From Candidatus Cloacimonadales bacterium (GTDB lineage Bacteria > Cloacimonadota > Cloacimonadia > G963667145): 64,000 nucleotides of DNA. The DNA is taken from assembly GCA_965140615.1 (NCBI GenBank), contig OZ223280.1:1268077-1332076 (forward strand), given 5' to 3'. Below the pieces are notes generated by a model. It made no database searches. It had not been told where the DNA came from and saw only the letters and a list, made by a program, of their open reading frames with translations. How positions within the stretch are numbered: the first letter of the stretch is position 1; the number at the start of each line of letters is the position of its first letter. A program made the translations under genes and the position numbers. Below are positions 1 to 64,000 of the stretch, piece after piece.

Positions 1-109
1 GGTTTATTTTGAGCATAATGAGTTTTGGGATAGGGTTTTTTTGGAGTGTGCCTTATTTTAACCAATCTATCACTCAACTATATTTGGAAGTATTGCAAAT
101 TAAGAGGTG

Positions 110-124
110 TGAAGTTGTAATTTA
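110..124. repeat. Left copy of the 15-bp target-site duplication (TGAAGTTGTAATTTA) for IS copy A
   Basis: Identical 15-mer lies immediately outside both IS ends; its right copy is at 1346-1360. Confidence 0.75.
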
Positions 125-1345
125 TGGAAACTCCACACTAAAAGTATCCACCCCAAGTTAGTGATTTGTAATTGGCTGGTTTATGATAAAATGGAAAAGT
201 TAATTAGAAAAATGGAGAAATAGTCTGTAAAAAAAATGGTCAAATCAGCCGTGAGAGCTGTAATTTGACCATTATGAATAAATATATAGACAATCTGAAA
301 ATTATGAGTAGAAAAGACAAGAAATTTTATCGGAAAAATTTGGTGAAATTTGCAAATGAAACATCTATTTCCGATGCAGCTAGAGAATTTGAAACCACTA
401 GAAAAACTGTGCGAAAGTGGGTCAAAGCCTATAAAGAAAAGGGCGAGGATGGTCTGGTTAATAAATCTCGAAAAGAGCAAAATTTCCCAAATCGCTTAAA
501 ATCTGAGATAATAGAGGAAATAGTAGTTTGTCGCAAAAAGGCAAAAAATCGCTGGGGAGCTAGGCGAATTATTGACCATTTACAGTTAAATTGTTCAGCT
601 TCAACTGTTCATAAAAAGCTCTGTGATGCTGGTTTGGTAAAGAAAAAGAAACGGAAATATCAGCAACGCAAAGATTTAAGTGAAATGCGAGCTAGGGCAA
701 AACCTTTTGAAAAAATCCAAGTGGATATTAAGTATTTGACCGATATGCCAGAATTGTTTGAGGGGATTAAGTACAAAAATTATCCTCGCTATCAAATCAC
801 TGCTAGAGACTACAAAACTGGCATGCAATTTATCGGTTATTGCTATGAGAAAACAGCCGTAAATGCAGGGATTTATATCGATTTTTTGTCTAAAAGATTA
901 AAGAGTTGTGGTGTTGATCTTTCCAAAGTTACTTTTCAGACCGACAATGGCTCAGAGTTTGTGAGTCCGAAGAAAAAGGGTATGAGCTTTTTTCAAAAAA
1001 GTGTGCAAATAAATGGTGCTAATCATTCGCTTATCCCTAAAGGTTCGCCTACTTTTAATTCGGATGTTGAGAGTGCTCATCGGCTGGTAGAGGATGAGTT
1101 TTATCTGATTGATGAATTTGATGATTGCAACGATTTTGTGCGTAAAGCACACAGTTATACGCTGTATTTTAACCATTTAAGAGGAAACAGAGGGCGAAAA
1201 GGTAAGACTCCGAAGCAAATTTTGCGGGAAAATTCTAGGAAGCCCAATTTTAATGTTTTGAACATTAGCCCAATAATCACAGATTATTATTTAAAAGATA
1301 TAGAAAAAATAAATAAGGGTGGATACTTTTACTGTGTACCGCCCA
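125..1345 (+). mobile_element. IS element copy A, about 1221 bp with a single DDE transposase ORF (IS481-like by organisation). Imperfect terminal inverted repeats: left TGGAAACTCCACACTAAAAGTATCCACCCC, right (reverse-complemented) GGGCGGTACACAGTAAAAGTATCCACCC. Flanked by a perfect 15-bp direct repeat.
   Basis: Three near-identical copies in the window share the same ends (…GGAGTTTCCA / GTGTACCGCCCA) and diverge immediately outside them. Copy A is flanked by TGAAGTTGTAATTTA at 110-124 and at 1346-1360. Confidence 0.8.
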
Positions 1346-1356
1346 TGAAGTTGTAA
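265..1356 (+). CDS. DDE transposase with an N-terminal HTH and an rve/integrase core (IS481-like). The ORF has no stop codon inside the IS and terminates in flanking DNA.
   Basis: 363-aa ORF with D (QVDIKY), D (QTDNGSEF) and E (ESAHRLVEDEF) catalytic spacing. The C-termini of the three copies diverge after ...YFYCVPP, exactly at the IS boundary. Confidence 0.8.
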   Translation: MTIMNKYIDNLKIMSRKDKKFYRKNLVKFANETSISDAAREFETTRKTVRKWVKAYKEKGEDGLVNKSRKEQNFPNRLKSEIIEEIVVCRKKAKNRWGARRIIDHLQLNCSASTVHKKLCDAGLVKKKKRKYQQRKDLSEMRARAKPFEKIQVDIKYLTDMPELFEGIKYKNYPRYQITARDYKTGMQFIGYCYEKTAVNAGIYIDFLSKRLKSCGVDLSKVTFQTDNGSEFVSPKKKGMSFFQKSVQINGANHSLIPKGSPTFNSDVESAHRLVEDEFYLIDEFDDCNDFVRKAHSYTLYFNHLRGNRGRKGKTPKQILRENSRKPNFNVLNISPIITDYYLKDIEKINKGGYFYCVPPMKL

Positions 1357-1360
1357 TTTA
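1346..1360. repeat. Right copy of the 15-bp target-site duplication for IS copy A
   Basis: TGAAGTTGTAATTTA, identical to 110-124. Confidence 0.75.
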
Positions 1361-1433
1361 AGGGTTGACAACAAACAGGCAATCAAAACATTAGCTCTAT
1401 TAAAATGAAATAGTAGAAACAGGAGACTAGCAG

Positions 1434-1751
1434 ATGTACGCAATAGTTGATTTTAAAGGGATGCAGTTTAAAGCTGAAAAAGATAAAGTGATTAAAGTAC
1501 CTTTTCTTAGTGGTGTTGAGATTGGTGCTAATATGAGTTTGGATAGCGTGATTTTTTATAAAGATGACCAAGATGTAGTTTTGGGTACTCCAGTGGTGGA
1601 TGGTACCAAAGTTTCCATTGAGGTGATAGCTCATAAAAAAGAAAAAAAAGTGATCGTTTTCAAAAAGAAGAGAAGAAAAGGTTACCGCAGAACTCAAGGG
1701 CACAGACAAGATTTCACTGAGATAAAAGTAAAAGATATAGTAAGGAGCTAA
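1434..1751 (+). CDS. rplU: 50S ribosomal protein bL21
   Basis: 105-aa [25 protein letters not shown]... with a typical bL21 sequence. GGAG Shine-Dalgarno 8 nt upstream. Followed immediately by rpmA. Confidence 0.9.
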
Positions 1752-1754
1752 CCA

Positions 1755-2003
1755 ATGGCACATAAGAAAGGGGTCGGATCATCCAAAAACGGCAGAGACA
1801 GTAATCCTAAGTATCTGGGTGTGAAGAAGTACGGTGGTGAGAGCGTAATTGCTGGAAATATCATCGTTCGTCAAAGAGGCACTAAACTCAAGCCGGGCAA
1901 AAATGTCGGTTTGGGCAAAGATCACACTATTTTCAGCTTGGTAGATGGTAATGTACAGTTTTCTACAGGCAGAAATGGACGGAAGTTCGTGAATGTAGTG
2001 TAA
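1755..2003 (+). CDS. rpmA: 50S ribosomal protein bL27
   Basis: 82-aa [31 protein letters not shown]... Confidence 0.92.
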
Positions 2004-2021
2004 GCGTATTTTTTTTAATAG

Positions 2022-2056
2022 GAGCAAACTTGTTTAGAGAGTTTGCTCTTTTTTAT
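2022..2056 (+). terminator. Rho-independent terminator after rpmA
   Basis: Stem GAGCAAACT paired with AGTTTGCTC around a 9-nt loop, followed by TTTTTTAT. Confidence 0.6.
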
Positions 2057-2075
2057 ATTATAAGGGAGAGTAAGT

Positions 2076-2405
2076 ATGACTCGAATGTTAGAGATTAAAC
2101 TTTTCAAGATTTTTAGTACGATTTTGCAGAAAAATATAGATGACCCTGTTTTGCAGTTTGTTAGCATTAATGATGTAAAGATTGCCAAAGATTTGTCGTT
2201 GGCGAATGTATATGTTTCTTGTTTCGATCCTAATAAGAAAAAAGCGGAAGTTTTGCAACATTTGACGAAGAGTTCAGGCGTTTTCAAAAGTGAGCTGGCG
2301 AAGCTGAAAACAATCCGCAGGATACCAGAGATGAAGTTTATTTATGATGATACCACGGAAAAAGCTGTCAATTTGAGTCAGAAGATAGAAAAGCTGACGC
2401 GATAA
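2076..2405 (+). CDS. rbfA: Ribosome-binding factor A
   Basis: 109-aa ORF with an RbfA-like profile (..ILQKNIDDPVLQFVSINDVKIAKDLSLANVYVS..). Confidence 0.7.
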   Translation: MTRMLEIKLFKIFSTILQKNIDDPVLQFVSINDVKIAKDLSLANVYVSCFDPNKKKAEVLQHLTKSSGVFKSELAKLKTIRRIPEMKFIYDDTTEKAVNLSQKIEKLTR

Positions 2406-2511
2406 TAGGAGAAATTTTCTAGGAGTTTTATTTATAAACTTGACAATAAATTTATAAGATAGTTTTCGGGTATGTTGGAAATTAATTTATAAAAAAAGAG
2501 GAAGGTATATT

Positions 2512-4140
2512 ATGAAAAAAAGAATGATGTTATTTTGGTTGATGGCTTTGAGTGCTCTTATGTTTTCTTGTTTTGACTCATCTACCAGTAGTTCAGACAG
2601 CAGTTCAGATTCTGACGATGGTTCTGGGAGTACAGAAAAGATTTCGGTAACTTTGTCGGCTCCAGCGAACGGTGCGAAAGACCAGATGTTGAGTGTGGGA
2701 TTATCTTGGAGTGGTGATGCTACTAGCTATGATTTGTATGTAGGGAGCTCATCTGAAAGTATGGATTTAAAGAAAGCAGATATTATTGGTACGAGCTATA
2801 CTTTGTCTGGGTTGGAGGTTAGCACTAATTACTGTTGGAAGTTGGTGGCTAAGAAAAGTGGATGTGAAGATGTGACTAGCGAAGTCTGGAGTTTCACTAC
2901 TGGGAATTATGGAGTGAGTTTGGCATCTCCAGAAGCAGGTGGAAAAGTATATCAAAAAGAGGTAGAGTTAACTTGGAGTGGTAATGCTGATAGTTATGAT
3001 CTTTATATAGGAACGACTGCTGAAAATATGGTTTCAAAGCAGGGTTGGTCAACCAACAAGAGTTACACATATACGCCAGATTATGGCACTTATTATTGGA
3101 AAATTGTCGGTAAATTTGGGACTAAGATTATAGAAACAGCTGTTAATAGCTTTACGACTGTTGAGCTAACTAGAGCGGAGCTTGATGTTTTAGTTGCTTC
3201 TGGTGTAGATCTTTCTAAAAATGTGGATGTTTCTGGTGTTACCGATATGAGCAATCTTTTTAAGGATAGAGCAACTTTTAATGATGATATTAGTGGTTGG
3301 GATGTGAGTAATGTTACTAATATGTCAGGTATGTTTAATGGAGCAACTGCTTTTAATCAAGAGATTGGTGGTTGGACTGTGAGTAATGTTACTAATATGT
3401 CAGGTATGTTTAATGGAGCAACTGCTTTTAATCAAGAGATTGGTGGTTGGACTGTGAGTAATGTTACTGATATGTCAAATATGTTTAAGCTAGCTTCTTC
3501 TTTTGATAAACCTATAGGAGGCTGGGATGTGAGTAAAGTTACTAATATGTTAGGAATGTTTATGAATGCTTCTTCTTTTGATAAGCCTATAGGAGGCTGG
3601 GATGTGAGTAAAGTTACTAATATGCTAGGTTTATTTAGTGGGGCGACAAACTTTAATCAAGATATTAGCGGATGGATTACTGAAAGTGCTACAACAATGG
3701 ACTGCATGTTTGCAAATACAGAAAATTTTAATGCGGATATTAGTGGTTGGAATGTGAGTAAAGTTGAGCAGTTTGGTTATATGTTCATTAATGCAAAATC
3801 TTTTAATAGAGATCTTAATAATTGGGATGTTTCTAGTGCTAAAGGAATGGGACGTATGTTTAGTAATGCAGTAAAATTTAATTGTGATTTGGATAAATGG
3901 AATGACAAAGTGGGTAATGTTACCTATATGCGTGAGATGTTTTCTGGTGCGACAATTTTTAATGGAAACATCTCTGGTTGGAAAACTGAAAATAATAAAA
4001 GCATGACAGGAATGTTTGAAAATGCTACTAGTTTTAATCAAGACCTTAGTGGCTGGGATGTAAGCAGCTTAGAAGAATATGATGACTATGATAAAGGTAT
4101 TGAAAGCACATGGACATTGGCTAGGCCGAATTTTAATTAA
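2512..4140 (+). CDS. BspA-family / DUF285 repeat surface lipoprotein. It has a signal peptide with a lipobox-like ..LMFSC, a Ser/Asp-rich linker, two ~85-aa duplicated domains and about 11 copies of the ~25-aa GWDVSxVTNMxxMF repeat.
   Basis: Repeats [24 protein letters not shown] and similar. The N-terminal [24 protein letters not shown] is followed by [15 protein letters not shown]. Confidence 0.75.
3304..3453 (+). repeat. Two perfect tandem 75-bp repeats inside the BspA-like gene; a further near-identical 75-bp pair lies at ~3494-3640
   Basis: 3304-3378 and 3379-3453 are identical 75-mers, each encoding 25 aa in frame. Confidence 0.85.
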
Positions 4141-4161
4141 AGAGTAGAACTATGATATCAA

Positions 4162-4197
4162 ATGCGGACACTTTAGAAGGTGTTCGCATTTTTTTTG
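4162..4197 (+). terminator. Rho-independent terminator after the BspA-like gene
   Basis: AATGCGGACAC ... GTGTTCGCATT hairpin (one G·U pair) followed by a T8 run. Confidence 0.6.
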
Positions 4198-4629
4198 TTT
4201 TTATTGCTCTCTTATTAGAGGGGTGTTCATTTTCTTTTGTAACCAGAAGAAATAACGAACCCAAAAGAAAAGTTTCTTTTATCGTTTTTTGGTAATATAG
4301 TTCTTCGCTTTTCAGCGTAGCTCAGTCGGTATAAGTAATACTAATCTATTTGCTTAAAGTTTTTTATTAACTTGCCTTGCCCTGACGGCATTCTAGGTCT
4401 TGTTGTTGTACTAGCTTGTCTGCTGAGTTAGTGGCTATATGCAGGGCTTGGGTTTCTTTTTTAGGATTACTATAAAAGAATTTAAGTCCGAATTACAGCC
4501 TATGTGAAGGAAGTTTTTAGTTTTGCAAGTTGCTTAGGTTTTTGATTTTTTTTTCAGTAAAAGAAGAGAGTTGACATACTACGATAGTAGCCAAAGAAGA
4601 GGTAGACTTACGCTAAAAGCGAAATTTAG

Positions 4630-5475
4630 TTACCACCTCTTATGCATCCAAAACCATTGCTCAGGATATTTTAAGATATATTTTTCTAAAGATTTGCTGA
4701 TTGCTTTGGTGAGCTCGGGAATTTGCTTTTTGGTGTATTTGCTTCCGTCTATTGGCTTTTCGGCGATAACCTTGAAGCCTTTGGCTGTACGAACACAGAT
4801 GATGGGTTGGAGCATTGCTCCAGATTTTATAGCGAATTTGGCGGGACCTTGGAAAACAGATGCTGGTATCCCTAGCCAAGTTTGCTTTAGTCCAACTTTA
4901 CGGGCGTTTTGGTCGACCATTATACCGATGCCTTCGTCGTTTTTTAGAGCGGTTAGCGTGCCTTTGAAGGCGTTTTCTAGAAAGATACTGGGCACGCCAT
5001 TGCTAAGGCGGATATTTTCGATGTATCTATCTAAGTGGGTGTTTCGCATCCTTTTTGCTAGTCCGTTCACTTTTAGGTGCATTATTTCTGTCATATATTT
5101 CATGCCGATTTCCCAGTTGCCTATGTGCAGATTTGGATAGATGACCCCTTTGTGTTGGGCTATGGAGTGTTGCAAGTGTTTAAGCCCTTCGAACTCAAAA
5201 TTTCGCAGGAGTTTTCTTTGGTTGCAAAAGAAAAATTCGTAGGCGAGTAGTCCCAAGTTGTGGTAGATTTTTTGGCAAAGAGTTTTAATCTCGGCAGGCG
5301 ATTTTTGAGGAAAGACCAGTTTGAGTTGCTTGATGACCAGCTTCTTTCTGATGGGAATTAGCCTAGTGAGGCGTGTGAGAAGTAGCTTTTGCAAAAAGCC
5401 GGGGAGCGGTGTGAGTAGAGCCTTGAATGTGAGAAAAGCGAAATACTCGCAGAAGTTTTTTTGAGCTTTACTCAT
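4630..5475 (-). CDS. Lipid A biosynthesis late acyltransferase (LpxL/HtrB family)
   Basis: 281-aa ORF ending ...YPEQWFWMHKRW, characteristic of Kdo2-lipid IVA acyltransferases; lysophospholipid acyltransferase-like core. Confidence 0.65.
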   Translation of the reverse strand: MSKAQKNFCEYFAFLTFKALLTPLPGFLQKLLLTRLTRLIPIRKKLVIKQLKLVFPQKSPAEIKTLCQKIYHNLGLLAYEFFFCNQRKLLRNFEFEGLKHLQHSIAQHKGVIYPNLHIGNWEIGMKYMTEIMHLKVNGLAKRMRNTHLDRYIENIRLSNGVPSIFLENAFKGTLTALKNDEGIGIMVDQNARKVGLKQTWLGIPASVFQGPAKFAIKSGAMLQPIICVRTAKGFKVIAEKPIDGSKYTKKQIPELTKAISKSLEKYILKYPEQWFWMHKRW

Positions 5476-6247
5476 AATAGGTGTCCAATCTTTTGTTCCA
5501 GCCAGCTAGCCAGCTTTTTTCGTGTGGTGCTAGCTTTATCCTACGGTTAAGGACATATTTGGCTGCGTTGGCAAAGTCGTGAGCGGGTGAGTTTGTGGTG
5601 GTCTGCATACTCTCTAGGACTTGCAATAGCCCCCAGTAGTTGCCGTCGTAGGACTCTTTGGGGTCTAGTCCTTCGCCTTTGAAGTTCACATAGTCGAGCA
5701 TGGCATACACTCCGTTCATCGATTTGGAAAGTTTTTTGATGTTGTTTTTCACTTTTTCTTTCTGTGAGCTTTTTTTTAGCATATTGGGGATAGATTGTTG
5801 CAGGCGAAGCACGAGGAAGTCCGTTTGCTCTTGGCGAGAGTTTTGCAGGAATTTGTAAAGTTGCTCTTTTTTGTCAGAGTCGGCACTGCTATAGAAATCT
5901 TCTTCGCTTTGCCAAGGGCAGCTCGTGGTGTCTGTGAGCCACTCGGGTAGTGGATAGTTGCTCTTTTGCAAGTAAGAAAGCAGTAAGGAGAAGCTCTCCA
6001 CAAAGTGTTTTTTTTGCCCTTGCGGATACCAGATGAAGTGGGCGATGCCTAGTGAGAGGAAGTTTTCTTGCTTGTTCCATTGCAAGAGCTTGGCGTGTCG
6101 CAGGTCTGTTTCGTTGATGAAAATCCGTTGAGAAAGAAGTGCTGCTTGAGTTTTGGAGATGTGAATGTCGATAGAGCTTAATTTATTACAAAACAAACTA
6201 AATATGGTAAAAAGAAAAAAGCATAATATTTTATATTTTGAGTTCAT
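5468..6247 (-). CDS. Hypothetical exported protein with an N-terminal signal peptide
   Basis: 259-aa ORF. The N-terminal hydrophobic stretch KILCFFLFTIFSLFC fits a signal peptide. No family recognised. Confidence 0.35.
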   Translation of the reverse strand: MNSKYKILCFFLFTIFSLFCNKLSSIDIHISKTQAALLSQRIFINETDLRHAKLLQWNKQENFLSLGIAHFIWYPQGQKKHFVESFSLLLSYLQKSNYPLPEWLTDTTSCPWQSEEDFYSSADSDKKEQLYKFLQNSRQEQTDFLVLRLQQSIPNMLKKSSQKEKVKNNIKKLSKSMNGVYAMLDYVNFKGEGLDPKESYDGNYWGLLQVLESMQTTTNSPAHDFANAAKYVLNRRIKLAPHEKSWLAGWNKRLDTYYE

Positions 6248-6337
6248 ACTTCCTTTGTTATTATGTAGTTAATGATTTTATGTATTTTATGCAAAAAAAA
6301 GTTGTTGCTAATTCGAGCAAGTAAATTTTGTTTTTTT

Positions 6338-6366
6338 TTGACACTTGGTCTAATAGGTAAATATTG
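6338..6366 (+). promoter_or_regulatory. Candidate sigma70-like promoter for engB: TTGACA, 17-bp spacer, ATATTG
   Basis: TTGACA at 6338-6343; an AT-rich -10-like hexamer 17 bp downstream. Confidence 0.3.
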
Positions 6367-6403
6367 GCGTTGTTAAATATATAATAAAGAAGTAGGTTTA
6401 ATT

Positions 6404-6991
6404 TTGATAAGAGTAGTAGAGTCCAGTTTTGTAACGAGTGCTGTAAAGCCAGATGGTTATCCGCCTGTAACTTGCAAGGAGGTGGCTTTCGTGGGTAGAT
6501 CCAATGTGGGGAAGTCTTCGATGATAAACACCATCTTGGGGCGTAAGTTGCTGGCAAAAATTTCGGGTCGCCCGGGCAAGACTCAGCTGATTAATTTCTT
6601 TCGTGTGGTGAGTAAAGACGATGAGCAAGATTTGAAAGGGGAGCTTAGTTTTGTGGATTTGCCGGGTTACGGCTACGCCAAGGTAAACCTGCGGGAGAAA
6701 GAGAATTGGCGAGCGATGATCCAGAAATATATTACAAGGCGACCGCAATTGTTGGGAGTAGTAATTTTGGTTGATATTAGGCACAAGCTGGATTTTAAGG
6801 ATCAGCTGATGCGAGAGATGTTGGAGGAGCAAAATATTGCTTATCTGATGGTGGCAACTAAGTGTGATAAGCTGGCTGCGAGCAAGATACACTCGATATG
6901 TAAGAAAAATTTCCCTTTTGAGGTTTTGCCTTTTTCGTCTAAGAGTAAAAAAGGTGTGGAGAAAGTGCTGAAATGGATAAACGAGCTTTAA
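6404..6991 (+). CDS. engB: Ribosome biogenesis GTP-binding protein EngB/YsxC (YihA); probable TTG start
   Basis: AFVGRSNVGKSSMIN (G1 motif), DLPGYGY (G3 motif), TKCDK (G4 motif). Confidence 0.85.
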   Translation: MIRVVESSFVTSAVKPDGYPPVTCKEVAFVGRSNVGKSSMINTILGRKLLAKISGRPGKTQLINFFRVVSKDDEQDLKGELSFVDLPGYGYAKVNLREKENWRAMIQKYITRRPQLLGVVILVDIRHKLDFKDQLMREMLEEQNIAYLMVATKCDKLAASKIHSICKKNFPFEVLPFSSKSKKGVEKVLKWINEL

Positions 6992-7998
6992 TCTTTTTTT
7001 TGATTTTTGGTCTTGGCTTTGGTTACGCTGGTCAGGAGCAAAAGTTGGACATCGTGCTGGAAGAGATAAAAGAGCAGAAGCAAGAGATAGGTAGGATTAA
7101 GAGCCAGCAAAGCCAATATTCGCAGAAGATGGATGTTTATAGTAAGAAGCTCAAAAATGCTCAGTCTCGGATGAAATATTTGCAGGGTAAATACTCTGGA
7201 AAGAGTGAAGAGAAACGAAAACTAAGCGAGCAGATACTGGATCTGAAAGAGAGGATAAAGGAGATTAAGACGCTTTATCTTTTGTCTTTCACGAGGCTCT
7301 ACGAGGCGGAATATATAGAGGAAGAGCCGATAAATTCTAGTGTGCTTAGTTTTTTGGTAAGAAAATCAGATCAGAAAGTTGCTCAGTACAGTCAGAAAAA
7401 TGTTAAGCTGGTGAACAGTGAGGTGAGTCTGAACAGACAGATAAAAGAGCTGGAGCAAAAAAGGGAGAAGGAGCAGGAGAACATCTCCTTTTCTCGCTAT
7501 GTAACCTCGGCAGTGAGCAAAAATCTGGCAGAGAGCAAGAAGAAAGAGAAAGAGGTCAGCAAGAAGCTGGCTTTTTTGCAAGAGGAGCGGGACAAACTGG
7601 AGAAGATTATCGCCGATCTGAAACTGGAAAAGCAGATTACGGGCTACTCGTACAAGTTCACCGCTCCGTACATATTGTGGCCAGTAAAGGGTAAAGTGGT
7701 GGATAACGAGCTGATACGCAGTGGGTTGGATATTTGTACGCAAGACAAGTATTGCAAAGCTGTGGACGATGGAGTGGTGGTGGATTACAAAAAAATTGGC
7801 AACAAGAAGTGCTTGGTGGTAGACCACCGCAACGGGTATATCAGCTTGTATGTGTACAAAGGCAATACGCTGGCAGAGTTGCGGGGCAAGGTGAAACGCG
7901 GTCAAAACTTGGTGGAGTTGAATTCGGACATTATTCACTTTGAGTTGCGAAAAGATTCGAAAGAGTCTGTAGACCCGCGGTTCTTCTTTGAGCAATAG
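6973..7998 (+). CDS. EnvC-like protein: long coiled-coil region plus a C-terminal degenerate LytM (M23) domain
   Basis: Lys/Glu-rich coiled coil. The C-terminal stretch ..VVDHRNGYISLYVY...IIHFELRKD is M23-like but lacks a full HxH motif. Confidence 0.55.
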   Translation: MDKRALIFFLIFGLGFGYAGQEQKLDIVLEEIKEQKQEIGRIKSQQSQYSQKMDVYSKKLKNAQSRMKYLQGKYSGKSEEKRKLSEQILDLKERIKEIKTLYLLSFTRLYEAEYIEEEPINSSVLSFLVRKSDQKVAQYSQKNVKLVNSEVSLNRQIKELEQKREKEQENISFSRYVTSAVSKNLAESKKKEKEVSKKLAFLQEERDKLEKIIADLKLEKQITGYSYKFTAPYILWPVKGKVVDNELIRSGLDICTQDKYCKAVDDGVVVDYKKIGNKKCLVVDHRNGYISLYVYKGNTLAELRGKVKRGQNLVELNSDIIHFELRKDSKESVDPRFFFEQ

Positions 7999-8008
7999 GT
8001 GACTGGCG

Positions 8009-8560
8009 ATGAGTAATATCAACCTTCACTTCACAGGGAAAATGTTTGGAATGGGAGCCTCGCTAGACGATTTGGCGTCTTTGCAAGCGATAAACCGACT
8101 CAAAAGAAGAGATGATGGGAAATCTTTTATTGTTCTTTTGGCGAATATAGAAGATTTGTGGAAGTATGTGGGATTTGATAGTAAATTAGAGAAATTTTTG
8201 AGTAAACTTTGGGCAGGAGAGCTTACGGTGATATTGCCTTGCTCTGCGTTGCCACACCTGTCTGTGGACGGGTTTGTTGCCTTCAGAGTGCCGAGCGATG
8301 AGCAGTTGCGACTAAAGTTACAAGAGGGAGCGATTGTCAGTACGAGCGTCAATGTTTCTGGGCAAGCACCACTGACAAGCTACGAGCAGATATTAAAGCA
8401 GCATACCGCTTGGTTTGATGAGGACTGGGTGCCTGCGGACATCACTAGGGCAGATGGGACCCCATCCACGCTGGTGAAGGTGGACAAGGGGCAGTTGACC
8501 TGCTTACGAGAGGGTTCGCTCCCATTTACCAAGGTGCAGGAGGTGTGGGCATGCTCTTAG
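8009..8560 (+). CDS. tsaC: L-threonylcarbamoyladenylate synthase (TsaC/YrdC family)
   Basis: YrdC-like fold with the signature ..IVSTSVNVSGQAPL.. Confidence 0.7.
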   Translation: MSNINLHFTGKMFGMGASLDDLASLQAINRLKRRDDGKSFIVLLANIEDLWKYVGFDSKLEKFLSKLWAGELTVILPCSALPHLSVDGFVAFRVPSDEQLRLKLQEGAIVSTSVNVSGQAPLTSYEQILKQHTAWFDEDWVPADITRADGTPSTLVKVDKGQLTCLREGSLPFTKVQEVWACS

Positions 8561-9498
8561 ATAAATTACTGCATTATCGAAAGATAGGAATATTTACGCA
8601 TAAGCAACCCGATGCGGACGCTCTGGGCTCGTGTTTCGCCTTGCAGATGGTGCTTGGGCACTCCAGAGCGGTTGTGGTGCTGGAGTCGCAGCTATCCGAC
8701 GCTCTTTTTGCAGAGTTTGGTGCTGTGAGTACTCAAGTTGCAGAAGAAGAGCTGGAAGCTGTGGTGGTGTTGGATGCTCACCAAAAGGGCAGGCTTGGCA
8801 AGTGGGAAGAGTTTGTGGGGAGCTTTAGCAAAGATGTCTTTGTGATAGACCATCATCAGCTGGGCGATGATAAACTGCCCAGTACCAGCCAGATAATAGA
8901 CACCAGTGCGGTGAGTACGGGGGTTTTGGTCTTTGCAATGTGCAGACACTTGGTCTCGGGCTGGAACGAACTCAAGAGGGCGAAATTTGCCAGAGCTATC
9001 TATTACACGATCCTTGGCGATACAGATGGCTTTCAGAATCGTAACTTGGATGCCAACTGCTTTGCGGTCTGCTCTACCTTGCTGGAGTGGGGAGTAGACC
9101 CTGCCAAAGCGTACGAAGAGTTTTTTTGCAAGATGAGCCTGCGAGAGCTGGAGTATTTGGCAAAAGTTTATAAAACTATAAAATCGCACGAGCAAGGTAA
9201 GATTGTGTTTGCTTTTAGCGATATGGAATTGCACGAAAGGCTTGGGTTTGTTTACGATGAGCTTCCCGATGTGGTCGGCAGGCTTAAGCGTCTCAAAGAT
9301 TATCAGATTATTGTCTTTTTCAAAGAGCGAGAAAAGGGGCTGTACAAGCTTAGTTTTCGCTCTAAGTCGGCAGATGTGCGAGCAATATGTAGCAATTATG
9401 GCGGAGGTGGACACCTGCTGGCGGCGGGCTGTGAGGTAGCAGACGATAGACAAAAGATAGAAAAGGCGATACTCGGGTTATGCAAGAAACAGCTTTGA
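8545..9498 (+). CDS. nrnA: DHH/DHHA1 phosphoesterase (NrnA-like oligoribonuclease / pAp phosphatase)
   Basis: HKQPDADALGS, DHHQ, and a C-terminal GGGGH motif. Confidence 0.75.
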   Translation: MGMLLDKLLHYRKIGIFTHKQPDADALGSCFALQMVLGHSRAVVVLESQLSDALFAEFGAVSTQVAEEELEAVVVLDAHQKGRLGKWEEFVGSFSKDVFVIDHHQLGDDKLPSTSQIIDTSAVSTGVLVFAMCRHLVSGWNELKRAKFARAIYYTILGDTDGFQNRNLDANCFAVCSTLLEWGVDPAKAYEEFFCKMSLRELEYLAKVYKTIKSHEQGKIVFAFSDMELHERLGFVYDELPDVVGRLKRLKDYQIIVFFKEREKGLYKLSFRSKSADVRAICSNYGGGGHLLAAGCEVADDRQKIEKAILGLCKKQL

Positions 9499-10340
9499 AC
9501 GGAGTACTTTTGGTGGACAAGCCCGCAGGCATTAGCTCTTTTGGGGTCATCTCTCAGATAAGACGGATTTTAGGCATCAAAAGGGTCGGACACTGTGGCA
9601 CTCTGGACAACTTTGCTACAGGTGTGCTGGTGGTGATGATAGGCAAAGCTACCCGCTTAGCTAGATTTGTGTCTGTTCAGGACAAAAGTTATCAGGCAAC
9701 AATCGTCTTCGGGCAGCAGACCGACACGGCTGACATCACAGGAGAGGTGATAGCCACAAGTGCTTTGCCTAGGGGACTCAGGGGCGATCTGGCAGAAAAG
9801 GTGCTGAGCATTACCTCACAAGTGCCACCGATATACTCGGCGATAAAGGTAGACGGCAAGCGAGCTTATGTCTTGGCACGCAGTGGCAGTGCAGTGCAGA
9901 TGAAGCCACGGGATGTGAAAATCTCGGAGTTCGCAGTGCAGGAGTTCGACGGCAAGCGGCTCACCTACACGGCGAGAGTGTCCAAGGGGACATATATCAG
10001 GACGCTCAGCGAGGACATCAGCGAGCTTCTGGGGGCAGTGGGGACTACGCAATCTCTTTGCAGGTTGGATTGTGCTGGATTTAGCCTTGATGAATGTGTG
10101 AGAGTAAAGCCGAATATGGACAAAGATTTTTTATTGGGCAAGGTGCTTTCACCAGATGTTTTGCTAAAAGATTTGCCTGCTATAGAGCTGGATGAGACGA
10201 ATTACGACAAGTTTTGTTGTGGTAATAGTTGGATGCAAGAAAGAGATAAAAATGACTTTACAAAAATTTACCACCGCGGAGTGTTGGTGGGTGTAGCGTG
10301 GGTCGAGCAGGGTGAGGTCAGACCCAAGATAGTGTTTTAG
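9480..10340 (+). CDS. truB: tRNA pseudouridine(55) synthase
   Basis: LLVDKPAGISSFGV...RVGHCGTLD with the catalytic Asp motif. Conserved truB-ribF gene order. Confidence 0.88.
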   Translation: MQETALNGVLLVDKPAGISSFGVISQIRRILGIKRVGHCGTLDNFATGVLVVMIGKATRLARFVSVQDKSYQATIVFGQQTDTADITGEVIATSALPRGLRGDLAEKVLSITSQVPPIYSAIKVDGKRAYVLARSGSAVQMKPRDVKISEFAVQEFDGKRLTYTARVSKGTYIRTLSEDISELLGAVGTTQSLCRLDCAGFSLDECVRVKPNMDKDFLLGKVLSPDVLLKDLPAIELDETNYDKFCCGNSWMQERDKNDFTKIYHRGVLVGVAWVEQGEVRPKIVF

Positions 10341-10353
10341 ATAGGGTGAATTT

Positions 10354-12708
10354 ATGAAAAGATTTATTAAGATTTTTATTATAATACTTTTTTCGCAAGG
10401 TATCTTGTGGTCGGCTGCTCAAAATGCACCTATCAACACCAAATTTGATAGCGAAGCGAAAAGGACAGCTTGGTGGAAAGGGCTGGAGTATCAGTGGAAG
10501 CTGACTTTCAATGAGCTACTGGGTAATGGGAAAACTGTCAAAAAGCCTAAAGATAGTTTTTTGCAAGGGCTACTAAAAAGAACTACGCTTTTTTTGTATG
10601 GGTATGGACTTACCAACATTAGTGGATTGTCTGAACTCGATCATCTGGAGAATATAAATTGTTCTTACAATAAAATCTCTAGCATAAAAGGTATAGAAAA
10701 TCTGGTAAACCTAAAGGAATTAAAGCTAAGCGACAATCGTATAACTTCTTTGCAACGCCTAAAAAACCTCAAAAAGCTGGAATATCTGCGAGCCGATTTT
10801 AACGACCTGCACGACCTTAAAGGGCTGGAGAATTTGCTTAATCTTAGGCGAGTGTATGTGAAGCGGAACTTTATCTCGTCGATCGAGCCTTTGGCGAATA
10901 AGCCTCTTTTGGAGGAGCTATCCATTAGCTACAACAAGATTGTCTCTTTGCAGCCGCTTCGCACTAGCACCAAGCTGAAGATTTTGCTGGTGCAACACAA
11001 TCTGCTGACGGACATCAAAGGGCTGGAAAGGCTGGTGAATTTGGAGCGAGTCTTCATCTTTAAGAACCGATTAACAAGCCTAGAGGGCGTGCAAAACCTC
11101 AAGAAGCTGAAAGTTTTTATGTTCTCGCAGGAGAGTGAAATTTTGCCTGAGGCAGAAAAGGAGAAAGTAAGGAAATTTTTTGCTCGAAAAAAGGCTTTTA
11201 GGTTTGGAATTGGTGGTGGATTGTTGGTGTTGTTTTGTTTAGCATTTTTTGGCTACATTTTGATAAACATTGCCAAGAGAGTAAAAAGACGCAAAGAACG
11301 AAGGAAAGAGTTTTTGCGGTTGCGGAAACTTTTTGAAAACCAAAAGGCGTCGTTTTTCGATAATAAAAAGCGACTTTACCAGTGGTGGAACAACTTGGAT
11401 GAGCAGTGGAAACGGATTTTTAATGTGCAACTGGACAACGGAAGCTCTTTGTTCTTTCCCCGAGAAGATGAGCTACGGATGCTGGTAAATAGTCGCTTTT
11501 TTAGGATGCGAGGCGACAATCTGACCAATCTTGGGGGACTGAGGAACTGCACAAAGTTGGAGCGACTTAGCTTTTACAACGAGGGTCCAAGATTTTTGAA
11601 GCTGTTTTCCGACTTAAACTTTTTAGCAAGATTTTCTGTCTTGAAGAAGATCGAGTTTTCCACAAGAGATGTGCAAAAAATCAAAAACTTTGCAAGGCTG
11701 GAAAAGATGTTCGAGATCGTAGTGCCAGCAAGCGAAATCCCTTATACTGCCAAGGGAAGTTTTATTGATGTATCTGATGATATACAAGTGCGTTATAAGT
11801 ATCCTATTGTGGCTATCGGCAACTTTGAGGGGTTGCACCTTGGGCATGCCAAGATACTCAATCGCCTCTACGCTAGAGCTGAGGACACAGGAGGAGAGGC
11901 TTTGGTGCTGACCTATAGAGTGCATACTCGGGAGCATTTCCTCAAGAAGGGGAACAAGCCAATAGCACCTTATATGATTTTGGAGAAAGATCACAAAGAG
12001 AACTTGCTATTTCATAAGTTTGGGGTGCACTCCATCTTGTATCTGGATTTTGAGAATCAGGTGGTAAACCTTACAGCCGAAGAGTTTTTTGAAGAGATTT
12101 TGATACGGAAGTTGCATATCAGGGAGATAGTTTGCGGACACGACACCAGATTTGGCAAAGATAGGAAGGGCGACTACAAGCTGTTGACAGAGCTGGCAAA
12201 GCCCTATGGGATACACATCCGCTTGGTAGATCCACTGATGATGGGTGATGAGATAGTATGTAGCAGATTGATCCGCCAGAAGATAGAAAATGGCGACATC
12301 AACGGGATTAAGCGGTATCTCTCGCGGAATTATTCGATAGTGGGTACTGTAGAGGCAGGGCGGAAGATTGGAGGGAAGCTGGGGTTTCCCACTCTGAACC
12401 TAGAGCCCAAGCAGGCATACAAGCTTTACCCAGCACAAGGGGTGTACATAACGCACACCAAGATAGGCAACAAGGGTTACTACGGTTTGACCAACATAGG
12501 GTTTGCCCCGACGGTGAGGCAAGATATTAAAAAGAAAACAATAGAAAATTACTTGCACAAATTTAGTGGTTCGCTTTATGGACAAGAGGTGAAAATCGTG
12601 TTTTTGCAGTATCTGCGGGGCGAGAAGAAGTTTGCCTCCAAAAGTGATTTGGTGCAACAGTTGAAAGAAGATTTGAAAATGCTAAAGCAATATATAAGGG
12701 TGCATTAG
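10354..12708 (+). CDS. ribF: Fusion protein: signal peptide, leucine-rich repeats, one TM helix, a second LRR-like module, and a C-terminal riboflavin kinase / FAD synthetase (RibF)
   Basis: N-terminal LRR units (LxxLxLxxNxIxxI). TM segment FGIGGGLLVLFCLAFFGYILINI followed by KRVKRRKERRKE. The C-terminal ~310 aa (YPIVAIGNFEGLHLGHAKIL ... GDINGIKRYL...PTLNLEP) is a canonical RibF. No stop codon occurs between the modules. Confidence 0.7.
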   Translation: MKRFIKIFIIILFSQGILWSAAQNAPINTKFDSEAKRTAWWKGLEYQWKLTFNELLGNGKTVKKPKDSFLQGLLKRTTLFLYGYGLTNISGLSELDHLENINCSYNKISSIKGIENLVNLKELKLSDNRITSLQRLKNLKKLEYLRADFNDLHDLKGLENLLNLRRVYVKRNFISSIEPLANKPLLEELSISYNKIVSLQPLRTSTKLKILLVQHNLLTDIKGLERLVNLERVFIFKNRLTSLEGVQNLKKLKVFMFSQESEILPEAEKEKVRKFFARKKAFRFGIGGGLLVLFCLAFFGYILINIAKRVKRRKERRKEFLRLRKLFENQKASFFDNKKRLYQWWNNLDEQWKRIFNVQLDNGSSLFFPREDELRMLVNSRFFRMRGDNLTNLGGLRNCTKLERLSFYNEGPRFLKLFSDLNFLARFSVLKKIEFSTRDVQKIKNFARLEKMFEIVVPASEIPYTAKGSFIDVSDDIQVRYKYPIVAIGNFEGLHLGHAKILNRLYARAEDTGGEALVLTYRVHTREHFLKKGNKPIAPYMILEKDHKENLLFHKFGVHSILYLDFENQVVNLTAEEFFEEILIRKLHIREIVCGHDTRFGKDRKGDYKLLTELAKPYGIHIRLVDPLMMGDEIVCSRLIRQKIENGDINGIKRYLSRNYSIVGTVEAGRKIGGKLGFPTLNLEPKQAYKLYPAQGVYITHTKIGNKGYYGLTNIGFAPTVRQDIKKKTIENYLHKFSGSLYGQEVKIVFLQYLRGEKKFASKSDLVQQLKEDLKMLKQYIRVH

Positions 12709-13074
12709 ATGAAAGTAAAAGAAATGTTGAAGTTGGTAGATGGCAAGCTATTGAGCGTGGATGCACATCTGGAGTACGATGTGTTTTTTGGTGTGGGTTC
12801 GGATCTTATTAGCGATATCTTGATGTGTGTGAAAGACTCCGCTGTGCTTTTCACGGGGCTTATTAACCATCAGATTATCCGAGTGGCAGAGATGGTGGAT
12901 ATGCAAGCCATTGTGTTTGTGCGGGGGAAAAAGCCGACGCAAGAGATGCTAGATTTGGCAAAGGAACACGATTTGCCTGTTTTATGTTCTAACTTGTCTT
13001 TGTATGAGGCTTGTGCTTTAGCGTATCAAGGTGGATTGAAACCTCTGCCGATAAAGGTTAGCATAGATGAATAG
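12709..13074 (+). CDS. DRTGG domain protein
   Basis: 121-aa ORF. Its sequence recurs as the C-terminal domain of the HydS-like protein at 13565-15172. Confidence 0.55.
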   Translation: MKVKEMLKLVDGKLLSVDAHLEYDVFFGVGSDLISDILMCVKDSAVLFTGLINHQIIRVAEMVDMQAIVFVRGKKPTQEMLDLAKEHDLPVLCSNLSLYEACALAYQGGLKPLPIKVSIDE

Positions 13075-13546
13075 GTTCGTCTATAGCAAAGATGCGGATG
13101 TAGATCCAGATGAGTTTTTGGCTGATTTGGGGCAACCTCCCATCAACTTTGAGTTCGATATAGAGCCCAAAGATTTCGTGGTGTCGGGCAAAGCTACAAC
13201 CAAGGTGAAGAAGTACCTAAAGGTGCTGGGCATAGACGCTGGCTCTTTGCGGAGGTTTGCCGTGGCTAGCTACGAGGCGGAGATAAATGTGGTGGCTCAC
13301 TCCAAGGGTGGCAAGATGATTAGTGGAATCTACCCGGAGTTTGTGCATCAGAAGTTCAGCGACGAAGGTCCGGGCATAGATGATATAGACAAGGCGATGC
13401 AGCCCGGCTACTCCACAGCGGACGAGCTGGCACGCTCTATGGGGTTTGGTGCTGGTATGGGCTTGCCAAATATTAAAGATAATGTGGACATTATGAGGCT
13501 TACATCACAGCAAAAAACGGTGATGGAGCTGGTGGTGTTTTTTTGA
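13067..13546 (+). CDS. Anti-sigma-factor-like serine kinase (RsbW/SpoIIAB-type HATPase)
   Basis: 159-aa ORF with an HATPase_c-like core (..EAEINVVAHSKGG...DEGPGID..GFGAGMGLP). Confidence 0.6.
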   Translation: MNRFVYSKDADVDPDEFLADLGQPPINFEFDIEPKDFVVSGKATTKVKKYLKVLGIDAGSLRRFAVASYEAEINVVAHSKGGKMISGIYPEFVHQKFSDEGPGIDDIDKAMQPGYSTADELARSMGFGAGMGLPNIKDNVDIMRLTSQQKTVMELVVFF

Positions 13547-13564
13547 TGAAGATGAAGAAGAAAG

Positions 13565-15172
13565 ATGATGAGTAAAGGTTCTGTCCAAGAGGATAAAACA
13601 AAGTGCATCGGTTGCACCAGATGTGTGCGTGTCTGCCCTGTATCTGCCATTCGACTGCGAGATGGCAAGGTGGAGCGATATACGCAAAGGTGCATTAGCT
13701 GTGGGCAGTGTATCAAGGTTTGCCCAGTGGGTGCTATTCAGAGTGTTTATGATGATTTTGATCAGCTGCTGCAAGACTCAAGGTTTAAGTACCGCGTAGC
13801 TTTGTTGTCTAATGTGTTTATCGGGCAACTGCCCCCAAAAGTGGACTATAAGATGGCGACGGATGCTCTTTTGCGTTTGGGCTTCGATAGGGTGATAGAT
13901 GAGAATATGATCACCGGGGTGATGGCACCGATTTTTGCCAAGAAGCTCAATCAGGCGAAGATACGGCCATTGATTTCGTCCAATTGCCCTGCGATAGTCA
14001 GGCTCATAAGATTTAAGTATCCATCGCTGTTGCCGCACATCTTGCCTCTAGAGACCTCTGTGGAGATACTCAGCACTTACTATCGGCACTATCTAGCTCA
14101 GCAGATGGGGTGTAAACTGAAGGAGATCGGCATCTTTTTTGTAGCTCCTTGTTCTGCTCAGATTACGGCACAAAAAAGCCCTGTAGGCAGGAAGGAGTCT
14201 TCCTTGGACGGTGCTTTGGCGATGAAAGATATTTATAATCGGGTGCTGAATATTTGTTATAAGCAAAAGCATGAAGAGAAGAAAGAGGAGCAAGATAGCA
14301 AAAGCACGAAGCGGCACGAGAATTGGGGCATCTATGTTTCCGAAGGAAACCAGATAAAGAAAAGCAACTTTAAGACTTTAGCCGTCAGCGGGTTCAAGGG
14401 CACAAAAGATATTTTGACCAAGATAGAAGGTGGACAGCTAGATTTTTACGACTATGTGGTACTCCGCAGTTGCACGAACGGTTGTGTGGGTGGCGATTTG
14501 AATGCGGAGAACCCATTTATTGCTTCCAATCGGATAGCGTCGTCCGATGTTGTGTTCGAGAAGATAGATAAGGAGCTTTTTTACAAACTGTTTGAGCAAG
14601 GGGAGTTCGGATTGCGAGAGGCTCTTACTCCTGTGGCGTGCGATAAAGATAGTTTGTCTATAAAGGAAAAGATTGTTAAGATGAAAAAGTACAAAGATAT
14701 CCAAAAACTTTTGCCCGGGAAAGATTGCGGAATATGTGGCTGTCCTACTTGTGCAGATTTGGCTAAAGAGATAGTGGATGGCAACGCTAAGTTCTCCGAT
14801 TGCGTTTTTAATATGCAAGAGCAAAAGAAGGTATCGTTGCCCAAGATAATAGAGGCTATCGGGGGCAAGCTCTTGAGTCAGGAGAGAGATTTGTCGCAGA
14901 TGGAGGTAAGCAGTGTCTATGCGGGCGATTTGCTTTCGGATGTGATGGCTTCGGCTGGGGATTGCCAAGTGTGGGTAACGATAATGCAACACCAGAACAC
15001 GATAGCCGTGGCATCGCTTTTGGAGATAGAGGCGGTGATTTTTGCCAAAGACAAGAAGCCCGAGCAAAAGTTGATAGAGAAAGCTAACGAAGAAGGGATT
15101 GTGCTTATTAGCAGCTCACTTTCTTCTTTTCAGATTTCGGGGATATTGTACAAAATGGTGGTGGTAAAGTAG
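13565..15172 (+). CDS. Sensory-type [FeFe]-hydrogenase-like protein (HydS-like): 2x[4Fe-4S] ferredoxin N-terminus, an H-cluster domain with non-canonical motifs, an extra Cys cluster and a C-terminal DRTGG-like domain
   Basis: CIGCTRCVRVCP and CISCGQCIKVCP. L1-like SSNCPA (canonical TSCCPxW), L2-like APCSAQ (canonical MPCxxKxxE), L3-like SCTNGCVGG (canonical MACxxGCxxGGGQP). CGICGCPTC cluster. The C-terminus is similar to ORF 12709-13074. Confidence 0.65.
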   Translation: MMSKGSVQEDKTKCIGCTRCVRVCPVSAIRLRDGKVERYTQRCISCGQCIKVCPVGAIQSVYDDFDQLLQDSRFKYRVALLSNVFIGQLPPKVDYKMATDALLRLGFDRVIDENMITGVMAPIFAKKLNQAKIRPLISSNCPAIVRLIRFKYPSLLPHILPLETSVEILSTYYRHYLAQQMGCKLKEIGIFFVAPCSAQITAQKSPVGRKESSLDGALAMKDIYNRVLNICYKQKHEEKKEEQDSKSTKRHENWGIYVSEGNQIKKSNFKTLAVSGFKGTKDILTKIEGGQLDFYDYVVLRSCTNGCVGGDLNAENPFIASNRIASSDVVFEKIDKELFYKLFEQGEFGLREALTPVACDKDSLSIKEKIVKMKKYKDIQKLLPGKDCGICGCPTCADLAKEIVDGNAKFSDCVFNMQEQKKVSLPKIIEAIGGKLLSQERDLSQMEVSSVYAGDLLSDVMASAGDCQVWVTIMQHQNTIAVASLLEIEAVIFAKDKKPEQKLIEKANEEGIVLISSSLSSFQISGILYKMVVVK

Positions 15173-15889
15173 ATGAGGTGCAAAGCCGATCTGCATATGC
15201 ACTCTGTTTTATCGCCGTGTGGGGATTACTCTATGTCGCCTTCGCTTTTGTTTGAGAAGGCTGTGCAGAGTGGATTTCAGATGGTTTCTATCACAGAACA
15301 TAACAGTCTGGCAAATGCCAGAGCTTACGATAGCATCGCCAAAAAGTTCGGTATCCACTTTATCTATGGGGTGGAGATACAGACCAACTTGGAGGTGCAC
15401 CTTTTGGCTTATTTGCCAGATAAAGATGCGGCGGAAGCTTTTGATAAAGAGCTTTACCAGAGTTTGCCCGATATTCAAAACAAGAAAAATTTCTTTGGCG
15501 ACCAAGTGTTGATAAACGAAGATGAGATGGTGCTTGGTTTCGAGAATAGACTTTTGCTCAACTCTGTGTCGTGGGATTTGCGGACGACGGCGATCAAGGT
15601 GAAAAACTATGGAGGCTTGCTGGTGGCATCGCACATAGATGCCGATAGCTTTAGTATTAGCTCGCAATTGGGGTTTTTGCCCGAGGATATCCAGTTCGAA
15701 GCTCTGGAGGTGGTGGGCGACACTACGCCGTGGGTAAAGTACGATTTGCCTTTGGTCAAAAACTCTGACGCTCACTATCTGAAAGATTTTGGTAAGCGGT
15801 ACACGGAGTACCAGATGGACGAGATAGGGTTTGAGGGATTGAAAAATGCATTGCAAAAAAAGCAAATTGCGATAAAAAGTAGCGAATAG
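15173..15889 (+). CDS. PHP-domain phosphoesterase
   Basis: N-terminal DLHMHSVLSPCGD...ITEHN, a PHP metal-binding motif. Confidence 0.65.
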   Translation: MRCKADLHMHSVLSPCGDYSMSPSLLFEKAVQSGFQMVSITEHNSLANARAYDSIAKKFGIHFIYGVEIQTNLEVHLLAYLPDKDAAEAFDKELYQSLPDIQNKKNFFGDQVLINEDEMVLGFENRLLLNSVSWDLRTTAIKVKNYGGLLVASHIDADSFSISSQLGFLPEDIQFEALEVVGDTTPWVKYDLPLVKNSDAHYLKDFGKRYTEYQMDEIGFEGLKNALQKKQIAIKSSE

Positions 15890-15897
15890 GGGGAAAA

Positions 15898-16368
15898 GTG
15901 GTGAAATGTGAAAACGCACTTTACGATGAGCTGAAAAAGATAATCCAGACGAAGGCTGAGCTGAAAGATCCTTTGATTGAGATTTTGCGAGAGGCTCAAG
16001 AGTTGTTTGGTTATTTGCCCAAAGAGGTACAGATATTTGTTGCAGAACAGATGAATTTGCCAGTGAATAAAGTTTATGAAGTGGTAACTTTTTACAACTT
16101 TTTTTCTATGAAGCCTCGGGGGAAGTTTGTGATAAATGTTTGCACTGGGACAGCTTGCTATGTGAAGGGTGCTGCGAAAGTGATAGAGATGATAGAACAA
16201 GATTTGGGTATTCAGCTAGGGCAGACTAGCCCAGATGGCAAGTTTACGCTTTCTTCTGTGCGTTGCGTGGGAGCTTGTTCGCTAGCACCAGTGGTGGTTA
16301 TCGGGCAAGATACTTATGGCAAGGTCGTTAGCAAAGCACAGGTCAAAGAGATTTTAAGCAAATATTAG
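15898..16368 (+). CDS. NuoE/HndA-like [2Fe-2S] subunit (hydrogenase gamma subunit, HydC-like), copy 1
   Basis: Thioredoxin-like [2Fe-2S] cysteine pattern: VCTGTACYVKG ... CVGACSLAPVV. Confidence 0.8.
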   Translation: MVKCENALYDELKKIIQTKAELKDPLIEILREAQELFGYLPKEVQIFVAEQMNLPVNKVYEVVTFYNFFSMKPRGKFVINVCTGTACYVKGAAKVIEMIEQDLGIQLGQTSPDGKFTLSSVRCVGACSLAPVVVIGQDTYGKVVSKAQVKEILSKY

Positions 16369-16409
16369 TGAAAAGTAGATAAAATGAAACTGACGGAAGA
16401 CCCAAGGTT

Positions 16410-16955
16410 ATGCAAGACATATCTTTACATTTATTAGACATTTTGCAAAATTCCGTGAGTGCGGGTGCGTCGCTGATTGTCTGCCGATTTGTGAAGTCTG
16501 CGGGAGTTTTGCGAGTGTCTGTGCAGGACGATGGCAAAGGGATGGATGAGCAGACCTTGCAAGCTGCTCTAGACCCTTTTTACACTAGCAAGGTGCATCG
16601 CAAGAAGAAGGTCGGCTTGGGCATTCCGCTCTTTGCACAGAGTGCTAAGCTCTCGGGTGGCTCTTTTCAGATGCAATCTAGCGTTGGTAAAGGCACGCAA
16701 TTGGAGGCAAGCTTTGTCCTTTCCAGTATAGATGCCTTGCCACTGGGGGATATAGCTTTTAGCGTGCTTACCTGTGTTGTGTCGCATCCAGAGGTAGATT
16801 TTGTGGTGGAGAGTGTGGTGGAGCAAGAGAAAGATTATTTTGATACTCGTCTGATCAAAAAGGAGTTAGAGGGCGTGCCCTTGGATCAGCCAGAGATAAG
16901 AGCTTTTATAGAAGAGCTTCTTAACCAGCAGATAGTAAAATTGGAGGAAAGATGA
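16410..16955 (+). CDS. Histidine-kinase-like ATPase domain protein (HATPase_c only)
   Basis: ..VQDDGKGMDEQTL...GLGIPL.. The position between NuoE-like and NuoF-like genes matches HydABCD-type operons. Confidence 0.6.
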   Translation: MQDISLHLLDILQNSVSAGASLIVCRFVKSAGVLRVSVQDDGKGMDEQTLQAALDPFYTSKVHRKKKVGLGIPLFAQSAKLSGGSFQMQSSVGKGTQLEASFVLSSIDALPLGDIAFSVLTCVVSHPEVDFVVESVVEQEKDYFDTRLIKKELEGVPLDQPEIRAFIEELLNQQIVKLEER

Positions 16956-17305
16956 AGTCGTTAGCAGAGTTGAAAAAGTTGAAAGAAGAAGTTCAGAAAA
17001 AGATGAACTTGAGAAATTCGGATTATAAATATAAAATCGTGGTAGGTATGGGCACTTCTGGTATCGCGATGGGAGCTAGAGAAGTTATGAGAGCTTTTTT
17101 GGATGAAATATCCAAAAGAGATATTTCGGGAGTAGTGGTAACCCAGAGTGGTGAGAAAGGTGCCTCTAGTATGGAGCCTGTAGTGGATGTGTTGGAAAGG
17201 GATGGTAAGGTTGTTACTTATTGCCAGATGAGTGCCGAGAAGGCGAAAAAAGTTATCAGTGAGCATATTGTTAATGGAAATATTATTAGTGAATATTTGA
17301 TTTAG
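16952..17305 (+). CDS. Thioredoxin-like ferredoxin-fold protein (HndB/HydD-like), apparently cysteine-depleted
   Basis: 117 aa with only one Cys. GMGTSGIAMGA sits where the CxGxxC motif would be. Confidence 0.5.
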   Translation: MKSLAELKKLKEEVQKKMNLRNSDYKYKIVVGMGTSGIAMGAREVMRAFLDEISKRDISGVVVTQSGEKGASSMEPVVDVLERDGKVVTYCQMSAEKAKKVISEHIVNGNIISEYLI

Positions 17306-17314
17306 AAGGTTAGT

Positions 17315-19138
17315 ATGTTAAAAAGGATTGATGTTTTACTGTGTTTTGGTTCTGGATGTGTATCTGCTGGAGCCAAAAAAATTAAGGAAGAGCTCCAAAA
17401 TCAGGTCAAAGCTTATGATATAGATAGCGAGGTAAACATCATAGAAACAGGCTGTATGGGACCTTGCGATTATGGACCTTTGATGCTTATTTATCCAGAA
17501 GGTGTTTTTTATAAACAGTTGAAACCTGAAGATATGAAAGAGGTGGTGGAAGAGCATTTTGTAAAGGGCAGAATCGTGGAGCGTCTTTTGATGAAAGATG
17601 AATCTGTGTCTGCAAGGGCTATTCGCAATGTGGAAGATGTGCCTTTTTACCAGAACCAAACCAAGATAGCACTCAAGCATTGCGGCTATGTAGATCCTGA
17701 GTCGCTGGAGGAGTATGTGGCTGTGGATGGCTACGCTGCTTTGGGGAAGGTATTAGAGGAGATGTCGCCCGATGAGGTGATAAAGCAGATAGCCATCTCG
17801 GGCTTGCGAGGTAGAGGAGGTGGGGGTTTTCCCACGCACCTCAAGTGGAAGTTTGCTAGAGCTGCCAGTAGCGACGATGGCGTAAAGTATATGATATGCA
17901 ACGGCGATGAGGGAGATCCGGGAGCTTTTATGGATAGGTCGCTTTTGGAAGGCGATCCGCATAAAGTACTGGAAGGAATGATGATAGCTGCTTATGCAGT
18001 GGGAGCTTGTGAGGGATTTTTTTATATTAGAGCGGAGTATCCTTTAGCTATTCAAAGAATAAAATTGGCTATCGAAAAAGCTAGAGAATTTGGGCTTTTG
18101 GGCGACAACATTTTAGGAAGTAATTTTTGTTTTGATATAGAGGTGCGTACTGGTGCAGGTGCTTTTGTGTGTGGAGAGGAAACAGCTTTGATTTCTTCTA
18201 TTGAGGGTAAGAGGGGTCATCCTAAACCAAAGCCCCCTTTCCCTGCTAACAAGGGACTCTGGGGCAAACCGACGAATATTAACAATGTGGAGACTTTTGC
18301 TAATGTTCCGTCCATCATTTTGAAAGGTGGCGATTGGTTTGCGTCGATGGGCACTAAAACCAGCAAAGGCACAAAGGTGTTTGCCCTGACTGGCGATGTG
18401 AAGAACACTGGGCTGGTGGAGGTGCCGATGGGCATCACTATCGGTGAGTTGATAGGTAAAGTGGGTGGTGGTATGAGTGATGGTCAGTTCAAGGCTGTAC
18501 AGCTGGGTGGACCCTCTGGCGGTTGCCTGACCAAAGAGCACTGGGATGTGCCGATAGATTACGACTCGTTGGTGGCTGAGGGTGCTATGATGGGTTCTGG
18601 TGGTGTGATAGTGATGAATGAAGGGAAATGTATGGTCAATGTTGCTAAATTTTTCTTGGAGTTCTCTTTGGAAGAGTCTTGTGGTAAGTGCTCCCCTTGT
18701 CGCATTGGTCTGAAGCATATGCACAATATCTTGGAGAAGATTACCGCTGGCAAGGGTACTATGGAAGATATTGTGGAGCTAGAAAAGGTTGGGGATGTGG
18801 TAAAGCGTACTTCGTTGTGCGGATTGGGGCAAACCGCTCCAAATCCTGTACTTTCTACTCTGAAATATTTCCGTAATGAATACAAAGAGCATATCGAAGA
18901 GAAAAAATGTTCGTCTCTTGTTTGCCAAGACCTTTTGCATTTTAGGATAGATAAAGCTAAATGTGTGGGGTGTTCGTTGTGTGCGAAAAAGTGTCCCACC
19001 GCTTGCATCGAAGGCTCTCGTGATGAGAAATTCACCATTTTACAAGCTGAGTGTATTAAGTGTGGGAGCTGCTTAGAGGTTTGCCCAGTGAATGCTGTGG
19101 CAAAGTTGCCGGGAAAATGGGAAGAAGAAACAATATAG
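17315..19138 (+). CDS. NuoF/HndC-like NADH-binding flavoprotein subunit (HydB-like). N-terminal Trx-like [2Fe-2S] domain and two C-terminal [4Fe-4S] ferredoxin motifs.
   Basis: GLRGRGGGGFPT, CNGDEGDPGAF, ESCGKCSPCRIG. C-terminal CVGCSLCAKKCP and CIKCGSCLEVCP. Confidence 0.88.
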   Translation: MLKRIDVLLCFGSGCVSAGAKKIKEELQNQVKAYDIDSEVNIIETGCMGPCDYGPLMLIYPEGVFYKQLKPEDMKEVVEEHFVKGRIVERLLMKDESVSARAIRNVEDVPFYQNQTKIALKHCGYVDPESLEEYVAVDGYAALGKVLEEMSPDEVIKQIAISGLRGRGGGGFPTHLKWKFARAASSDDGVKYMICNGDEGDPGAFMDRSLLEGDPHKVLEGMMIAAYAVGACEGFFYIRAEYPLAIQRIKLAIEKAREFGLLGDNILGSNFCFDIEVRTGAGAFVCGEETALISSIEGKRGHPKPKPPFPANKGLWGKPTNINNVETFANVPSIILKGGDWFASMGTKTSKGTKVFALTGDVKNTGLVEVPMGITIGELIGKVGGGMSDGQFKAVQLGGPSGGCLTKEHWDVPIDYDSLVAEGAMMGSGGVIVMNEGKCMVNVAKFFLEFSLEESCGKCSPCRIGLKHMHNILEKITAGKGTMEDIVELEKVGDVVKRTSLCGLGQTAPNPVLSTLKYFRNEYKEHIEEKKCSSLVCQDLLHFRIDKAKCVGCSLCAKKCPTACIEGSRDEKFTILQAECIKCGSCLEVCPVNAVAKLPGKWEEETI

Positions 19139-19167
19139 ATTTGAAGTTGTAAAACGAAAAGGAGGTT

Positions 19168-19608
19168 GTGTTGACTAATTTTGATAAATATCTACCAAAA
19201 CCAGAGAATATTTTACAGTTGTTGCATATGGCACAGGGTGCTAGTCCTTTGCAATACTTGAGCAAAGAAGCACTGATGGAGGTGGCGGAATATTTGAAAA
19301 TGCCTTATAATCAGGTTTATTCTGTGGCGAGTTTTTACTCTATGTTTTCTTTGAAACCCAGAAGTAAATTTGTAATTAAGGTTTGTCAGTCGCCACATTG
19401 TGTGGTGCAAGGGTCGGATAATCTTTTGGATTATTTGCAAAAAGAGACCAAGAAGATGAACGATGTGAGCCTAGAGGCTTGCCAGTGTTTGGGTGTGTGT
19501 GGCAACGCTCCTGTGGTGCTGGTCAACGACAAGGTTTACGGCAATATGACACTGGAGAAGCTGGAAGGATTGCTGCAAAACCTCAAGGAGGGTGAAAATG
19601 TTTTATAG
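19168..19608 (+). CDS. NuoE-like [2Fe-2S] subunit, copy 2
   Basis: KVCQSPHCVVQG ... CQCLGVCGNAPVV. Confidence 0.8.
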   Translation: MLTNFDKYLPKPENILQLLHMAQGASPLQYLSKEALMEVAEYLKMPYNQVYSVASFYSMFSLKPRSKFVIKVCQSPHCVVQGSDNLLDYLQKETKKMNDVSLEACQCLGVCGNAPVVLVNDKVYGNMTLEKLEGLLQNLKEGENVL

Positions 19609-21163
19609 ATCGCATATACTTTTTGTGGTGGACGATCACTCTCTGGGCAAAGGCGTGAAAGCGGTGATAAAAGCTATGAGGGACGAGCTGGCAAAAAACG
19701 GATTGGACAAAGAGGTGGGCGTGTTGGAGACGGGAACTTTGGGGTACATTTCCAAAGGAGTGCATTTCTTGGTATATCCTGATAACCTTTTGTATCACGA
19801 TGTTATGGCGGATGATGTCCCTTTTATAGTGCAAGAGCATTTCTTAAAAGGGCGACCTGTGAAACGCTTGTGCCAAGAGGCGAAGCAAGAGGTTGATTTG
19901 GCTTACTCTCAGCGGATTGTGCTGAAGAACTCTGGCAAGATAGACCCCGAGTCTATCGATGAGTATATTGCTGTGGATGGTTATCAGTCGCTGGGTAAAG
20001 CTTTGCAAATGGGTAAAGACGCTGTGTTGCAAGAGATAAAAATCTCTAAGTTGCGTGGTCGTGGAGGTGCAGGATTTCCAGCAGGAATTAAGCTGGAGAT
20101 GACAGCCAAGCAAAAAGAGAAGCAAAAGTATATTGTGGTGAACGCCGACGAGGGCGAGGCTGGGACTTTTAAAGATAGATTGATAATGGAAGGAGATCCG
20201 CATAAGTTGTTGGAAGGGATGATGATAGCGGGTTTTGTGGCAGGTGCGGATACGGGCTACATCTACATCAGAGGCGAGTATCAGCTGTGCATTAGCAGGC
20301 TAAAGAAAGCTATCAGGCAAGCCAAGGAGTATGGACTGGTGGGCAAAGATATTTTCGGTAGTGGTTTTAACTTTGATGTGGTGGTGAAAGTTGGGGCAGG
20401 GGCGTATGTCTGTGGTGAAGAGACGGCATTGTTGAACTCTTTGGAAGGTGGCAGAGGTAATCCTCGTTCTAAACCGCCTTACCCTGGTGTGAGTGGACTC
20501 TGGGGGAAACCGACGGTGGTGAATAATGTGGAGACTCTTTCTAATATGCCAGCTATTGTAGAAAAGGGTGGGGAATGGTTTGCAAGCATAGGGACTCCAG
20601 AATCTTGTGGTACGAAGGTTTATACGATTTTGGGAGATGTGAACAATCCTGGCTTGATTGAGGTACCTATGGGTACAACTTTGTCGGAGATTATTCTTAA
20701 ATATGGCGGTGGACTGAAAGAGGATGAGCGTTTTAAAGCGGCACTAGTAGGCGGGGCTGCTGGGATGTTTTTGCCTAGAGAGCTTTTACAGATTAAGCTA
20801 GATTATGAAAATTTGTCTAAAGAGTCGGCTGTGCTTGGTTCGGGAGCTATTTTGATTTTGAACGAGCGGACTAATATGCTCAATGTTTTGCGTTCGATTT
20901 TGAATTTTTTCTTGCACGAATCTTGCGGTAAATGTAGTCCTTGTCGAATTGGTTGTAAAGTACTGGTAAATATTATGGATAAGATAATTGCTGGTCAAGC
21001 AGATGCGGACGATGTGCAGAAGTTACTGAGTGTGTCTGAAGTGATGCAAAAAACATCTTTTTGTGCTTTGGGTCAATCTCCTGTGATGCCCATAGCGAGC
21101 ATGGTCAAGTACTTTGGAGATGAGTTTGAAAAGTTTATAGGAGAGGAGAAAAAATGCAAATAA
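19592..21163 (+). CDS. NuoF-like flavoprotein subunit, copy 2. Cys-less Trx-like N-terminus and no C-terminal ferredoxin domain.
   Basis: KLRGRGGAGFPAG, VNADEGEAGTF, ESCGKCSPCRIG. Ends shortly after the [4Fe-4S] N3-type motif. Confidence 0.85.
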   Translation: MKMFYRSHILFVVDDHSLGKGVKAVIKAMRDELAKNGLDKEVGVLETGTLGYISKGVHFLVYPDNLLYHDVMADDVPFIVQEHFLKGRPVKRLCQEAKQEVDLAYSQRIVLKNSGKIDPESIDEYIAVDGYQSLGKALQMGKDAVLQEIKISKLRGRGGAGFPAGIKLEMTAKQKEKQKYIVVNADEGEAGTFKDRLIMEGDPHKLLEGMMIAGFVAGADTGYIYIRGEYQLCISRLKKAIRQAKEYGLVGKDIFGSGFNFDVVVKVGAGAYVCGEETALLNSLEGGRGNPRSKPPYPGVSGLWGKPTVVNNVETLSNMPAIVEKGGEWFASIGTPESCGTKVYTILGDVNNPGLIEVPMGTTLSEIILKYGGGLKEDERFKAALVGGAAGMFLPRELLQIKLDYENLSKESAVLGSGAILILNERTNMLNVLRSILNFFLHESCGKCSPCRIGCKVLVNIMDKIIAGQADADDVQKLLSVSEVMQKTSFCALGQSPVMPIASMVKYFGDEFEKFIGEEKKCK

Positions 21164-22902
21164 CAGTTAATGGAAAAAAGATTGAAGCTAAGTCGGGTCA
21201 GACGATAATGGAAGCTGTCCGCGATGGCGGGTTCTATATCCCTAGCTTGTGCTATCACAAAGATTTGACTCCTACTGGTAATTGTGGAGTGTGTGTGGTG
21301 CAGATAGAGGGGATGGCAGCTCTGAAGAGGGCGTGTGTTACTCTTGTGGCAGATGGGATGTCCATCGTTACAGACTCTCCAGAGATAAGAAAGGTTCGCA
21401 AAGAGCTTTTGTCTTTGATATTGTTGGATCACGATGTGAAATGCCCGACTTGCGATCAAAACGGCAAGTGCGAATTGCAGGAGCTGATAAATTATATGGA
21501 CATACCAGAGTCGGACTACGAGCCGATATTTACCAAAGCTAAGGTGGACAATCTGGGTCCATCCATCGTCAAAGATACTACCAAGTGCATCCACTGTGGG
21601 CGGTGTATCACCGTGTGTAACGACATCCAAGCCGTACATGCCCTGTGTGTGGGTGGCAGAGGGTTTGATAGTGTGGTAACAGCCGCTTTTGGTTCTTCTT
21701 TGGTGGATAGTCCTTGTGTGAACTGCGGGCAGTGCACGGTGTATTGCCCAGTGGGAGCACTCAAAGAGAAAACGGAGATAGAGCAGGTGCAAGAGGCTTT
21801 GTTCGACCCAAGCAAGATTGTAGTGGTGCAAGAAGCTCCATCTGTACGGACAGCACTGGGAGAGGAGTTTGGGATGGATGCCACGGAAGTTACTGTGGGC
21901 AAGATGTATGCGGCTTTGCGTAAGTTGGGCTTCGATAGAGTGTTCGATACTAACTTCGCAGCAGATTTGACAATAATGGAAGAGGGCTCAGAGCTTATCC
22001 AGAGGATAAAAGAGGGCGGTACTTTGCCGCTTATTACTTCTTGTTCTCCCGGCTGGGTGAAGTTTGTGGAGACCTATTTCCCCGATTTTCTTCCTAATGT
22101 CTCTAGTTGCAAATCGCCACAACAGATGTTTGGAGCGATGGTCAAAACCTATTTTGCCAAGCAGGAAGGCATCGACCCCAAAGATATTGTGAGCGTGTCT
22201 ATTATGCCGTGCACAGCCAAGAAGTTTGAAGCCAAGCGACCAGAGATGAACTCCTCGGGCTATCAAGATGTCGATTGCGTGCTGACAGTTAGAGAGTTCA
22301 TTAAGATGATTAAAGGTGCTAAGCTAGATTTTAAAAATTTGCCAGAAGAGAAAGCCGACCAGCTAATGGGACAATATACAGGAGCAGGCACTATCTTCGG
22401 TGCTACAGGTGGAGTGATGGAGGCTGCTATCCGCACAGCGTACGCTATCCTTGCTGGCAAGGAGCTAGACAATCTGAATGTGGAAGCGGTGCGTGGGATG
22501 CAAGGTATCAAGGAAGCGAGCTTGGACATCCCCTTGAAGGATAGCTCGACGGTCTTGAAGGTCAATGTCGCCGTAGTACACGGGCTGGGCAATGCCAAGA
22601 GGCTATTGGAAGATGTAAGAGCGGGTAAGAGGTCTTACCACTTCATCGAGATAATGGCGTGCCCTGGAGGATGTGTGGGCGGTGGTGGACAGCCGTACGG
22701 CTCAGATATTGCCGATCGTGCCAGAAGGGGCGAGTCTCTTTACAAAGAGGACAGTAAGTGCGAATACAGGGCGTCTCACACCAATCCGATGATTAAGAAG
22801 ATTTACGCTGAGTTCTTGGGCGAACCGCTCTCGCACAAGTCGCACCAGTACCTGCACACTAGCTACAAGCCAAGAAATAAGGTAACAGGCAAGCAAGATT
22901 AG
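21154..22902 (+). CDS. hydA: [FeFe] hydrogenase catalytic subunit (HydA/HndD-like) with a [2Fe-2S] N-terminus, [4Fe-4S] F-clusters and the H-cluster
   Basis: N-terminal 2Fe-2S Cys motif. CIHCGRCITVC and CVNCGQCTVYCP. H-cluster L2 MPCTAKKFE and L3 EIMACPGGCVGGGGQP. L1 reads ITSCSPGWV (canonical TSCCPxW). Confidence 0.88.
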   Translation: MQITVNGKKIEAKSGQTIMEAVRDGGFYIPSLCYHKDLTPTGNCGVCVVQIEGMAALKRACVTLVADGMSIVTDSPEIRKVRKELLSLILLDHDVKCPTCDQNGKCELQELINYMDIPESDYEPIFTKAKVDNLGPSIVKDTTKCIHCGRCITVCNDIQAVHALCVGGRGFDSVVTAAFGSSLVDSPCVNCGQCTVYCPVGALKEKTEIEQVQEALFDPSKIVVVQEAPSVRTALGEEFGMDATEVTVGKMYAALRKLGFDRVFDTNFAADLTIMEEGSELIQRIKEGGTLPLITSCSPGWVKFVETYFPDFLPNVSSCKSPQQMFGAMVKTYFAKQEGIDPKDIVSVSIMPCTAKKFEAKRPEMNSSGYQDVDCVLTVREFIKMIKGAKLDFKNLPEEKADQLMGQYTGAGTIFGATGGVMEAAIRTAYAILAGKELDNLNVEAVRGMQGIKEASLDIPLKDSSTVLKVNVAVVHGLGNAKRLLEDVRAGKRSYHFIEIMACPGGCVGGGGQPYGSDIADRARRGESLYKEDSKCEYRASHTNPMIKKIYAEFLGEPLSHKSHQYLHTSYKPRNKVTGKQD

Positions 22903-22916
22903 AGTAAATTAAGAAT

Positions 22917-22950
22917 AAAAGCACCTTTGTTTATGATGGCAGAGGTGCTT
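22917..22950 (+). terminator. Rho-independent terminator after hydA
   Basis: GCACCTTTG ... CAGAGGTGC hairpin followed by a T8 run. Confidence 0.6.
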
Positions 22951-23001
22951 TTTTTTAAAGATAATTATTAAAAATTTCCCAAAATAAGTTATGGAGGTAG
23001 G

Positions 23002-23535
23002 ATGAAAATTTGTGTTTATTGTGCTTCGGCAGAGAATATCGCTCTGGAGTACAAGAAAGCGGCTCGCCAGCTGGGCGAGCAGATGGTGGAGCGTGGGAAT
23101 AGCCTTGTGTATGGTGGTGGTGCTGTGGGGCTGATGGGTGAGCTCGCTAGGAGTGTTGCGGCAAATGGAGGCTACACTCTGGGGGTGATACCGCACAAGC
23201 TGAAAAATTTGGAGTTGGCTTACAAAGGTGCTAGCCAGATGATTTTCACGGAAAATATGCGGATACGCAAATCTGTGATGCAAGACAACGCCGATGGCTT
23301 CATCGCCTTGGCTGGGGGCTTTGGCACTCTGGAGGAGGTCTTTGAGATGATAACCCTGCGGAAATTGGGTTACCATCACAAGCCGATTGTGCTCTTGAAC
23401 ACGGCTGGGTTTTACGACAAACTTTTGGAGTTTATCGACTCTATCATCCAGAAGAAATTTTCCACAGACGAGAAACTTTTTTCCGTGGTAACCACCCCTG
23501 AGCAAGCGTTAGTGGAGCTAGAGGCAAAAGCGTGA
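23002..23535 (+). CDS. LOG-family protein (cytokinin riboside 5'-monophosphate phosphoribohydrolase-like, TIGR00730)
   Basis: VYGGGAVGLMG and ALAGGFGTLEE motifs. Confidence 0.8.
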   Translation: MKICVYCASAENIALEYKKAARQLGEQMVERGNSLVYGGGAVGLMGELARSVAANGGYTLGVIPHKLKNLELAYKGASQMIFTENMRIRKSVMQDNADGFIALAGGFGTLEEVFEMITLRKLGYHHKPIVLLNTAGFYDKLLEFIDSIIQKKFSTDEKLFSVVTTPEQALVELEAKA

Positions 23536-23540
23536 TAGAG

Positions 23541-24941
23541 TTAGTCTAAGAGGCTTTTTTGTCGATAGTCGCTTAGCCACTTTTCTGCTGAGGCGACGCT
23601 TTCTCGGACGGCTGCAGGAGCAGGACCTCCATGCAAAATCCGTTTGTTTACGCAGGTTTGCAAATCTATAGAAGAGTAAATATCGTTACAAAAAATGGCA
23701 GAAAATTTTTGGAACTGCTCCAAGCTCATCTCTTCGATGGCGATTTTGTGTTCGAGGCAATGAAAGACAATTTGTCCTACGATATGGTGGGCCTCACGAA
23801 ATGGTAACCCTTTCTTTGCCAAATAATCGGCGACATCTGTGGCGTTGGTAAATCCGCCTTTGGCACCAGCGAGCATTTTATTTTTATTTACTTTCATCGT
23901 GGCGAGCATGGGCGAAATGGTCAAAAGACAACCTTTTAGCGTGTCGATGGTGTCGAAGAAGCTCTCTTTGTCTTCTTGCATGTCTTTGTTGTAGGCTAGG
24001 GGGAGCGATTTGAGTGTGGTGAGTATCCCCAGCAGGTTGCCGTAAACTCTGCCCGTTTTACCACGGATGAGCTCGGCGACATCGGGGTTTTTCTTTTGGG
24101 GCATAATGCTAGAGCCAGTGGAGTAGGCGTCGTCTAGGGTGATGAAGCCGAACTCGTCGCTCGACCAGAGGATAATCTCTTCGCACAGCCTTGAGAAGTG
24201 CATCATCAAGATGGCTGCTACGGACTGAAACTCCACGATGTGGTCGCGGTCGCTCACTCCGTCTAGCGAGTTTGCTGTTACATCGGCAAAGCCCAGCTCA
24301 CGAGCCACCATCTGTCTATCTAGTGGGAAAGTTGTAGTTGCCAAAGCTCCTGAGCCAAGCGGACAGGTGTTGGCTCTGTGCAGGCAGTCGGCAAATCTGT
24401 CCAAATCTCGCTGAAACATGGCGAAGTAAGCCATAATGTGGTGAGCCAAAGTGATGGGTTGAGCTTTTTGCAAGTGTGTGTAGCCGGGCATAATGGTGTC
24501 CAGATTTTCGCTGGCAATTTTTAGGATGTTTTCTTGCAAGTTCAGAAGCAGTTTTTGTAGACTGTTAATCTCTTTCTTGAGGTAAAGCTTGATATCCAGA
24601 GCCACTTGGTCGTTACGAGATCTGCCGGTGTGGAGCTTTTTACCGACCTGACCGACTTTGGCAGTGAGTAGAGTCTCGATGTTCATATGGATGTCCTCTG
24701 CTGATGGGTCGAACTCGATTTGCCCAGTTTCGATTTCTTTCTGTAACTCTTTCAATCCTTTTATTAGGCTTTTGGCTTCATCCAAAGAGATAATATCTTG
24801 CAATCCCAGCATTTTGGCGTGTGCTATAGAGCCTTGGATATCTTCCCGATACAGTCTTTGGTCGAACCCAATCGACGAATGAAAATCTTCCACTAACTTA
24901 TCGGTTTGTTTTTGAAATCTACCACCCCAAAGTTTACTCAT
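23541..24941 (-). CDS. argH: Argininosuccinate lyase
   Basis: MSKLWGGRFQ... and the fumarate-lyase signature GSSIMPQKKNPD. Confidence 0.92.
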   Translation of the reverse strand: MSKLWGGRFQKQTDKLVEDFHSSIGFDQRLYREDIQGSIAHAKMLGLQDIISLDEAKSLIKGLKELQKEIETGQIEFDPSAEDIHMNIETLLTAKVGQVGKKLHTGRSRNDQVALDIKLYLKKEINSLQKLLLNLQENILKIASENLDTIMPGYTHLQKAQPITLAHHIMAYFAMFQRDLDRFADCLHRANTCPLGSGALATTTFPLDRQMVARELGFADVTANSLDGVSDRDHIVEFQSVAAILMMHFSRLCEEIILWSSDEFGFITLDDAYSTGSSIMPQKKNPDVAELIRGKTGRVYGNLLGILTTLKSLPLAYNKDMQEDKESFFDTIDTLKGCLLTISPMLATMKVNKNKMLAGAKGGFTNATDVADYLAKKGLPFREAHHIVGQIVFHCLEHKIAIEEMSLEQFQKFSAIFCNDIYSSIDLQTCVNKRILHGGPAPAAVRESVASAEKWLSDYRQKSLLD

Positions 24942-25071
24942 CTTTATTTACCCCTTTTGCTTGGTATTTTGTTATACAATCTGAGAATAGCTTTTGATGT
25001 CAAGAGTAAAGAAAAGGTGAGACTATCTATTTTTTCTATTAGAACAAGAAAAAAGGATAAGAGAGATTACC

Positions 25072-25668
25072 TCAAATTTTTATAATTCCTACGCTTCCTT
25101 TGGTGGCGATGATTTTGCTTTTTAGCAGAGGGGACTCTAGCCTAGCTAGCGGATACAAGATGTAGCCCCGTCCAGCTGTTGCCAGACACCTGATGGTGGC
25201 TAAGACGACTTGCTCTTGATTGCATTTAAGTTCAAAGCGGGCAATTTGCTTGCCGACATCTTGGGGCATTTTTCCAGAGTTTTTTGGGAAAAAAGGTGGA
25301 TTGCAGATGACAAGGTCGTATTTTTGGTGGTGTTGGTTTAAGTCTTGGCAAACGAACTTCAGTTCTAAGTTGCAAAGTTGGGCGTTTTTTTGGGCAAGCT
25401 GGATGAGGTTTGCTTGGATATCTATCCCGCATATTTGCCAAGATGGTCTTTTAAGTTTGAGCATAAAGCCCAAAATTCCGCACCCGCAACCGATGTCCAA
25501 CACTCGCAAATTTTTTTGGGGATGATTTTTGAGGATAGTTTCTACTAAAAAGTTGCCATCGCTAGAGATAGCTTGTCCAGAGGAGCTTTGGTAGATGAAC
25601 CTTTTTTTATCGGGCAAGATAACTTTTTGCAAAGTTTTAGATTGGTCTGTGGTTATAGCTCTATCCAA
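25072..25668 (-). CDS. Class I SAM-dependent methyltransferase with an NPPF motif (N6-adenine / small-MTase family)
   Basis: VLDIGCGCGILG (motif I) and CNPPFFP (motif IV). Confidence 0.6.
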   Translation of the reverse strand: MDRAITTDQSKTLQKVILPDKKRFIYQSSSGQAISSDGNFLVETILKNHPQKNLRVLDIGCGCGILGFMLKLKRPSWQICGIDIQANLIQLAQKNAQLCNLELKFVCQDLNQHHQKYDLVICNPPFFPKNSGKMPQDVGKQIARFELKCNQEQVVLATIRCLATAGRGYILYPLARLESPLLKSKIIATKGSVGIIKI

Positions 25669-26249
25669 TTTTTTAGGAGTTGCAATCCAGATTTGCCGCT
25701 TTTTTCGGGGTGAAATTGCGTGCCGTAGATGTTGCCCTTTTGTAAGACAGCACCAAAAGAGATGTCGTATTGGCAGGAAGCTAAAATGTCGGCTTGATTG
25801 TCCGCTTGGGGATAGTAGCTGTGGACGAAGTAGAAGTTGCTACCACTGGGGATTTTTTGGAAGAGTGGGTCTTGGCGTTGGTAAGTGATTTGATTCCAGC
25901 CCATTTGAGGCACTTTTTGGCAGGTGAATTTTTTGCATTGTCCAGAAAAAATCCCAAACCCTTTGGCATTAGGAGCTTCGCTACTACCTTGCATTAGCAG
26001 TTGCAAACCTACGCAGATGCCCAAAAAAGGCTTATCTTGGGTCAGCCAGTCCAAGAGAGCTTGGTAGCATCCTGAATTTTCTAGCTTTTTGCTGGCTTGT
26101 CCGAAGTGCCCTACTCCGGGTAAGATGATTTTGTCGACATTCTTTAAATCTTGTGATGATGAGACTAAAAGATGATCGGCTTTTAGGTAATTTAGGGCGT
26201 TTTGTACGGAGTGCAGGTTGCCAGCTCCGTAATCTATTATGGCGATCAT
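25653..26249 (-). CDS. hisH: Imidazole glycerol phosphate synthase glutaminase subunit
   Basis: MIAIIDYGAGNLHSV, GICVGLQLL (catalytic Cys), HPEKS. Start set at the internal Met; the longer ORF is an upstream extension. Confidence 0.85.
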   Translation of the reverse strand: MIAIIDYGAGNLHSVQNALNYLKADHLLVSSSQDLKNVDKIILPGVGHFGQASKKLENSGCYQALLDWLTQDKPFLGICVGLQLLMQGSSEAPNAKGFGIFSGQCKKFTCQKVPQMGWNQITYQRQDPLFQKIPSGSNFYFVHSYYPQADNQADILASCQYDISFGAVLQKGNIYGTQFHPEKSGKSGLQLLKNWIEL

Positions 26250-27100
26250 TAGTTTTCCTTTGGGTTTTTTATCAGTAGGTACGATCCTATGGGTACGCCG
26301 ATGTGATTTGCTATCACTTGGCATTTAGCTTTTAGGAGAAAGTAAATCGGTAAATCTGTATCGGAGAGAGCTTCGTAGTTGCCTTGACCTTTGCTGATGA
26401 TGATATCTGCTTGTGTTAGCGTTTGTTTAAATTTTGGGGAGCAAAGCTTGGGCACAGTTCCCGGGGTCTTCGCACCAGAGCTAACGACTGAGCAAACGGA
26501 GTCTAAGCCAATTTTTTTTGCCCATTGCATAGTGATGTCGTTTATCACAGGGAGGGCACGAGTGGCGAAGACGAGCGGTTTGTTTATTTGCTTGATAAGG
26601 AGTTTGTCAAAGACACCTTCGGCTGTGTTATCGCCCAGATAGACGATATTCTTGGCTTTGGCGATATCTTGGGCGAAATCGGCAAAATGGTCGATAGCAA
26701 AGTTGGCAGAAAGCACTTTTTCTAACTCTTCTTCTAAATTGAAGCTTTGCTGAGCACCTAAGTCGATAACATTCCCAGCTATGGCTAAGCGAGTGGCGGT
26801 GTGTAGGGGGTTAGTAGAGGCAACAATTTTTGAGTTCAACATTGGTAACATTTTTAGAGCTTCTGTTACATTTTTTTGTTTTATCAAAGCGTAAGGGTCT
26901 TTTTTTTGCAAGAAATCTTTTAGGTTGTGGTGGATATGATAGGCTATCTCGGGTGAGGTGGCACTCACATCTATCTGAGCAAAAAGAGATCCAGTGTGGT
27001 CGATGACTTTTTTTTGTTCTTGTTCACTTAGACCGCAGATTTTGGCAAGGTGCAGAGCTTGTCGCAAAAAGCAAGGGAAGCATTCTAGGTAGGTTTTCAT
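26249..27100 (-). CDS. DUF89 / ARMT1-like damage-control phosphatase family protein
   Basis: Begins MKTYLECFPCFLRQAL (internal Met start chosen). Embedded between hisB and hisH with overlapping stop and start codons. Confidence 0.55.
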   Translation of the reverse strand: MKTYLECFPCFLRQALHLAKICGLSEQEQKKVIDHTGSLFAQIDVSATSPEIAYHIHHNLKDFLQKKDPYALIKQKNVTEALKMLPMLNSKIVASTNPLHTATRLAIAGNVIDLGAQQSFNLEEELEKVLSANFAIDHFADFAQDIAKAKNIVYLGDNTAEGVFDKLLIKQINKPLVFATRALPVINDITMQWAKKIGLDSVCSVVSSGAKTPGTVPKLCSPKFKQTLTQADIIISKGQGNYEALSDTDLPIYFLLKAKCQVIANHIGVPIGSYLLIKNPKEN

Positions 27101-27687
27101 AGAGAGCCTTTGGTTGAGGGTATCTTGTCCGTGGCTCTGGGCAGGTGGGCACAGGCGAAACGCAGTGCTTTGGCGAGTGCTTTGAAGCACGCTTCCAGCT
27201 TGTGATGGTCGCTACGACCGTAAGGCATCCGCACCACGAGGTTAGCGGGGATGTTTTCCGCTAGTCCAGCGAAGAAGTCGGGCATTAGGTCGAGGTCTAG
27301 CTCTCCGCAGAACCTGCGTGAGAACTGGCAATCGTATTGCAGATAAGCTCTACCGCCCAAATCGACAGCTACGACAGCTAGAGCCTCGTCCATGGGATAG
27401 ACGAAGTAGCCACTGCGTTCGATGCCCTTTTTGTCTGCCAATGCTTGCCTAAAGGCTTGTCCGAGGGCGATGCCGACATCTTCCACCAGATGGTGCTGGT
27501 CAACATGCAGGTCGCCTCTGGCTTTGAGTTGTAAATCAAACAGACCGTGCTTGCACAAGCCCTCTAGCATATGGTCGAAGAAACCGATGCCGGTGTCTAT
27601 CTGGTAATCGCCTTCTCCGTCGATAGTTAGCTCTATCTTGATTTGGGTCTCGTTCGTGTTTCTTTCTAGTGATGCAGTTCTTTTCAT
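27097..27687 (-). CDS. hisB: Imidazoleglycerol-phosphate dehydratase, monofunctional
   Basis: 196 aa. Two His-rich motifs: GIGFFDHML and HVDQHHLVED. Confidence 0.9.
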   Translation of the reverse strand: MKRTASLERNTNETQIKIELTIDGEGDYQIDTGIGFFDHMLEGLCKHGLFDLQLKARGDLHVDQHHLVEDVGIALGQAFRQALADKKGIERSGYFVYPMDEALAVVAVDLGGRAYLQYDCQFSRRFCGELDLDLMPDFFAGLAENIPANLVVRMPYGRSDHHKLEACFKALAKALRFACAHLPRATDKIPSTKGSL

Positions 27688-29345
27688 CTTAGTACCAGCT
27701 TTTTTATCTCGGTGATATGGTGGAGGCTGTAGTCGGCTCGGCAGTCGTCTATCAGGCTAATGGCAACGCACTGGGCGGATAGAGATGCACTGACATCGTC
27801 CACGGTGTCGCCTACATAGGCGATGAGCTTTGCGTTGGTCTTTTCTTTCAGGAGCTCTAGCCCGAAGCCGTTAGGCTTTGGTTTGTCTTGGGTGTCTTCC
27901 ATGCCGACTATCTGCTGGAAAAAGTTTCCGGTCTTAAACAAATCTAGTGCGTAGATAATATCTTTCTTGGGTCTTCCCGAGAAGATTGCCAAGGGGAATA
28001 GACTGCTTAGCTGTTGCAGATCTTCGCTGGGTATTAGCCACTTTTCCGTCTTCTTGTTTTTTAGGTAAAAGTTTTCAAAAGTTTGGATAATTTCGTCTTT
28101 GTCGATGTTGATGTCTTCTTGGAGTAAAAGGTGCTCGGTAAGGTCCCAGTCGTTGTTGTAACCTCCTTTTTGTCGCACGGAGTCGATTTGCTTGGTGGAG
28201 ACAGTTTTGCCAGAGAAGTGTAATACGGTATCTTTGATGGATTGGATGTAAGATTGTTGCACATCGATCAGAGTGCCGTCCATATCAAATGCCAAGAGGC
28301 GAGCTGACCATAGCTCTTGGAACGCTTGGCGGAACTTTTGGTTTTGCTCGGGCGTGCCCATTGATATGCGGATGTAGCTTTTAAGCAGTGGGTTACTGCC
28401 TTGATGTCTGACCATTATACCCAGCTTTGCCAACGAGGAATAGACAGCTTTACTCCATATGCCTGTTTTGACGAGCAAGAAGTTTGTTTGACTAGGTAGG
28501 TAGGCGATTTTTAGGGAGCGGAAGAACTCTTCCATTTTCTTCTTTTCTGCCAAGATTGTGGTGATGATGTAGTGGAAATGGTCTGTGTCTGCCAGAGCTA
28601 TCTGGGCTGCTTGCAGCGAGAAGTAGTTGACCCTAAAAGGCAGAGAGACCTTGTAGAGCAGAGCCATAGTAGCGGGTGCTGCCATGGCAAAGCCAATCCT
28701 GTGTCCAGCCAGAGCGTACGCCTTGGAGAATGTCCGTAGGACAATGAGGTTGTCGTATCGCAAGATTAGATCCCAAAGCTCTTCGTGGGCGAAGTGGATG
28801 TAAGCCTCGTCTAGTACTAGCAAAGAGTTTGGTGCTGCCTGCAAGATGTTCTCGACTTGATCTCGAGAGAGCATATCGCCTGTGGGGTTGTTTGGGTTGA
28901 CCAAGATGATTAGTTTGGGGTTTTTTCGGGCTGCGATAAGAAATTCGTCTATGGGGAATTGCAAATCTTGGTCGTAGGAGATTTTGGTGATTCGAGCGTT
29001 TTTGCTTTGCAATAGCAGGTAGTAAACGGAGAAAGTGGGAAATGGAATGAGCACTTCGTCCCCTTCTTGGATGAAGGCTTCTAGTATCAGGGTGATAGCC
29101 TCGTTTGAGCCGTTGCAAATCATAAAACTTTCACAGGGAAGTTGAAAACGAGAGGCGAGCTTGGCTATTAGAGCGTCTTCTTGCGGATAAACTCCCGAGA
29201 GGGCGGGGTCAAACCTTAGTTTACTAAGCTTGGGAGTTGGTGGCAGATTTACCTCATTGAAGTCCAAGCGGATTTTTGTGATGCGGTCTGCGGGTGGACC
29301 TTGATAGGGCAAGAGGTTTGCTACACTTGGCTTGGTGGTAATCAT
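27684..29345 (-). CDS. hisC: Histidinol-phosphate aminotransferase fused to a C-terminal HAD-superfamily hydrolase domain
   Basis: N-terminal ~350 aa is a class II aminotransferase (..NPNNPTG.., FSKAYALAG, PLP Lys). C-terminal ~200 aa carries HAD motif I (FDMDGTL), motif II (SGRP) and motif IV (GDTVDD). Confidence 0.8.
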   Translation of the reverse strand: MITTKPSVANLLPYQGPPADRITKIRLDFNEVNLPPTPKLSKLRFDPALSGVYPQEDALIAKLASRFQLPCESFMICNGSNEAITLILEAFIQEGDEVLIPFPTFSVYYLLLQSKNARITKISYDQDLQFPIDEFLIAARKNPKLIILVNPNNPTGDMLSRDQVENILQAAPNSLLVLDEAYIHFAHEELWDLILRYDNLIVLRTFSKAYALAGHRIGFAMAAPATMALLYKVSLPFRVNYFSLQAAQIALADTDHFHYIITTILAEKKKMEEFFRSLKIAYLPSQTNFLLVKTGIWSKAVYSSLAKLGIMVRHQGSNPLLKSYIRISMGTPEQNQKFRQAFQELWSARLLAFDMDGTLIDVQQSYIQSIKDTVLHFSGKTVSTKQIDSVRQKGGYNNDWDLTEHLLLQEDINIDKDEIIQTFENFYLKNKKTEKWLIPSEDLQQLSSLFPLAIFSGRPKKDIIYALDLFKTGNFFQQIVGMEDTQDKPKPNGFGLELLKEKTNAKLIAYVGDTVDDVSASLSAQCVAISLIDDCRADYSLHHITEIKKLVLR

Positions 29346-30199
29346 AGGATTACCTTGCTAAGGTTGTACTCCAAAATGTCGCTAGCTCCCCACTTTTTCA
29401 GCTTGGGCAGTAGTGCAGGTACATCTTGTGTGTCGATGGTAATCTTGACGGCAAAGCCAGCTTCGTTTGCCAGAGGCATCACCGTGGGCGATTTTAGAGC
29501 GGGGAGTTTGCCGATTATCTCTTTTTTGTCAGTTGGGATGTTCATCTCTATCATCGACTTGTTTCTGCCCAAGAGGATTGCCTCGAAAAGCATTTTCAGC
29601 TCTAAGATTTTTTCGCTTTTCCAAGGGTCAGTCATCGCACTTTTGGTGGCTACGAAGTTGGTGGCGGATTGCATTAGCGTAGCGACGATTTTCAGGTTGT
29701 TGTCTCGCAAGGTGTTGCCTGTGGAAGTGTTATCTATTATCATATCAGCATCTTCTGGTGGGTAAACTTCGGTGGCTCCGTGTACGGTTAGTAGTTTATA
29801 GTCAAATCCTTGTTCGCTTAGCCAGCTTTTGGCAATTTTTTCGTACTCCGAGACAACGATGATTTTCCGCTTCTTGAGGCTCTCCAGCGTTAGGTTATCG
29901 GGGATAGCTGCCACTATGTTCACGGGGTTAAATCCCAAAGGCAAGATAGTGGTAAGGTGCTGATTAGCCTCAGATTCTAGTATCCAGTCGTCTCCACTGA
30001 AGCCGATATCGTGTCTGCCCAGAGCCAAGAGGTTGGGGATGTTGCGAGGCTTCATTATTTTTACGATCAAATCTTCTTTGTTCGTGGCTGGTCGCAGCCC
30101 TCTACCGCTTAGGGTCAAGCGGATGCCAGCTTGTGCCATTAGCTCTTTTACTTGGTCAAAGATTCTTCCTTTGGGTAAAACTAAGTTCAATTTTTTCAT
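29342..30199 (-). CDS. hisG: ATP phosphoribosyltransferase, long form
   Basis: MKKLNLVLPKGRIFDQV... 285 aa, including the C-terminal regulatory domain. Confidence 0.85.
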   Translation of the reverse strand: MKKLNLVLPKGRIFDQVKELMAQAGIRLTLSGRGLRPATNKEDLIVKIMKPRNIPNLLALGRHDIGFSGDDWILESEANQHLTTILPLGFNPVNIVAAIPDNLTLESLKKRKIIVVSEYEKIAKSWLSEQGFDYKLLTVHGATEVYPPEDADMIIDNTSTGNTLRDNNLKIVATLMQSATNFVATKSAMTDPWKSEKILELKMLFEAILLGRNKSMIEMNIPTDKKEIIGKLPALKSPTVMPLANEAGFAVKITIDTQDVPALLPKLKKWGASDILEYNLSKVIL

Positions 30200-30209
30200 T
30201 TTTTATCCT

Positions 30210-30557
30210 TTATTCGGCTAAAATATTTTCAATCTCTTGGACTGCTTTTAATATCTGTTTTTTCAAGGTTTCCCTGTCAAATTCCTCTACGAAGTCGTTT
30301 TTCTTAGTGCGATTGTTCAGGATCTTCTTCACGCCTTTGATGGCGTAGCCTTGCGTGTGGAGCATATACTTTATCTCTTCCAAAAGTTTTATATCTTTTT
30401 TGGAGTATTGCCTTTTTCTGCCCGAGAGTTTGTTGGGTGATAGTTGCTTGAACTCGGTTTCCCAATAGCGGACGGTGTGATCTGGCAATTGCAAGAGGTT
30501 ACAAACCTCTCCGATGGAGTAGTATCTTTTTTTCATTATTATCGGAAACAAAACCAA
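30210..30557 (-). CDS. MerR-family HTH transcriptional regulator upstream of the his operon
   Basis: YSIGEVCNLLQLPDHTVRYWETEF, a MerR-type HTH. Confidence 0.7.
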   Translation of the reverse strand: MVLFPIIMKKRYYSIGEVCNLLQLPDHTVRYWETEFKQLSPNKLSGRKRQYSKKDIKLLEEIKYMLHTQGYAIKGVKKILNNRTKKNDFVEEFDRETLKKQILKAVQEIENILAE

Positions 30558-30696
30558 TACGCTCCAGATTGTAAAGTGGAAATTCTAAAATTTTTGGTTG
30601 ACAGCCCACAACTCTGCTTGAGTTTATATTTTCAATTTGGTTTGCAAGGTTTTTTGCTAGGCTTGGTTTAAGTTTAATATTTTTAAGGTTGGTTTT

Positions 30697-31467
30697 ATGA
30701 GGATAAATAAACTGGTTTTTTTGGTTCTGCTTTTGAGTTTTTCCCTATTGTGGAGTATGCAGATGACAAAGGTGCGAGGGGCTACCTTTACTAGAGGTAA
30801 CGCCTTGGAAAAGGGAGATTTGTTCCCTGAGCATCAGGTAAAGGTGAAGAGCTTTTACATTGGAAAATATGAGGTTACACAAAAGCAGTGGAACCAGATA
30901 ATGGATAGTGTAGATTGCCCTATTAAGGGCGACGATTACCCTGTGTCTAATGTGAGCTGGTGGGACGCTGTTAAGTTTTGCAATAAGCTCTCTCGCAAAG
31001 AAAGGCTGACCCCTTGTTATAATGTGTTAAAAGGGCAGATGGTAAAGTGCGATTATGAAGCCTCGGGTTATCGCTTGCCTTCTGATGCGGAGTGGGAGCT
31101 TGCAGCTATAGGTGGGGGAGATAAATATCGCAGAAAATATGCGGGCGATGATGAGCTGGGAATGGTAGGCTGGACAGGAATTAAAGAACCACACCCAGTG
31201 GGGCAAAAGAAGCCCAATAGGCTGGGGATATACGATATGACAGGCAATGTATTTGAATGGTGCAACGACTGGTATGATGCTTATTATTACAAGCTGGCTA
31301 AGGTGCAGCCCAAGAACCCCAAAGGTGCTAATTTTGGAAGTTTCAAGTCGATAAGAGGCGGAAGCTATCTAAGTGGGAGCAAAGATGCAATGGTGCCTTA
31401 TCGTAGCTTCGCCAGACCAGTCAGACGCAAGGAAAATATCGGCTTTAGAGTGGCGAAGTCTTTTTAG
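30697..31467 (+). CDS. Formylglycine-generating-enzyme (SUMF1/FGE-sulfatase) domain protein, secreted
   Basis: Signal peptide. WWDAVKFCN, GYRLPSDAEWELAA, GNVFEWCNDWY and RGGSY are FGE-domain hallmarks. Confidence 0.7.
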   Translation: MRINKLVFLVLLLSFSLLWSMQMTKVRGATFTRGNALEKGDLFPEHQVKVKSFYIGKYEVTQKQWNQIMDSVDCPIKGDDYPVSNVSWWDAVKFCNKLSRKERLTPCYNVLKGQMVKCDYEASGYRLPSDAEWELAAIGGGDKYRRKYAGDDELGMVGWTGIKEPHPVGQKKPNRLGIYDMTGNVFEWCNDWYDAYYYKLAKVQPKNPKGANFGSFKSIRGGSYLSGSKDAMVPYRSFARPVRRKENIGFRVAKSF

Positions 31468-31474
31468 CACTACA

Positions 31475-32779
31475 ATGAAAATACTGGAAAAATACTTACT
31501 CAAGGAGTCTTTCAAGCCTTTCATCGGAGCTTTGGGGGTCTTCACTTCGCTGTTTTTGATCGATATGATTATCAGCAAACTCAGCCTTATTATCCAAAAG
31601 AAGCTTTCCTTTATGACTGTGTTGAGTTTGTTCGGCTACAATCTGCCGGCGATGGTGGCTCTGACTATCCCGATGGCTATCTTGTTTGCTTCGATTATGA
31701 CTTTCGGCAAACTTTCTATAGACAACGAGCTGACGGCTATCAAGTCTTGCGGAGTGAGCATCTACAAACTTCTGCGACCTTTGTATGTCTTGGTGATAGT
31801 TTTCTCTTGCTTTATGTTGTATTTCAACCATATTGTCTTGCCAGACAGTAACTTCTACTCTCGGGACTTGCTAATTCATATCGCTTATCGCAATCCCATT
31901 AGCAACATCAAAACAGGTGTCTTCAATAAAAACCAAAACATTTCTGATTTGGTGATTTACGCTGGCGACAAGGACAAAAAGTACCTGCGGGATGTTTTGA
32001 TTTACAACAAAGGACAAAGGGAAACTTTCCAGATTGTGAGTGCCAAGTACGGTGCTATAGAGTTGGCTAACAATGGGAACGATTTGATAGCGAAACTCTA
32101 CGAAGGCGAGATACACGAGAAGAGTCTGAAGAACCCCAACAACTACAGGGTAGTCAAGTTCCGTCAGTTCAACTTCAACATCTTTGGTGGCACTGGCGAT
32201 AGCAATTTGCGACACACGCTTAGCGATAGGGAGATGAACACGAAGCTGATGATGGAGAAGATTGGGCAGAACAATATGGTAATCTTGGGTGCAGACTCCC
32301 TGCGAGAGGTTTATCATCGACAATTGGAGAAGATGGAGCATGGCAAACAGTACGATGCCATCACCACCAAGATGCTACAAGAAGAGAACAAAGCCAAGCG
32401 TTACCAAGGGTACAACTACGCTTACTGGGTGGAGATACACAAGAAGAACGCCTTGGCGTTTGCGTGCATTATCTTCTTGTTCTTGGGAGTACCCGTGGGG
32501 CTTATGGCCAAGAGCAGCGGAGTGGGAGCAGCTTTCGGCTTTAGCATGGTGGTGTTTGTGCTGTACCACTCAATGCTCCTAGGGGGCGAAGAGCTGGCTG
32601 ACCGCGGGATAGTGGCTCCATGGCTATCGATGTGGCTAGCGAATATCGTCTTGGTCGTTTTGGCTACTATCCTTACTTGGAAGTCCAAACGAGACACCAA
32701 CGCTTTCGACTCGGTGAGGTTTAAGTTGCGTAAATTTTTCAAAAAATTTTTAAAAACTAAAGGAACTCAGATTGATTAA
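31475..32779 (+). CDS. lptF: LptF/LptG-family (YjgP/YjgQ) lipopolysaccharide export permease
   Basis: MKILEKYLLKESFKPF... start chosen at the internal Met with an upstream SD. Six-TM permease fold with a large periplasmic loop. Confidence 0.7.
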   Translation: MKILEKYLLKESFKPFIGALGVFTSLFLIDMIISKLSLIIQKKLSFMTVLSLFGYNLPAMVALTIPMAILFASIMTFGKLSIDNELTAIKSCGVSIYKLLRPLYVLVIVFSCFMLYFNHIVLPDSNFYSRDLLIHIAYRNPISNIKTGVFNKNQNISDLVIYAGDKDKKYLRDVLIYNKGQRETFQIVSAKYGAIELANNGNDLIAKLYEGEIHEKSLKNPNNYRVVKFRQFNFNIFGGTGDSNLRHTLSDREMNTKLMMEKIGQNNMVILGADSLREVYHRQLEKMEHGKQYDAITTKMLQEENKAKRYQGYNYAYWVEIHKKNALAFACIIFLFLGVPVGLMAKSSGVGAAFGFSMVVFVLYHSMLLGGEELADRGIVAPWLSMWLANIVLVVLATILTWKSKRDTNAFDSVRFKLRKFFKKFLKTKGTQID

Positions 32780-33866
32780 AATATTAGATCGCTACATATT
32801 GGGCTCTTATATCAAAAACTTTGTGCTGATAAGTTTGTCTTTTTCCGTGCTTTTTATCGTGATTAGCATCTTCGATAGGCTCACAAGGTTTATGAAGTAC
32901 GGAGCTTCTTTGTACGACGCATTGTCTTATTTCTTGTACAATATGCCTTACCTTTTCATCCTTACATCGCCCGTGGCAGTGCTTTTGTCTAGCCTATTTC
33001 TGATGAACAAACTTTCCAAATTTAATGAGTCTATCGCCGTGAGAGCTTCTGGCAGGAGCATTACAAGGATGGTGATGCCCGTTTTTATCTTCGGCTTTTT
33101 TTATAGCTTTTTTGTGATGTGGGTCGGCGAGACGATATTGCCCAAAGCTATCCAACTGCGGGAGCACACCTATGTGGTCAAGATTAGAGGCGAGAAGATG
33201 GAAGACATCAAACGACGGGCGAACATCAATTACAAGGGGCAAAACGACTTGTTTTTTAATATCGGATTTTTTGACGGTTATAGCAAGAAGTTGTACAACA
33301 TAGATATCGTGCAGTACGATCCCATCACGGGTGGACTGGTGCAGACTATCGCTGCTCAATCGGCTGTCTGGCAAGAGGATAAGTGGATTTTCAAAGGGTG
33401 CTATGTTCGCAAGTTTGAAGATGGGATGCCCACAGAGGTGGACTTTTTCAAAGATGGCAAGGTAATTCCCATCGTGGATGTCAAGCCGATAGATTTTGTT
33501 AAATCTTCCAAAGACCCTTTGGCGATGAGCTACACAGAGCTCAAAGAGTACATCCAGCGGCAGGAGAAGGTGGGCGAAAAGTCTTTGTCCGAGAGGGTAG
33601 ATTTGGCAACGAAGCTGGCTTTCCCCTTTGCTAACTTGATTATCTTGTTCTTTAGCGTGCCCATGGCGTCTGCCTCTGTGCGGAGCAAGACCAGAAGCGT
33701 GGTCTTTTTGGTGGGACTGGTGGTTTGCTTTGTCTATCTGGCAGCACTACGAGTAAGCCAAAACCTTGGCTACACGGGGGTTTTGCCACCTTTGTGGGCA
33801 GCTTGGGGACCGAATGTCCTTTTCAGCGTTTTGGGTCTATGGTTTGCTAGTAGAGCAGAGGTGTAG
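32772..33866 (+). CDS. lptG: LptF/LptG-family permease, second paralog
   Basis: MIKILDRYILGSYIKNF...; overlaps the preceding gene by 8 bp. Confidence 0.7.
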   Translation: MIKILDRYILGSYIKNFVLISLSFSVLFIVISIFDRLTRFMKYGASLYDALSYFLYNMPYLFILTSPVAVLLSSLFLMNKLSKFNESIAVRASGRSITRMVMPVFIFGFFYSFFVMWVGETILPKAIQLREHTYVVKIRGEKMEDIKRRANINYKGQNDLFFNIGFFDGYSKKLYNIDIVQYDPITGGLVQTIAAQSAVWQEDKWIFKGCYVRKFEDGMPTEVDFFKDGKVIPIVDVKPIDFVKSSKDPLAMSYTELKEYIQRQEKVGEKSLSERVDLATKLAFPFANLIILFFSVPMASASVRSKTRSVVFLVGLVVCFVYLAALRVSQNLGYTGVLPPLWAAWGPNVLFSVLGLWFASRAEV

Positions 33867-33883
33867 CTTTTTGACCTTATTGC

Positions 33884-34801
33884 TTAGATAAGGAACAACC
33901 TCTCTAGCGTTGCAAATATCTTTTCCAAGCTGGTGATCGTATTTATTTCTTGGCGGGCTTTGCTACCACCTATGATGTTTTTGGTGTACTTGGCGATGTG
34001 TGCTCGCATCAGTTGCACGCCTTTTGTCTTACCGTAATGCTGGATGGCTAGGTGATAGTGCTCTTTGATGGTGTCGAGCTTTTCTTGGTTAGTGGGCGAT
34101 TTTTGGGCGAAGACCCACGGATTGCCGATAGCTCCACGCCCTATCATCACACTATCGCACCCTGTCTCTTGCTTCATCTTGCGGATGTCATCTCTGCTAA
34201 AAACATCGCCGTTGCCCACCACGGGCAGGTCGCAAGCCTGTTTTAGCTTGGTTATCTGTGACCAAGTGCTGTGCCCTGTGAACATCTGTGCTCTGTTGCG
34301 TGGGTGCAAGATCAAGATGTCAGCACCTGCCTCTTGCATTTTTAGCCCGAACTCTAGGTAGTTGACGCTGGTGTAGCCAGAGCGGAACTTGACTACCAGT
34401 GGCGTGTCATCTGGCAGGCATTCTCGGCAACTTGCCACGATGCGGGCTGCTAGCTGGGGGTTGTCCATCAGAGCCGAGCCTGCTCCAGTTTTCACCACCT
34501 TCTTCACTGGGCAACCCATATTGATGCAAAGAAAGTCCATTGCTGGTAATATGGCGATAGCTTTGCGAAAATGAGCAGGGTCGCTACCGAAGAGCTGGAT
34601 GCCGATGGGAGAGGGGTCTTTGCTAGTGCAAGCGTAGGGTAAGCTCCCGCTGGGGGAGTATGTGAGTCCTGCGGCACTGACCATCTCGGTGGTGAGGATG
34701 TCTACGCCGTATTTCTTGGCTATGAGTCTGTAGGGTAGGTCGGTGAAGCCAGCTAGTGGTGCTAGCCAAGTGGTGTCGTTGCCAAGGTTAAAGGATTGCA
34801 T
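33884..34801 (-). CDS. dus: tRNA-dihydrouridine synthase
   Basis: LAPLAGFTDLPYR, INMGCPVKKV (catalytic Cys) and the TIM-barrel Dus signature. Confidence 0.85.
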   Translation of the reverse strand: MQSFNLGNDTTWLAPLAGFTDLPYRLIAKKYGVDILTTEMVSAAGLTYSPSGSLPYACTSKDPSPIGIQLFGSDPAHFRKAIAILPAMDFLCINMGCPVKKVVKTGAGSALMDNPQLAARIVASCRECLPDDTPLVVKFRSGYTSVNYLEFGLKMQEAGADILILHPRNRAQMFTGHSTWSQITKLKQACDLPVVGNGDVFSRDDIRKMKQETGCDSVMIGRGAIGNPWVFAQKSPTNQEKLDTIKEHYHLAIQHYGKTKGVQLMRAHIAKYTKNIIGGSKARQEINTITSLEKIFATLERLFLI

Positions 34802-34837
34802 AATCTTAAAGTGGTGCTAAGCGGGGTAAGAGAGGTG

Positions 34838-35209
34838 TTAGCTCTTTTTTTGGTTGCAGTGAAGCCAAAAGAGGTAGCCTTCGTAGAGGTAGAGGCTGAT
34901 GAGTGGTAAAAGTAGCCCAAGACCGTAAGGTATTACCTGTAGCTGCAGATGAGTGAAGAGCAGATAGCTGTAGAGGGTGATGACCAAGAACCTGCTACCA
35001 AAGCCGACGATGATGGCTTTGCTGGTGGCGTAGCGAGAGCTAAGGGCGATGAGCGTGCTGATGCCTGTGCAGAGCAAAAAAAATAACCCTCCAAGAAGTC
35101 CCAAGAGAAGACTGAGTCCAGAGGGTAAAAGTGTTGCGGGGCACGCCAATATTATGCTCAGCAGGCTGACTTTGCCCAAATAGATCAAATGCTTTTTATT
35201 TGATACCAT
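34838..35209 (-). CDS. Small hypothetical integral membrane protein
   Basis: 123 aa with 3-4 predicted TM helices. No family recognised. Confidence 0.3.
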   Translation of the reverse strand: MVSNKKHLIYLGKVSLLSIILACPATLLPSGLSLLLGLLGGLFFLLCTGISTLIALSSRYATSKAIIVGFGSRFLVITLYSYLLFTHLQLQVIPYGLGLLLPLISLYLYEGYLFWLHCNQKKS

Positions 35210-35549
35210 TTTGTCCCATGGTGCAGTTTCCGTTGAGGGCTGCTCCGGGTTCTACTATGAGGGTTATGGCTTTGATATCGCCGTTTATTTTGGCACTTTT
35301 TTTTATCTCGATAGTGCCTTTGGAGTTGATGCCACCGTTTACTATGCCAGCGATGATGCAGTTGTTGCAGTCGATATTGCCTTCGACCTTGCCAGTGGTG
35401 GTGATGGAAATCAGAGATTTACCATTGATGTTGCCCACGATGTCGCCGTCGATTTTTATGCCGTTCTCTCCGCTGATATCGCCTTTGATTTTCAGGTCTT
35501 TACCGATGATGGAAGAAACTTCTATCTCTCTATTTTTTTCTTTTATCAT
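35196..35549 (-). CDS. Bactofilin (DUF583) cytoskeletal protein
   Basis: Repetitive beta-helix-type ..GDI.G.I.G.. units (IKGDISGENGIKIDGDIVGNINGK...). Confidence 0.7.
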   Translation of the reverse strand: MIKEKNREIEVSSIIGKDLKIKGDISGENGIKIDGDIVGNINGKSLISITTTGKVEGNIDCNNCIIAGIVNGGINSKGTIEIKKSAKINGDIKAITLIVEPGAALNGNCTMGQNGIK

Positions 35550-35569
35550 AATAGTTCTCTCCTTAAATG

Positions 35570-36223
35570 TTAAATATCTTTTATAAAATTTTGCGGGTTT
35601 AGTTTGTTTTCATTTTGGATAATCTCGTAATGCAGATGCGGGTTGGTGCTGTAGCCAGAGTCTCCGAGTTTGCCGATGGCTTGTCCTTTTTTCACGAAAG
35701 AGTTTTTGGTGACCAAGATGGAATCTAGGTGAGCGTAAACGGTTTTGAAGCCGTTGAGGTGATTTAGGGTAATGGTTTTGCCGAAATAGTTGTCTTGGCT
35801 GGTTTGTTCCACCACTCCCGAGGCTGTTGCCAAGATAGGCGATGTTTTCTTGCCAGCGAAGTCTGTGGCAGGGTGTTTTTGGCTGTAGATTTTGCTTACT
35901 TTGTAAGGTTTTGCCACGGGCAATAAATCTGGGTAGAAGTTCTGAGGGTCGCTGAGGTTTTCGCCTTTGTTTTCTTCTATTTTTGGCTTTTGAGCCAAAT
36001 AATCTTCTAAGGCTAAGCGAAGTTTTTCTAGTTTGAGGTTGTTGTTTAGGTCTTTGTCTTGGAGTAGGTCTTGCCTGTAAGAGTCCAACTTTTTGGTCAG
36101 GGAGTTTACTTTTTGCTCGTTTTGCTTTAGTTTGTTTATCAGGTGGTAGTTGATGTAAAAGCTAGCTAGCAAAAAAGTGAGAAGCAGGATGAGAAGTATG
36201 ATGCCAAAATGCTTATTTTTCAT
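35570..36223 (-). CDS. M23-family metallopeptidase with an N-terminal TM anchor and coiled coil
   Basis: HxxxD and NPHLHYEI motifs. Confidence 0.8.
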   Translation of the reverse strand: MKNKHFGIILLILLLTFLLASFYINYHLINKLKQNEQKVNSLTKKLDSYRQDLLQDKDLNNNLKLEKLRLALEDYLAQKPKIEENKGENLSDPQNFYPDLLPVAKPYKVSKIYSQKHPATDFAGKKTSPILATASGVVEQTSQDNYFGKTITLNHLNGFKTVYAHLDSILVTKNSFVKKGQAIGKLGDSGYSTNPHLHYEIIQNENKLNPQNFIKDI

Positions 36224-37073
36224 CTGTGAGAAGTTTCAGGAGTTCTTCTTTTTGAGATTTTGATTGATACGAAAAGACGACCTTGCCCTTGCTATTGCTT
36301 CCTTGGACTTTCACGGAGACATTGTACTTATCTTTTAAGAGGTGCTCCAGCTGGGAGAAGTCTAGCTGAGCTTTTTTATTTTTAACGATTGTGGCAGAAG
36401 ATTTGACCAAAGACTCGCTGGCTCGCACAGATAGCCCTTTTTGGGCGATAGTGGCAGCGATAGCCTCTCGTTGCTCTGGCTCGGCTTGCATTATCACCTT
36501 GGCGTGTCCCATGCTTATCTTTTTTTGTAAGAGGAGCTCTCTTATGGAGTTCTCTAGGCTCAAAAGGCGAAGAAAGTTGGAGATAGTAGTACGGTCTTTG
36601 CCCATAGCGGTGGCTATCTCGCTGTGAGTGTAGTTGAACTCTTCTCGTAGCCTTTGGTAACTGGCAGCCTCTTCGATGGGGTTCAAGTTCTCTCGCTGAA
36701 CATTTTCGATGATAGCTAGCTGGAGCATCTGTTGTCTGGTAGCCTCACGGATGACTACGGGTACTTTTTCCAGATTTGCCAGTTTTGCCGCTTGTAGTCG
36801 TCGCTCGCCGGCTATCAGCTCGTAGCGACCTTCCTCTTGTTGAGTAACTATCAGTGGCTGGATGATGCCGTTCTCGATGATGGAGTCTCTGAGTTCTTCC
36901 AGTTTCTCTTGGTCGAAGTGCCGTCTGGGCTGATAGCGGTTGGGGAAGATAGATTTGGGGCTTAGCTCGTTTATGGGGCTAGCTTCTTGGTTGTCAGTCT
37001 CTTGGGATGTCGGTTTGAAGTCAACAGGCTTAATAAGGGCTTCCAAGCCACGACCCAGTTTTTTTTTGGTCAT
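36213..37073 (-). CDS. parB: Chromosome partitioning protein ParB
   Basis: GERRLQAAKLANLEKVPVVIRE, a ParB box / HTH. Confidence 0.9.
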   Translation of the reverse strand: MTKKKLGRGLEALIKPVDFKPTSQETDNQEASPINELSPKSIFPNRYQPRRHFDQEKLEELRDSIIENGIIQPLIVTQQEEGRYELIAGERRLQAAKLANLEKVPVVIREATRQQMLQLAIIENVQRENLNPIEEAASYQRLREEFNYTHSEIATAMGKDRTTISNFLRLLSLENSIRELLLQKKISMGHAKVIMQAEPEQREAIAATIAQKGLSVRASESLVKSSATIVKNKKAQLDFSQLEHLLKDKYNVSVKVQGSNSKGKVVFSYQSKSQKEELLKLLTDEK

Positions 37074-37825
37074 CGTGCTACCACCTCTTTGACTAGGTTT
37101 AGGTAATCTTGAGCTCCGCGAGAGGTGATGGCGTAATCAAAGATGGTTTGACCAAAGCTAGGAGACTCGCTGAGTTTGACATTTCTGGCGATGTAAGTTT
37201 TGAAAAGCTTATCGCCAAAGTAGTTTTTGACATCCTCTTCCACTTGCTGACTGAGGTTGAGCCTCTTGTCGTACATAGTCAGGAGCACGCCTAGTATCTC
37301 TAAGGTAGGGTTAAGGCTGTTTTGGATCAGCTTGATGGTGTTCAGTAGCTGGCTGACACCTTCCAAGGCGTAGTACTCGCATTGGATAGGCAATAGCACA
37401 TGGGTGCTGGCAGTCAGGGCGTTGATGGTCAGTAGTCCCAGCGATGGTGGGCAGTCGATGATGATGTACTCGTAATCTTCCAAGATGGGTTGTAAGGCGT
37501 TTTTTAGCTTTTGTTCACGGGCGTACTCTTTTACTAGCTCTATTTCCGCTCCAGTTAGGTTGATGTCCGCAGGCACTACATCCAGTTTTTTGTAGTTGGA
37601 TTTGACGATGCAAGACTTGATGCTTTTTTCCCCGATGAGCATTTTGTAAACTTGGCTATTGACTTTGCTTTTGTTTATGCCGATGCCCGATGTGGAGTTG
37701 CCTTGCGGGTCTAAATCTATGAGCAGGGTTTTCTTTTCGTAAACTCCCAAAGCTGCTGACAAGTTCACAGAGGTGGTGGTTTTGCCCACTCCACCTTTTT
37801 GATTGACGACTGATACTACTTTCAT
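37070..37825 (-). CDS. parA: Chromosome partitioning ATPase ParA/Soj
   Basis: KGGVGKTTTSVNLSAALG, a deviant Walker A motif. Confidence 0.9.
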   Translation of the reverse strand: MKVVSVVNQKGGVGKTTTSVNLSAALGVYEKKTLLIDLDPQGNSTSGIGINKSKVNSQVYKMLIGEKSIKSCIVKSNYKKLDVVPADINLTGAEIELVKEYAREQKLKNALQPILEDYEYIIIDCPPSLGLLTINALTASTHVLLPIQCEYYALEGVSQLLNTIKLIQNSLNPTLEILGVLLTMYDKRLNLSQQVEEDVKNYFGDKLFKTYIARNVKLSESPSFGQTIFDYAITSRGAQDYLNLVKEVVAR

Positions 37826-37875
37826 AACCGTCCTTTCTATTTTTTTGGTTAATATTTTCTTGGTTCAGTTACAAG

Positions 37876-38969
37876 TCAAGATGTTTTTGTCGTCTTTCTG
37901 GGCGGTACACAGTAAAAGTATCCACCCTTATTTATTTTTTCTATATCTTTTAAATAATAATCTGTGATTATTGGGCTAATGTTCAAAACATTAAAATTGG
38001 GCTTCCTAGAATTTTCCCGCAAAATTTGCTTCGGAGTCTTACCTTTTCGCCCTCTGTTTCCTCTAAAATGATTAAAATACAGCGTATAACTGTGTGCTTT
38101 ACGCACAAAATCGTTGCAATCATCAAATTCATCAATCAGATAAAACTCGTCCTCTACCAGCCGATGAGCACTTTCAACATCAGAATTAAAAGTGGGCGAA
38201 CCTTTGGGGATAAGCGAATGATTAGCACCATTTATTTGCACACTTTTTTGAAAAAAGCTCAAACCCTTTTTCTTGGGACTCACAAACTCTGAGCCATTGT
38301 CGGTTTGAAAAGTAACTTTGGAAAGATCAACACCACAACTCTTTAATCTTTTAGACAAAAAATCGATATAAATCCCTGCATTTACGGCTGTTTTCTCATA
38401 GCAATAACCGATGAATTGCATACCAGTTTTGTAGTCTCTAGCAGTGATTTGATAGCGAGGATAATTTTTGTACTTAATCCCCTCAAACAATTCTGGCATA
38501 TCGGTCAAATACTTAATATCCACTTGGATTTTTTCAAAAGGTTTTGCCCTAGCTCGCATTTCACTTAAATCTTTGCGTTGCTGATATTTCCGTTTCTTTT
38601 TCTTTACCAAACCAGCATCACAGAGCTTTTTATGAACAGTCGAAGCTGAACAATTTAACTGCAAATGGTCAATAATTCGCCTAGCTCCCCAGCGATTTTT
38701 TGCCTTTTTGCGACAAACTACTATTTCCTCTATTATCTCAGATTTTAAGCGATTTGGGAAATTTTGCTTTTTTCGAGATTTATTAACCAGACCATCCTCG
38801 CCCTTTTCTTTATAGGCTTTGACCCACTTTCGCACAGTTTTTCTAGTGGTCTCAAATTCTCTAGCTGCAGCGGAAATAGATGTTTCATTTGCAAATTTCA
38901 CCAAATTTTTCCGATAAAATTTCTTGTCTTTTCTACTCATAATTTTCAAATTGTCTATATATTTTTTCA
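37876..38969 (-). CDS. DDE transposase (copy B); ORF terminates in flanking DNA ~50 bp upstream of parA
   Basis: MKKYIDNLKIMS... nearly identical to copies A and C. The C-terminal tail ...VPPRKTTKTS is flank-encoded. Confidence 0.75.
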
Positions 38970-38975
38970 TAATGG
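37899..38975 (-). mobile_element. IS copy B (older copy), body from the right end to its own start codon. Its left end, 40198-40355, has been displaced by insertion of copy C.
   Basis: Right end GTGTACCGCCCA (reverse complement at 37899-37910). The body is co-linear with copies A and C and is interrupted immediately upstream of its ATG. Confidence 0.7.
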
Positions 38976-40057
38976 TTGGGCGGTACACAGTAAAAGTATC
39001 CACCCTTATTTATTTTTTCTATATCTTTTAAATAATAATCTGTGATTATTGGGCTAATGTTCAAAACATTAAAATTGGGCTTCCTAGAATTTTCCCGCAA
39101 AATTTGCTTCGGAGTCTTACCTTTTCGCCCTCTGTTTCCTCTAAAATGATTAAAATACAGCGTATAACTGTGTGCTTTACGCACAAAATCGTTGCAATCA
39201 TCAAATTCATCAATCAGATAAAACTCGTCCTCTACCAGCCGATGAGCACTTTCAACATCAGAATTAAAAGTGGGCGAACCTTTGGGGATAAGCGAATGAT
39301 TAGCACCATTTATTTGCACACTTTTTTGAAAAAAGCTCAAACCCTTTTTCTTGGGACTCACAAACTCTGAGCCATTGTCGGTCTGAAAAGTAACTTTGGA
39401 AAGATCAACACCACAACTCTTTAATCTTTTAGACAAAAAATCGATATAAATCCCTGCATTTACGGATGTTTTCTCATAGCAATAACCGATAAATTGCATG
39501 CCAGTTTTGTAGTCTCTAGCAGTGATTTGATAGCGAGGATAATTTTTGTACTTAATCCCCTCAAACAACTCTGGCATATCGGTCAAATACTTAATATCCA
39601 CTTGGATTTTTTCAAAAGGTTTTGCCCTAGCTCGCATTTCACTTAAATCTTTGCGTTGCTGATATTTCCGTTTCTTTTTCTTTACCAAACCAGCATCACA
39701 GAGCTTTTTATGAACAGTCGAAGCTGAACAATTTAACTGCAAATGGTCAATAATTCGCCTAGCTCCCCAGCGGTTTTTTGCCTTTTTGCGACAAACTACT
39801 ATTTCCTCTATTATCTCAGATTTCAAGCGATTTGGGAAATTTTGCTCTTTTCGAGATTTATTAACCAGACCATCCTCGCCCTTTTCTTTATAGGCTTTGA
39901 CCCACTTTCGCACAGTTTTTCTAGTGGTCTCAAATTCTCTAGCTGCAGCGGAAATAGATGTTTCATTTGCAAATTTCACCAAATTTTTCCGATAAAATTT
40001 CTTGTCTTTTCTACTCATAATTTTCAAATTGTCTATATATTTGTTCATAATGGTCAA
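38933..40057 (-). CDS. DDE transposase (copy C); ORF reads through the IS end into copy B sequence
   Basis: MTIMNKYIDNL... 374 aa. The C-terminal tail ...VPPNHYEKIYRQFENYE is encoded by copy B DNA. Confidence 0.8.
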   Translation of the reverse strand: MTIMNKYIDNLKIMSRKDKKFYRKNLVKFANETSISAAAREFETTRKTVRKWVKAYKEKGEDGLVNKSRKEQNFPNRLKSEIIEEIVVCRKKAKNRWGARRIIDHLQLNCSASTVHKKLCDAGLVKKKKRKYQQRKDLSEMRARAKPFEKIQVDIKYLTDMPELFEGIKYKNYPRYQITARDYKTGMQFIGYCYEKTSVNAGIYIDFLSKRLKSCGVDLSKVTFQTDNGSEFVSPKKKGLSFFQKSVQINGANHSLIPKGSPTFNSDVESAHRLVEDEFYLIDEFDDCNDFVRKAHSYTLYFNHFRGNRGRKGKTPKQILRENSRKPNFNVLNISPIITDYYLKDIEKINKGGYFYCVPPNHYEKIYRQFENYE

Positions 40058-40197
40058 ATTACAGCTCTCACGGCTGATTTGACCATTTTTTTTACAGACT
40101 ATTTCTCCATTTTTCTAATTAACTTTTCCATTTTATCATAAACCAGCCAATTACAAATCACTAACTTGGGGTGGATACTTTTAGTGTGGAGTTTCCA
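38976..40197 (-). mobile_element. IS copy C (complete, 1222 bp) nested in copy B, flanked by a 15-bp near-perfect direct repeat
   Basis: Same ends as copy A. The flanks are ACCATTATGAAAAAA (38961-38975, reverse complement) and ACCATTATGAATAAA (40198-40212, reverse complement), with one mismatch. Confidence 0.75.
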
Positions 40198-40355
40198 TTT
40201 ATTCATAATGGTCAAATTACAGCTCTCACGGCTGATTTGACCATTTTTTTTACAGACTATTTCTCCATTTTTCTAATTAACTTTTCCATTTTATCATAAA
40301 CCAGCCAATTACAAATCACTAACTTTGGGTGGATACTTTTAGTGTGGAGTTTCCA
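40198..40355 (-). repeat. Displaced left end of IS copy B: left IR, leader and the first 3 codons
   Basis: 158 bp matching the left-end leader of copies A and C (…TGGAAACTCCACAC…GACCATTATGAATAAA). Confidence 0.7.
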
Positions 40356-40478
40356 GAGTTGACAAATTTTTCGATTGACAGACAAACCAGAGGCAAGAGG
40401 AATAGTCAAATGTAGATAAATTGTGGTAGGGTGTGAATATTTTTTTTAAAAACAAGAGGTAAGTAATAAATTTAAAAG

Positions 40479-42905
40479 ATGAACAAACAAAAGAAAATAG
40501 GAATTTTACTGAGTGTTTTTGGTAGTCTGGAGGTGGTGATAAACTCCTTGCTGGCTACCTCTTCTTTTGGGTTTAGGCAAGATTTGGTTTCTGGTCTGGG
40601 GTTGTCTTTTCCCACTTTTTGGGTTGTCTGCTCTTTGTTGCCTGTGGCTGGTCTTTTGGTTGCTTCTGGAAAAGTCTGGACGAAGGAGAAGAGCGAGTTG
40701 TGCTCGCTAGCTGTAGCTCAAGAGCCTGTGATGCCGGAGCATCTTATTAGTAGGGGTAAGGAACTCAAGGTTTTGCAAAAGAGGCTGAAGCGAAAAAATA
40801 TCGTGCTGATAGGTGGAGAAAAAAGTAGCGGAAAAAGTTTGCTTGCGGCAGAGTATTACGACAAGATGAAAGGCTACTACAAAGAGCGTTACTGGATTGG
40901 AGCTCAAAAAAGTATCGAAGAGTCGTTTTTGCGGTTTGGTGAGGAGCAGATTTTAGTGGGTAATGAGCAAAAACTTCCTGAAAAAAAAAGATTAGAGCGG
41001 ATTTTTGATAAGTTTGCAAAGCTTGAAAATTCTTTGCTGGTGGTGGACAATCTGAACGATGCTAGGCAAATGAAGATTTGCCTTTCTTGGTTAGAGAGGT
41101 GCAATAATTTGCAGGTGCTGATAACTACTCGCCTTCCTGAATTTCCAAATGTGGAGTATTTTCAGCTAGAGAGCCCTAAGTTGCGAGCTTGTCTTAAGCT
41201 TTTCAAAAAGCATTGTTCCAAGTGTAAGCCGAAAAAGATGCTGAAAGAGGTCGTTGAAAACTTAGGTAACAATGTTTTTTTAGTGCAGTTACTTGCCAAA
41301 AATTTGCAACACAATAGGAAACGAGACTCTGAATATACCTTATCCAATATGGTGGAAGATTTGCACAACGGTTTGCTGACTCTGGGCAAAAGTAAGAAAG
41401 TTGCGACAAAGAACAACGCTGGAAGTGATAAGCTCCAAGTTCGGCAGTTAGAGGAGCTGGTGATGGCTGTTTATGATGGCATGGATTTGGCAGAGCAAGA
41501 AAAGACATTACTTTCAGTTTTTGTTGTCTTGCCTAGCGAAAATATCGCGTGGCAATTTTTGGAAAGAAGTTACGGTGATGAGGGAGTGGAGAAGCATCTT
41601 ATGAGTTTGACAAAAAAAGGGCTTCTCAATTGGGACGAAAAAAGAAAGATTGTGTCAGTCTGCTCGCTAGTGGCAGAGGCAGTCGCTCATTTGCATAGAG
41701 ATAGGACTTTCGACGATTGCAAACCGATGTTGGAGCAGATTAGCCAGCAACTTTTTGGTAAAGAGATACTATCGGCTAAAAAGGCGAGATATAGCCAGCT
41801 TTTGCTTAGGTACACTTCGAGCGTAATGAAAGAGTTAGATGGACAAGGCAAAGAGATTGCTGTTTTGCATGGAGCTTTGGGGAACTATTACAAAAATGTG
41901 GGCGATTTGTCGTCTTCTTTACCTTCATACGGTAAAGCTTGTTTGATTTTTGAAGATTTGTGCAAGGGAAGTACCTCTAACCAAGACCTCAAGTACAATC
42001 TGGCAGTCTCTTATTATAAATTGGGAGCGATACACAAAGAATTGGAAAATGCGGTTAAAGCTCTGAAGTGTTTTGAGCTTAACACCAAACTCAACAAAGA
42101 GTTGTACGACGCTTATCCGCAAAATAGTTCTGTGCAAAGCAATTTGGCTTACTCTTTTGATTTACTGGGATTGATGCACAAGGAGTTGGATAATATGCAA
42201 AAGGCTCAAGTTTGCTACGGGAATTGTTTGAAATTGGTCGAGGAACTTTGTAGAACATTACCGCAGGAAAGTTCTTTCAAGAAGAGGTTGATAAAATCGT
42301 ATGAAAATCTGGGTGATATTCACAAAACAAGAAAAAATTTTAATCAAGCTTTGGAATGTTTTGAAAAGGGGACGAGGCAGGCTTTAAAGGTTTGTGAAGA
42401 GTTTGCAAAAGATGTCTCTGCCAAAAAAGATTTGGTGCAGTTATTTTCCAAGTTGGGTTTGTTGCAGATGAGCTTAAATCGGGTTGATCTGGCAGTTAGG
42501 TGCTTTAGCAGAGAGAACGCGTTGTATCGGCAGATGCATAAAAAAAACCCCAAAGAGCTTTTTTGGAAGCAAGGCTTAGCTGTTTCTTATGAGAAGTTGG
42601 GCACCATGCAGTCCAAATTGGGCGAACTGGACAAGGCACAAAAGAGCTTCGAGCAAGAAGTGTCTTTGTTTACCCAGCTTTGTAAATCTTTCCCACAAGA
42701 TGCGAACCTCGAAAACGGACTTGCTGTTTCTTATGCCAAATTTGCGACATTTTATCGAGCAAAACGCAAAGACACTCGACAAGCGCGGCACTATTTCGGC
42801 AAAGCTAAGTCGTTGTGGGGCAATCTGGTGGGACAATTTCCACAGAATCAGTTGTTTAGCAAGTTCTTGAGCAATGTGGAGAGGGATTTGCACAGGCTTA
42901 GGTAG
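40479..42905 (+). CDS. Membrane-anchored STAND NTPase: two N-terminal TM helices, an NB-ARC-type P-loop NTPase domain and C-terminal TPR repeats
   Basis: TM helices IGILLSVFGSLEVVINSLLATS and LSFPTFWVVCSLLPVAGLLVASG. Walker A VLIGGEKSSGKS. Walker B SLLVVDNLND. RNBS-B-like LQVLITTR. About 10 TPR-like units (..LAVSYEKLGTMQSKLGELDKAQKSFEQ..). Confidence 0.65.
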   Translation: MNKQKKIGILLSVFGSLEVVINSLLATSSFGFRQDLVSGLGLSFPTFWVVCSLLPVAGLLVASGKVWTKEKSELCSLAVAQEPVMPEHLISRGKELKVLQKRLKRKNIVLIGGEKSSGKSLLAAEYYDKMKGYYKERYWIGAQKSIEESFLRFGEEQILVGNEQKLPEKKRLERIFDKFAKLENSLLVVDNLNDARQMKICLSWLERCNNLQVLITTRLPEFPNVEYFQLESPKLRACLKLFKKHCSKCKPKKMLKEVVENLGNNVFLVQLLAKNLQHNRKRDSEYTLSNMVEDLHNGLLTLGKSKKVATKNNAGSDKLQVRQLEELVMAVYDGMDLAEQEKTLLSVFVVLPSENIAWQFLERSYGDEGVEKHLMSLTKKGLLNWDEKRKIVSVCSLVAEAVAHLHRDRTFDDCKPMLEQISQQLFGKEILSAKKARYSQLLLRYTSSVMKELDGQGKEIAVLHGALGNYYKNVGDLSSSLPSYGKACLIFEDLCKGSTSNQDLKYNLAVSYYKLGAIHKELENAVKALKCFELNTKLNKELYDAYPQNSSVQSNLAYSFDLLGLMHKELDNMQKAQVCYGNCLKLVEELCRTLPQESSFKKRLIKSYENLGDIHKTRKNFNQALECFEKGTRQALKVCEEFAKDVSAKKDLVQLFSKLGLLQMSLNRVDLAVRCFSRENALYRQMHKKNPKELFWKQGLAVSYEKLGTMQSKLGELDKAQKSFEQEVSLFTQLCKSFPQDANLENGLAVSYAKFATFYRAKRKDTRQARHYFGKAKSLWGNLVGQFPQNQLFSKFLSNVERDLHRLR

Positions 42906-42949
42906 CGGAGCTTACGGTTAATAGTTGATGAGGAGAAAATCCCACTGTC

Positions 42950-43175
42950 TCTTAATCTTGAACACCACCAGAGTTTTGTCATCAACCGTTTTCACTTTGG
43001 CATACCACTTGTTTTGTGTTCTCACTTGCTCTGATTGTTGCACACCACCTGCCTTGTGCTACCACCTGCCCTCATTTCTACTCACCACCAGTCTTGTGCC
43101 ACCACTTCATACTATTCTTGCTCACTATCAGTTTTGCCTTCTCCACCTAGCTTCATTCTTTTGAAAGCAGGAATT
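42950..43175 (+). repeat. Pyrimidine-rich tract (about 12% G on the plus strand) made of roughly 9 degenerate ~20-22-bp periodic units
   Basis: Recurrent CACCACCWG..YTTGTGYY-like units. No convincing ORF. Complement strand carries repeated AGGTGG/GGTGGTG. Confidence 0.5.
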
Positions 43176-43439
43176 TATCGTCCCAGACGATGCTTTCAAG
43201 GGTCAGGAAAGGGCGGCGTCTTACTTTTCCCCTCAACCATTATTCCTCAGTAACTTTTAACTGGGGGCGTTAGCCCACCTGTAGGCGACTCACCCCAAAA
43301 AGCAAAGCTCACAACACCAATATTTGCAAGATGATGAGTTTCTGCTTACCTTGCAAATAATTTCCTTGACCGATAAACCCCAGCAGTTCCTTTGGTCTGT
43401 AGTAAGAAAAATACAGCAAAAAGTGGGGTGATGTTACTT

Positions 43440-43649
43440 ATGCCGATGGTCGTTACTAAAAATAAAGAGCCTTTTGAGGTGTTGCTTCGTAAGTTTAAGA
43501 AGAAGTGCGAGATGGCGGGTGTGCTTTCTGATATTAAGAAAAACCAACGCTACGAAAAGCCTTCTGTTAAAAAACGCCGAGAAGTAAACGCGGTAAAAAG
43601 AAAGCTTTTTAACAAGCAACGCAAGTTGACTCGATTGAGAGGGTATTAG
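43440..43649 (+). CDS. rpsU: 30S ribosomal protein bS21
   Basis: MPMVVTKNKEPFEVLLRKFKKKCEMAGVLSDIKKNQRYEKPS... The longer ORF from 43392 is likely an extension; the true start may be a few codons upstream. Confidence 0.8.
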   Translation: MPMVVTKNKEPFEVLLRKFKKKCEMAGVLSDIKKNQRYEKPSVKKRREVNAVKRKLFNKQRKLTRLRGY

Positions 43650-43732
43650 TTTTTATTAAGCTAAAAAAATGAGGCAGTGTCGTATTCTGGTCGTGAAGTG
43701 ATAAGAATTAGGCATTGCCTTTTGTTTGTGGT

Positions 43733-44206
43733 ATGAATATTTTAGATATTATTTTATTGGTTTTCATTTTCGCATTGCTGGTCTACGGCTTCGTGAAAGG
43801 GTTCGTCTGCTTCTTGACCAAGGTGCTGGCAATAATCGGGACTGCCGTGTTGGGTGTGCTTTTTGGCGATCTGCTGGGCATCGTGCTTGCTCGGGAACTA
43901 GGTGTTTCTGCAGTAGTGGGCAAGCTCATCTCGTATCTGCTCATCTTCTTGGCAGTGGTCATCTTGCTCAAGGTGTTTAGTGTTTACATCCATAAAGGAC
44001 TTAATTTCTTGGACTTAGGGCTGTACGATAGAGCTTTAGGAGCGATGTTTATCGTCTTTCTTTTCTTGGGCTTACTAGCCTTAATCTTCTTAGGAATTAG
44101 AATATTTTTTGATTATAACTTGTTAGAGAGTCAAGCAGTAGTCTCGTCTCGGATATTGGGGGCACTCTTTGGTGCAGTGCAACGGTTTTACCCCGAAGTG
44201 CTGTAA
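43733..44206 (+). CDS. cvpA: CvpA-family membrane protein
   Basis: MNILDIILLVFIFALLVYGFVKG... 4 TM helices, CvpA-like. Confidence 0.65.
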   Translation: MNILDIILLVFIFALLVYGFVKGFVCFLTKVLAIIGTAVLGVLFGDLLGIVLARELGVSAVVGKLISYLLIFLAVVILLKVFSVYIHKGLNFLDLGLYDRALGAMFIVFLFLGLLALIFLGIRIFFDYNLLESQAVVSSRILGALFGAVQRFYPEVL

Positions 44207-44211
44207 GAAGG

Positions 44212-44928
44212 ATGCAGAAGCAGATGTTGAACGCAAGCAAGAAAGTTTATGTGTTAGATGACGAGCTGGACATCTTGGAGCTGGTGAAGGCGAGCCTTAC
44301 AGACCCAAACCTCGAGGTGGAGTTGTTTTCTGACTATCGCTTGTTTGAGGACGCAGTGATAGCTTCGCTCCCCGACTTGGTGCTTTTAGACCTGATGTTG
44401 CCGGGCAAAGATGGACTGGAGATTTGCAAAGACCTCAAAAGAGCTTATCCTCAGCTGATGGTCTTGATGCTCACTGCTAGGGGCGACATCATAGACAAGG
44501 TGTTAGGGTTGGAGCTGGGTGCGGACGACTACATCACCAAGCCTTTTCATCCTAAAGAGCTCTTGGCTCGGGTGCGAGCCTTTTTGCGACGAGAGAGCCT
44601 TTGCGGTGCGGACGCACAGGGCAGACAGCCGAGTGATGTCAAACGAAAGCTAGGGCAATCTTTGCTTATCGACTTTGCCTCCCATCTGGTATGGGAAGAC
44701 GGCAAGCAGGTCAAGCTCACCTTTGCGGAGTTTTCTATCCTCGATTTGCTCTCGAGCAGGCTGGGAGTAGTGCAGACTCGACAAAAGATATTGGATTTCG
44801 TCTGGGGGCAAGAGAAGATAGTAACCGACCGCAGTGTGGATGTTCACATCGCTAAACTGCGGAGCAAGCTGAAGAGCGTTGAAATCGCAGGAGTTCGCTC
44901 TGTGGGGTACAAGTTGGAGTTGAGATGA
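44212..44928 (+). CDS. OmpR-family response regulator: receiver domain plus winged-helix DNA-binding domain
   Basis: VLDDELDI...LLDLMLPGKDG (receiver Asp) and a C-terminal Trans_reg_C. Confidence 0.85.
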   Translation: MQKQMLNASKKVYVLDDELDILELVKASLTDPNLEVELFSDYRLFEDAVIASLPDLVLLDLMLPGKDGLEICKDLKRAYPQLMVLMLTARGDIIDKVLGLELGADDYITKPFHPKELLARVRAFLRRESLCGADAQGRQPSDVKRKLGQSLLIDFASHLVWEDGKQVKLTFAEFSILDLLSSRLGVVQTRQKILDFVWGQEKIVTDRSVDVHIAKLRSKLKSVEIAGVRSVGYKLELR

Positions 44929-46079
44929 GCTGGGTGCTAGCGGTGGCGTGTGTGGTGCTGGCAGTGGCTTGCTGGCTGGCTGATAGACGGTATCAGGGGT
45001 TGCTACGAGCCGTCAGGCGGCTAGCACAGGATGGCAAGGTGGACACCCTGCAAACTGGCAAAGCGTGGTCTGTGTACTTGCAGGAGCTCAAAGGGCAACG
45101 GAGAAAGGAGAAGCAACGAACACTGCGGGAGAAGAACGATCTGAAAGGCGTGCTACAGTTTTTGCCATCGCCCGTGTGGATACAAGATAAGCAGGGGATG
45201 GTACTGCGTGGTAACGGTGCGTTTTGCGAGCTTTTGGGCAAAGATTTTGAGCCCGACTTTTACTGGAATTTGATAGAAACACCTGAGCTTTTTAGGTTCG
45301 TAGACTCTTTTGATGAAGGTAAGAAGAACACTCAAAACATCAAACTTGGCGATGCTCATTTCGTGGCTGGAGGCTCGCCTTTGCCCTCTGGTGGCAAGCT
45401 TTTTGTTTTGCAAGATATAAGCCAGCTGTATGAACTGCAATTGCTGAAGAAAGATTTGCTGATAAACATCTCCCACGAGTTGAAGACTCCCTTGACCACC
45501 ATTAGTGGCTTTTTGGAGTTATTGCCTGCCGAGGATAACAAGGTGCTAACCATCTTGAAGAGGAACGCCGAGCGGCTGAAATCTTTGGTGGACGATATCT
45601 TGCAGTTGGCGAGCATGGAGTCAGCAGTGGATTTGGAGCTAGAGCAGGTGGATTTGGTGGAGGTCGTGCAGGAGAGCAAGCTCTTGTTTCCTGAGAGTAA
45701 GATACCTATCCAGACCAGATTTTCTGCCCCTGTGATAAAGATAGAGGCGGATTTCTTCCGATTGCAACAGGTGGTGGTAAACCTGCTGAGTAACGCTGTG
45801 AAGTACACACAGCACGGTAAGATAGTGGTGGAGGTCGGTAGCTCGGACACTCAAACTTATCTGCTTGTGGAGGACACAGGGGTGGGCATCTCTGCCGAGA
45901 ACTTGCCCAAAATTTTCCAAAGATTTTTCGTGGGAGACAGATCGCGAGCTAAGACGGTGGATAACACGGGGTTGGGGCTGGCGATAGTCAAGAGCATTGT
46001 GGAAAAGCATGGATGGAGCATTGCTGTGGAGAGTCAGCTGGCAGTGGGCACAAAGGTGCGAGTGAACATCCCGCACTAG
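44925..46079 (+). CDS. Sensor histidine kinase: TM region, a PAS-like domain, HisKA and HATPase_c
   Basis: ISHELKTPLTTISGFLELL (H-box), N-box ..LLSNAVKYT.., G-boxes DTGVGI and GLGLAIVK. Confidence 0.85.
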   Translation: MSWVLAVACVVLAVACWLADRRYQGLLRAVRRLAQDGKVDTLQTGKAWSVYLQELKGQRRKEKQRTLREKNDLKGVLQFLPSPVWIQDKQGMVLRGNGAFCELLGKDFEPDFYWNLIETPELFRFVDSFDEGKKNTQNIKLGDAHFVAGGSPLPSGGKLFVLQDISQLYELQLLKKDLLINISHELKTPLTTISGFLELLPAEDNKVLTILKRNAERLKSLVDDILQLASMESAVDLELEQVDLVEVVQESKLLFPESKIPIQTRFSAPVIKIEADFFRLQQVVVNLLSNAVKYTQHGKIVVEVGSSDTQTYLLVEDTGVGISAENLPKIFQRFFVGDRSRAKTVDNTGLGLAIVKSIVEKHGWSIAVESQLAVGTKVRVNIPH

Positions 46080-46082
46080 AAG

Positions 46083-46598
46083 ATGAAAAGCGTGCAGATA
46101 GAAGATTACTTGCCCTTGATAAGAGGAGTGATAAAGCGTTACGGTTTGAGTAATAAGCAGTTGCAAGAAGATTTGGAGCAAGAAGGGTTTTTGGGAATTT
46201 TGGAAGCTCAAAAAAGGTTCGACCCCAGCAAAGGCGTGATGTTTTCTACTTACGCTTACTTTTGGGTAAAAAAAAAGGTTTTGGCTTATCTTGGTCAGGA
46301 GCTAGACCAAAAAAGCCAAGCTCTCTCACAGAAGTTCATGGACGAGGTAGCTATAGATGATGTGCCTTTTGAGGAAACTTATCAAAGTGCAAAAAGTTGC
46401 CTTGCACACCTGCCAGAAGATATGCCAGATAGCGAGCAAGAGGTGTTAGAGCTGTTTTTTGATAAGAGGCTACCTTTGTCTGAGATCGCTAAGCGATTGG
46501 GCTTTAGCAGGGAAAAGGTACGAGCCCTGAAGGTAAAAGCTCTGCGACGGTTGAAAGCAAATCTTGCTGATAAAAAGGGCAATAATTTCTTAAAATAA
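46083..46598 (+). CDS. Small sigma-70-family sigma factor with regions 2 and 4 only
   Basis: FDPSKGVMFSTYAYFWVKKKV (region 2.x). Region 4 HTH LSEIAKRLGFSREKVRALKVKALRRLK. Translationally coupled to the HK gene. Confidence 0.7.
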   Translation: MKSVQIEDYLPLIRGVIKRYGLSNKQLQEDLEQEGFLGILEAQKRFDPSKGVMFSTYAYFWVKKKVLAYLGQELDQKSQALSQKFMDEVAIDDVPFEETYQSAKSCLAHLPEDMPDSEQEVLELFFDKRLPLSEIAKRLGFSREKVRALKVKALRRLKANLADKKGNNFLK

Positions 46599-46665
46599 AT
46601 TGACACGAAAACTGCAAAAAATTTTCTAAATAAACTTAGCAACTTCTTGGTTAGTATTTGCTAAA

Positions 46666-46741
46666 GGGGCATTAGCTCAGTTGGTAGAGCACTACACTGG
46701 CAGTGTAGGGGTCAGCGGTTCAAGTCCGCTATGCTCCACCA
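46666..46741 (+). tRNA. tRNA-Ala, anticodon GGC, with encoded CCA
   Basis: Cloverleaf: acceptor stem GGGGCAT/ATGCTCC with the G3·U70 alanine identity pair; D-arm AGCTCAGTTGGTAGAGC; anticodon loop CTGGCAG; T-arm GGTTCAAGTCC; 3' ACCA. Confidence 0.9.
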
Positions 46742-46753
46742 TTTTCTCTTTAA

Positions 46754-46796
46754 AAACGCTTGTTTACTCTTGTAGTGAATAAGCGTTTTTTTTTCT
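46754..46796 (+). terminator. Rho-independent terminator after tRNA-Ala
   Basis: AACGCTTGTTTAC ... TGAATAAGCGTT imperfect hairpin followed by a T9 run. Confidence 0.5.
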
Positions 46797-46878
46797 TGAC
46801 TTTATATTTCGCTTGGCTTTCTTGTCAATTAAGTCATTTTACTAATTTGAATCAAATTTTAGTTAGGAGCTGATTAAG

Positions 46879-48141
46879 ATGATAAAGATTTTAGATAATC
46901 AAAGTTTACCCGAAAATTTTTATACCCCTTTGGATTACACAGAAGGGGATGTAGTGCAAGGGATATTGGACGATGTAAAACGCCGTGGAGATGAGGCTTT
47001 GCGACGATATACGCAGAAATTCGACGGTGTAGATTTGGCAAAGTTTCGGGTGGAGGCTCAGCAGATAAAAAAAGCTTACGAGGCTCTTACCGAAGAGCAA
47101 GTGGAGACTATCAGGTACGCCAAGGGCAATTTGGAGAAGTTTGCTGAGGCACAGCTGGCTCAGGCGAAAGATTTTGAGATAGAGACGCAAGAGGGTGTGT
47201 GGTGCGGGCAACGGGTGGTGCCAATACAGAAGGTGTGTGTTTACGCACCGGGTGGTAACTTCCCATTGCCCTCGTCTGTGCTGATGGGGGCTGTGCCCGC
47301 CAAAGTGGCTGGGTGTGGCTCTGTTGTGCTGAGTTCGCCCCCTAGTTACCATGGTGGTGTGCATCCAGCTGTGCTGGTGGCAGCGGACATTGCTGGCGTG
47401 GATGAGGTCTACGCTCTGGGTGGAGTGCAGGCTATCGGTGGTTTTGCCTTTGGTACGGAGTCTATTGCTCGCGTGGATTTGATAGTGGGTCCTGGGAATA
47501 AGTATGTAACCTTGGCGAAGAAGAGCGTGTATGGCGTAGTGGGTATCGACTTTGTGGCAGGACCATCGGAGGTGATGATTATCGCCGACAATCAGGCTCG
47601 TGCGGACTATATCGCTGCGGATATGCTGGCTCAGGCAGAACACGACCTGCATGCGAGTGCATTCTTGCTGACGGACAGCAAAGAGCTTGCTCAGAAGGTG
47701 CAGCTAGAGTTGGAGGAGCAGCTTAAAGTGCTGGGAACAAGGCAGATAGCCAGAGAGTCTATAGACAAGAATAGCTGTATTGTGCTTTGTGATGATTTGG
47801 CTCAAGCTGTACAAATATCTAATGCCAAAGCTCCTGAGCATTTGGAGTTGCAGACGGTGGATAACAACAAGTTGATACCGAGATTGAGCAACTACGGTTC
47901 GTTGTTTATCGGGGAGAAGTCCGTGGAGGCTCTGGGCGATTACTCTGCGGGAGTGAACCACACATTGCCCACAGGCTTGGCTGCTCGCTACACAGCGGGG
48001 CTTTCGGTGAACAATTTTATCAAGAAGCAGACGACACTGCGGGTGGAAAAGAGCGGAGAGGCGACTAGAGTTGCCAAGATCTTTGCTCAGATGGAAGGGC
48101 TGGAGGCTCACGGCAAGTCAGCTGGGAAAAGGCTGAGCTAG
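46879..48141 (+). CDS. hisD: Histidinol dehydrogenase
   Basis: ..[26 protein letters not shown].., QAEHD, and conserved Zn-binding residues. Confidence 0.9.
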
Positions 48142-48200
48142 CAGATTTTTGAGTATATACTTTTTTTACGAAGGAAATAAGGTAAAATAAGGAGGTAGAT

Positions 48201-49904
48201 ATGACTGCTGTAATAGTAATAGTAGGTCTAGTACTGTATGTTCTGCTGTACAAAGTGTACGGTAGCAAATTGGCGAAGATGGTGAAAGCCAGTGATGCGA
48301 ATGAGGCTCCGTCTTCGAGGCTCAGAGACGATGTGGATTATGTTCCTGCAAAGGCTTCTGTGCTGTTTGGGCATCATTTTGCATCAATCGCTGGGGCAGC
48401 TCCAATAATTGGTCCCGTGTTGGCTCTTGCTTGGGGTTGGATGCCAGCTTTGCTCTGGATTTGGTTTGGTAACATCTTCATCGGGGCAGTGCACGATTAT
48501 TTGGCGATAATCTCGTCCGTGCGTTACGATGGTAAATCTTGCCAGTTCGTGGCTGCCGATGTGATAGGAGCTCGTACTAGTAGGATTTTTTATTGGCTGG
48601 TGTTTTTTATGATTATCTTGGTGATATCCGCTTTTGGTGCTGTGGTCGGAGGGATGTATGTCTCTCAGCCAGCGGTGGCGTCTTCTTATGTGCTCAAGCT
48701 GGTGGCTGCTCTTATCTTGGGGCAATTGATGTATAAGGTAAAGATGAATTTCCACTTGGCGACTGCCATCGGAATTGTTCTCTTGATTTTTGCCATTATT
48801 GGCGGAACTTGGATGCCCATCAAGCTTGGTTGGGGAGCGTGGATGCTGATTATCGGGGTGTATATCGTAGTGGCGTCTTCTGTGCCGGTGAACATCTTGC
48901 TGCAACCCCGGGACTACCTGAACTCTTGGCTGTTGTACTTTGGGCTTGTGATAGGGCTTATCGCTGCTGTATTTAGCTTTTCTAGTTTCACAGCTCCTGC
49001 TTTCACCTCTTTTGCTCCGATCATCTCGGGTGGCAAACCTACGCCGTTTTGGCCTGCTATCGTCTTGATCATCGCTTGTGGCTCTTTGTCGGGCTTTCAC
49101 GCCTTGGTAGGCTCTGGCACGACATCCAAACAAGTGGCTAAAGAGAGCGATGTGATGACCATCGGCTACGGCTCGATGCTTACAGAGGGATTTTTATCCA
49201 CAATCGTGTTGGTTTCGTTGGCTGGTTTTTCTTTTGGAATCTTGCAAGAGGCTGGCACGGGCATCACTCTGGAGAATTGGGGGATGAAATACACCTCAGC
49301 TATGATGGGTAATTTCCCGAAAGCTTCCATGTTTGTGGAGTCTTATGCCAAGATGGTGGGGGCTACTTTCCTGAATGTAATTCCAGTGCGATTTGTGAAA
49401 GTGATAGCCGGTATGTGGGTTGCATCTTTTGCTATGACCACCTTGGACACTACTAATCGCTTGGGCAGATACGCCATTTGTGAGGTTTGTGCTCCTCTTA
49501 AAGATAGCTCATCAACTTTGTACAACTTCTTGACTAACAAATGGATAGCTTCATCTATCCCAGCTTTGATAGGACTGCTTTTGGCTTACACCAAAAGCTT
49601 TACCGTGCTTTGGCCTTCGTTTAGCACTGCTAACCAGCTGATAGCCTCTATTACGCTTTTCACCAGTGTGGCTTGGCTACAAAAGAGGTTGAAGGTGAAA
49701 AAGCTGAATATTGTGCTGGTACCTGCTTACCTTTTGTGGATTACCGTTACAGCCGCTATCTTGTGGTTTAGCGTTGTGGTGCTTCCGGGTACTATCGCTG
49801 CTAAGCCTTTCACCGGTTACACCGTGATGGGTATTGAGGTGATTATGATTGTTCTCAACTTTATCTTCTTCTACGATTTTTTGAAAACGAGAAAGAAGGT
49901 GTAA
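48201..49904 (+). CDS. cstA: Carbon starvation protein A family transporter
   Basis: HHFASIAGAAPIIGPVLA, a CstA signature; 567 aa polytopic. Confidence 0.85.
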   Translation: MTAVIVIVGLVLYVLLYKVYGSKLAKMVKASDANEAPSSRLRDDVDYVPAKASVLFGHHFASIAGAAPIIGPVLALAWGWMPALLWIWFGNIFIGAVHDYLAIISSVRYDGKSCQFVAADVIGARTSRIFYWLVFFMIILVISAFGAVVGGMYVSQPAVASSYVLKLVAALILGQLMYKVKMNFHLATAIGIVLLIFAIIGGTWMPIKLGWGAWMLIIGVYIVVASSVPVNILLQPRDYLNSWLLYFGLVIGLIAAVFSFSSFTAPAFTSFAPIISGGKPTPFWPAIVLIIACGSLSGFHALVGSGTTSKQVAKESDVMTIGYGSMLTEGFLSTIVLVSLAGFSFGILQEAGTGITLENWGMKYTSAMMGNFPKASMFVESYAKMVGATFLNVIPVRFVKVIAGMWVASFAMTTLDTTNRLGRYAICEVCAPLKDSSSTLYNFLTNKWIASSIPALIGLLLAYTKSFTVLWPSFSTANQLIASITLFTSVAWLQKRLKVKKLNIVLVPAYLLWITVTAAILWFSVVVLPGTIAAKPFTGYTVMGIEVIMIVLNFIFFYDFLKTRKKV

Positions 49905-49937
49905 TTATTACAACAAATCGAACTAAAAGGAATTTGC

Positions 49938-50207
49938 TTGAAGTTTGACTTTTTGAAAAGGGCATGGGAAACCATGGAAACTGTGCATCGTGGCAAGGCT
50001 GTAGAGGCTTTGCAAAACGAGCTGACGGAGATGGAAAATATGTTTTGTCTTTTGTCGATGAGCGGTCTGCTAGGTTTTCCCATGCCTATTTTTTATCATA
50101 GCTTGGAGTATTTGCCCGATATGCAAGCGGAGTGGCAAAAATTTTTTCACAAAGCTGAACGGGCAGACGATATGCTGGCGAGCATAGCGGGGATGAGCGA
50201 GCTGTGA
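49938..50207 (+). CDS. Small hypothetical protein with a central hydrophobic segment. Its TGA stop overlaps the GTG start of the next gene.
   Basis: Start is TTG (49938) or an in-frame ATG (49974). Hydrophobic stretch FCLLSMSGLLGFPMPIFY. Confidence 0.4.
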   Translation: MKFDFLKRAWETMETVHRGKAVEALQNELTEMENMFCLLSMSGLLGFPMPIFYHSLEYLPDMQAEWQKFFHKAERADDMLASIAGMSEL

Positions 50208-51112
50208 GGCTGGTAATTTTGCTAGGTAAAGGGGGAGTGGGCAAGTCCACTTGCTCTTCGGCATTGGCTTGGCAGCTAGCGAATAGGGGGCAGAAGACGC
50301 TTTTGGCTTCTTTCGACCCCGCACACAACTTGGGAGACATCTTCTCCCGCAAATTTGGCAGAAAGATTAAAAAATTTTCTGCAAACCTCGATGTATTGGA
50401 AGTCGATACGCAAAAAGCTGCCGACGAATATATCTCCAAAACTAAAGATTTGCTTAAGCAGGTTTACTCTTACAACACTGCCTACAATGTGGACGACTAC
50501 TTCAAGCTGTTTCGCTATTTGCCGGGAATACAAGAGTATGCGTCCCTCACTGCGTTGCTGGGACTGTTGCAAAAAAACAGCGAGAAATATCAGAATATTG
50601 TGCTAGACACACCACCCACAGGGCTTGCTTTGCAGATTTTGGCGTTGTCGTCTGTGTCGCTTAAGTGGTTGCGAGAGCTAAAAAGGTTGCGAGCAAAGAT
50701 ACTAAACGCAAGGCATGCCATCGCTTCTATCAGCGATAGGGATAACGAGCTCCGTTGCAGACAGGCGATGAAAACCGACCCAGTGTTACTAAAAATCGAG
50801 AAGATGCTTGCCGACTATAGTTGGCTAGAGAGTTTGCTCAAGGGAAGTCAGACGCACTGTGGTATCGTTACCAATCTGGATTTGCTTTCCCAAAAAGAGT
50901 CGCAGAGGATAAAAAAGAGTCTCAAAGATATTGGCATTCCACTGCGGTTTGTCCTTGTAAATAAAGTGGTAGCGGGTAGCCAAGAGAAAATATCCCAGAT
51001 TAAAAAAAGTTTGGCAGAGAAAGAAACTCTCTGTCTAGAGGTAGCCAGCAATCCTAAATATTGCGATTTTGCCGAAGATTTGAGCAAAATTTTATCAAAA
51101 GAGAGAGACTAA
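50204..51112 (+). CDS. ArsA/Get3-family ATPase, single-domain, ~300 aa
   Basis: LLGKGGVGKSTCSSALAWQLA (deviant Walker A), DPAHNLGD, DTPPTG (A-loop / switch). GTG start. Confidence 0.75.
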   Translation: MRLVILLGKGGVGKSTCSSALAWQLANRGQKTLLASFDPAHNLGDIFSRKFGRKIKKFSANLDVLEVDTQKAADEYISKTKDLLKQVYSYNTAYNVDDYFKLFRYLPGIQEYASLTALLGLLQKNSEKYQNIVLDTPPTGLALQILALSSVSLKWLRELKRLRAKILNARHAIASISDRDNELRCRQAMKTDPVLLKIEKMLADYSWLESLLKGSQTHCGIVTNLDLLSQKESQRIKKSLKDIGIPLRFVLVNKVVAGSQEKISQIKKSLAEKETLCLEVASNPKYCDFAEDLSKILSKERD

Positions 51113-51113
51113 A

Positions 51114-51737
51114 ATGGAACAAGATCCGCTTTTTTATCTATTCGTAGTGCTGACCATAGCGTTGGCTTTCGCTTACTTTGTGGGTGCCAGAGGCAATAAG
51201 AGAAGGTCCAGAGCGACTTTTGGCGTATTGGAGCAGGTGCTGCAACCCAGCAAGAAGAACTACACCAACATCGGTGGGCTGATAGGTTACAACTTCAACT
51301 ACGCCAAGCTGAAAGCCAAAAGAGTGTCGCACATCAACGGCGTGCTGACGATGCTCCCCAGACAGTCGCCTTTGTATCTGCCCATAGCCAAGCTTTTGGG
51401 GCGGAGAGATAAGCTGTATATGACAATTTTTGTTACCAATGTGCAACCCGGTGGTGCTTGGCACATCGTACACAGCAAATGCAAAGAGAGCATAGATATG
51501 GGAGATTTGACGCTAAAAAAGTTGTCTGTAGCTGGGGAAAGTTTCGAGCTTTTTTACCAAAACGAAGAAGATTTTACGATGTTGGAGCGGTTTATTACCA
51601 AGGTAAGCCCCAAACACCTTCGTCATATGGGGTATCATCCGCAAGACAAATCTTTTGCGATGTATTGGCTTCCTAGTAATTTTTGGCAAGAGCTGAAAGA
51701 AAGTTACGCTTTTATTTGCGGTATTGTAAATAGATAG
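51114..51737 (+). CDS. Hypothetical protein with a single N-terminal TM anchor, translationally coupled to the ArsA-like gene
   Basis: The ATG lies 1 nt after the upstream TAA. LFYLFVVLTIALAFAYFVGA is a TM segment. No family recognised. Confidence 0.4.
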   Translation: MEQDPLFYLFVVLTIALAFAYFVGARGNKRRSRATFGVLEQVLQPSKKNYTNIGGLIGYNFNYAKLKAKRVSHINGVLTMLPRQSPLYLPIAKLLGRRDKLYMTIFVTNVQPGGAWHIVHSKCKESIDMGDLTLKKLSVAGESFELFYQNEEDFTMLERFITKVSPKHLRHMGYHPQDKSFAMYWLPSNFWQELKESYAFICGIVNR

Positions 51738-51863
51738 TTTTTTTTGTTCTCTTTAAGGTGTGCAAGATAAGCTCTTCTAGAGTCTCTTTTTGATATTTTG
51801 CAAAAAAATTTTGACAATCTGCAACAATCAAAAAAATATCGCAAAAATTCTAAAGGACTGAAA

Positions 51864-53234
51864 ATGAGTAAATTGATGGTGAGTGTATCGGGAATGAGGG
51901 GAGTCTATGGCAAAGATCTTTTGCCGGAAAATGTCGTGAGAGTGGCTGCCAAGTTCGGTTGCCTGCAAGGTAGAGGGAAGATAGTGGTGGGCAGAGATAG
52001 CAGGACTACAGGGGAAGCGATGCTTCACAGTGTGAAGGCTGGGCTCTTGAGCGTAGGGTGTACTGTGGTGGATATCGGTGTGGTGTCTACGCCGACGGTG
52101 CTCTTGCAGGTGCAGGAGTCCGATGCAGATGGTGGGATAGCCATTACCGCTAGCCATAACCCTGGGCAGTGGAACGCGATGAAGTTTGTGGATAGCAATG
52201 GGTTATTTTTATATCCAGACAAAGCAAAGAATTTTATCGGTTCTTTGGAAGAAGATATTTCTTATGCAACTTGGGATAAGATGGGTACAGAAGAGAAAAA
52301 CGAGACTGCTATCGAATTACACTTGAAGAAGATTTTAGATTTGTCTTTTATGGATATAGAGTCCATTAGGCATAAGCGGTTTAGAGTGGCTTTGGATACG
52401 GTTAATGGTGCTGGAGGGAAGATATGCCTAGAGCTTCTTAATCGCTTAGGTTGTGTGGTAGAGCAGATAAACACCGAGCCTACGGGGGTGTTTGCTCACA
52501 ATCCTGAGCCTCAGGCTAAGAACTTGACCCAGCTTTGCCAATTGGTAAAAGACAGCGGTGTGGATGTTGGCTTTGCTACAGACCCCGATGTAGACCGTTT
52601 GGCTATTGTGGACGAGACAGGGGAGTGCATTGGCGAGGAGAAGAGCTTGCTTTTGTGCGAAGATTACATTTTGGCTAAAACCCCGACCGATATAGTTACG
52701 AACCTTTCCTCTTCGATGGGTAGTGATGATTTGGCTAAAAAATATGGGGTAAAAGTTTATCGTGAGAAGGTGGGCGAGATAAATGTCGGCTCCAAGATGA
52801 AAGAGGTGCAAGCCAAGATCGGAGGCGAGGGAAATGGCGGTGTGATTTGCTCGGAGTTGCACTATACCAGAGACGCAATGGTGGGGATAGCTATTGTGCT
52901 AAATTATATGGCGACATCTGGTAAAAGGTTGTCGGAGTTAAACCAAAAGTTGCCGACTTACTTCTTTGCCAAGCGAAAGGTGGAAACCAGCTTTGAAAAG
53001 CTGGACAAGGTGATGAGTTTAGCGGAAGGTATCTACGAAGATGCAGAATTTTGGGCTGGGCAAGAGAAGAGCCTGAACACAAAAGACGGGATAAAAATGG
53101 TGGGCGACAAGAAGTGGGTACACATTCGCAAAAGTGGCACAGAGCCAATAGTGCGGGTGTATGTGGAGGCGATAAGCCAAAAAGAAGCGGAGCAGATTTG
53201 CGAAGATGTTTGCCAAAGAATAACCAAATTTTGA
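51864..53234 (+). CDS. Alpha-D-phosphohexomutase family enzyme (phosphoglucosamine mutase / phosphomannomutase-like)
   Basis: GIAITASHNPGQWN (active-site Ser) and GGEGNGG-like sugar-binding loop. Start at the internal ATG with an AAGGA SD. Confidence 0.8.
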   Translation: MSKLMVSVSGMRGVYGKDLLPENVVRVAAKFGCLQGRGKIVVGRDSRTTGEAMLHSVKAGLLSVGCTVVDIGVVSTPTVLLQVQESDADGGIAITASHNPGQWNAMKFVDSNGLFLYPDKAKNFIGSLEEDISYATWDKMGTEEKNETAIELHLKKILDLSFMDIESIRHKRFRVALDTVNGAGGKICLELLNRLGCVVEQINTEPTGVFAHNPEPQAKNLTQLCQLVKDSGVDVGFATDPDVDRLAIVDETGECIGEEKSLLLCEDYILAKTPTDIVTNLSSSMGSDDLAKKYGVKVYREKVGEINVGSKMKEVQAKIGGEGNGGVICSELHYTRDAMVGIAIVLNYMATSGKRLSELNQKLPTYFFAKRKVETSFEKLDKVMSLAEGIYEDAEFWAGQEKSLNTKDGIKMVGDKKWVHIRKSGTEPIVRVYVEAISQKEAEQICEDVCQRITKF

Positions 53235-53255
53235 AATAAAAGTGAAGAAGATAAG

Positions 53256-55301
53256 ATGAATTTTTTATTGGAAGTAGGCACAGAAGAGATACCTGCTGGA
53301 TATATAGCTGGAGCTGCAAAGCAGTTGTGGGAGTTTCTGCAAAAAGGCTTGCAAGAGTGTGAGCTTGGTTTTGGGCAGGTCAAGGTTTTTGACACTCCCA
53401 GGAGGTTGGCTGTGAGCATAGCTGGCTTGGCTAAAGCCCAAGAGGACAAGCTGGTGGAAAAGGTTGGACCTAGCTTAGAGGTAGCTTATCTGCCCGATGG
53501 TAAGAGCTTGTCCAAGGCGGGAGAAGGGTTTTTGCGTAGTAGCGGGTGTGATGCTAGCCAGATTTGTGTGGTGGACGGCAAGAAAGGCAAAAGCATCTGC
53601 GTGAAGTACGAAAGGAAAGGCAAAAGTTCGAAGGAGATTTTGACCAGTTTGGCGACAGAGGCTATTGAGAAAGTCAGTTTCCCCAAGTCGATGAAGTGGG
53701 GTAGTGGCTCTTTCTTCTTCGCTCGACCTATTCGCTGGTTGGTGGCTCTGCTGGATGATGAGGTGCTGGATGTGCAGGTGGCAGGGGTGAAAGCTGGGCG
53801 GGTAACTTACTCCCATCGTGAGTTCGGTGGTGAGCACATCTTGCCCGATGTTGGTAGCTATGAGCAAGCTTTGTTAGATGGCAGGGTGATAGTCGACCGT
53901 AAGAGGCGGATGGAGAGCATCCTCGAGCAGTTTGCTCAGTTGGATGTAGATGTGGTGGATGACGATAAGTTGATGAGCCTCGTGTGCGATATCGTGGAGT
54001 ACCCCGTGGTGATGGTAGGTGAGTTCGAGCAAAGGTTCTTGCTCTTGCCCGAGAAGATTATCGTTACTACGCTCTGTGAGCACCAAAAATGCTTTGCCAC
54101 TCGGCAAGATGGCAAGCTGGTGAATAAGTTCGTGTTCGTCTCCAACGGCAAGAAGGAGAACGAGCAGACAATTATCCTCGGCAATCAAAAGGTTGCTAAA
54201 GCACGGTTGTCTGATGCGGAGTTTTTTTATAAAGAGGATACCAAGCAAAGTTTGTTAGATTATTATCCTGATTTGGGAGATGTTACTTTTCAGCGAGATT
54301 TGGGTTCACTCTTGTCCAAAGTGCAGCGAGTGGAGAGTGTTTGCAACTATCTGGCAAAGAAGTTAGATTTGACGATGTCAGACGAGTTGTGTCTAGCTGC
54401 CAAGCTGTGTAAATGCGATTTGGTTACGACGATGCTTGGAGAGAAGGAGTTCACCAAATTGCAAGGGTATATCGGCAAAGAGTACGCCGTGAGCTCTGGA
54501 GTGAGCCAGCAGGTGGCAGAGGCTATAGAGGAACACTACTTGCCCAAAGGATTAGGTGGTGAGTTGCCCAAGGGCACTCTGGGGGCTGTTTTGGCGATAG
54601 CCGACAAGCTGGACACGCTCTGCGGGATAGTGGGCATAGGTATGCTACCTACGGGCTCAGCCGACCCTTTTGCTCTGCGACGGGCAGCCACTGGCATTTG
54701 CAGGATAGTGCTGGACAGAGGTTACGATTTGGAGCTGGTGGATGCTGTGCGAGAGTGCTTTGCCCTGCAACCAGATAGTGTGGACAAAAAGCACGCTGAG
54801 TTCGTGATCGACTACTTGTTACAAAGAGCTAAGTATGTGTTTGGGCAAAAGAAGGTGGAAGCGGACTTGTTGCACGCTCTGCTGGATGGTAGCAAGAGTC
54901 TTAACTTGCTGGAAACTAAAGAGAAGCTGGCTGTGCTACAGCCGATGAAATGCAGTGCAGAGTTTTTGCAGTTGGTGCTAGCGTGCAAGCGAATAGACAA
55001 CATCTTGGCAGGTACACAGCCGCGTGGCAAGGTGCTACCAGAGCTTTTGCAGGAAAAGCAGGAGAAAGAGCTCTATGATGCTTATAGCAAGCTCGAACTG
55101 GAAAGCGAAAAAGATTTTGCCCAAGTGATAGAAGATTTGGTTGGCTTTTGCGGATTTATTGAGCGGTTTTTTGACAAGATAATGGTCAACGCCGAGGATG
55201 AGAAGTTGAAGATGAACAGATGTAACCTTCTGGCAGAGATTAGTGCCAGCATAAAAAAAATAGTCGATCTGAGCAAGATCGAAGCAGGAGAGTTGAAGTA
55301 G
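53256..55301 (+). CDS. glyS: Glycine--tRNA ligase beta subunit
   Basis: MNFLLEVGTEEIPAGYI... a canonical GlyS N-terminus; 681 aa. Confidence 0.9.
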   Translation: MNFLLEVGTEEIPAGYIAGAAKQLWEFLQKGLQECELGFGQVKVFDTPRRLAVSIAGLAKAQEDKLVEKVGPSLEVAYLPDGKSLSKAGEGFLRSSGCDASQICVVDGKKGKSICVKYERKGKSSKEILTSLATEAIEKVSFPKSMKWGSGSFFFARPIRWLVALLDDEVLDVQVAGVKAGRVTYSHREFGGEHILPDVGSYEQALLDGRVIVDRKRRMESILEQFAQLDVDVVDDDKLMSLVCDIVEYPVVMVGEFEQRFLLLPEKIIVTTLCEHQKCFATRQDGKLVNKFVFVSNGKKENEQTIILGNQKVAKARLSDAEFFYKEDTKQSLLDYYPDLGDVTFQRDLGSLLSKVQRVESVCNYLAKKLDLTMSDELCLAAKLCKCDLVTTMLGEKEFTKLQGYIGKEYAVSSGVSQQVAEAIEEHYLPKGLGGELPKGTLGAVLAIADKLDTLCGIVGIGMLPTGSADPFALRRAATGICRIVLDRGYDLELVDAVRECFALQPDSVDKKHAEFVIDYLLQRAKYVFGQKKVEADLLHALLDGSKSLNLLETKEKLAVLQPMKCSAEFLQLVLACKRIDNILAGTQPRGKVLPELLQEKQEKELYDAYSKLELESEKDFAQVIEDLVGFCGFIERFFDKIMVNAEDEKLKMNRCNLLAEISASIKKIVDLSKIEAGELK

Positions 55302-55304
55302 CTT

Positions 55305-55658
55305 ATGGATAAAATGTCTAAAAACTTACAGATGAAGTTGTTTGAGCTTTTTGGAAATCCCAATGGTAAGTCAAGCGACAGTTACCGTGTGATGAGCACT
55401 AGCGAGAAAGAGCTTTTCACAGGTTCGGCACAATCTTATTTGCTCGGGTTACTTTACAGCTCGTCTATCGACCATAGGTCTTTCGAGACGATTATGGAGG
55501 TTTCTAGCGGATTTTATCGCTTTTATAAAGAGAAGATAGAGGTGGAGAACATAAAGAAAATCGTGGAGTCTGTGGTGTTTGCCGTGGGCGAGAGCGATTC
55601 TGGGGCTAATATTAGCATTTTGGACAAGATTTATCCCGAAGAGGAAGAGGCAAACTAG
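55305..55658 (+). CDS. Hypothetical protein
   Basis: 117-aa ORF tightly packed between glyS and topA. No family recognised. Confidence 0.3.
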   Translation: MDKMSKNLQMKLFELFGNPNGKSSDSYRVMSTSEKELFTGSAQSYLLGLLYSSSIDHRSFETIMEVSSGFYRFYKEKIEVENIKKIVESVVFAVGESDSGANISILDKIYPEEEEAN

Positions 55659-57869
55659 ATGGCAAAAAGTTTACTAATCGTGGAGTCGCCAGCCAAGAGC
55701 AAGACGATTTCAAAGTTCTTGGGCAATCAATTTATGGTGGAGTCGTCTATGGGGCATATTCGTGATTTGCCCAAAAGTAAGCTAGGCGTGGATGTGGAGA
55801 AAGATTTTGCGGTGAAGTATGTGAACGATAGGTCGAAAGCCAAGATTACCAAAAAGCTCAAGGAGGCTGCCAAGAGTGCCAAAGACATCTATTTGGCAGC
55901 AGACCCCGACCGTGAGGGAGAGGCGATAGCTTGGCATTTGACACAGCTTTTGAGCAAAGAGATTAAAGATAAAGCGGTGTACCGCGTGGTGTTCAACGAG
56001 ATTACTCAAAAAGCGGTGCAAAAAGCTGTCAACCAGCCAGTGGACATCGATATGAATATGGTCAACTCGCAACAGGCACGGCGAGTGCTAGACAGGCTGG
56101 TGGGCTATGAGATTTCGCCCTTGATATGGCGGGTGATATACTACGGTTTGTCCGCCGGTAGAGTGCAATCTGTGGCTCTGCGGATGGTTTGTGAGAAAGA
56201 GGACTTGATAAAAGCTTTTGTGCCGGAAGAGTACTGGGAAGTTTCTGGTTTTTTTGGTAAGGGCGAGGTTTCGTCTTTTATGGCAAAACTGGTGGAGATA
56301 GATGGCAAGAAAGCCGACCCGAAGAACAAAGAGCAGGTGGATGAGCTACTGGACAAGCTAGCTGGAAAAAAGGCGAAAATAGTGGACATCCAGCAAAGTC
56401 AGCGAAAGAACCACCCTCTGCCTCCATTTATCACCTCCACCTTGCAACGAGCTGCCTCTACATATTTGGGCTTCTCGGCGAAGCGGACGATGGGTGTAGC
56501 CCAAAAGCTCTACGAGGGCATCGCCTTGGGCAAAGAGAGCGTCGGGCTGATAACCTATATGCGTACAGACTCGGTGAGGATGTCCGATGAGGCTGTACAA
56601 GCCACCAGAGCGTTGATACCATCGTTGTATGGTAAACAAGCACTAGAGCCTAAGGTAAGGCACTTTAGAGGCAAGAAGGGGGCTCAAGACGCTCATGAGG
56701 CTATCCGACCCACAGATGTAAGCAAAACGCCAGAGAGCATCAAGAAGTTCTTGAGTGCTGAGCAGTTTAAGCTGTACAACTTGATTTGGCAGCGGTTCGT
56801 GGCAACTCAGATGATACCTGCCGTGGTGGCATCGCAGAAGGTAAAGATAGCCAAGGGCGGGGCACTTTTCGAGGCACAAGGCGGTAGTGTGCAAGAGGTT
56901 GGGTTTACGGCGTGCTATACCTTTACCAAGCTGGCACTGGGCGAGAGCATCGACCCTTGCTACCAAACAGGCGACACCATGGACAAAGAGGAGATAGTGC
57001 CCGAGCAGAAGTTCACCAAGCCTCCAGCTAGGTATTCGGAGAGTTCGTTGATAAAGGAGCTGGAAGCCAAGGGAATAGGCAGACCTTCCACTTATGCTAG
57101 CATCTTGTCCACCATCCAAGACCGTGGCTATGTGCAACTATCGGAAAAAAGATTTTACGCCTTGGAGCTGGGTATGGCTGTGAACAAGTTTTTGGTGGGC
57201 AGTTTCGACTCGTTTTTTAATACAGATTTCACTTCGGGGATGGAGAGTGATTTGGATGATATTAGCGAGGGTAAGCTGGACTGGAAAAAGTTTTTGGATG
57301 TTTATTACAAACAGATGCACAAGCTAATGGACAAGGTGGATACTGCTAAATCCAAAGCTGCTTTGGTGAGACCAACTAGGAAGAAATGCCCTGAGTGCGG
57401 AAAATATTTGGTGATAAAGTGGGGACGCAACGGACAATTTTTGACTTGTAGCAATTACCCGAAATGTAAGTTTTCTGCTAACTTTAGGAAAAATGCTAAA
57501 GGTACAATAGAGATAGAAAAGCCGAAGGTGTTGGATGAAAAGTGTCCCAAGTGTGGGAAAGATTTGACAATTAAAAAGGGAAGATTTGGAGAGTTCGTAG
57601 CGTGTAGTGGTTACCCCGATTGCAAGTTCTCCAAGCCTTTGACTCTGGGGATAAAATGCCCCCAATGTGGCAAAGGTGAGATTGCCCAGAAGATGAGCAA
57701 GAGAGGGGTGTTTTACGGATGCACCCAGTATCCAGAGTGCAAGTTTGCTACGAACAACAAGCCTATACCTATAGCTTGCCCCGAGTGTGGGAACTCCTAT
57801 ATGGAGATAAGAAATATAAAAGGAAAGCAGGTCAAAGTTTGTCCCAAGTGTGGACAAGAGGCACTGTAA
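55659..57869 (+). CDS. topA: DNA topoisomerase I with four C-terminal zinc-ribbon repeats
   Basis: LLIVESPAKSKTI (TOPRIM), a catalytic Tyr region, and 4x CPxCG...C..C. Confidence 0.92.
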   Translation: MAKSLLIVESPAKSKTISKFLGNQFMVESSMGHIRDLPKSKLGVDVEKDFAVKYVNDRSKAKITKKLKEAAKSAKDIYLAADPDREGEAIAWHLTQLLSKEIKDKAVYRVVFNEITQKAVQKAVNQPVDIDMNMVNSQQARRVLDRLVGYEISPLIWRVIYYGLSAGRVQSVALRMVCEKEDLIKAFVPEEYWEVSGFFGKGEVSSFMAKLVEIDGKKADPKNKEQVDELLDKLAGKKAKIVDIQQSQRKNHPLPPFITSTLQRAASTYLGFSAKRTMGVAQKLYEGIALGKESVGLITYMRTDSVRMSDEAVQATRALIPSLYGKQALEPKVRHFRGKKGAQDAHEAIRPTDVSKTPESIKKFLSAEQFKLYNLIWQRFVATQMIPAVVASQKVKIAKGGALFEAQGGSVQEVGFTACYTFTKLALGESIDPCYQTGDTMDKEEIVPEQKFTKPPARYSESSLIKELEAKGIGRPSTYASILSTIQDRGYVQLSEKRFYALELGMAVNKFLVGSFDSFFNTDFTSGMESDLDDISEGKLDWKKFLDVYYKQMHKLMDKVDTAKSKAALVRPTRKKCPECGKYLVIKWGRNGQFLTCSNYPKCKFSANFRKNAKGTIEIEKPKVLDEKCPKCGKDLTIKKGRFGEFVACSGYPDCKFSKPLTLGIKCPQCGKGEIAQKMSKRGVFYGCTQYPECKFATNNKPIPIACPECGNSYMEIRNIKGKQVKVCPKCGQEAL

Positions 57870-57897
57870 AAATTACTTAAGACAAGGAGAGTTAAGT

Positions 57898-59625
57898 ATG
57901 TCTAGTAAACCGAGTTTAGAGTTTTATGACTCTATCGACCAGATCTCGCCAGTAAGAGCGGTGGCTGAAACCTTATTGCACTCGAAAAAAGTGCGTAAAG
58001 TAACTGCTGCAGAGGCTTATGAATTGGCTAGAAAGCAATCAGGAGTGGAAGAGACCGACCTGGAGATTTATGCAGGGACAGCCAAAAGATTGGGCTTGGC
58101 TAAAGGCTCTAAGGTGTTAGTGGATAACCACGGGAAAATCATCGGCCGTACCGCCAAGGCTAGAAGATTTTACTCTAAAAGTTCTGCTGCAGAAAAAAGA
58201 AGGTTGGACGGAGACCTGAGAGAAGCCGTTTATCAGATGCAAAAAGAGCCATTGATTAAAGCCGATGCGATTATTGGTCTGGACAACGATTTGATGCTTA
58301 AAGCTACTTACATCACCACGGAGTCTGATGCCAACAATGTGTTCAACTGGCTTTGCAACTTCACACCTTACGAATCGATGGTTAAGGAGTACGCTGCGAG
58401 CAAGAAGTTGCCCATCCAAGATATCATCATTTTGGCTTTCAACGGTTGGTCTAATAACGATCCATTCTATGAAAACACAGGTGCTCCACAGTTGGCTCTG
58501 GTAGATCAAAATCACAATGTGATTGTCAATTTGGGAATGCGTTATTTTGGAGAGAGGAAAAAAGGAACGCTAACTTTGGCTTGGACAAGCGGAATGCGTT
58601 TGGGTATGGCAGCTAGCCATGGTGGCATCAAAGAGATAGATTTTTCTGAATGTAGTGATGAATACAAATCTTTGGGCAAGAGAGCGATAGCTTTTTATGG
58701 CTTATCTGGTACTGGTAAATCGTCGCACACTAACTCTGCTGATAATGCTGGTACGATGCCTAAGGGCTTTAAGAAAGTTGTGTTGCACGACGATGCTTTC
58801 CAGATCGATGTGAAAGACAAGGTGTGCCGTGTGTGGGAGCCTAGCTTGTTTGATAAGACCGACTCTCGCGACTTGGACAACCCTGAGTGGGATTATCTGA
58901 CAGCTGTGATGAACCATGCTGTCATCACCTACAAAGACAAGGTAGTGCCATTAGGGCTTGATGCTCGCCAACAAAACGGGCGTGCGTTGTTCGATCGCGA
59001 CTTGTTGGGTGCTTGGGTAAACAAGTGCGAATTTCCTAACTCGCTTGTTTGGTTGATGAAAGATACCATCTTGCCTCCAGTGGTAAAGATAACGGACAAG
59101 TACTTGAGTGTGGCTATGGGTGCTGCTTTGATGACCGAGAGGAACGCTGCGGAGAATGTGAAGGCAGAAGATTTGGGCAAGTTGGTTTTCGTGCCTTATG
59201 CCAATCCTTTCCGTGTGTATGAGCTGTACAAAGATGTTGAGTCTTTCAAGACAGTGGTAGATAACGGTGCTGACTGCTTCGTGTTTAACTCTGCTGGTTA
59301 TTGGAGATCTTCCACAGAAGATTTGGAAGACATCAAGCTCAAGACCTCGTTGTCTTTGCAAACGGCTATCCTCACAGACGCTTTGCAGTGGGAAGAGTGG
59401 GACTTATTGCCCGGAGCGATGATACCTACCAAAGAGTCTATCGAGAAGTTAGTGCCAGATTACTATGCAAAGTACGATCCAGCTAAGCGTCAAAACTTGA
59501 AAGAGTACAAAAAATTGGTTAAAGGCAGATTTCAGCAAAGGATAGAGTTCTTGCAGAACTCTGATGTAGCTGAAAAACCTGAGCTTTTGGCGAAACTTGT
59601 TGCCTCGCTAAAGGTTAAGTGCTAG
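57898..59625 (+). CDS. pckA: Phosphoenolpyruvate carboxykinase (ATP)
   Basis: FYGLSGTGKSS (kinase-1a P-loop). Start at the ATG with an AAGGAGA SD; the longer ORF overlaps topA. Confidence 0.75.
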   Translation: MSSKPSLEFYDSIDQISPVRAVAETLLHSKKVRKVTAAEAYELARKQSGVEETDLEIYAGTAKRLGLAKGSKVLVDNHGKIIGRTAKARRFYSKSSAAEKRRLDGDLREAVYQMQKEPLIKADAIIGLDNDLMLKATYITTESDANNVFNWLCNFTPYESMVKEYAASKKLPIQDIIILAFNGWSNNDPFYENTGAPQLALVDQNHNVIVNLGMRYFGERKKGTLTLAWTSGMRLGMAASHGGIKEIDFSECSDEYKSLGKRAIAFYGLSGTGKSSHTNSADNAGTMPKGFKKVVLHDDAFQIDVKDKVCRVWEPSLFDKTDSRDLDNPEWDYLTAVMNHAVITYKDKVVPLGLDARQQNGRALFDRDLLGAWVNKCEFPNSLVWLMKDTILPPVVKITDKYLSVAMGAALMTERNAAENVKAEDLGKLVFVPYANPFRVYELYKDVESFKTVVDNGADCFVFNSAGYWRSSTEDLEDIKLKTSLSLQTAILTDALQWEEWDLLPGAMIPTKESIEKLVPDYYAKYDPAKRQNLKEYKKLVKGRFQQRIEFLQNSDVAEKPELLAKLVASLKVKC

Positions 59626-59645
59626 AAGAGAGATTACTAAACGGG

Positions 59646-59677
59646 AAAGGCGATTTTTTTTAAAGTCGCCTTTTTTT
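59646..59677 (+). terminator. Rho-independent terminator after pckA
   Basis: AAAGGCGA ... TCGCCTTT hairpin followed by a T7 run. Confidence 0.6.
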
Positions 59678-59799
59678 GTGATTGCCAAGGCAAAGAAGAT
59701 GATTTCCACACTCAAAAATTCTTGCCAAAAAAAGAAAGAAAAAGAGAGTGTCTACCTAGGGTTGATGAAAAATTTTTGGATATTTAGTAGGAGTTTACA

Positions 59800-61710
59800 A
59801 TGGGTTTGAGTTTAGCACAAAAAATTATCAAAGAGCATATTTCACAGGGGGAAGCTGTAGTGGGTCAAGAGGTTGGTTTGCGGATAGACCAGACTCTTAC
59901 GCAGGACGCCACTGGTACGGCTGCTTATTTGCAGTTCGAGGCGATGGGGGTGCAGAGGGTACAGACGGAGCTTTCGGTGAGTTATGTAGATCACAACACG
60001 ATTCAGTCCGATTTTCGGAACGCAGATGATCATCGTTATTTGCAGTCGATAGCCGCCAAGTATGGCTTGTACTTCTCTCGTCCAGGCAATGGCATTTGTC
60101 ATCAGGTACATCTAGAACGGTTTGCTGTACCGGGAAAGACACTCATTGGTTCAGACTCGCACACACCTACTGCAGGAGGTGTGGGTTCTTTGGCTATGGG
60201 TGCAGGAGGATTGGATGTTGCCATGGCGATGGCTGGAGAGAGTTTCAACATTAAATATCCTCAAATAATGGGAGTGGAACTTATAGGGAAATTGCCTGAT
60301 TGGGTTAGTGCTAAAGATGTGATACTGGAGGTGCTTCGGCTAATAGATGTGAAAGGCGGAGTGGGATACATCATCGAGTACTTCGGTGAGGGTGTGCAAA
60401 ACCTCAGCGTGCCAGATAGAGCCACTATCACCAATATGGGTACGGAAACGGGCTGTACGACCTCGATTTTCCCTTCTGATGAGTTGACTAGAGATTTCTT
60501 GGTGGCTCAAGGAAGAGGTGAGCAATGGCGTGAGCTTTTGCCTGATGAGGATGTGAAATATGATAAGGTTCTTACTATTGAAATGTCGAAGCTAGAGCCT
60601 TTAGCTGCTTGTCCGCATAGCCCAGGGATGGTAAAACCTGTGCGTGAGTTAGCTGGAATGAGTGTGCAACAAGTGGGTATTGGCTCGTGCACCAACTCCT
60701 CTTTGCGAGATTTGTCTATAGTGGCTGATGTGTTGGCTGAAAAGACGATAAGTCCCGATTTGCATTTGGTAGTGAACCCCGGTAGCCGTCAGGTGTTAGA
60801 TCATTTGATAGATGAGGGTAAATTTTCGCATATTGTTCGTAGTGGTGCTAGGATAATGGAGAACGCTTGTGGTGCTTGCATCGGCATGGGTGCTGCTCCT
60901 TCTAGCGGAGCGGTGAGTGTGCGGACATACAACCGTAACTTCTTTGGTAGAAGTGGGACTAAAGATGCCGATGTGTACCTAGTATCGCCCGAGACGGCTG
61001 TGGCTACGGCTCTCACTGGAGTATTCACCGATCCGAGAAGTTTGGTTATGGATTACCCGAGCTTTAGCTTGCCAGAGCGGTTCAAGGTTAATGATAATAT
61101 GATTATTAAGCCTGAGTCGGGTGAAGGTGTCCAAATTTTGCGAGGACCCAATATTGTAGCTTTGCCTGAGTTTACGGCGTTACCAGAGATTTTGCAAGGT
61201 AAGATATTGCTTAAGTTGGACGATAATATTACCACCGACCATATAATGCCTGCAGGAGCTAAGATTTTGCCACTTCGCTCTAATATCCCTGAGATTTCTA
61301 AGCATGTCTTTGAGGTGGTGGACACCGAGTTTGCGACAAGAGCGTTGCAAGAAAACGGCGGGTTTTTGCTTGCTGGTGAGAATTATGGACAAGGTTCTAG
61401 TCGCGAGCATGCGGCTTTGGCTCCTAAATATCTAGGGGTAAAAGCTGTGATAGCGAAAAGTTTTGCCCGCATCCATCTAGCCAACTTGATAAACTTTGGC
61501 ATCGTTCCGTTAACTTTCGTTAATCCAGACGATTACGACAAGTTGGCACAAGGGGACGAAATTTCTATTCAGATAAAAAATTTGCAAGAGCAGAAGATTT
61601 ATCTGGAAGCTGGCAAAGAGCAAATTGAGCTTTGTCATGCTTTGTCGAAACTGGATGCTAAAATATTGAAAGCTGGAGGAAAGCTGGCTTGGGTAAAGTC
61701 GAAAAAATGA
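59800..61710 (+). CDS. acn: Aconitate hydratase (aconitase-family protein with fused catalytic and swivel domains)
   Basis: ..IDQTLTQDATGT.., GSDSHT, CTNSS and SSREHAA motifs with Fe-S cluster-ligand Cys; 636 aa. Confidence 0.75.
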   Translation: MGLSLAQKIIKEHISQGEAVVGQEVGLRIDQTLTQDATGTAAYLQFEAMGVQRVQTELSVSYVDHNTIQSDFRNADDHRYLQSIAAKYGLYFSRPGNGICHQVHLERFAVPGKTLIGSDSHTPTAGGVGSLAMGAGGLDVAMAMAGESFNIKYPQIMGVELIGKLPDWVSAKDVILEVLRLIDVKGGVGYIIEYFGEGVQNLSVPDRATITNMGTETGCTTSIFPSDELTRDFLVAQGRGEQWRELLPDEDVKYDKVLTIEMSKLEPLAACPHSPGMVKPVRELAGMSVQQVGIGSCTNSSLRDLSIVADVLAEKTISPDLHLVVNPGSRQVLDHLIDEGKFSHIVRSGARIMENACGACIGMGAAPSSGAVSVRTYNRNFFGRSGTKDADVYLVSPETAVATALTGVFTDPRSLVMDYPSFSLPERFKVNDNMIIKPESGEGVQILRGPNIVALPEFTALPEILQGKILLKLDDNITTDHIMPAGAKILPLRSNIPEISKHVFEVVDTEFATRALQENGGFLLAGENYGQGSSREHAALAPKYLGVKAVIAKSFARIHLANLINFGIVPLTFVNPDDYDKLAQGDEISIQIKNLQEQKIYLEAGKEQIELCHALSKLDAKILKAGGKLAWVKSKK

Positions 61711-62165
61711 TGAAAAATAAAAATAAAGAAATATCGCCAAGAAGTGAGATGAATTTTTTGCGGGAAGTGTTAAAAGATTCGTTTTACAGTCAGGTTTATA
61801 CAATGCTAAAAGCTGATTTCCAAGCGATATATACTCATTCTCAGGGCATTATGGGGCTTGCTACGATTTGTTTGACGATTACGGGATTTTCTGGTCCTAG
61901 GATAGCTGCTTCTAGTGTATTTTCACGATTCAGCATCGCCATTGGTTTGGCTCTGGTGATACTGTCCGTTTTCTTCTTATTGCTGGGTCCTATCTATCCC
62001 AAATGGATGAGCAACCGAAAAGGTTTGGAGTTGCAACGAGCTTTTTCTATTTACTTTCTACGGCGTGACTCTCGCACTTTTAAATACAGGTTGTCTTTGG
62101 TTACTTTGGTGGTGGGGCTTAGTTTTTATGTGGCGAGTGTGATAGGTTATTTGTTGTCGTTATAA
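61689..62165 (+). CDS. Hypothetical membrane protein
   Basis: 158 aa with 3-4 TM helices. No family recognised. Confidence 0.3.
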   Translation: MGKVEKMMKNKNKEISPRSEMNFLREVLKDSFYSQVYTMLKADFQAIYTHSQGIMGLATICLTITGFSGPRIAASSVFSRFSIAIGLALVILSVFFLLLGPIYPKWMSNRKGLELQRAFSIYFLRRDSRTFKYRLSLVTLVVGLSFYVASVIGYLLSL

Positions 62166-62206
62166 GAGATATTTCAAAAATCAGGAAAAGGAAAAATAAG
62201 AGAAAG

Positions 62207-63493
62207 GTGAAGATTATGAAAAAACTGATTTTGGAACTTTTGAGACAAGAAGTGAAACCTGCCATGGGTTGCACAGAGCCAATAGCAGTGGCTTTGGCAG
62301 CGGCTAAGGTGCGGGAATTTTGTGATGGCGATGATTTTGATAAGATGCAAATTACTCTTAGTGCGGGCATTTTTAAGAACGGCTTTGCCGTGGGAATACC
62401 GCACACAAGCTTGACTGGGCTAGATGTAGCTGGGTTAGTGGGCTTTTGGCAAGGAAACGCTGCCGCTGGGCTGGAGGTGCTGGCAGAGGTGGACGAGAGC
62501 AAGTTCCCTGAGTTTAGCAAATATTTGCCCAAAGTGGAAGTGGGTATCGCCGACACAGAGCAAAAAGTGTTTGTACAGGTGGTCGTAGAGCATGGCGACA
62601 AGAGTTGCCAAGCCACTATCCAAGGCATGCACGACAACTTCACCGACTATGGTGTTGTGGGCGATTTGACAGTGCTGACAAGTGCTGACACGAGTGATGA
62701 TAGTGGTGCGGATAAGTTCGCCAAAATTTTTGCGATGGATGTTTACCAGACCATCCAAGAGGTGGAGGGTATCCCTGCAGATGACATCTTGTTTATGCTC
62801 GATGGTGTGAAGATGAACGAAGCCGTGGCGAACATGGGGCTGAAAGAGAAAATGGGTTTGGTAGTGGGATATACTATCAAGGAGTTGGCAAGCGAGGGTA
62901 AGATGTGTACTCACCTGCCGACTATCGCCTCGCAGATGGTGGCTGCGGCTGTGGATGTGCGGATGTCTGGTGCCAGCGTACCGGTTATGAGCTCCAACGG
63001 CAGTGGCAACAATGGGCTTATGGCTATTTTGCCACTGGTGGCTTATGCTAATGTTCATCGTCCGTCCCAAGAGAGACTCGCCAAAGCGATAGCTATCTCG
63101 CATCTGGTAAACGGCTATATAAAAAGAAGCATAGGCAGGCTCTCGCCGATTTGCTCGGGCGGTGTGTCCGCTGGAGCGTCCAGCTCTGCGGCATTGGTGT
63201 GGCTGATGGGCGGAGATAGGAGGCAGATAGAGGGTGCTGTGAAGAATATGCTTGGTAATATAGCGGGGATGCTTTGCGACGGAGCGAAGAACGGCTGTGC
63301 CCTCAAACTTTCTACTGCGGGTTACTTTTCTGTGGTCAGTGCTTTTTTTGCGTGCAAGGGAACGATTATCAAAGCTGGAGACGGCATAATTGCAGAAACT
63401 TTAGAGCAAACTATCCGCAATCTGGGGAAAGTCAGTAACCAAGGGCTTTTCGCAGCTGACAAGGCGATGATCGAAGTGATGAGAAACAGTTAA
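62207..63493 (+). CDS. UPF0597 / L-cysteine desulfidase (CyuA/YhaM) family protein
   Basis: N-terminal ..EVKPAMGCTEPIAVALAAA.. is typical of the serine-dehydratase-like / CyuA family; 428 aa. Confidence 0.65.
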   Translation: MKIMKKLILELLRQEVKPAMGCTEPIAVALAAAKVREFCDGDDFDKMQITLSAGIFKNGFAVGIPHTSLTGLDVAGLVGFWQGNAAAGLEVLAEVDESKFPEFSKYLPKVEVGIADTEQKVFVQVVVEHGDKSCQATIQGMHDNFTDYGVVGDLTVLTSADTSDDSGADKFAKIFAMDVYQTIQEVEGIPADDILFMLDGVKMNEAVANMGLKEKMGLVVGYTIKELASEGKMCTHLPTIASQMVAAAVDVRMSGASVPVMSSNGSGNNGLMAILPLVAYANVHRPSQERLAKAIAISHLVNGYIKRSIGRLSPICSGGVSAGASSSAALVWLMGGDRRQIEGAVKNMLGNIAGMLCDGAKNGCALKLSTAGYFSVVSAFFACKGTIIKAGDGIIAETLEQTIRNLGKVSNQGLFAADKAMIEVMRNS

Positions 63494-63566
63494 AAAAGCT
63501 GGAAATATGTTATCGAAGAATTAAGAGAAGAAACTCAAAAAGCATTAAAGTGATAAAAGGAAAAAG

Positions 63567-64000
63567 ATGACAAAAATAAAGATGTTAAACCCCATTGTGG
63601 AGATGGATGGCGATGAGATGACCCGTGTGGTCTGGCCGATGATTAAAGATATTTTGCTCGAGCCGTTCGTGGAGCTGAAGACGGAGTACTACGACCTTCA
63701 TATTAAAAATAGAGATAACACAGACGACCAAGTAACCCTAGATGCAGCCGCAGCGATGAAGAAGCATAAGGTGGGGGTGAAGAACGCCACTATCACGCCA
63801 AATGCAGCGAGAGTGAAAGAGTACGACCTGAAAAAGATGTGGAAGAGCCCCAACGGAACGATACGGGCGATTTTGGACGGCACGGTGTTCCGCAAGCCTA
63901 TTATCGTGAAGAATGTGCAACCATTTGTGCGTGGTTGGCAGAAGCCGATTATCATCGGGCGACACGCCTATGGTGATGTATACAAGAACGCCGAGATATT
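63567..64000 (+). CDS. idh: Isocitrate dehydrogenase (NADP), eukaryotic-like subfamily; 5' portion, truncated by the window end
   Basis: [23 protein letters not shown]...GTVFRKPII.. with an AAAGGAAAAAG SD upstream. Confidence 0.8.

Follow-up and report, generated by a model that had tools for sequence, protein, structure and literature searches.

An insertion sequence (IS) that lies directly before an essential ribosomal operon raises the question of whether it arrived there by accident or by choice of target. The locus belongs to a stretch of 64,000 nucleotides (nt) from Candidatus Cloacimonadales bacterium; this whole stretch is referred to as the window. One copy of the IS ends 88 bp upstream of the ATG of rplU (1434) and in the same orientation as the gene, a distance that a first-pass annotation of the sequence had measured correctly. 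The genes rplU (1434 to 1751) and rpmA (1755 to 2003), which span 1434 to 2003 of the plus strand, were identified from their open reading frames (ORFs), from L21 homologues and from the Pfam labels of the orthologues in a related genome, L089. The element is read, with a probability of about 0.85, as a divergent IS of the IS481-like clade that cuts its target with a 15-bp stagger, has a transposase ORF without an internal stop and lands in one orientation 19 nt before the hexamer TTGAC(A/T). Its placement before rplU thus follows from target choice and is not an accident.

The element and its 15-bp target duplication

The IS is a real, recently active, multicopy element with three copies in the window, copy A on the plus strand and copies B and C on the minus strand. 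Copy A (125 to 1345) is 1221 bp long and has TGG...CCA termini, its bounds being set by the comparison of the three copies and by the duplication that flanks it. The first-pass annotation had counted the copies correctly and had not stated that copy B (38977 to 40197, minus strand, 1221 bp) is nested within copy C, at the start-codon region of the copy C transposase. Copy C is thereby divided into a left part of 158 bp (40198 to 40355, with the left end at 40355) and a right part of 1078 bp (37899 to 38976, with the right end at 37899), both on the minus strand, and removal of copy B and of one repeat restores an element of 1221 bp. The pairwise identity of the copies is 98.4 to 99.2%, with copy A 98.4% identical to both B and C. 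Their ends are identical, and divergence starts exactly at these ends, as had been claimed. The terminal inverted repeats are imperfect, about 29 bp long and bounded by TGG...CCA. In copy A, the left repeat (125 to 153, TGGAAACTCCACACTAAAAGTATCCACCC) matches the reverse complement of the right end at 24 of 32 positions, and the right repeat (1317 to 1345) doubles as the coding sequence for the conserved C-terminal peptide GGYFYCVPP. The window holds the terminal core CTAAAAGTATCCACCC six times, once at each IS end and nowhere else, where chance alone would give 0.55 occurrences. Beyond the window the copies were seen as proteins; in the 1.56-Mb genome to which the window belongs, the element is present as no fewer than 44 distinct ORF variants. 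A search of genome contigs with the transposase gave two remote matches (29 to 31% identity) and no close relative. An Rfam scan placed no RNA family near the element; its sole match was a tRNA at 46666 to 46738.

The transposase is encoded by a single ORF without a frameshift (274 to 1356 on the plus strand in copy A), which starts at the ATG at 274 while gene callers pick a TTG at 265. It combines an N-terminal helix-turn-helix (HTH) with a DDE integrase-fold core, as is characteristic of IS481. The earlier assignment to the HTH plus DDE (rve-type) elements agrees with the best profile match, the NCBIfam IS481 family (E value of 5.5e-46). The match to this profile (NF033577) covers profile positions 4 to 282 of 284 and scores 157.4 bits, which does not reach the curated cut-off of 224 bits. 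The transposase is thus a clear relative of IS481 that lies beyond the curated boundary of the family. The Pfam families HTH_32, HTH_28 and HTH_23 match above threshold and rve_3 slightly below it, and residues D151, D224 and E266 are invariant in a family alignment of 16 sequences. A structure model (pLDDT of 82.5) has its best fold matches in the IS21 transposase IstA and in retroviral integrases; the integrase-type core was confirmed by this fold search, as a sequence search of the PDB gave only a marginal HTH match to SETMAR. The closest annotated plasmid genes, at 27 to 29% identity, are labeled "IS481 family transposase." Terminal inverted repeats of IS3 and IS481 start with 5'-TGT (IS1202 preprint); the ends studied here start with TGG (TGGAAAC at one end, TGGGCGG at the other) and have a 3' terminus of CCCA, so that the terminal TG/CA is kept and the TGT start is not. 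The ISNCY_2 profile of the IS1202 family (NF033594) scores 38 bits against a cut-off of 250 and matches the HTH region only, and profile searches gave no match of the transposase to Mutator, IS256 or IS30 families.

The flanks of copy A form the perfect 15-bp direct repeat that the first-pass annotation had described, with TGAAGTTGTAATTTA at 110 to 124 and again at 1346 to 1360 and nowhere else in the window. Copy B has ACCATTATGAATAAA as its left duplication (40198 to 40212, minus strand) and ACCATTATGAAAAAA, a 14/15 match, as its right one (38962 to 38976, minus strand). The sequence ACCATTATGAATAAA is single copy in copies A and B, which serve as empty-site controls for the insertion of B. 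For the insertion of copy A, empty sites were found in two related genomes that lack the IS, L089 and L090, which hold its 15-mer once, followed by AGGG and TTGACA. A relative of the element with 72% identity, in a second complete genome, is flanked by perfect 15-bp duplications at four loci (L004, L005, L086 and L088), and the complete genomes together give seven duplication events, six of them perfect and one with a 14/15 match. Among metagenome contigs, L013 and L019 have perfect duplications of 15 bp, L018 has one of 14 bp and L027 has one of 15 bp (or up to 18). Overall, the duplication is 15 bp long in at least nine events and 14 bp in one, and the target is cut with a 15-bp stagger. Only a minority of the short-read metagenome contigs show a duplication. 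The others are tentatively attributed to chimeric assembly across a multicopy repeat and were not counted against the 15-bp rule, since short-read contigs that cross such repeats are often chimeric. Copy C also has no target duplication (flank-to-flank identity of 7/15). Recombination between two inverted copies fails on paper as a cause; the candidate explanation that would account for it is a deletion between copies in direct orientation.

The hexamer beyond the right end

Among 34 independent sites, 21 have the right end of the IS followed by 15 nt, by 4 more nt and then by TTGAC(A/T), which puts the hexamer at offset 19. TTGAC stands at offset 18 in three further right flanks and at offset 20 in one, so that offsets 18 to 20 account for 25/34. 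With a background of 0.18% per position, the binomial P value is about 1e-49 to 2e-49. The motif occurs in 1 of 28 left flanks, and the difference between right and left is significant by Fisher's test (P of 1e-8). Insertion is therefore oriented and site selective, with the right end 19 nt upstream of TTGAC(A/T). In copy A, TTGACA (1365 to 1370, plus strand) follows the IS end after the 15-bp duplication and AGGG, and L089 and L090 have it conserved at their empty sites. Copy B is followed by TAGACA (38952 to 38957, minus strand), a 5/6 match to TTGACA that comes after TATA beyond the right duplication. TTGACT (37874 to 37879, minus strand) lies 19 nt past the right end of copy C and 54 bp before parA (37070 to 37825, minus strand, with ParA/ParB identified). 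The only left flank that bears the motif is that of copy C as well, with TTGACA on the plus strand (40375 to 40380) pointing outward at a distance of 19 nt, upstream of a TPR gene at 40479. A symmetric (palindromic) target was considered and rejected, the mirror motif being limited to this 1 of 28 left flanks. Nine of the 34 sites have no motif, three of which have a near-cognate hexamer at offset 19 (TAGACA, TTGATT and TTTACA), and L086 is motif-less yet has a perfect 15-bp duplication.

The hexamer also bears on the end of the transposase. The ORF is open through the last base of the IS in all three copies, as the first-pass annotation had observed, and continues into the tails MKL, NHYEKIYRQFENYE and RKTTKTS of copies A, B and C; in copy A the final 11 nt of the ORF lie in the flank and the stop is a TAA at 1354 to 1356. 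A search for an internal stop in the close clade found no intact copy or homologue with one. Every full-length variant in the genome of the window, among the 15 listed of 44, ends in GGYFYCVPP plus a differing tail, and the open end is also present in the 70% relative (where the peptide is GGYFYCIPP) and in homologues down to about 45% identity. The final IS base is the first position of a codon, which places the TGA of TTGACA in frame. With the hexamer at offset 19, the tail has at most seven flank-encoded residues, or fewer if the 19 nt hold a stop of their own, as they do in copy A; in copy C it is the TGA of TTGACT that stops RKTTKTS. Tails of exactly seven residues occur at 12 of the 34 sites and tails of up to seven at 26, while none has six or eight, and in the seven-residue tails of database homologues the final residue is always one that NNT can encode. 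Thus the tail does differ from insertion to insertion, as had been proposed, and is not arbitrary, being limited to seven residues by the TGA of the hexamer. The last 9 of 357 modeled residues are predicted to be disordered (pLDDT below 50), and a transposase without its own stop may be tolerable when the tail is this short and is joined to a disordered end.

The hexamer lies outside the duplication, and the full target is therefore rebuilt beside the element. The rebuilt target would be open to repeat insertion, giving tandems in which two IS copies are separated by 15 bp, and such arrays are predicted at reused targets. Protein tails point the same way: the pairs KIKEK+LETPH and KIKEK*, and IYFHF+LETPH and IYFHFQS*, are consistent with tandems, LETPH being the translated left end of the IS placed exactly 15 nt past a right end.

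Promoters as probable targets and the alternatives

Before rplU, TTGACA is the presumed target determinant and the presumed -35 box for transcription of rplU-rpmA. More generally, the sequence context suggests that the targeted hexamers act as -35 boxes in sigma-70-type promoters of the host. Coding sequence makes up 91% of the window, and TTGACA is enriched intergenically on the gene-sense strand, with 8 of 19 plus-strand matches in the non-coding 9%. Three genomes with differing upstream genes share a conserved region before rplU that reaches from the 15-mer across TTGACA to the ATG. The upstream 15-mer is A/T rich (at positions -8 to -5, 20 to 23 of 23 sites have A/T), and about 18 nt downstream there is a weak T-A-T-W-T-G signal. 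At copy A the best -10 candidate, CATTAG with an 18-nt spacer, is poor. A generic sigma-70 scan of positions 1 to 1500 called no promoter at the rplU hexamer, which is uninformative on promoter function. Two targets are not obvious promoters, namely the 3' end of a convergent gene at L004 and the inside of another IS at copy B.

The zone just upstream of promoters may serve the element as a safe landing site, where insertion would spare the promoter together with the 19 bp before it. At rplU, insertion has restored the 15 bp beside the hexamer, so the conserved region from the 15-mer to the ATG is unbroken. The first-pass annotation had warned of read-through from copy A into the ribosomal operon. 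Such read-through is still possible because a terminator scan of positions 1 to 1500 called none, and thus none between copy A and rplU; the concern is weaker than it was stated, as the upstream region of rplU is preserved. Target choice also explains how at least 44 ORF variants can be present in a 1.56-Mb genome beside essential operons (rplU-rpmA and parAB) that remain unbroken. Transposition itself probably proceeds by a copy-out-paste-in route, like that of IS3-type relatives.

At the right end, the transposase complex could read the hexamer itself, or recognition could be indirect, through a bound sigma factor or RNA polymerase. In the indirect route the transposase would dock on promoter-bound RNA polymerase or on region 4 of sigma-70 and would not read TTGACA; this route is tentative and somewhat less probable than its opposite. 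The targets are promoter-like in being intergenic, gene-sense, preceded by an A/T-rich 15-mer and followed by a weak -10-like signal, and the right end is next to the -35 box, the same geometry as in the unrelated TnGBS and ISLre2, for which this mechanism has been proposed (PMC3942029). However, the hexamer, with TTGAC perfect at 25/34 sites, is far better conserved than the -10 region, and the targets of L004 and copy B lie where no promoter is expected. The broader proposal that an IS481-like clade independently evolved docking onto the -35 box, possibly via sigma-70 region 4 or RNA polymerase, with a reading frame tuned so that the hexamer terminates the transposase, is speculative and judged unlikely.

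The pattern might also arise from random insertion followed by selection, if the survivors in small, gene-dense genomes were only those just upstream of promoters and so mimicked targeting. This is very improbable. It accords with the coding density of the window, with the location of all three copies between genes or within another IS and with the presence of surviving copies upstream of essential operons, none of which is disrupted. An exact spacing of 19 nt (±1) in a single orientation is nevertheless beyond what selection could set, and the same spacing is seen at L004, which is upstream of no gene, and at the near-cognate hexamer inside an IS copy. The protein tails, moreover, point to repeated insertion at the same regenerated 15-mer. 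About equally improbable is an IS481-like element that makes long duplications and does not choose its target, with an arbitrary tail and stop and an incidental place before rplU. This reading draws on a real duplication and a real open ORF, and some motif-less insertions do have long tails (L086, L020, L022 and L028, and the proteins P0129, P0130 and P0133), but it is contradicted by the excess of TTGAC at offset 19 in right over left flanks and over background and by the piling up of tails at exactly seven residues. In most copies the hexamer keeps a constant distance to the conserved right end, which would fit a TTGACA that belongs to the element, with the true right end lying further out or the IS carrying an outward promoter. 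This is practically excluded, as the intervening 15 nt vary by site and equal the left-flank duplication, and the empty sites of L089 and L090 have the 15-mer, AGGG and TTGACA without an IS.

Comparison with known systems

Oriented, site-selective insertion is thus the preferred reading, and known elements share different parts of it. The two traits reported in the first-pass annotation, the 15-bp duplication and the stop-less transposase, are uncommon and already published. Duplications of about 15 bp, whose length here stands as first reported, are recorded for "not a few" members of IS481, a family with a range of 2 to 15 bp and mostly 6 (PMC10045372), so they are not new. The IS481 subgroup with about 15 bp (ISMac4 and ISA0963-1, and the eukaryotic IS481EU) resembles the present element in its single ORF, its N-terminal HTH and DDE core and its length of about 1.2 kb. 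The present element differs from IS481 in having TGG..CCA instead of TGT..ACA ends, no internal stop, oriented insertion by TTGACA and about 40 extra C-terminal residues that reach into the right repeat. Literature searches found no report of promoter or -35 targeting by an IS481-type element. The IS1202 family, a distant relative of IS481 and IS3, makes long duplications of discrete length, 15 to 17 bp in the ISTde1 subgroup, and members of its ISAba32 subgroup are found 5 bp from XerC sites, which bind a protein, always in the same orientation. Elements of IS1202 differ in their larger size, their TGT ends and a stop of their own, and the sole fit of the present element to the ISTde1 subgroup is the duplication length.

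Stop-less transposases with flank-encoded C-termini have been published for IS1239, IS870, ISMt1, IS1547 and IS1110 (PMC13630536), so the trait stands as an uncommon observation and not as a novelty. IS1239 of Streptococcus pyogenes lacks an internal stop, and its flank-encoded C-termini are polymorphic among copies; its direct repeats measure 13 to 15 bp and its inverted repeats about 27 bp, and its copies cluster beside tRNA, rRNA and ribosomal-protein genes, which they leave uninterrupted (PMC13630536). Its open end is a lineage-specific 1-bp deletion, its tails range from 3 to 171 bp and neither a target motif nor a link to promoters has been reported for it (PMC13630536), whereas here the open end is ancestral to the whole clade and the tail is limited by the target hexamer. 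In IS870 of Agrobacterium vitis and in ISMt1, a specific target supplies the stop of the transposase (PMC13630536 citing Fournier et al. 1993). Their target is the tetranucleotide CTAG, directly at the junction, whereas here the stop is in a hexamer 19 nt away, past the 15-bp duplication.

The closest likeness in behavior is to TnGBS, ISLre2 and ISKra4, which insert in one orientation, the right inverted repeat facing the promoter, at 15 to 17 bp before the -35 box of sigma-A promoters (PMC3942029). The same account reads this promoter-edge insertion as a safe-haven strategy and proposes tethering of TnGBS by analogy with yeast Ty3 and TFIIIB (PMC3942029). In literature searches, oriented insertion right upstream of the -35 box was known only for these Mutator-like elements. 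Their transposases are Mutator/IS256-like and unrelated to the integrase/IS481 type, the distance and the duplication length differ, and the passages on their targeting describe no stop-codon borrowing (PMC3942029). The present element has the trait that marks this promoter-targeting class, oriented right-end insertion by a -35-like hexamer, and does not have a p-MULT transposase with its signature motif, so that it resembles the class in behavior only. If docking on the promoter complex were true, the element would be a bacterial counterpart of the Ty3 integrase and TFIIIB, and its insertions would chart the likely promoters of uncultured Cloacimonadota-like bacteria. The transposase would then also be a compact, protein-only DNA inserter specific for site and orientation, and a candidate to study or borrow. 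The choice by an integrase-type clade of a site 19 bp before TTGACA looks like a promoter-edge safe haven reached convergently with the Mutator-like elements.

Copies, ends and classification of the element

Copy A of the insertion sequence (IS) lies at 125-1345 on the plus strand (1221 bp). As the first-pass annotation had described, it is flanked by a perfect 15-bp direct repeat, TGAAGTTGTAATTTA, which occurs in the window exactly twice, at 110-124 and 1346-1360. A BLAST search of copy A against the window found two further copies, both on the minus strand. Copy B (40197..38977) is nested inside copy C and splits it into 40355..40198 and 38976..37899; subtraction of copy B and one repeat from copy C leaves exactly 1221 bp. 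The three copies are 98.4-99.2% identical. The flanks of copy B, ACCATTATGAATAAA and ACCATTATGAAAAAA, match at 14 of 15 positions, and copies A and B serve as empty-site controls because its target 15-mer is single-copy there. Copy C lacks a target duplication, its two flanks matching at only 7 of 15 positions. The two IS ends form imperfect inverted repeats (TGGAAACTCCACACTAAAAGTATCCACCC and TGGGCGGTACACAGTAAAAGTATCCACCC) that agree at 24 of 32 positions, and the terminal-repeat core has six matches in the window against 0.55 expected, none of them outside IS ends.

The transposase had been described as IS481-like. IS481 is indeed the best NCBIfam match (E 5.5e-46), but at 157 bits it does not reach the 224-bit cut-off; the scores for IS3 and ISNCY_2 are 77 and 38 bits. 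In Pfam, the HTH domains exceed the threshold, which rve_3 narrowly misses, and the family alignment shows D151, D224 and E266 to be invariant. Fold searches match the IS21 transposase IstA and retroviral integrases, and among annotated plasmid genes the closest, at 27-29% identity, are labelled "IS481 family transposase". The IS termini are TGG, whereas TGT is typical of IS3 and IS481 (IS1202 preprint). These comparisons place the element in an IS481-like clade that lies beyond the curated limits of the family.

The window derives from a genome of 1,555,846 bp, with whose GlyS (P0143) that of the window is 100% identical, and the host is one of a set with genomes of ~1.54-1.59 Mb. Its GlyS is only 40-46% identical to the next relatives, the named ones being labelled Cloacimonadota, a divergence that makes the host a deep sister lineage. 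G+C content ranges from 36 to 48% in 4-kb segments, and GC skew is very strong and persistent (+0.12 to +0.32) in all of them except 36001-40000 (-0.01). Downstream of rbfA, a plus-strand gene at 2512-4140 encodes a 542-residue PARCEL/BspA-like repeat surface lipoprotein. In the same place, one related genome (L089, 5016-5715) has two small ORFs only and another (L090) an EamA transporter, so that the locus, which adjoins the conserved ribosomal operon, is variable. On a 7.4-kb low-coverage contig (L091, ERZ25074352 ctg6121_13x_l) the rplU-rpmA-rbfA-eamA block occurs two times, in inverted orientation; this is either a structural variant of the population concerned or an artefact of assembly. 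The 784-residue plus-strand ORF at 10354-12708 joins an N-terminal region of internalin-like leucine-rich repeats (residues ~76-257) to a complete RibF riboflavin kinase/FAD synthetase (473-782), and is either an unusual fusion or an ORF that has been extended in error.

Target duplications and the position of TTGAC(A/T)

Copy A ends 88 bp upstream of rplU in the same orientation, as had been reported, and a promoter/terminator scan found no terminator-like site between them. In L089 (L21 96% identical) the region upstream of rplU has no IS and reads GAGG TGAAGTTGCAATTTA AGGG TTGACA ACAAACAGG; the arrangement is the same in L090 (L21 90% identical). The 15-mer is present once, not duplicated, in both, and this region is the empty site of copy A; the refuting case named in the first-pass annotation, a 15-mer already duplicated without the IS, is thus not what the relatives show. 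A 72.6%-identical relative of the IS is found in a third complete genome (1,539,614 bp), where the flanks of five copies were compared. Four have perfect 15-bp duplications: TTTACACCACAAATG (L004), ATAAAATTTCCTCTT (L005), GTAGACTCTCTTTCT (L086) and GAAAATATGAACTTT (L088). The fifth, L087, has no adjacent duplication. Among metagenome contigs, L013 and L019 have perfect 15-bp duplications, L018 has 14 bp and L027 has 15 bp or up to 18; most other short-read contigs have none, which is assumed to be due to chimeric assembly across the repeat.

Alignment of the right flanks reveals a recurrent order: IS end, 15 nt, 4 nt and TTGAC(A/T). Spacer and hexamer are AGGG TTGACA for copy A, CATC TTGACT for copy C, AGAC TTGACT for L004, TAGG TTGACA for L005 and TATG TTGACG for L088, and the geometry recurs in metagenome loci where transposase identity is no higher than 38-55%. 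Across 34 independent sites, TTGAC starts at offset 19 from the last IS base in 21, at offset 18 in three and at offset 20 in one (background 0.18% per position; binomial P ~2e-49). Of the remaining nine sites, three carry a near-cognate hexamer at offset 19, namely TAGACA (copy B), TTGATT (L015) and TTTACA (L087). In composition-matched left flanks read outward, the motif occurs in 1 of 28 (Fisher P 1e-8), and the right-flank excess over this control shows that insertion is site-selective and oriented. The IS very probably targets a sequence at a fixed distance from TTGAC(A/T), with a probability of 0.9 or higher. That the hexamer is part of the IS is ruled out by L089 and L090, which carry it without the IS; it belongs to the target. 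The hexamer may be read directly or be reached through tethering to sigma or RNA polymerase.

Copy C, between divergent parA and TPR genes, is the sole element whose outward left flank shows 19 nt followed by TTGACA (40375-40380); a second TTGACA lies near its left end at 40359-40364. The left TTGACA and the missing duplication could stem from deletion between two direct copies, from occasional reverse-orientation insertion or from chance. At L087 (1342-2700, ERZ21831251 ctg13038c) the left-flank 15-mer CTCCCTTTATTTTCA is found again 57 nt beyond the right end, followed there by ACAT and TTGACA, and the 57-nt filler has TAAA and TTTACA at offset 19. The arrangement suggests that a single promoter underwent a compound or a repeated event.

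The transposase reading frame and its tails

The single transposase ORF starts at ATG 274 (or TTG 265) and in copies A, B and C runs through the last IS base, so that the tails MKL, NHYEKIYRQFENYE and RKTTKTS are encoded by the flanks; the absence of a stop and the differing tails had both been noted at first pass. The transposase cluster of this genome has 44 distinct members, and every full-length one among the 15 listed ends in KGGYFYCVPP plus a different tail. All members of the 70% cluster end in GGYFYCIPP plus a tail, and homologues down to ~45% identity likewise have a conserved C-terminus, a tail and no internal stop. The right inverted repeat encodes this conserved peptide, and it is probably the DNA site that accounts for its conservation. 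An AlphaFold model of 357 residues (pLDDT 82.5) gives the last 9 a pLDDT below 50; extra residues on so floppy an end should matter little. Two proteins from the window's genome, P0123 and P0128, begin with the translated left inverted repeat (WKLHTKSIHPKLAICNWL) fused directly to VNKSRKEQNF, which suggests copies that have lost ~400 bp internally and are read from the upstream flank.

The first-pass annotation held that each copy borrows a stop from its flank. The last IS base is codon position 1, and this base, 19 nt and the first T of the hexamer make seven codons, so that the TGA of TTGACA is read next. Because of this in-frame TGA, tails are exactly seven residues long in 12 of 34 cases and never six or eight. 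Shorter tails (14 of 34) end at a chance stop inside the 19 nt, as does MKL in copy A, and longer ones are confined to sites that lack the motif or have it 1 nt out of place. Seven-residue tails of database proteins all have a final residue encodable by NNT, since the T of the hexamer closes codon seven. Random borrowing is contradicted by this pattern; judged from reading frames, the stop is supplied by the recognised target.

An internal stop, which the listed full-length members and close homologues lack as predicted, does occur in a more distant relative (L043, 106-1346; 38% identical). It has a 17-bp duplication (ATTTCAATAAAAAATAT), and no TTGACA lies nearby. This single example suggests that the open ORF, the 15-bp duplication and hexamer targeting define a clade, within which the open ORF and hexamer targeting may have arisen together.

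Promoter reading and comparison with known elements

TTGACA is the consensus -35 hexamer, and it is likely, though less so than the targeting itself, that the targeted hexamers are promoter -35 elements. Of 19 plus-strand TTGACA sites in the window, 8 are in the 9% that is non-coding, upstream of genes; the duplicated 15 bp is A/T-rich; and the rplU upstream region is kept from the 15-mer onward in three genomes with different upstream neighbours. Against this reading, a generic promoter scan made no call at the rplU hexamer, the L004 target coincides with a convergent gene's 3' end, and that of copy B is inside another IS. Some 23 insertion-site flanks, together with window positions 6338, 25003 and 46600, show a weak T-A-T-(A/T)-T-G ~18 nt after TTGACA (for example TATATG, TAATTG or TATTGG, rather than TATAAT). 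This signal counts in favour of the promoter reading and is a hint that these Cloacimonadota-like bacteria have a -10 consensus of their own.

With the duplication rebuilt beside the hexamer, the putative promoter would keep its native 19 upstream bp, and the target would survive insertion, since the 15 bp is regenerated next to the hexamer. Tandem re-insertion at the rebuilt target is indicated by paired protein tails, KIKEK-LETPH with KIKEK-stop and IYFHF-LETPH with IYFHFQS-stop, in which LETPH corresponds to translation of a left IS end that lies exactly 15 nt past a right end.

The long duplication and the stop-less ORF, first described as extreme and uncommon respectively, are both real and both have precedent. 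Duplications of ~15 bp occur in "not a few" IS481 members and in IS481EU (PMC10045372), and in the ISTde1 subgroup of IS1202 they measure 15-17 bp (IS1202 preprint). IS1239 (2026) has a stop-less transposase with polymorphic, flank-encoded C-termini and 13-15 bp repeats, and prefers the neighbourhood of tRNA, rRNA and ribosomal-protein genes (PMC13630536). According to the same source, the stop of IS870 and ISMt1 is supplied by a CTAG target; as here, a recognised target provides the transposase stop, but in the present element it is the TTGACA hexamer. TnGBS, ISLre2 and ISKra4, according to PMC3942029, insert in an oriented manner 15-17 bp ahead of the -35 box in sigma-A promoters, the right repeat adjoining the promoter. 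These are Mutator-like and unrelated to the IS481-like transposase of the window. No report of oriented -35 targeting by an IS481-like element was found in the literature, ISfinder lying outside the search. The new point would be convergent, oriented -35 targeting by an integrase-type clade, the other half of it being that the target hexamer doubles as the transposase stop.

What the first reader, a model, noticed from the sequence alone, without database searches (positions are those of the whole stretch)
10354..12708. In-frame fusion of a leucine-rich-repeat membrane protein to RibF (riboflavin kinase / FAD synthetase)
The gene after truB is the expected ribF, but its ORF has a ~470-aa N-terminal extension. 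That extension carries a signal peptide, internalin-like LRRs, a single TM helix followed by a strongly basic stretch, and then a second copy of the same ~60-aa module (AWWKGLEYQWKLTFNELLGNG versus YQWWNNLDEQWKRIFNVQLDNG) before the canonical RibF domain. No stop codon and no convincing internal RBS separate the parts. This predicts a membrane-tethered FAD synthetase with an extracytoplasmic LRR domain, an architecture I cannot match to any described one. Alternatively the operon uses an internal translation start.
Basis: seen in the sequence. Interest (0 to 1): 0.5.

Follow-up and report, generated by a model that had tools for sequence, protein, structure and literature searches.

The report
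Membrane-anchored LRR–RibF fusion enzyme
In a small group of uncultured Cloacimonadota bacteria, the housekeeping enzyme that makes the flavin cofactors FMN and FAD is permanently fused to a receptor-like membrane protein with leucine-rich-repeat domains on both sides of the membrane, an arrangement found nowhere else in the databases or papers searched.

Summary
Window 10354-12708 (+) is one 784-aa ORF directly after truB. It reads: signal-peptide-like N-terminus, 'WW' cap plus nine 22-residue LRRs, one TM helix with a basic C-flank, a second cap plus about three degenerate LRRs, then a complete bifunctional RibF (aa ~471-784).

It is not an artefact. Five other chromosome-level Cloacimonadota MAGs (~1.55 Mb) and a 43%-identical metagenomic homologue carry the same uninterrupted ORF in the nrnA-truB-ribF position. 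dN/dS of the 470-aa extension (0.05-0.11) matches RibF (0.04-0.11). Residues 25-456 have one gapped column in seven sequences. No internal start codon is conserved: ATG452 occurs in 4 of 7.

All invariant RibF residues are kept. AlphaFold2 models the cytoplasmic cap-LRR and RibF as one rigid body (pTM 0.89). More than 120 other Cloacimonadota RibFs are plain 275-328-aa proteins. In 1.84 billion representative proteins only this clade has the TM-module-RibF region. No solved structure or paper examined describes it.

Best reading: the cell's FAD synthetase is tethered to the inner membrane. Its periplasmic LRR has a near-invariant concave face, which suggests a conserved partner. Why it is tethered (localisation or regulation) remains inference. 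It is a new variant of a known enzyme, of moderate interest.

The parts
10354..12708 (+). Whole fused gene (784 codons plus stop): SP, cap, LRR, TM, cap, LRR, RibF
   Evidence: Intact orthologous ORFs of 783-784 aa in L001-L005 and 776 aa in L008.
10354..10425 (+). aa 1-24: signal-peptide-like N-terminus (MKRFIK, 13-aa hydrophobic core, WSA|AQ)
   Evidence: hydropathy peak at aa 4-22. The n/h/c layout is visible in the seven sequences, although the hydropathy peak reached the 1.6 threshold in six of them and not in L001. No SignalP run was possible.
10426..10569 (+). aa 25-72: N-terminal 'WW' cap 1 (AWWKGLEYQWKLTFNELLGNG), helical
   Evidence: helices 34-43, 46-55, 67-74; pLDDT above 90. The same cap motif precedes LRR blocks in P0241, P0243 and P0029.
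10570..11127 (+). aa 73-258: periplasmic LRR solenoid, 8-9 repeats with an exact 22-residue period. The concave face of repeats 2-5 is nearly invariant.
   Evidence: N100, Y105, K124, D127, R129, R146, D151, R166 and F173 are invariant in 7 sequences. dN/dS 0.03-0.05.
11128..11205 (+). aa 259-284: juxtamembrane stalk helix (EAEKEKVRKFFARKKAFRF)
   Evidence: helix 266-324 is continuous with the TM..
11206..11280 (+). aa 285-309: single transmembrane helix
   Evidence: Kyte-Doolittle 2.45 in the window and 1.9-3.8 in all homologues. It is the fastest-evolving segment (25% mean pairwise identity, dN/dS 0.16-0.76), as expected of a plain anchor.
11281..11355 (+). aa 310-334: strongly basic cytoplasmic stretch (VKRRKERRKEFLRLRKLF)
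   Evidence: 12 K/R against 3 D/E in the 25 aa after the TM. pLDDT below 50 at 315-333, so probably flexible.
11356..11487 (+). aa 335-378: 'WW' cap 2 (YQWWNNLDEQWKRIFNVQLDNG), cytoplasmic
   Evidence: E=1e-12 against cap 1 plus LRR; helices, pLDDT about 90.
11488..11721 (+). aa 379-456: about three degenerate cytoplasmic LRRs
   Evidence: beta-strand/helix repeats, pLDDT 84-94. dN/dS 0.04-0.18. No gapped columns.
11707..11709 (+). ATG452, the only plausible internal start. Not conserved.
   Evidence: present in W and L001-L003, absent in L004 and L005. P0007 has Lys there. Only a 4-nt AAGG lies upstream.
11722..11802 (+). aa 457-483: junction into RibF. Plain RibFs start at about aa 471.
   Evidence: one gapped column; structured, with strands at 469-472 and 484-488. 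The ~471 position comes from hand alignment of P0122's N-terminus.
11803..12273 (+). aa 484-640: FMN adenylyltransferase module (GNFEGLHLGH at 489-498; S637...R641)
12274..12705 (+). aa 641-784: riboflavin kinase module (PTLN 679-682, GVY 696-698, E757)
9480..10340 (+). truB, the conserved upstream neighbour in the nrnA-truB-ribF arrangement
   Evidence: Synteny in L008 and L010. In L001-L005 the ORF start follows the truB stop within 10-16 nt.

Best explanation
The gene encodes a single 784-residue bitopic inner-membrane protein that serves as the organism's bifunctional riboflavin kinase / FAD synthetase.

A Sec-type signal peptide is predicted to export the N-terminal cap and nine-repeat LRR solenoid to the periplasm. 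The cell is a diderm, because the window carries LPS genes. One TM helix with a basic cytoplasmic flank anchors the protein. On the inside, a second, shorter copy of the same cap-LRR unit packs rigidly onto a catalytically intact RibF. FMN and FAD are therefore made at the cytoplasmic face of the inner membrane by an enzyme that is mechanically linked to a periplasmic protein-binding domain. The nearly invariant concave face of that domain implies one conserved, endogenous partner.

Shown:
- one conserved ORF
- purifying selection on every segment
- intact RibF motifs and fold
- restriction of the architecture to one clade

Inferred:
- signal-peptide cleavage and topology
- that this is the only RibF in the genome
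- rigid docking, which rests on an AF2 model only

I think the most likely purpose of tethering is localisation or scaffolding. That could couple flavin-cofactor synthesis to riboflavin uptake, or to flavin delivery to membrane or periplasmic flavoproteins. I consider ligand-gated control of activity less likely.
For: - ORF and domains.
- Same full-length ORF in five other chromosome-level Cloacimonadota MAGs and in a 43%-identical homologue, always after nrnA-truB.
- dN/dS of the N-terminal 470 aa is 0.05-0.11 against 0.04-0.11 for RibF. The periplasmic LRR is the most constrained segment at 0.03-0.05.
- One gapped column in aa 25-456 across 7 sequences, and a near-invariant concave face on LRR 2-5.
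- No conserved internal start.
- The real start has a 5-nt SD (GGTGA); ATG452 has only a 4-nt match.
- No promoter or terminator signal above chance inside the gene.
- Two hydrophobic segments only, with a stronger positive charge after the TM.
- All 23 invariant and 20 near-invariant RibF columns are retained.
- AF2 full-length model pLDDT 88; aa 335-784 alone pLDDT 91.8 and pTM 0.89.
- The fold matches type I FADS (TM-score 0.86-0.89) and internalin/Roco LRRs.
- LPS genes (lipid A acyltransferase, LptF/G) lie in the window.
- No second mainstream-type RibF from a 1.54-1.59 Mb contig appears among the top hits.
Against: - There is no experimental evidence for translation, topology or activity.
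- The TM is basic on both flanks (+4 before, +9 after), so the positive-inside argument is only relative.
- ATG452 with a weak AAGG exists in 4 of 7 lineages, including the window, so a minor soluble isoform cannot be excluded there.
- The rigid-docking inference rests on a model in which only 7 sequences cover the cytoplasmic LRR.
- 'Sole RibF' is weak negative evidence, because whole genomes could not be scanned. The search also unexpectedly failed to list the fused proteins themselves.
- Nothing in the 64-kb window links the gene to a pathway partner. There is no riboflavin synthesis gene, flavin transporter, ApbE, Rnf or FMN riboswitch.
Confidence: 0.65

Rival explanations
1. Receptor-like regulation. 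Binding of a periplasmic ligand to the LRR ectodomain changes the oligomeric state or conformation of the cytoplasmic LRR-RibF unit, and so tunes FMN/FAD synthesis. This would be a one-component transmembrane sensor whose output domain is a cofactor-biosynthetic enzyme.
For: - The SP, LRR, single TM, cytoplasmic effector layout is that of receptor proteins.
- The concave LRR face is conserved.
- The geometry is rigid and free of indels from the ectodomain to the enzyme.
- The oligomeric assembly of Corynebacterium FADS is described as a head-to-tail dimer of trimers (abstract of PMC5428420, listed). Oligomer control of activity is therefore conceivable.
Against: - The basic segment right after the TM is predicted to be disordered (pLDDT below 50 at 315-333). 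That is a poor conduit for conformational signalling, although dimerisation-type signalling would tolerate it.
- No ligand, partner or regulatory precedent for RibF is known.
- An essential housekeeping enzyme is an odd target for on/off control.
Confidence: 0.15
2. Two functionally independent products. Most RibF is made as a soluble protein from an internal start (ATG452 or a non-canonical codon). The LRR-TM part is a separate membrane protein that merely shares the reading frame.
For: - ATG452 is preceded by AAGG at 9 nt in W and is present in L001-L003.
- Residue 452 lies only 19 aa upstream of where plain RibFs begin (hand alignment of P0122).
Against: - ATG452 is absent in L004, L005 and P0007. 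Those lineages have no ATG/GTG/TTG between aa 449 and the RibF core strand (V486), except for one TTG at aa ~473 in L004 only.
- No stop codon has appeared at the junction in any of 7 lineages, despite saturated synonymous divergence (dS above 1).
- The junction and cytoplasmic LRR are under purifying selection, almost free of indels, and modelled as one body with RibF.
- There is no internal promoter-like site.
Confidence: 0.12
3. Assembly or sequencing artefact: a lost stop codon or a frameshift joins an LRR gene to ribF.
For: One related contig (L009) does show the region broken into several ORFs.
Against: - Six independent chromosome-level assemblies and one further metagenomic contig keep the same frame and length, at 43-83% identity.
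- L009 is collinear with L004 at 86% nt identity but switches frame 3, 1, 2, 3, and truB is broken as well. That is the signature of an indel-rich long-read contig.
Confidence: 0.01
4. Inverted topology: the N-terminal LRR is cytoplasmic and RibF lies outside the membrane.
For: Both TM flanks are basic.
Against: - The N-terminus has a typical n/h/c signal-peptide layout in all homologues.
- The C-flank carries about twice the net positive charge of the N-flank.
- From established biochemistry, RibF needs ATP and Mg2+, which are not available in the periplasm.
- The homologous multi-unit WW-cap LRR proteins inspected (P0241, P0243, P0029) begin with signal-peptide-like N-termini, so they are probably secreted.
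Confidence: 0.02

Closest known systems
Bacterial type I bifunctional FAD synthetase (RibF/RibC), e.g. Corynebacterium ammoniagenes FADS (PDB 2x0k), Streptococcus pneumoniae (3op1), Thermotoga maritima TM379 (1mrz)
   Same: The C-terminal 314 aa have both Pfam domains, pass TIGR00083, keep every invariant residue and match the fold with TM-score 0.78-0.89. The gene sits in the usual position after truB.
   Different: Known RibFs are soluble proteins of about 270-340 aa. More than 230 close homologues listed here are 275-346 aa. This one carries a 470-aa extension containing a signal peptide, a TM helix and two LRR domains.
Other recorded RibF / riboflavin-kinase fusions: the TruB/RibF and RibB/RibFk single cases in the Henry et al. 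2016 fusion catalogue (PMC4921024), and a plant FAD synthetase fused to an inactivated FAD pyrophosphatase (PMC9678776). From my own knowledge, B. subtilis RibR and archaeal RbkR are kinase-regulator fusions.
   Same: They show that flavin-cofactor enzymes do occasionally acquire extra domains.
   Different: All listed partners are soluble enzymatic or nucleic-acid-binding domains. No LRR or membrane partner appears in the catalogue text held or in the searched literature.
Secreted multi-unit 'WW-cap' LRR proteins of the FCB group, e.g. the 866-aa Limibacter armeniacum LRR protein P0029, and P0241 and P0243
   Same: They share the WWxxLxxxWKxxF cap followed by 22-residue LRRs. This is the only family that matches the cytoplasmic module.
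   Different: Those proteins have 3-9 such units and neither TM helix nor enzymatic domain. The three inspected begin with signal-peptide-like N-termini, so they are probably extracytoplasmic. Here one unit lies on each side of a TM helix, and the second is fused to RibF.
Receptor-like single-pass LRR proteins (plant LRR receptor kinases and Toll-like receptors, from my own knowledge) and the LRR-plus-kinase and LRR-Roc-COR proteins among the hits (P0018, P0020, P0041, P0047)
   Same: The overall logic is the same: an LRR recognition domain joined in one polypeptide to an effector domain, and, for the single-pass receptors, a signal peptide, an LRR ectodomain and one TM helix. The LRR fold is close to the Roco and internalin LRRs.
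   Different: The effector here is a metabolic enzyme and not a kinase, TIR or GTPase. A second LRR sits on the cytoplasmic side. No evidence of signalling exists.

Membership tests
Type I bifunctional FAD synthetase (RibF, TIGR00083) | N-terminal FMNAT module with the nucleotidyltransferase GxFDGxHxGH motif and the downstream S..(I)R motif | tested here: met
   G489-N-F-E-G-L-H495-L-G497-H498, S637 and R641 occupy the invariant or near-invariant columns of 53 RibFs. Pfam FAD_syn 120 bits against a cutoff of 27.
Type I bifunctional FAD synthetase (RibF, TIGR00083) | C-terminal riboflavin-kinase barrel with the PTxN motif, GxY and the conserved R..E..F segment | tested here: met
   P679-T-L-N682, G696-V-Y698, R755, E757 and F760 are retained. 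Pfam Flavokinase 121 bits against a cutoff of 19.6.
Type I bifunctional FAD synthetase (RibF, TIGR00083) | Whole-protein score above the curated equivalog cutoff | tested here: met
   TIGR00083 scores 194.2 against 184.35. The narrower PRK05627 sub-models fall below their cutoffs, with the best at 240.1 against 241. This fits a divergent RibF that is only 43% identical to the nearest plain Cloacimonadota RibF.
Type I bifunctional FAD synthetase (RibF, TIGR00083) | Two-module FADS fold | tested here: met
   Foldseek against the PDB: 3op1, 2x0k and 1mrz at E=1e-20 to 1e-22, target-normalised TM-score 0.79-0.89. pLDDT is above 90 over most of aa 484-784.
Type I bifunctional FAD synthetase (RibF, TIGR00083) | RFK and FMNAT catalytic activity | not testable with these tools
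   Needs enzyme assays or complementation of a ribF-depleted strain.
Type I bifunctional FAD synthetase (RibF, TIGR00083) | Soluble protein of ~300 aa with no other domains (the usual form, not strictly defining) | tested here: not met
   784 aa with a signal peptide, a TM helix and two LRR domains. This is the feature that makes it a new variant.
Listeria-type internalins | Match to the curated internalin models (cap, LRR, inter-repeat Ig-like region, wall anchor) | tested here: not met
   The best score is 70.8 bits against a cutoff of 1600 for InlA, and the match covers only the LRR stretch aa 82-253. The resemblance is limited to the 22-residue repeat type.
22-residue bacterial LRR (Pfam LRR_4 / LRR_8) | Tandem LxxLxxLxLxxNxIxxIxxLxx repeats scoring above the gathering threshold | tested here: met
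   LRR_4 83.4 bits against 27 and LRR_8 34.7 against 27. There are eight to nine repeats in exact 22-aa register from aa 73. The AF2 solenoid has pLDDT 92-98.
FCB-group multi-unit 'WW-cap' LRR proteins (unnamed family; P0029, P0241, P0243) | WWxxLxxxWKxxF cap preceding each LRR block | tested here: met
   Two copies are present (aa ~38-60 and ~343-365). The internal alignment gives E=1e-12. phmmer hits to the family reach E=3e-12 to 1e-4. The motifs are visible.
FCB-group multi-unit 'WW-cap' LRR proteins (unnamed family; P0029, P0241, P0243) | Several tandem units in a secreted protein with no TM helix or enzymatic domain | tested here: not met
   Only two units are present. They are separated by a TM helix, and the second is fused to RibF. 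Pfam finds only LRR families in the relatives.
Receptor-like single-pass LRR transmembrane proteins (functional analogy) | Signal peptide, LRR ectodomain, one TM helix and a cytoplasmic effector | tested here: met
   Sequence-level only: hydropathy, charge bias and the AF2 helix at 266-324.
Receptor-like single-pass LRR transmembrane proteins (functional analogy) | Ligand-dependent control of the cytoplasmic domain | not testable with these tools
   There is no ligand or partner candidate. A conserved concave face is compatible with this but is not proof.

The most novel reading that the evidence does not exclude
The protein is a true transmembrane coupling device for flavin metabolism. The periplasmic LRR binds a conserved envelope partner, such as a flavin-handling or flavinylated periplasmic/membrane protein or a transporter component. 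Through dimerisation or scaffolding it then gates or channels FMN/FAD synthesis at that site. This would be the first case of a cofactor-biosynthetic enzyme used as the output domain of a receptor-like LRR protein. It would also be a handle on how diderm anaerobes match flavin supply to extracytoplasmic demand.
Probability: 0.15. Interest if true: 0.8.

Novelty: new variant of a known kind. Interest (0 to 1): 0.5.

Why it matters
RibF is an essential enzyme that is normally soluble, and bacterial FAD synthetases are studied as antibacterial targets (PMC7012052, listed). The fusion has survived sequence divergence to 43% identity with every segment under purifying selection. That implies that where, or under what envelope condition, FMN and FAD are made matters to these cells.

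If the periplasmic partner could be identified, it would give a concrete, testable link between cytoplasmic flavin-cofactor synthesis and the cell envelope, for example riboflavin salvage, flavin export or flavinylation of respiratory complexes. It also adds a rare bacterial example of a receptor-like LRR protein with LRR domains on both faces of the membrane. For annotators, the 470-aa extension should not be trimmed to an internal start.

Tried and rejected
- **Sequencing error or missing stop.** Rejected, because seven lineages keep the ORF.
- **L009 / P0121 (419 aa) as a natural split form.** Rejected. The contig shifts frame repeatedly and truB is broken too.
- **L017 as a free-standing relative of the N-terminal part.** Rejected. 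It is a cytosolic multi-LRR protein with no TM helix and an unrelated C-terminus.
- **Internal promoter or terminator at the junction.** Site counts are at or below shuffled expectation. The hairpin at 11738-11757 is at chance level and lies in non-conserved codons.
- **Flavin context in the window.** There is no FMN riboswitch. Pfam annotation of about 45 ORFs found no rib genes, flavin transporter, ApbE or Rnf.
- **Functional link to the downstream [FeFe]-hydrogenase cluster with FMN-binding NuoF-like subunits.** The adjacency is not conserved in L008, so it is not used as evidence.
- **Foldseek against AFDB50, to look for the architecture in UniProt.** The library was unavailable.
- **Exact-sequence look-up of P0001 for sample metadata.** Not on record. 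No source gives these proteins a name.
- **Metagenome scan for more members or unfused intermediates.** None found.
- **Literature.** No paper links RibF or FAD synthetase with LRR or membrane anchoring.
- **Unexplained tool behaviour.** The search with the RibF part alone did not list the fused proteins P0001-P0007. Negative conclusions from that search are therefore treated as weak.
Full report
**1. What is there**

Window 10354-12708 (+) is a single 784-codon ORF. It starts 13 nt after the truB stop and has a 5-nt Shine-Dalgarno match (GGTGA).

- Pfam finds LRR_4/LRR_8 over aa 74-257, FAD_syn over 485-638 and Flavokinase over 656-780.
- NCBIfam's ribF equivalog TIGR00083 is passed, at 194.2 bits against a cutoff of 184.35.
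- By hand alignment of P0122's N-terminus, plain RibFs begin at the position of residue ~471.
- Only two hydrophobic segments exist. The first is a short N-terminal one (aa 4-22) with a basic n-region and WSA|AQ after it. The second is a strong one at aa ~285-308, followed by 12 K/R in 25 residues.
- The repeated module is real and larger than reported. aa 31-150 align with aa 335-454 at 29% identity, E=1e-12. The segment between the TM helix and RibF is thus a second cap-plus-LRR unit.
- The ectodomain has eight to nine repeats in exact 22-residue register.

**2. It is not an artefact**

- A search of 5.8 billion proteins returned seven clusters with both LRR and RibF domains, at 43-100% identity and 776-784 aa where complete.
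- Five come from other chromosome-level MAGs (1.54-1.59 Mb) named Candidatus Cloacimonadota or Cloacimonadales. Each has one uninterrupted ORF whose ATG lies 10-16 nt after truB.
- The most distant homologue, P0007, sits in the same nrnA-truB position on a metagenomic contig.
- One related contig, L009, shows the region in pieces. It is collinear with L004 at 86% nt identity, changes frame four times and has a broken truB as well. I read this as long-read indel error.

**3. The extension is translated, and the fusion is maintained**

- Nei-Gojobori dN/dS for aa 1-470 is 0.05-0.11 in the pairs where dS could be estimated. This equals RibF at 0.04-0.11.
- The periplasmic LRR is the most constrained segment (0.03-0.05). 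The TM helix is the least constrained (0.16-0.76), as expected of a simple anchor. dS exceeds 1, so the ratios are approximate.
- Across seven sequences, residues 25-456 contain a single gapped column.
- No internal start is conserved. ATG452 is present in W and L001-L003 but is replaced in L004, L005 and P0007. In those lineages the only shared start-type codon before RibF is GTG486, inside the first core strand.
- In this window 67% of predicted starts have an SD match of at least 4 nt, against 27% of internal ATGs. ATG452 has a 4-nt match, which is uninformative.
- No promoter- or terminator-like signal exceeds shuffled expectation.

**4. Structure and topology**

The AF2 full-length model has mean pLDDT 88.2. 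It shows:

- a helical cap and LRR solenoid at aa 30-260, with pLDDT above 90
- one continuous helix at 266-324 through the membrane, with a low-confidence basic stretch at 315-333
- a second confidently folded cap and short LRR at 338-456
- a canonical RibF

The pTM of 0.58 reflects the flexible membrane linker. When aa 335-784 are modelled alone, pLDDT is 91.8 and pTM 0.89. This suggests that the cytoplasmic LRR is docked on RibF rather than tethered loosely. Only seven sequences inform that interface, and I could not inspect the coordinates.

Foldseek matches the C-terminus to type I FAD synthetases (3op1, 2x0k, 1mrz; TM-score 0.79-0.89). It matches the N-terminus to internalin, Roco and SDS22 LRRs. 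No solved chain spans both.

Lipid A acyltransferase and LptF/G genes in the window indicate a diderm cell, so the ectodomain should be periplasmic.

**5. The enzyme looks functional and is probably the only one**

- All 23 invariant and 20 near-invariant columns of a 53-sequence RibF alignment are retained.
- More than 120 other Cloacimonadota RibFs, at 52-67% identity to the plain RibF P0122, are 275-328 aa. None lies on a contig of 1.54-1.59 Mb, and the same holds for the top hits to this RibF domain.
- This is weak negative evidence that the fused genomes have no ordinary second copy.
- In another Cloacimonadota genome the locus is rbfA-nrnA-truB-ribF with a plain 317-aa RibF that overlaps truB by 4 nt. 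That is the likely ancestral state.

**6. Distribution and origin**

- An exhaustive HMMER scan of 1.84 billion representatives with aa 280-484 found the TM-module-junction region only in the two 50%-identity clusters of this clade.
- Weaker hits are to secreted LRR proteins of 800-900 aa, such as one from Limibacter armeniacum. In these the same WWxxLxxxWKxxF cap precedes each of 3-9 LRR blocks.
- The extension therefore derives from a common FCB-group LRR type.
- No free-standing SP-LRR-TM-LRR protein and no unfused intermediate was found, including in JGI metagenomes.

**7. How it most likely works**

I commit to a constitutively membrane-tethered FAD synthetase.

- *Shown:* a single conserved ORF, selection on all parts, and an intact catalytic module.
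- *Inferred:* a cleaved signal peptide, an out-TM-in topology, and rigid coupling of the cytoplasmic LRR to RibF.
- The concave face of LRRs 2-5 is almost invariant even at 43% overall identity (N100, Y105, K124, D127, R129, R146, D151, R166, F173). This argues for one conserved endogenous periplasmic partner and against a variable external ligand.
- *Not shown:* the reason for tethering. Localisation or scaffolding of flavin synthesis next to an uptake, export or flavoprotein-assembly site seems most likely to me. Ligand-gated regulation is the more novel alternative, at about 0.15.
- Nothing in the 64-kb window points to a partner. There are no rib genes, flavin transporter, ApbE or Rnf, and no FMN riboswitch.
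- The adjacent hydrogenase cluster with FMN-binding subunits is not conserved next to the gene in L008.

**8. Comparison and novelty**

- By every testable criterion the protein is a member of the type I FADS family. The exception is the usual soluble ~300-aa form.
- It is not an internalin (70.8 bits against a cutoff of 1600).
- It shares the cap-LRR unit with the multi-unit FCB LRR proteins but not their architecture.
- It resembles receptor-like LRR proteins in layout only.
- The riboflavin fusion catalogue of Henry et al. 2016 lists RibFa/RibFk, TruB/RibF and RibB/RibFk but no LRR partner in the text held. Literature searches found nothing on LRR- or membrane-linked RibF. No source database names these proteins.
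- I rate it a new variant of a known kind. The architecture is real, conserved and undescribed, but it is confined to a small uncultured clade and its mechanism is untested. Interest is 0.5.

Noticed in passing
window 265-1356 (+), 37876-39003 (-), 38933-40057 (-): Three copies of the same HTH_32/HTH_28 transposase-like ORF (363-375 aa). The first and third are 99% identical (356 of 360 residues). Two copies lie head-to-tail and overlap by about 70 nt. This looks like a recently active IS in a 1.55-Mb genome.
   Followed up: partly
window 12709-22902 (+): Immediately downstream of the fusion gene lies a HydABC-type [FeFe]-hydrogenase cluster. It contains a DRTGG protein, a sensory HydS-like Fe_hyd_lg_C+FeS+DRTGG protein, PHP, NuoE-like and HATPase_c proteins, two NuoF-like FMN-binding subunits and HydA. 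The adjacency to ribF is kept in L009 but not in L008.
   Followed up: partly
window 2512-4140 (+): A 542-aa protein made of four DUF285 repeats (365 bits). This is another repeat-type putative surface protein in the same small genome.
   Followed up: no
window 27684-29345 (-): A 553-aa fusion of a class I/II aminotransferase with a HAD_2 phosphatase domain, next to hisG (29342-30199). It may be a histidinol-phosphate aminotransferase fused to a phosphatase.
   Followed up: no
window 57850-59625 (+): A 591-aa ORF with only a weak PEPCK_ATP match (47 bits over aa 123-518). It is a divergent PEPCK-like protein.
   Followed up: no
window 11738-11757 (+): A terminator-like hairpin (TCCCTTATACTGCCAAGGGA followed by a T-rich tail) lies inside the junction codons 462-469. 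The number of such sites in the region equals shuffled expectation (5 against 4.6), and the codons are not conserved in L004 and L005.
   Followed up: partly
window 10100-10850: GC content drops to 0.36-0.41 across the start of the LRR region, against 0.50-0.55 in truB and 0.43-0.49 in RibF. This may reflect the K/N/I/L-rich LRR composition, or a foreign origin of the extension.
   Followed up: no
L009 1-2954: This contig, related to L004, has truB and the fusion gene split into five ORFs by frame changes (3, 1, 2, 3) at 86% nt identity. It is most likely long-read indel error. The gene call P0121 (419 aa) is an artefact of this.
   Followed up: yes
RibF domain, window 11764-12705: The RibF module of the fused clade is only 43% identical to the nearest plain Cloacimonadota RibF. 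More than 120 other Cloacimonadota RibFs are 52-67% identical to that plain RibF (P0122). The lineage is therefore either deep-branching or fast-evolving.
   Followed up: partly
window 8009-8560 / 8545-9498: A short (183-aa) Sua5/YrdC-family ORF overlaps the start of the DHH/DHHA1 (nrnA-like) gene by 16 nt. In L010 rbfA occupies the position upstream of nrnA instead.
   Followed up: no

Follow-up and report, generated by a model that had tools for sequence, protein, structure and literature searches.

Among the [FeFe]-hydrogenases, a class of putative sensory enzymes (HydS) has already been described as M2e or 'group D' (the 'group C1' of HydDB), and the homologue considered here belongs, on its sequence, to this class. 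The characterised model enzyme of group D is TamHydS of Thermoanaerobacter mathranii (Land et al., 2020, PMC8163306; Schumann et al., 2026, PMC13104023), a proposed sensor that shows slow reversible catalysis, raised H2 affinity and CO tolerance (PMC8163306; PMC13104023); its interconversion of H+ and H2 is reversible and near the thermodynamic potential, with low rates (PMC8163306). Group D was still termed 'functionally undefined' in a 2024 survey in Cell (PMC11216029), and the HydDB '[FeFe] group C1' is a histidine-kinase-linked sensory class annotated in Cloacimonadota (PMC8542988). A C-terminal motif, Cx2Cx4Cx16C, was defined for the HydS proteins of groups C and D and is their hallmark (PMC8163306), and an analogy to the regulatory [NiFe] hydrogenase was drawn by Land et al. 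(2020; PMC8163306).

Here, we consider a region within a stretch of 64,000 nucleotides from a Candidatus Cloacimonadales bacterium (the window). Somewhat better than evenly probable (roughly 0.55), in our judgement, is that it represents a group D (M2e) putative H2-sensing module, with a relay of DRTGG, kinase and PHP proteins, ahead of a bifurcating-type HydABC operon. The relevant features are as follows.

12709–13074, + strand: stand-alone DRTGG protein (DRTGG1), 121 aa, opening the sensor module
13067–13546, + strand: SpoIIAB/RsbW-like GHKL serine-kinase homologue, 159 aa (NCBIfam spIIAB, E=2.5e-8)
13565–15172, + strand: HydS-type [FeFe]-hydrogenase homologue (group D, M2e) with fused DRTGG, 535 aa
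13583–13744, + strand: N-terminal 2x[4Fe-4S] ferredoxin domain of HydS (Pfam Fer4, two motifs, aa 7–60)
13829–14494, + strand: H-domain of HydS (Pfam Fe_hyd_lg_C, E=4e-26, aa 89–310)
14711–14809, + strand: C-terminal [4Fe-4S] motif of HydS (Pfam PF04060 'FeS', E=1.5e-10, aa 383–415)
14825–15169, + strand: DRTGG domain fused to HydS, aa 421–535 (Pfam DRTGG)
15173–15889, + strand: PHP-family metal-dependent phosphoesterase, 238 aa (Pfam PHP, E=3.6e-9, and PHP_C), closing the five-part sensor module
15898–16368, + strand: NuoE/HydC-type [2Fe-2S] subunit, first structural gene (Pfam 2Fe-2S_thioredx, E=2.9e-50)
16410–16955, + strand: stand-alone HATPase_c protein, 181 aa (Pfam HATPase_c, E=1e-11)
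16952–17305, + strand: small thioredoxin-like [2Fe-2S] ferredoxin, 117 aa (NCBIfam fdxn_Clost, E=3e-7; position conserved)
17315–19138, + strand: NuoF/HydB-type flavoprotein, 607 aa (Pfam Complex1_51K, NADH_4Fe-4S, Fer4 and N-terminal 2Fe-2S)
19168–19608, + strand: second NuoE (profile matches)
19592–21163, + strand: second, shorter NuoF (profile matches)
21154–22902, + strand: HydA, catalytic group A [FeFe]-hydrogenase, 582 aa (NCBIfam FeFe_hydrog_A6)

HydS and its relatives

An earlier note on this DNA had recognised in ORF 13565–15172 an H-cluster fold, three altered signature loops (SSNCPA, APCSAQ and SCTNGCVGG), an extra CGICGCPTC cluster and a C-terminal DRTGG-like domain, all of which hold up. 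The fold is indicated by the Fe_hyd_lg_C match, by retention of all four H-cluster cysteines (C141, C196, C303 and C307) and by an AlphaFold2 model (pLDDT 82) whose best Foldseek matches are solved [FeFe]-hydrogenases (E about 1e-19 to 1e-15). The N-terminal cluster ligands (Cys 14, 17, 20 and 24, and 43, 46, 49 and 53) are invariant in two homologue alignments; the extra cluster, the one matching PF04060, has the form Cx2Cx4Cx16C (C388, C391, C396 and C413), its cysteines being invariant at 79/79 loci. The DRTGG match (aa 428–528) reaches 21.0 bits, short of the gathering score of 25.2.

Alignment to CpI, which supplies the numbering of active-site positions used here, bears out the altered loops. 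SSNCPA aligns with T297–G302 (C299 replaced by N, C300 retained), APCSAQ...A with M353–E361 (M353 replaced by A, K358 by Q and E361 by A, C355 retained) and RSCTNGCVGG with M497–G506 (M497 replaced by R, C499 and C503 retained). Every residue of the group A proton pathway is substituted (E279 by F, E282 by K, R286 by A and S319 by L), and careful alignment reveals no normal proton-transfer residue in HydS. The epithet 'non-catalytic' in the earlier note was nevertheless an overstatement, as the characterised group D enzyme turns over slowly (PMC8163306).

HydS is 33% identical (E=1e-78) to a Thermoanaerobacter orthologue of TamHydS, which is itself 96% identical to TamHydS; the TamHydS query, a rebuilt sequence, has more than 8000 relatives at E<=1e-20. 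TamHydS and the window protein both have the N-terminal 2x[4Fe-4S] domain, the four-Cys H-domain and the C-terminal Cx2Cx4Cx16C, and both lack a PAS domain, C299 and the entire group A proton pathway; R30, R32 and R42 are conserved between them, as is the Asp preceding the first and last C-terminal cysteines. They differ in second-sphere residues (N299, A353, Q358 and R497 in the window, but A, S, K and L in TamHydS), in E392/D393 of TamHydS (K/E in the window) and in E289, D265 and S249 (V, S and Y here), which belong to an alternative proton path put forward for TamHydS. The active site of the window protein lacks K358, as well as the Ser or Thr that group D typically has at position 353, and this, with the fusion of HydS to its DRTGG domain, is what is particular to the locus. 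In group A enzymes K358 holds a cyanide ligand, and because K358, E289 and D265 are all missing it is uncertain whether this HydS binds a di-iron subsite.

The closest relatives outside the window HydS clade are Cloacimonadota group C1 enzymes (38–42% identity), which have the same active-site flavour (N299, V/A353, H/Q358 and R497) and the same gene order, including a doubled NuoE/NuoF pair, but in which HydS (about 425 aa) and the second DRTGG protein (DRTGG2, about 113 aa) are encoded separately. A more distant comparison is with group C (M2f), represented by TmHydS (Thermotoga maritima), RaHydS (Ruminococcus albus) and HfsB (Thermoanaerobacterium saccharolyticum). These have in common with the window protein an F-domain, an H-domain without C299 and a C-terminal four-Cys cluster, and they too have been proposed to sense H2 and have genes for group A hydrogenases nearby; but where DRTGG follows the C-terminal cluster in the window protein, they have PAS. 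Group C HydS are linked to PP2C phosphatases or histidine kinases, whereas Pfam searches revealed no PAS or PP2C at the window locus, and the PHP enzyme is the sole candidate phosphatase. HoxBC of Cupriavidus necator, acting with HoxJ/HoxA, is likewise a slow, inhibitor-tolerant H2-sensing hydrogenase that controls catalytic hydrogenase genes, but its metal site and fold are unrelated to those of HydS, and its output passes through a PAS-histidine kinase and a response regulator, neither of which is present at the window locus.

The partner genes, their order and their fusions

DRTGG1 scores 22.3 bits against Pfam DRTGG, again under the gathering score, and its AlphaFold2 model (pLDDT 92) finds as best Foldseek PDB match 2IOJ ('Pfam DRTGG', TM 0.79), followed by a CBS-DRTGG pyrophosphatase and the HPrK/P N-domain. 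It is a paralogue of the HydS-fused DRTGG (29% identity, E=5e-13), with which it shares a D-L-x-S-D-V motif (D32 and S35 conserved at >=90%). The DRTGG1 and kinase genes share 8 nt where the one stops and the other starts (13067–13074). For the kinase, database matches of either kind, the NCBIfam family and PDB sequences (1TID/1TH8/1L0O), are to SpoIIAB (anti-sigma F factor) only, its orthologues match Pfam HATPase_c_2, and the ATP-binding boxes N (YEAEIN..H), G1 (D.GPGI) and G2 (GFGAGMGLPNI) are conserved in 79 sequences. The PHP metal-ligand motifs (DLHxH, TDHN, G.E, EE.H, H.D and SDAH) are conserved across 77 sequences, the closest named relatives of the enzyme being nucleotide or nucleic-acid phosphoesterases rather than protein phosphatases.

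Of the flanking set claimed in the earlier note, the DRTGG protein, RsbW-like kinase and PHP enzyme stand, but the HATPase (16410–16955) is a structural-block gene, since the NuoE/HydC gene, which that note passed over, separates it from PHP; its product has no HisKA/DHp domain, and in related loci it always lies between or beside NuoE and Fdx. The ferredoxin that follows presumably resembles HndB/HydD, and the duplication of NuoE/NuoF recurs in Cloacimonadota loci. HydA scores 839.5 bits with FeFe_hydrog_A6 (cut-off 765), with the bifurcating HydA1 of A. woodii and T. kivui as closest PDB matches, supporting the claim that a sensory HydS-type homologue is encoded ahead of a catalytic hydrogenase operon of the bifurcating type.

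The order DRTGG, SpoIIAB-like kinase, HydS, DRTGG, PHP, then NuoE-HATPase-Fdx-NuoF-HydA recurs across phyla, and the linkage to HydS of its flanking genes is tight. In a sample of 80 genome loci, ranked by a fused query and so biased toward DRTGG downstream, the kinase gene is directly upstream of HydS at 75/75 loci and the DRTGG1-kinase pair at 73/75, HydS is followed by DRTGG2 as an ORF of its own at 73/77, PHP follows DRTGG2 at 72/76, and HydABC genes follow the module at 51/72. Because unfused HydS queries (Thermoanaerobacter, Caldicellulosiruptor bescii and Coprothermobacter) retrieve the same order, it is not merely a product of sampling. At the loci compared, the module has no conserved neighbour of the STAS, PP2C, sigma-factor or DNA-binding type, and where HydABC genes are not adjacent, the genes beside it are unrelated housekeeping genes. 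The TamHydS gene has the same flanks (DRTGG, HATPase_c_2 kinase, DRTGG and PHP) and also precedes NuoE-HATPase-Fdx-NuoF-HydA, its DRTGG2 being a separate gene of 111 aa. The use of DRTGG in place of PAS/PP2C, which had seemed unusual, is therefore the standard context of M2e (group D, HydDB C1), the locus of the 96%-identical Thermoanaerobacter orthologue included, and in relation to this wiring only the HydS-DRTGG fusion is particular to the window.

The fused domain adjoins the C-terminal cluster domain, and its orthologue in other lineages is encoded by a gene of its own after HydS. In those lineages, HydS and DRTGG2 are mostly a few bases apart or overlap by 4 nt, so a one-base error could merge them, and the locus would then have nothing particular about it; but we think an assembly or frameshift artefact very improbable, as the 535-aa form occurs in seven separate 90%-identity clusters of one clade (67–100% identity), four of them on different contigs (about 1.56–1.59 Mb), with both linker and DRTGG domain conserved. 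Ten further fused representatives, some of them possibly assembly or gene-calling artefacts, fall on ten separate branches of a neighbour-joining tree, giving 11 groups in all, and from these sequences the fusion arose repeatedly, in this lineage and, by separate events, in no fewer than ten further sequence clusters. N-terminal fusions are rarer (DRTGG1-HydS, n=2; kinase-HydS, n=1). Fusion of a sensor to a small neighbour protein hints at how the signal relay may work.

A possible relay, and alternatives to it

The best reading is that HydS senses H2 or redox state and acts through a partner-switch-like relay of DRTGG, kinase and PHP proteins; the relay and its output are what we infer. At the H-cluster, H2 would bind and be slowly oxidised, reducing the accessory clusters (that near the C terminus among them), and the change would be transmitted to the attached DRTGG domain. 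The SpoIIAB-like kinase might then alternate between this domain and the free DRTGG paralogue, and one or the other may be its substrate for phosphorylation, perhaps on the invariant Ser of D-L-x-S-D-V, with the PHP enzyme resetting the system as a phosphatase. HydABC would be the target of control: a factor encoded elsewhere could act on its expression, or the enzyme could be controlled directly. DRTGG would thus take the role of STAS in classical partner switching and of PAS in group C HydS, and PHP that of PP2C.

Partner switching or a phosphorelay is plausible because the kinase is SpoIIAB-like and the fusions tie HydS, DRTGG and kinase together. As in the SpoIIAA-SpoIIAB-SpoIIE and RsbV-RsbW-RsbU systems, an alpha/beta protein of ~120 aa precedes a GHKL serine-kinase homologue of ~150 aa (the overlapping order mirrors spoIIAA-spoIIAB), and a metal-dependent phosphoesterase belongs to the module; but the small protein has a DRTGG rather than a STAS fold, the phosphoesterase is PHP rather than PP2C, and no sigma factor is in or beside the module. 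We found no literature report of DRTGG phosphorylation, and DRTGG would be unprecedented as a kinase substrate; the Ser of D-L-x-S-D-V occupies the name-giving motif position of canonical DRTGG, and so may bind a ligand instead. The PHP enzyme, to judge from its nearest named relatives, may act on nucleotides.

HydS might, with appreciably lower probability, use its four [4Fe-4S] sites to report how reduced the ferredoxin/NADH pool is, rather than H2, signalling through the same partners, if the di-iron subsite were unbound or weakly bound in the subclade without K358. Substitutions in the window protein and its Cloacimonadota-like relatives affect K358 (to Q/H), M353 (to A/V), P231/S232, P324 and E289, and in three Cloacimonadota homologues the ligand C355 is Ser. 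Against this, 79/79 genome loci, as well as the window protein, keep the four H-cluster cysteines, the confidence of the predicted H-domain fold is high, and a hydrogen bond to a cyanide ligand could still come from Gln or His at 358; moreover, a genome with a catalytic HydA should encode maturases, although no maturase gene lies within the 64,000-nt window.

A little less likely again is that HydS serves HydABC as a genuine, if slow, accessory in catalysis or electron transfer (a low-flux H2-uptake or priming module, for example), adjusted post-translationally by DRTGG, kinase and PHP in response to a metabolite or nucleotide, instead of passing an H2 signal to gene expression. The reversible activity of TamHydS (PMC8163306) would suit such a role, as would the mostly co-directional arrangement of module and structural genes with short gaps, the occurrence of DRTGG in metabolite-regulated enzymes (the CBS-DRTGG pyrophosphatase and HPrK/P N-domain matched above) and the nucleotide substrates of the nearest PHP relatives, and a metabolic role has been raised for the Cloacimonadota 'group C1' enzyme (PMC8542988). 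It fits less well with the loss of every proton-relay residue from HydS and the low rates of TamHydS (PMC8163306). The solved complexes matched by the window HydA (7q4v, 8a6t and 7p5h) list HydA, B and C chains. To our knowledge, they contain no HydS-like subunit. The five-gene module also stands without HydABC genes after it at 21/72 loci.

Class and active site of HydS

The focal gene of the window, encoding the [FeFe]-hydrogenase homologue HydS, stands in a tandem row of eleven genes, all on the + strand, that spans 12709-22902.

Genes of the hydrogenase locus
12709-13074, +, DRTGG-like protein (DRTGG1), 121 aa
13067-13546, +, GHKL kinase homologue, 159 aa; its start overlaps the DRTGG1 stop by 8 nt
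13565-15172, +, HydS, 535 aa
15173-15889, +, PHP phosphoesterase, 238 aa
15898-16368, +, NuoE-type subunit, 156 aa
16410-16955, +, stand-alone HATPase_c protein, 181 aa
16952-17305, +, small [2Fe-2S] ferredoxin, 117 aa
17315-19138, +, NuoF-type subunit, 607 aa
19168-21163, +, second NuoE and NuoF pair, 146 and 523 aa
21154-22902, +, group A HydA, 582 aa (NCBIfam FeFe_hydrog_A6, 839 bits, over the family cut-off)

Four parts of HydS were recognized with Pfam: two ferredoxin-type cluster motifs (Fer4 families at aa 7-60, their eight Cys invariant in alignments), an H-domain (Fe_hyd_lg_C, E=4e-26), a PF04060 'FeS' motif (E=1.5e-10; CGICGCPTC...C, or C388-x2-C391-x4-C396-x16-C413) and a DRTGG-like C-terminus (aa 421-535, here called DRTGG2). 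An AlphaFold2 model (mean pLDDT 82, H-domain mostly >90) has solved [FeFe] hydrogenases as its closest structures; none of group C or D was found among solved structures by sequence search. PAS is absent from the 19 Pfam hits at E<=0.01, the C-terminal extension being DRTGG, so that HydS differs from group C (M2f, the TmHydS type), in which a PAS domain is C-terminal to the four-Cys cluster. An F-domain, an H-domain lacking C299, a C-terminal Cx2Cx4Cx16C motif and the absence of PAS define the M2e subclass, and HydS, having all of these in its sequence, is a member. M2e is the group D of Land et al., characterized through TamHydS from Thermoanaerobacter mathranii (PMC8163306); TamHydS assembles an H-cluster, turns H2 over slowly and reversibly, has a raised affinity for H2 and tolerates CO (PMC8163306), and its slow, reversible reaction with H2 was considered sensor-like (PMC8163306; PMC13104023). 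As expected of group D, HydS is followed on the same strand by NuoE, NuoF and HydA genes for a multimeric, bifurcating-type group A hydrogenase. Cloacimonadota members have been listed as HydDB 'group C1', with a kinase-domain gene directly upstream (PMC8542988).

The TamHydS sequence (435 aa) was rebuilt from the codon-optimized gene given in the supplement of PMC13104023. One database protein matches it at 99% identity and a Thermoanaerobacter multispecies protein at 96%, and HydS of the window shares 33% identity with the latter over 436 aa (E=1e-78). With TamHydS as query, more than 8000 proteins were found at E<=1e-20 among the candidates scored, and with the window HydS 1664 clusters (50% identity) at E<=1e-10. 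In this very large family the window locus is one ordinary representative, and its basic classification is unchanged; nor is it new in kind, as the class, the sensory hypothesis and the position upstream of bifurcating hydrogenases have all been published. What appears, from sequence comparison, to be particular to it is the HydS-DRTGG fusion together with a minority active-site pattern.

For the active site, the numbering of CpI (the group A reference) was rebuilt through a HMMER alignment of the window HydA to CpI, and CpI, the window HydA, TamHydS and the window HydS were aligned with 79 HydS homologues from other genomes. All four Cys that are H-cluster ligands are present (C141, C196, C303 and C307, aligning with CpI C300, C355, C499 and C503). 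This alignment bears out the three altered loops, and the extra CGICGCPTC cluster, that had been picked out by the earlier note: SSNCPA for TSCCPG (C299 to N, ligand C300 kept), APCSAQ...A for MPCTSK..E (M353 to A, K358 to Q, E361 to A, C355 kept) and RSCTNGCVGG for MACHGGCVNG (M497 to R, C499 and C503 kept). The group A proton pathway is missing (E279 to F, E282 to K, R286 to A, S319 to L), and of the alternative path proposed for TamHydS (S249, E252, D265, E289; PMC13104023) only E252 is kept. Position 353, where replacement of Met by the hydroxyl donors Ser or Thr is a well-conserved M2e property (PMC8163306), is Ala in the window HydS; across 79 loci it is S in 31, T in 29, V in 18 and A in one. 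The majority of group D, including TamHydS, has A299, S/T353 and K358, with position 497 variable (Leu in TamHydS); the minority pattern that HydS shares with Cloacimonadota is N299, A/V353, Q/H358 and R497. Whether HydS, having lost K358, would still assemble an H-cluster and turn over H2 slowly and reversibly is uncertain, and the K358-less subclade (the window lineage with Cloacimonadota) bears on the question of whether such proteins still hold the di-iron site.

Three proteins of the Cloacimonadota type (P0008, P0011 and P0016) have Ser at the ligand position C355 in the HydS homologue alignment (VPSSSQ, VPSASQ and VPSAAQ, respectively) and keep all remaining cluster cysteines. Their sequences suggest that some HydS members no longer bind a normal H-cluster.

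A conserved five-part gene unit

The 80 genomic loci giving the best tblastn matches to the fused HydS query span Cloacimonadota, many Clostridia, Syntrophorhabdia and other 'delta' lineages, and Bacteroidales; their ORFs were called and labelled by phmmer with the window's proteins. The kinase gene is directly upstream of HydS in all of 75 loci, and is preceded by DRTGG1 in 73 of 75; a DRTGG gene lies directly downstream of HydS in 73 of 77, with PHP behind it in 72 of 76. The NuoE, HATPase and HydABC genes (HydABC being the structural hydrogenase genes) come next after these five parts in 51 of 72 loci. This sample, being the best matches to a fused query, is biased. With TamHydS as query, three HydS proteins without the fusion were therefore picked out, from Thermoanaerobacter, Caldicellulosiruptor bescii and Coprothermobacter, and their loci fetched. 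All three have a single order: DRTGG (117-123 aa), HATPase_c_2 (139-149), HydS (435-445), DRTGG (111-116), PHP (233-240), NuoE, HATPase_c, a small ORF, NuoF and HydA. From this match in gene order, the window cluster and that of the TamHydS orthologue are orthologous.

DRTGG in place of PAS and PP2C, which the earlier note took for unusual wiring, is thus the norm for group D, including the locus of the TamHydS orthologue. As for the set of flanking genes that the same note had assembled into one module, the linkage of DRTGG, kinase and PHP to HydS holds (72/76 to 75/75 loci), but the HATPase_c gene (16410-16955) goes with the structural genes instead.

The five-gene sensor unit is also found where structural genes are missing, beside unrelated ones (adenine deaminase, aminotransferase, KARI, SH3 and others), and no conserved transcription or sigma factor was found adjoining it in the loci that lack adjacent HydABC. 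Eight loci from Acutalibacteraceae and related Clostridia (L043, L050-L053, L068, L074 and L080) are of this kind, HydABC not following the module; in them, an additional PHP gene (about 290 aa) and an ORF of about 190 aa that has no match in Pfam lie ahead of the module. An ORF of about 154 aa comes after the module in L043 and L074, and probably in L050; in L043 it encodes a C_GCAxxG_C_C redox protein.

Partner proteins and a possible signalling route

Both DRTGG domains of the window score below the Pfam gathering score of 25.2 bits for PF07085 (DRTGG1 22.3, fused domain 21.0), which many orthologues pass. The AlphaFold2 model of DRTGG1 (pLDDT 92) finds its best PDB match in 2IOJ (AF1212, Pfam DRTGG; TM 0.79, rmsd 1.8 Å), followed by the DRTGG domain of a CBS-pyrophosphatase and the N-domain of HPr kinase, so the protein is predicted to have the DRTGG fold. 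DRTGG1 and the fused domain are paralogues (29% identity), and both families keep a D-L-(L/I)-S-D-V motif and, about 12 residues later, a Thr, which occupy the places of the DR and TGG residues that give the domain its name. The kinase homologue (13067-13546) has no Pfam match at E<=0.01, but its orthologues match PF13581. Its only match among solved structures and NCBIfam models is SpoIIAB (NCBIfam spIIAB E=2.5e-8, though far below cut-off; PDB SpoIIAB E=2.4e-4), and its N, G1 and G2 boxes are kept. The PHP protein keeps all metal-ligand motifs, its closest named families being nucleotide or nucleic-acid phosphoesterases.

The order of DRTGG1 and kinase mirrors that of spoIIAA-spoIIAB, in which a gene for a small alpha/beta protein precedes the kinase gene with overlapping stop and start. 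SpoIIAB/RsbW partner switching employs a STAS-domain antagonist that the kinase phosphorylates, a PP2C phosphatase and a sigma factor or other defined target; in place of STAS and PP2C the window module has DRTGG and PHP. Neither Pfam nor the related loci revealed a STAS gene in the module, whose small partner has the DRTGG fold instead, and the window module and related loci showed no PP2C, no sigma factor and no DNA-binding protein as a conserved neighbour. The literature yielded no earlier case of a DRTGG domain serving as substrate of a kinase, and open-access full texts no description of two DRTGG paralogues or of PHP as partners of a sensory hydrogenase.

The HydS sequence provides the ligands of an H-cluster and of three accessory clusters and lacks a proton relay; its gene belongs to an obligate five-part unit, and fusions with each small partner recur. 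As the likeliest mode of action we infer, with a probability of about 0.55, a relay of HydS, DRTGG, kinase and PHP controlling HydABC. H2-dependent reduction of the C-terminal cluster would bring about a change in the attached (or, elsewhere, bound) DRTGG2; the SpoIIAB-like kinase would be shared out between DRTGG2 and free DRTGG1, one of which it may phosphorylate; PHP would reverse the action of the kinase; and the state of kinase or DRTGG1 would control the expression or activity of HydABC. More speculatively, the five-part unit might be a previously undescribed design, a DRTGG-based partner switch in which the tethered DRTGG reads the H2-driven redox change at the C-terminal cluster, the kinase alternates between it and the free paralogue, and PHP serves as a protein phosphatase. 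This version is tentative; if true, the DRTGG domain would for the first time have a defined role in signalling, and the route by which all group D sensory hydrogenases pass on their signal would be found. The DRTGG paralogues, SpoIIAB-like kinase and PHP linked to HydS are concrete candidate binding partners and offer a testable phospho-relay.

Other interpretations centre on HydS itself. It might lack a di-iron site and act purely as an Fe-S redox sensor: the loss of K358 is compatible with this, the retention of all four H-cluster ligand Cys speaks against it, and we regard the idea as improbable. Still less probable, in our view, is that HydS is a slow catalytic or accessory subunit accompanied by metabolite-responsive regulators; the slow turnover of TamHydS and the position of HydS ahead of structural genes could be read in this way, and the missing proton relay, and the occurrence of the sensor unit apart from structural genes, speak against it.

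There is also the question of whether the HydS-DRTGG fusion is real, as almost all loci have HydS and the second DRTGG as two genes, with a median gap of a few bases and frequently a 4-nt overlap. An artefact has a negligible chance of being the explanation and is rejected: in the window clade the single 535-aa protein forms seven 90%-identity clusters (67-100% identity) and is present on several separate contigs (about 1.56-1.59 Mb). Ten further C-terminal HydS-DRTGG fusions were found among the best 150 representatives (50% identity), and in a neighbour-joining tree of the HydS core each of them stands apart from the others, beside unfused proteins, so that the fusion must have arisen repeatedly. 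At the HydS N-terminus, a DRTGG1-like domain is present in two representatives (P0325, 556 aa; P0350, 534 aa) and a SpoIIAB-like kinase in one (P0367, 607 aa). Thus, each small partner has been fused to HydS in some lineage, the DRTGG fusion many times, and the fusions provide a concrete, testable answer to the question, raised by the group studying TamHydS, of how group D hydrogenases pass their signal on. The window protein, a natural one-chain construct of sensor plus output, would be the simplest on which to test a DRTGG partner switch.

The structural hydrogenase genes and the surrounding DNA

Between 15898 and 21163 (+) the operon has two NuoE/NuoF pairs, the second NuoF (19592-21163) being without the N-terminal [2Fe-2S] and C-terminal 2x[4Fe-4S] domains of the first. 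The doubled layout recurs in Cloacimonadota loci (L003, L004, L017-L019 and L021); Clostridial loci have one pair. The catalytic HydA (21154-22902) reads TSCSPGW and then SSCKSPQ where CpI has TSCCPGW and SSAKSPQ, so that Ser takes the place of the second Cys in the classic L1 loop and a new Cys appears about 20 residues on. The TSCSPGW loop was considered as an anomaly and ruled out: the solved Acetobacterium woodii HydA1 (7q4v_A) has the identical loop and carries both changes, which are thus a known natural variant.

A scan for promoters and terminators gave counts no more than about 1.5 SD over shuffled controls, and so no usable signal. One base before the DRTGG1 gene ends that of a RibF homologue (10354-12708, +; FAD synthetase and riboflavin kinase, 784 aa) with a long fused N-terminal region containing leucine-rich repeats and a hydrophobic segment; the same N-terminal fusion is present in L001, the locus of a relative with a 67%-identical HydS. 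GC skew is positive in all 2-kb bins of the window regardless of gene orientation, except at 38-40 kb, where GC is also low (0.36). The 64-kb window has a single tRNA (46666-46738; Rfam) and no rRNA, and the host, with a replicon of about 1.56 Mb, is a diderm, as marked by LptF/G at 31373-33866.
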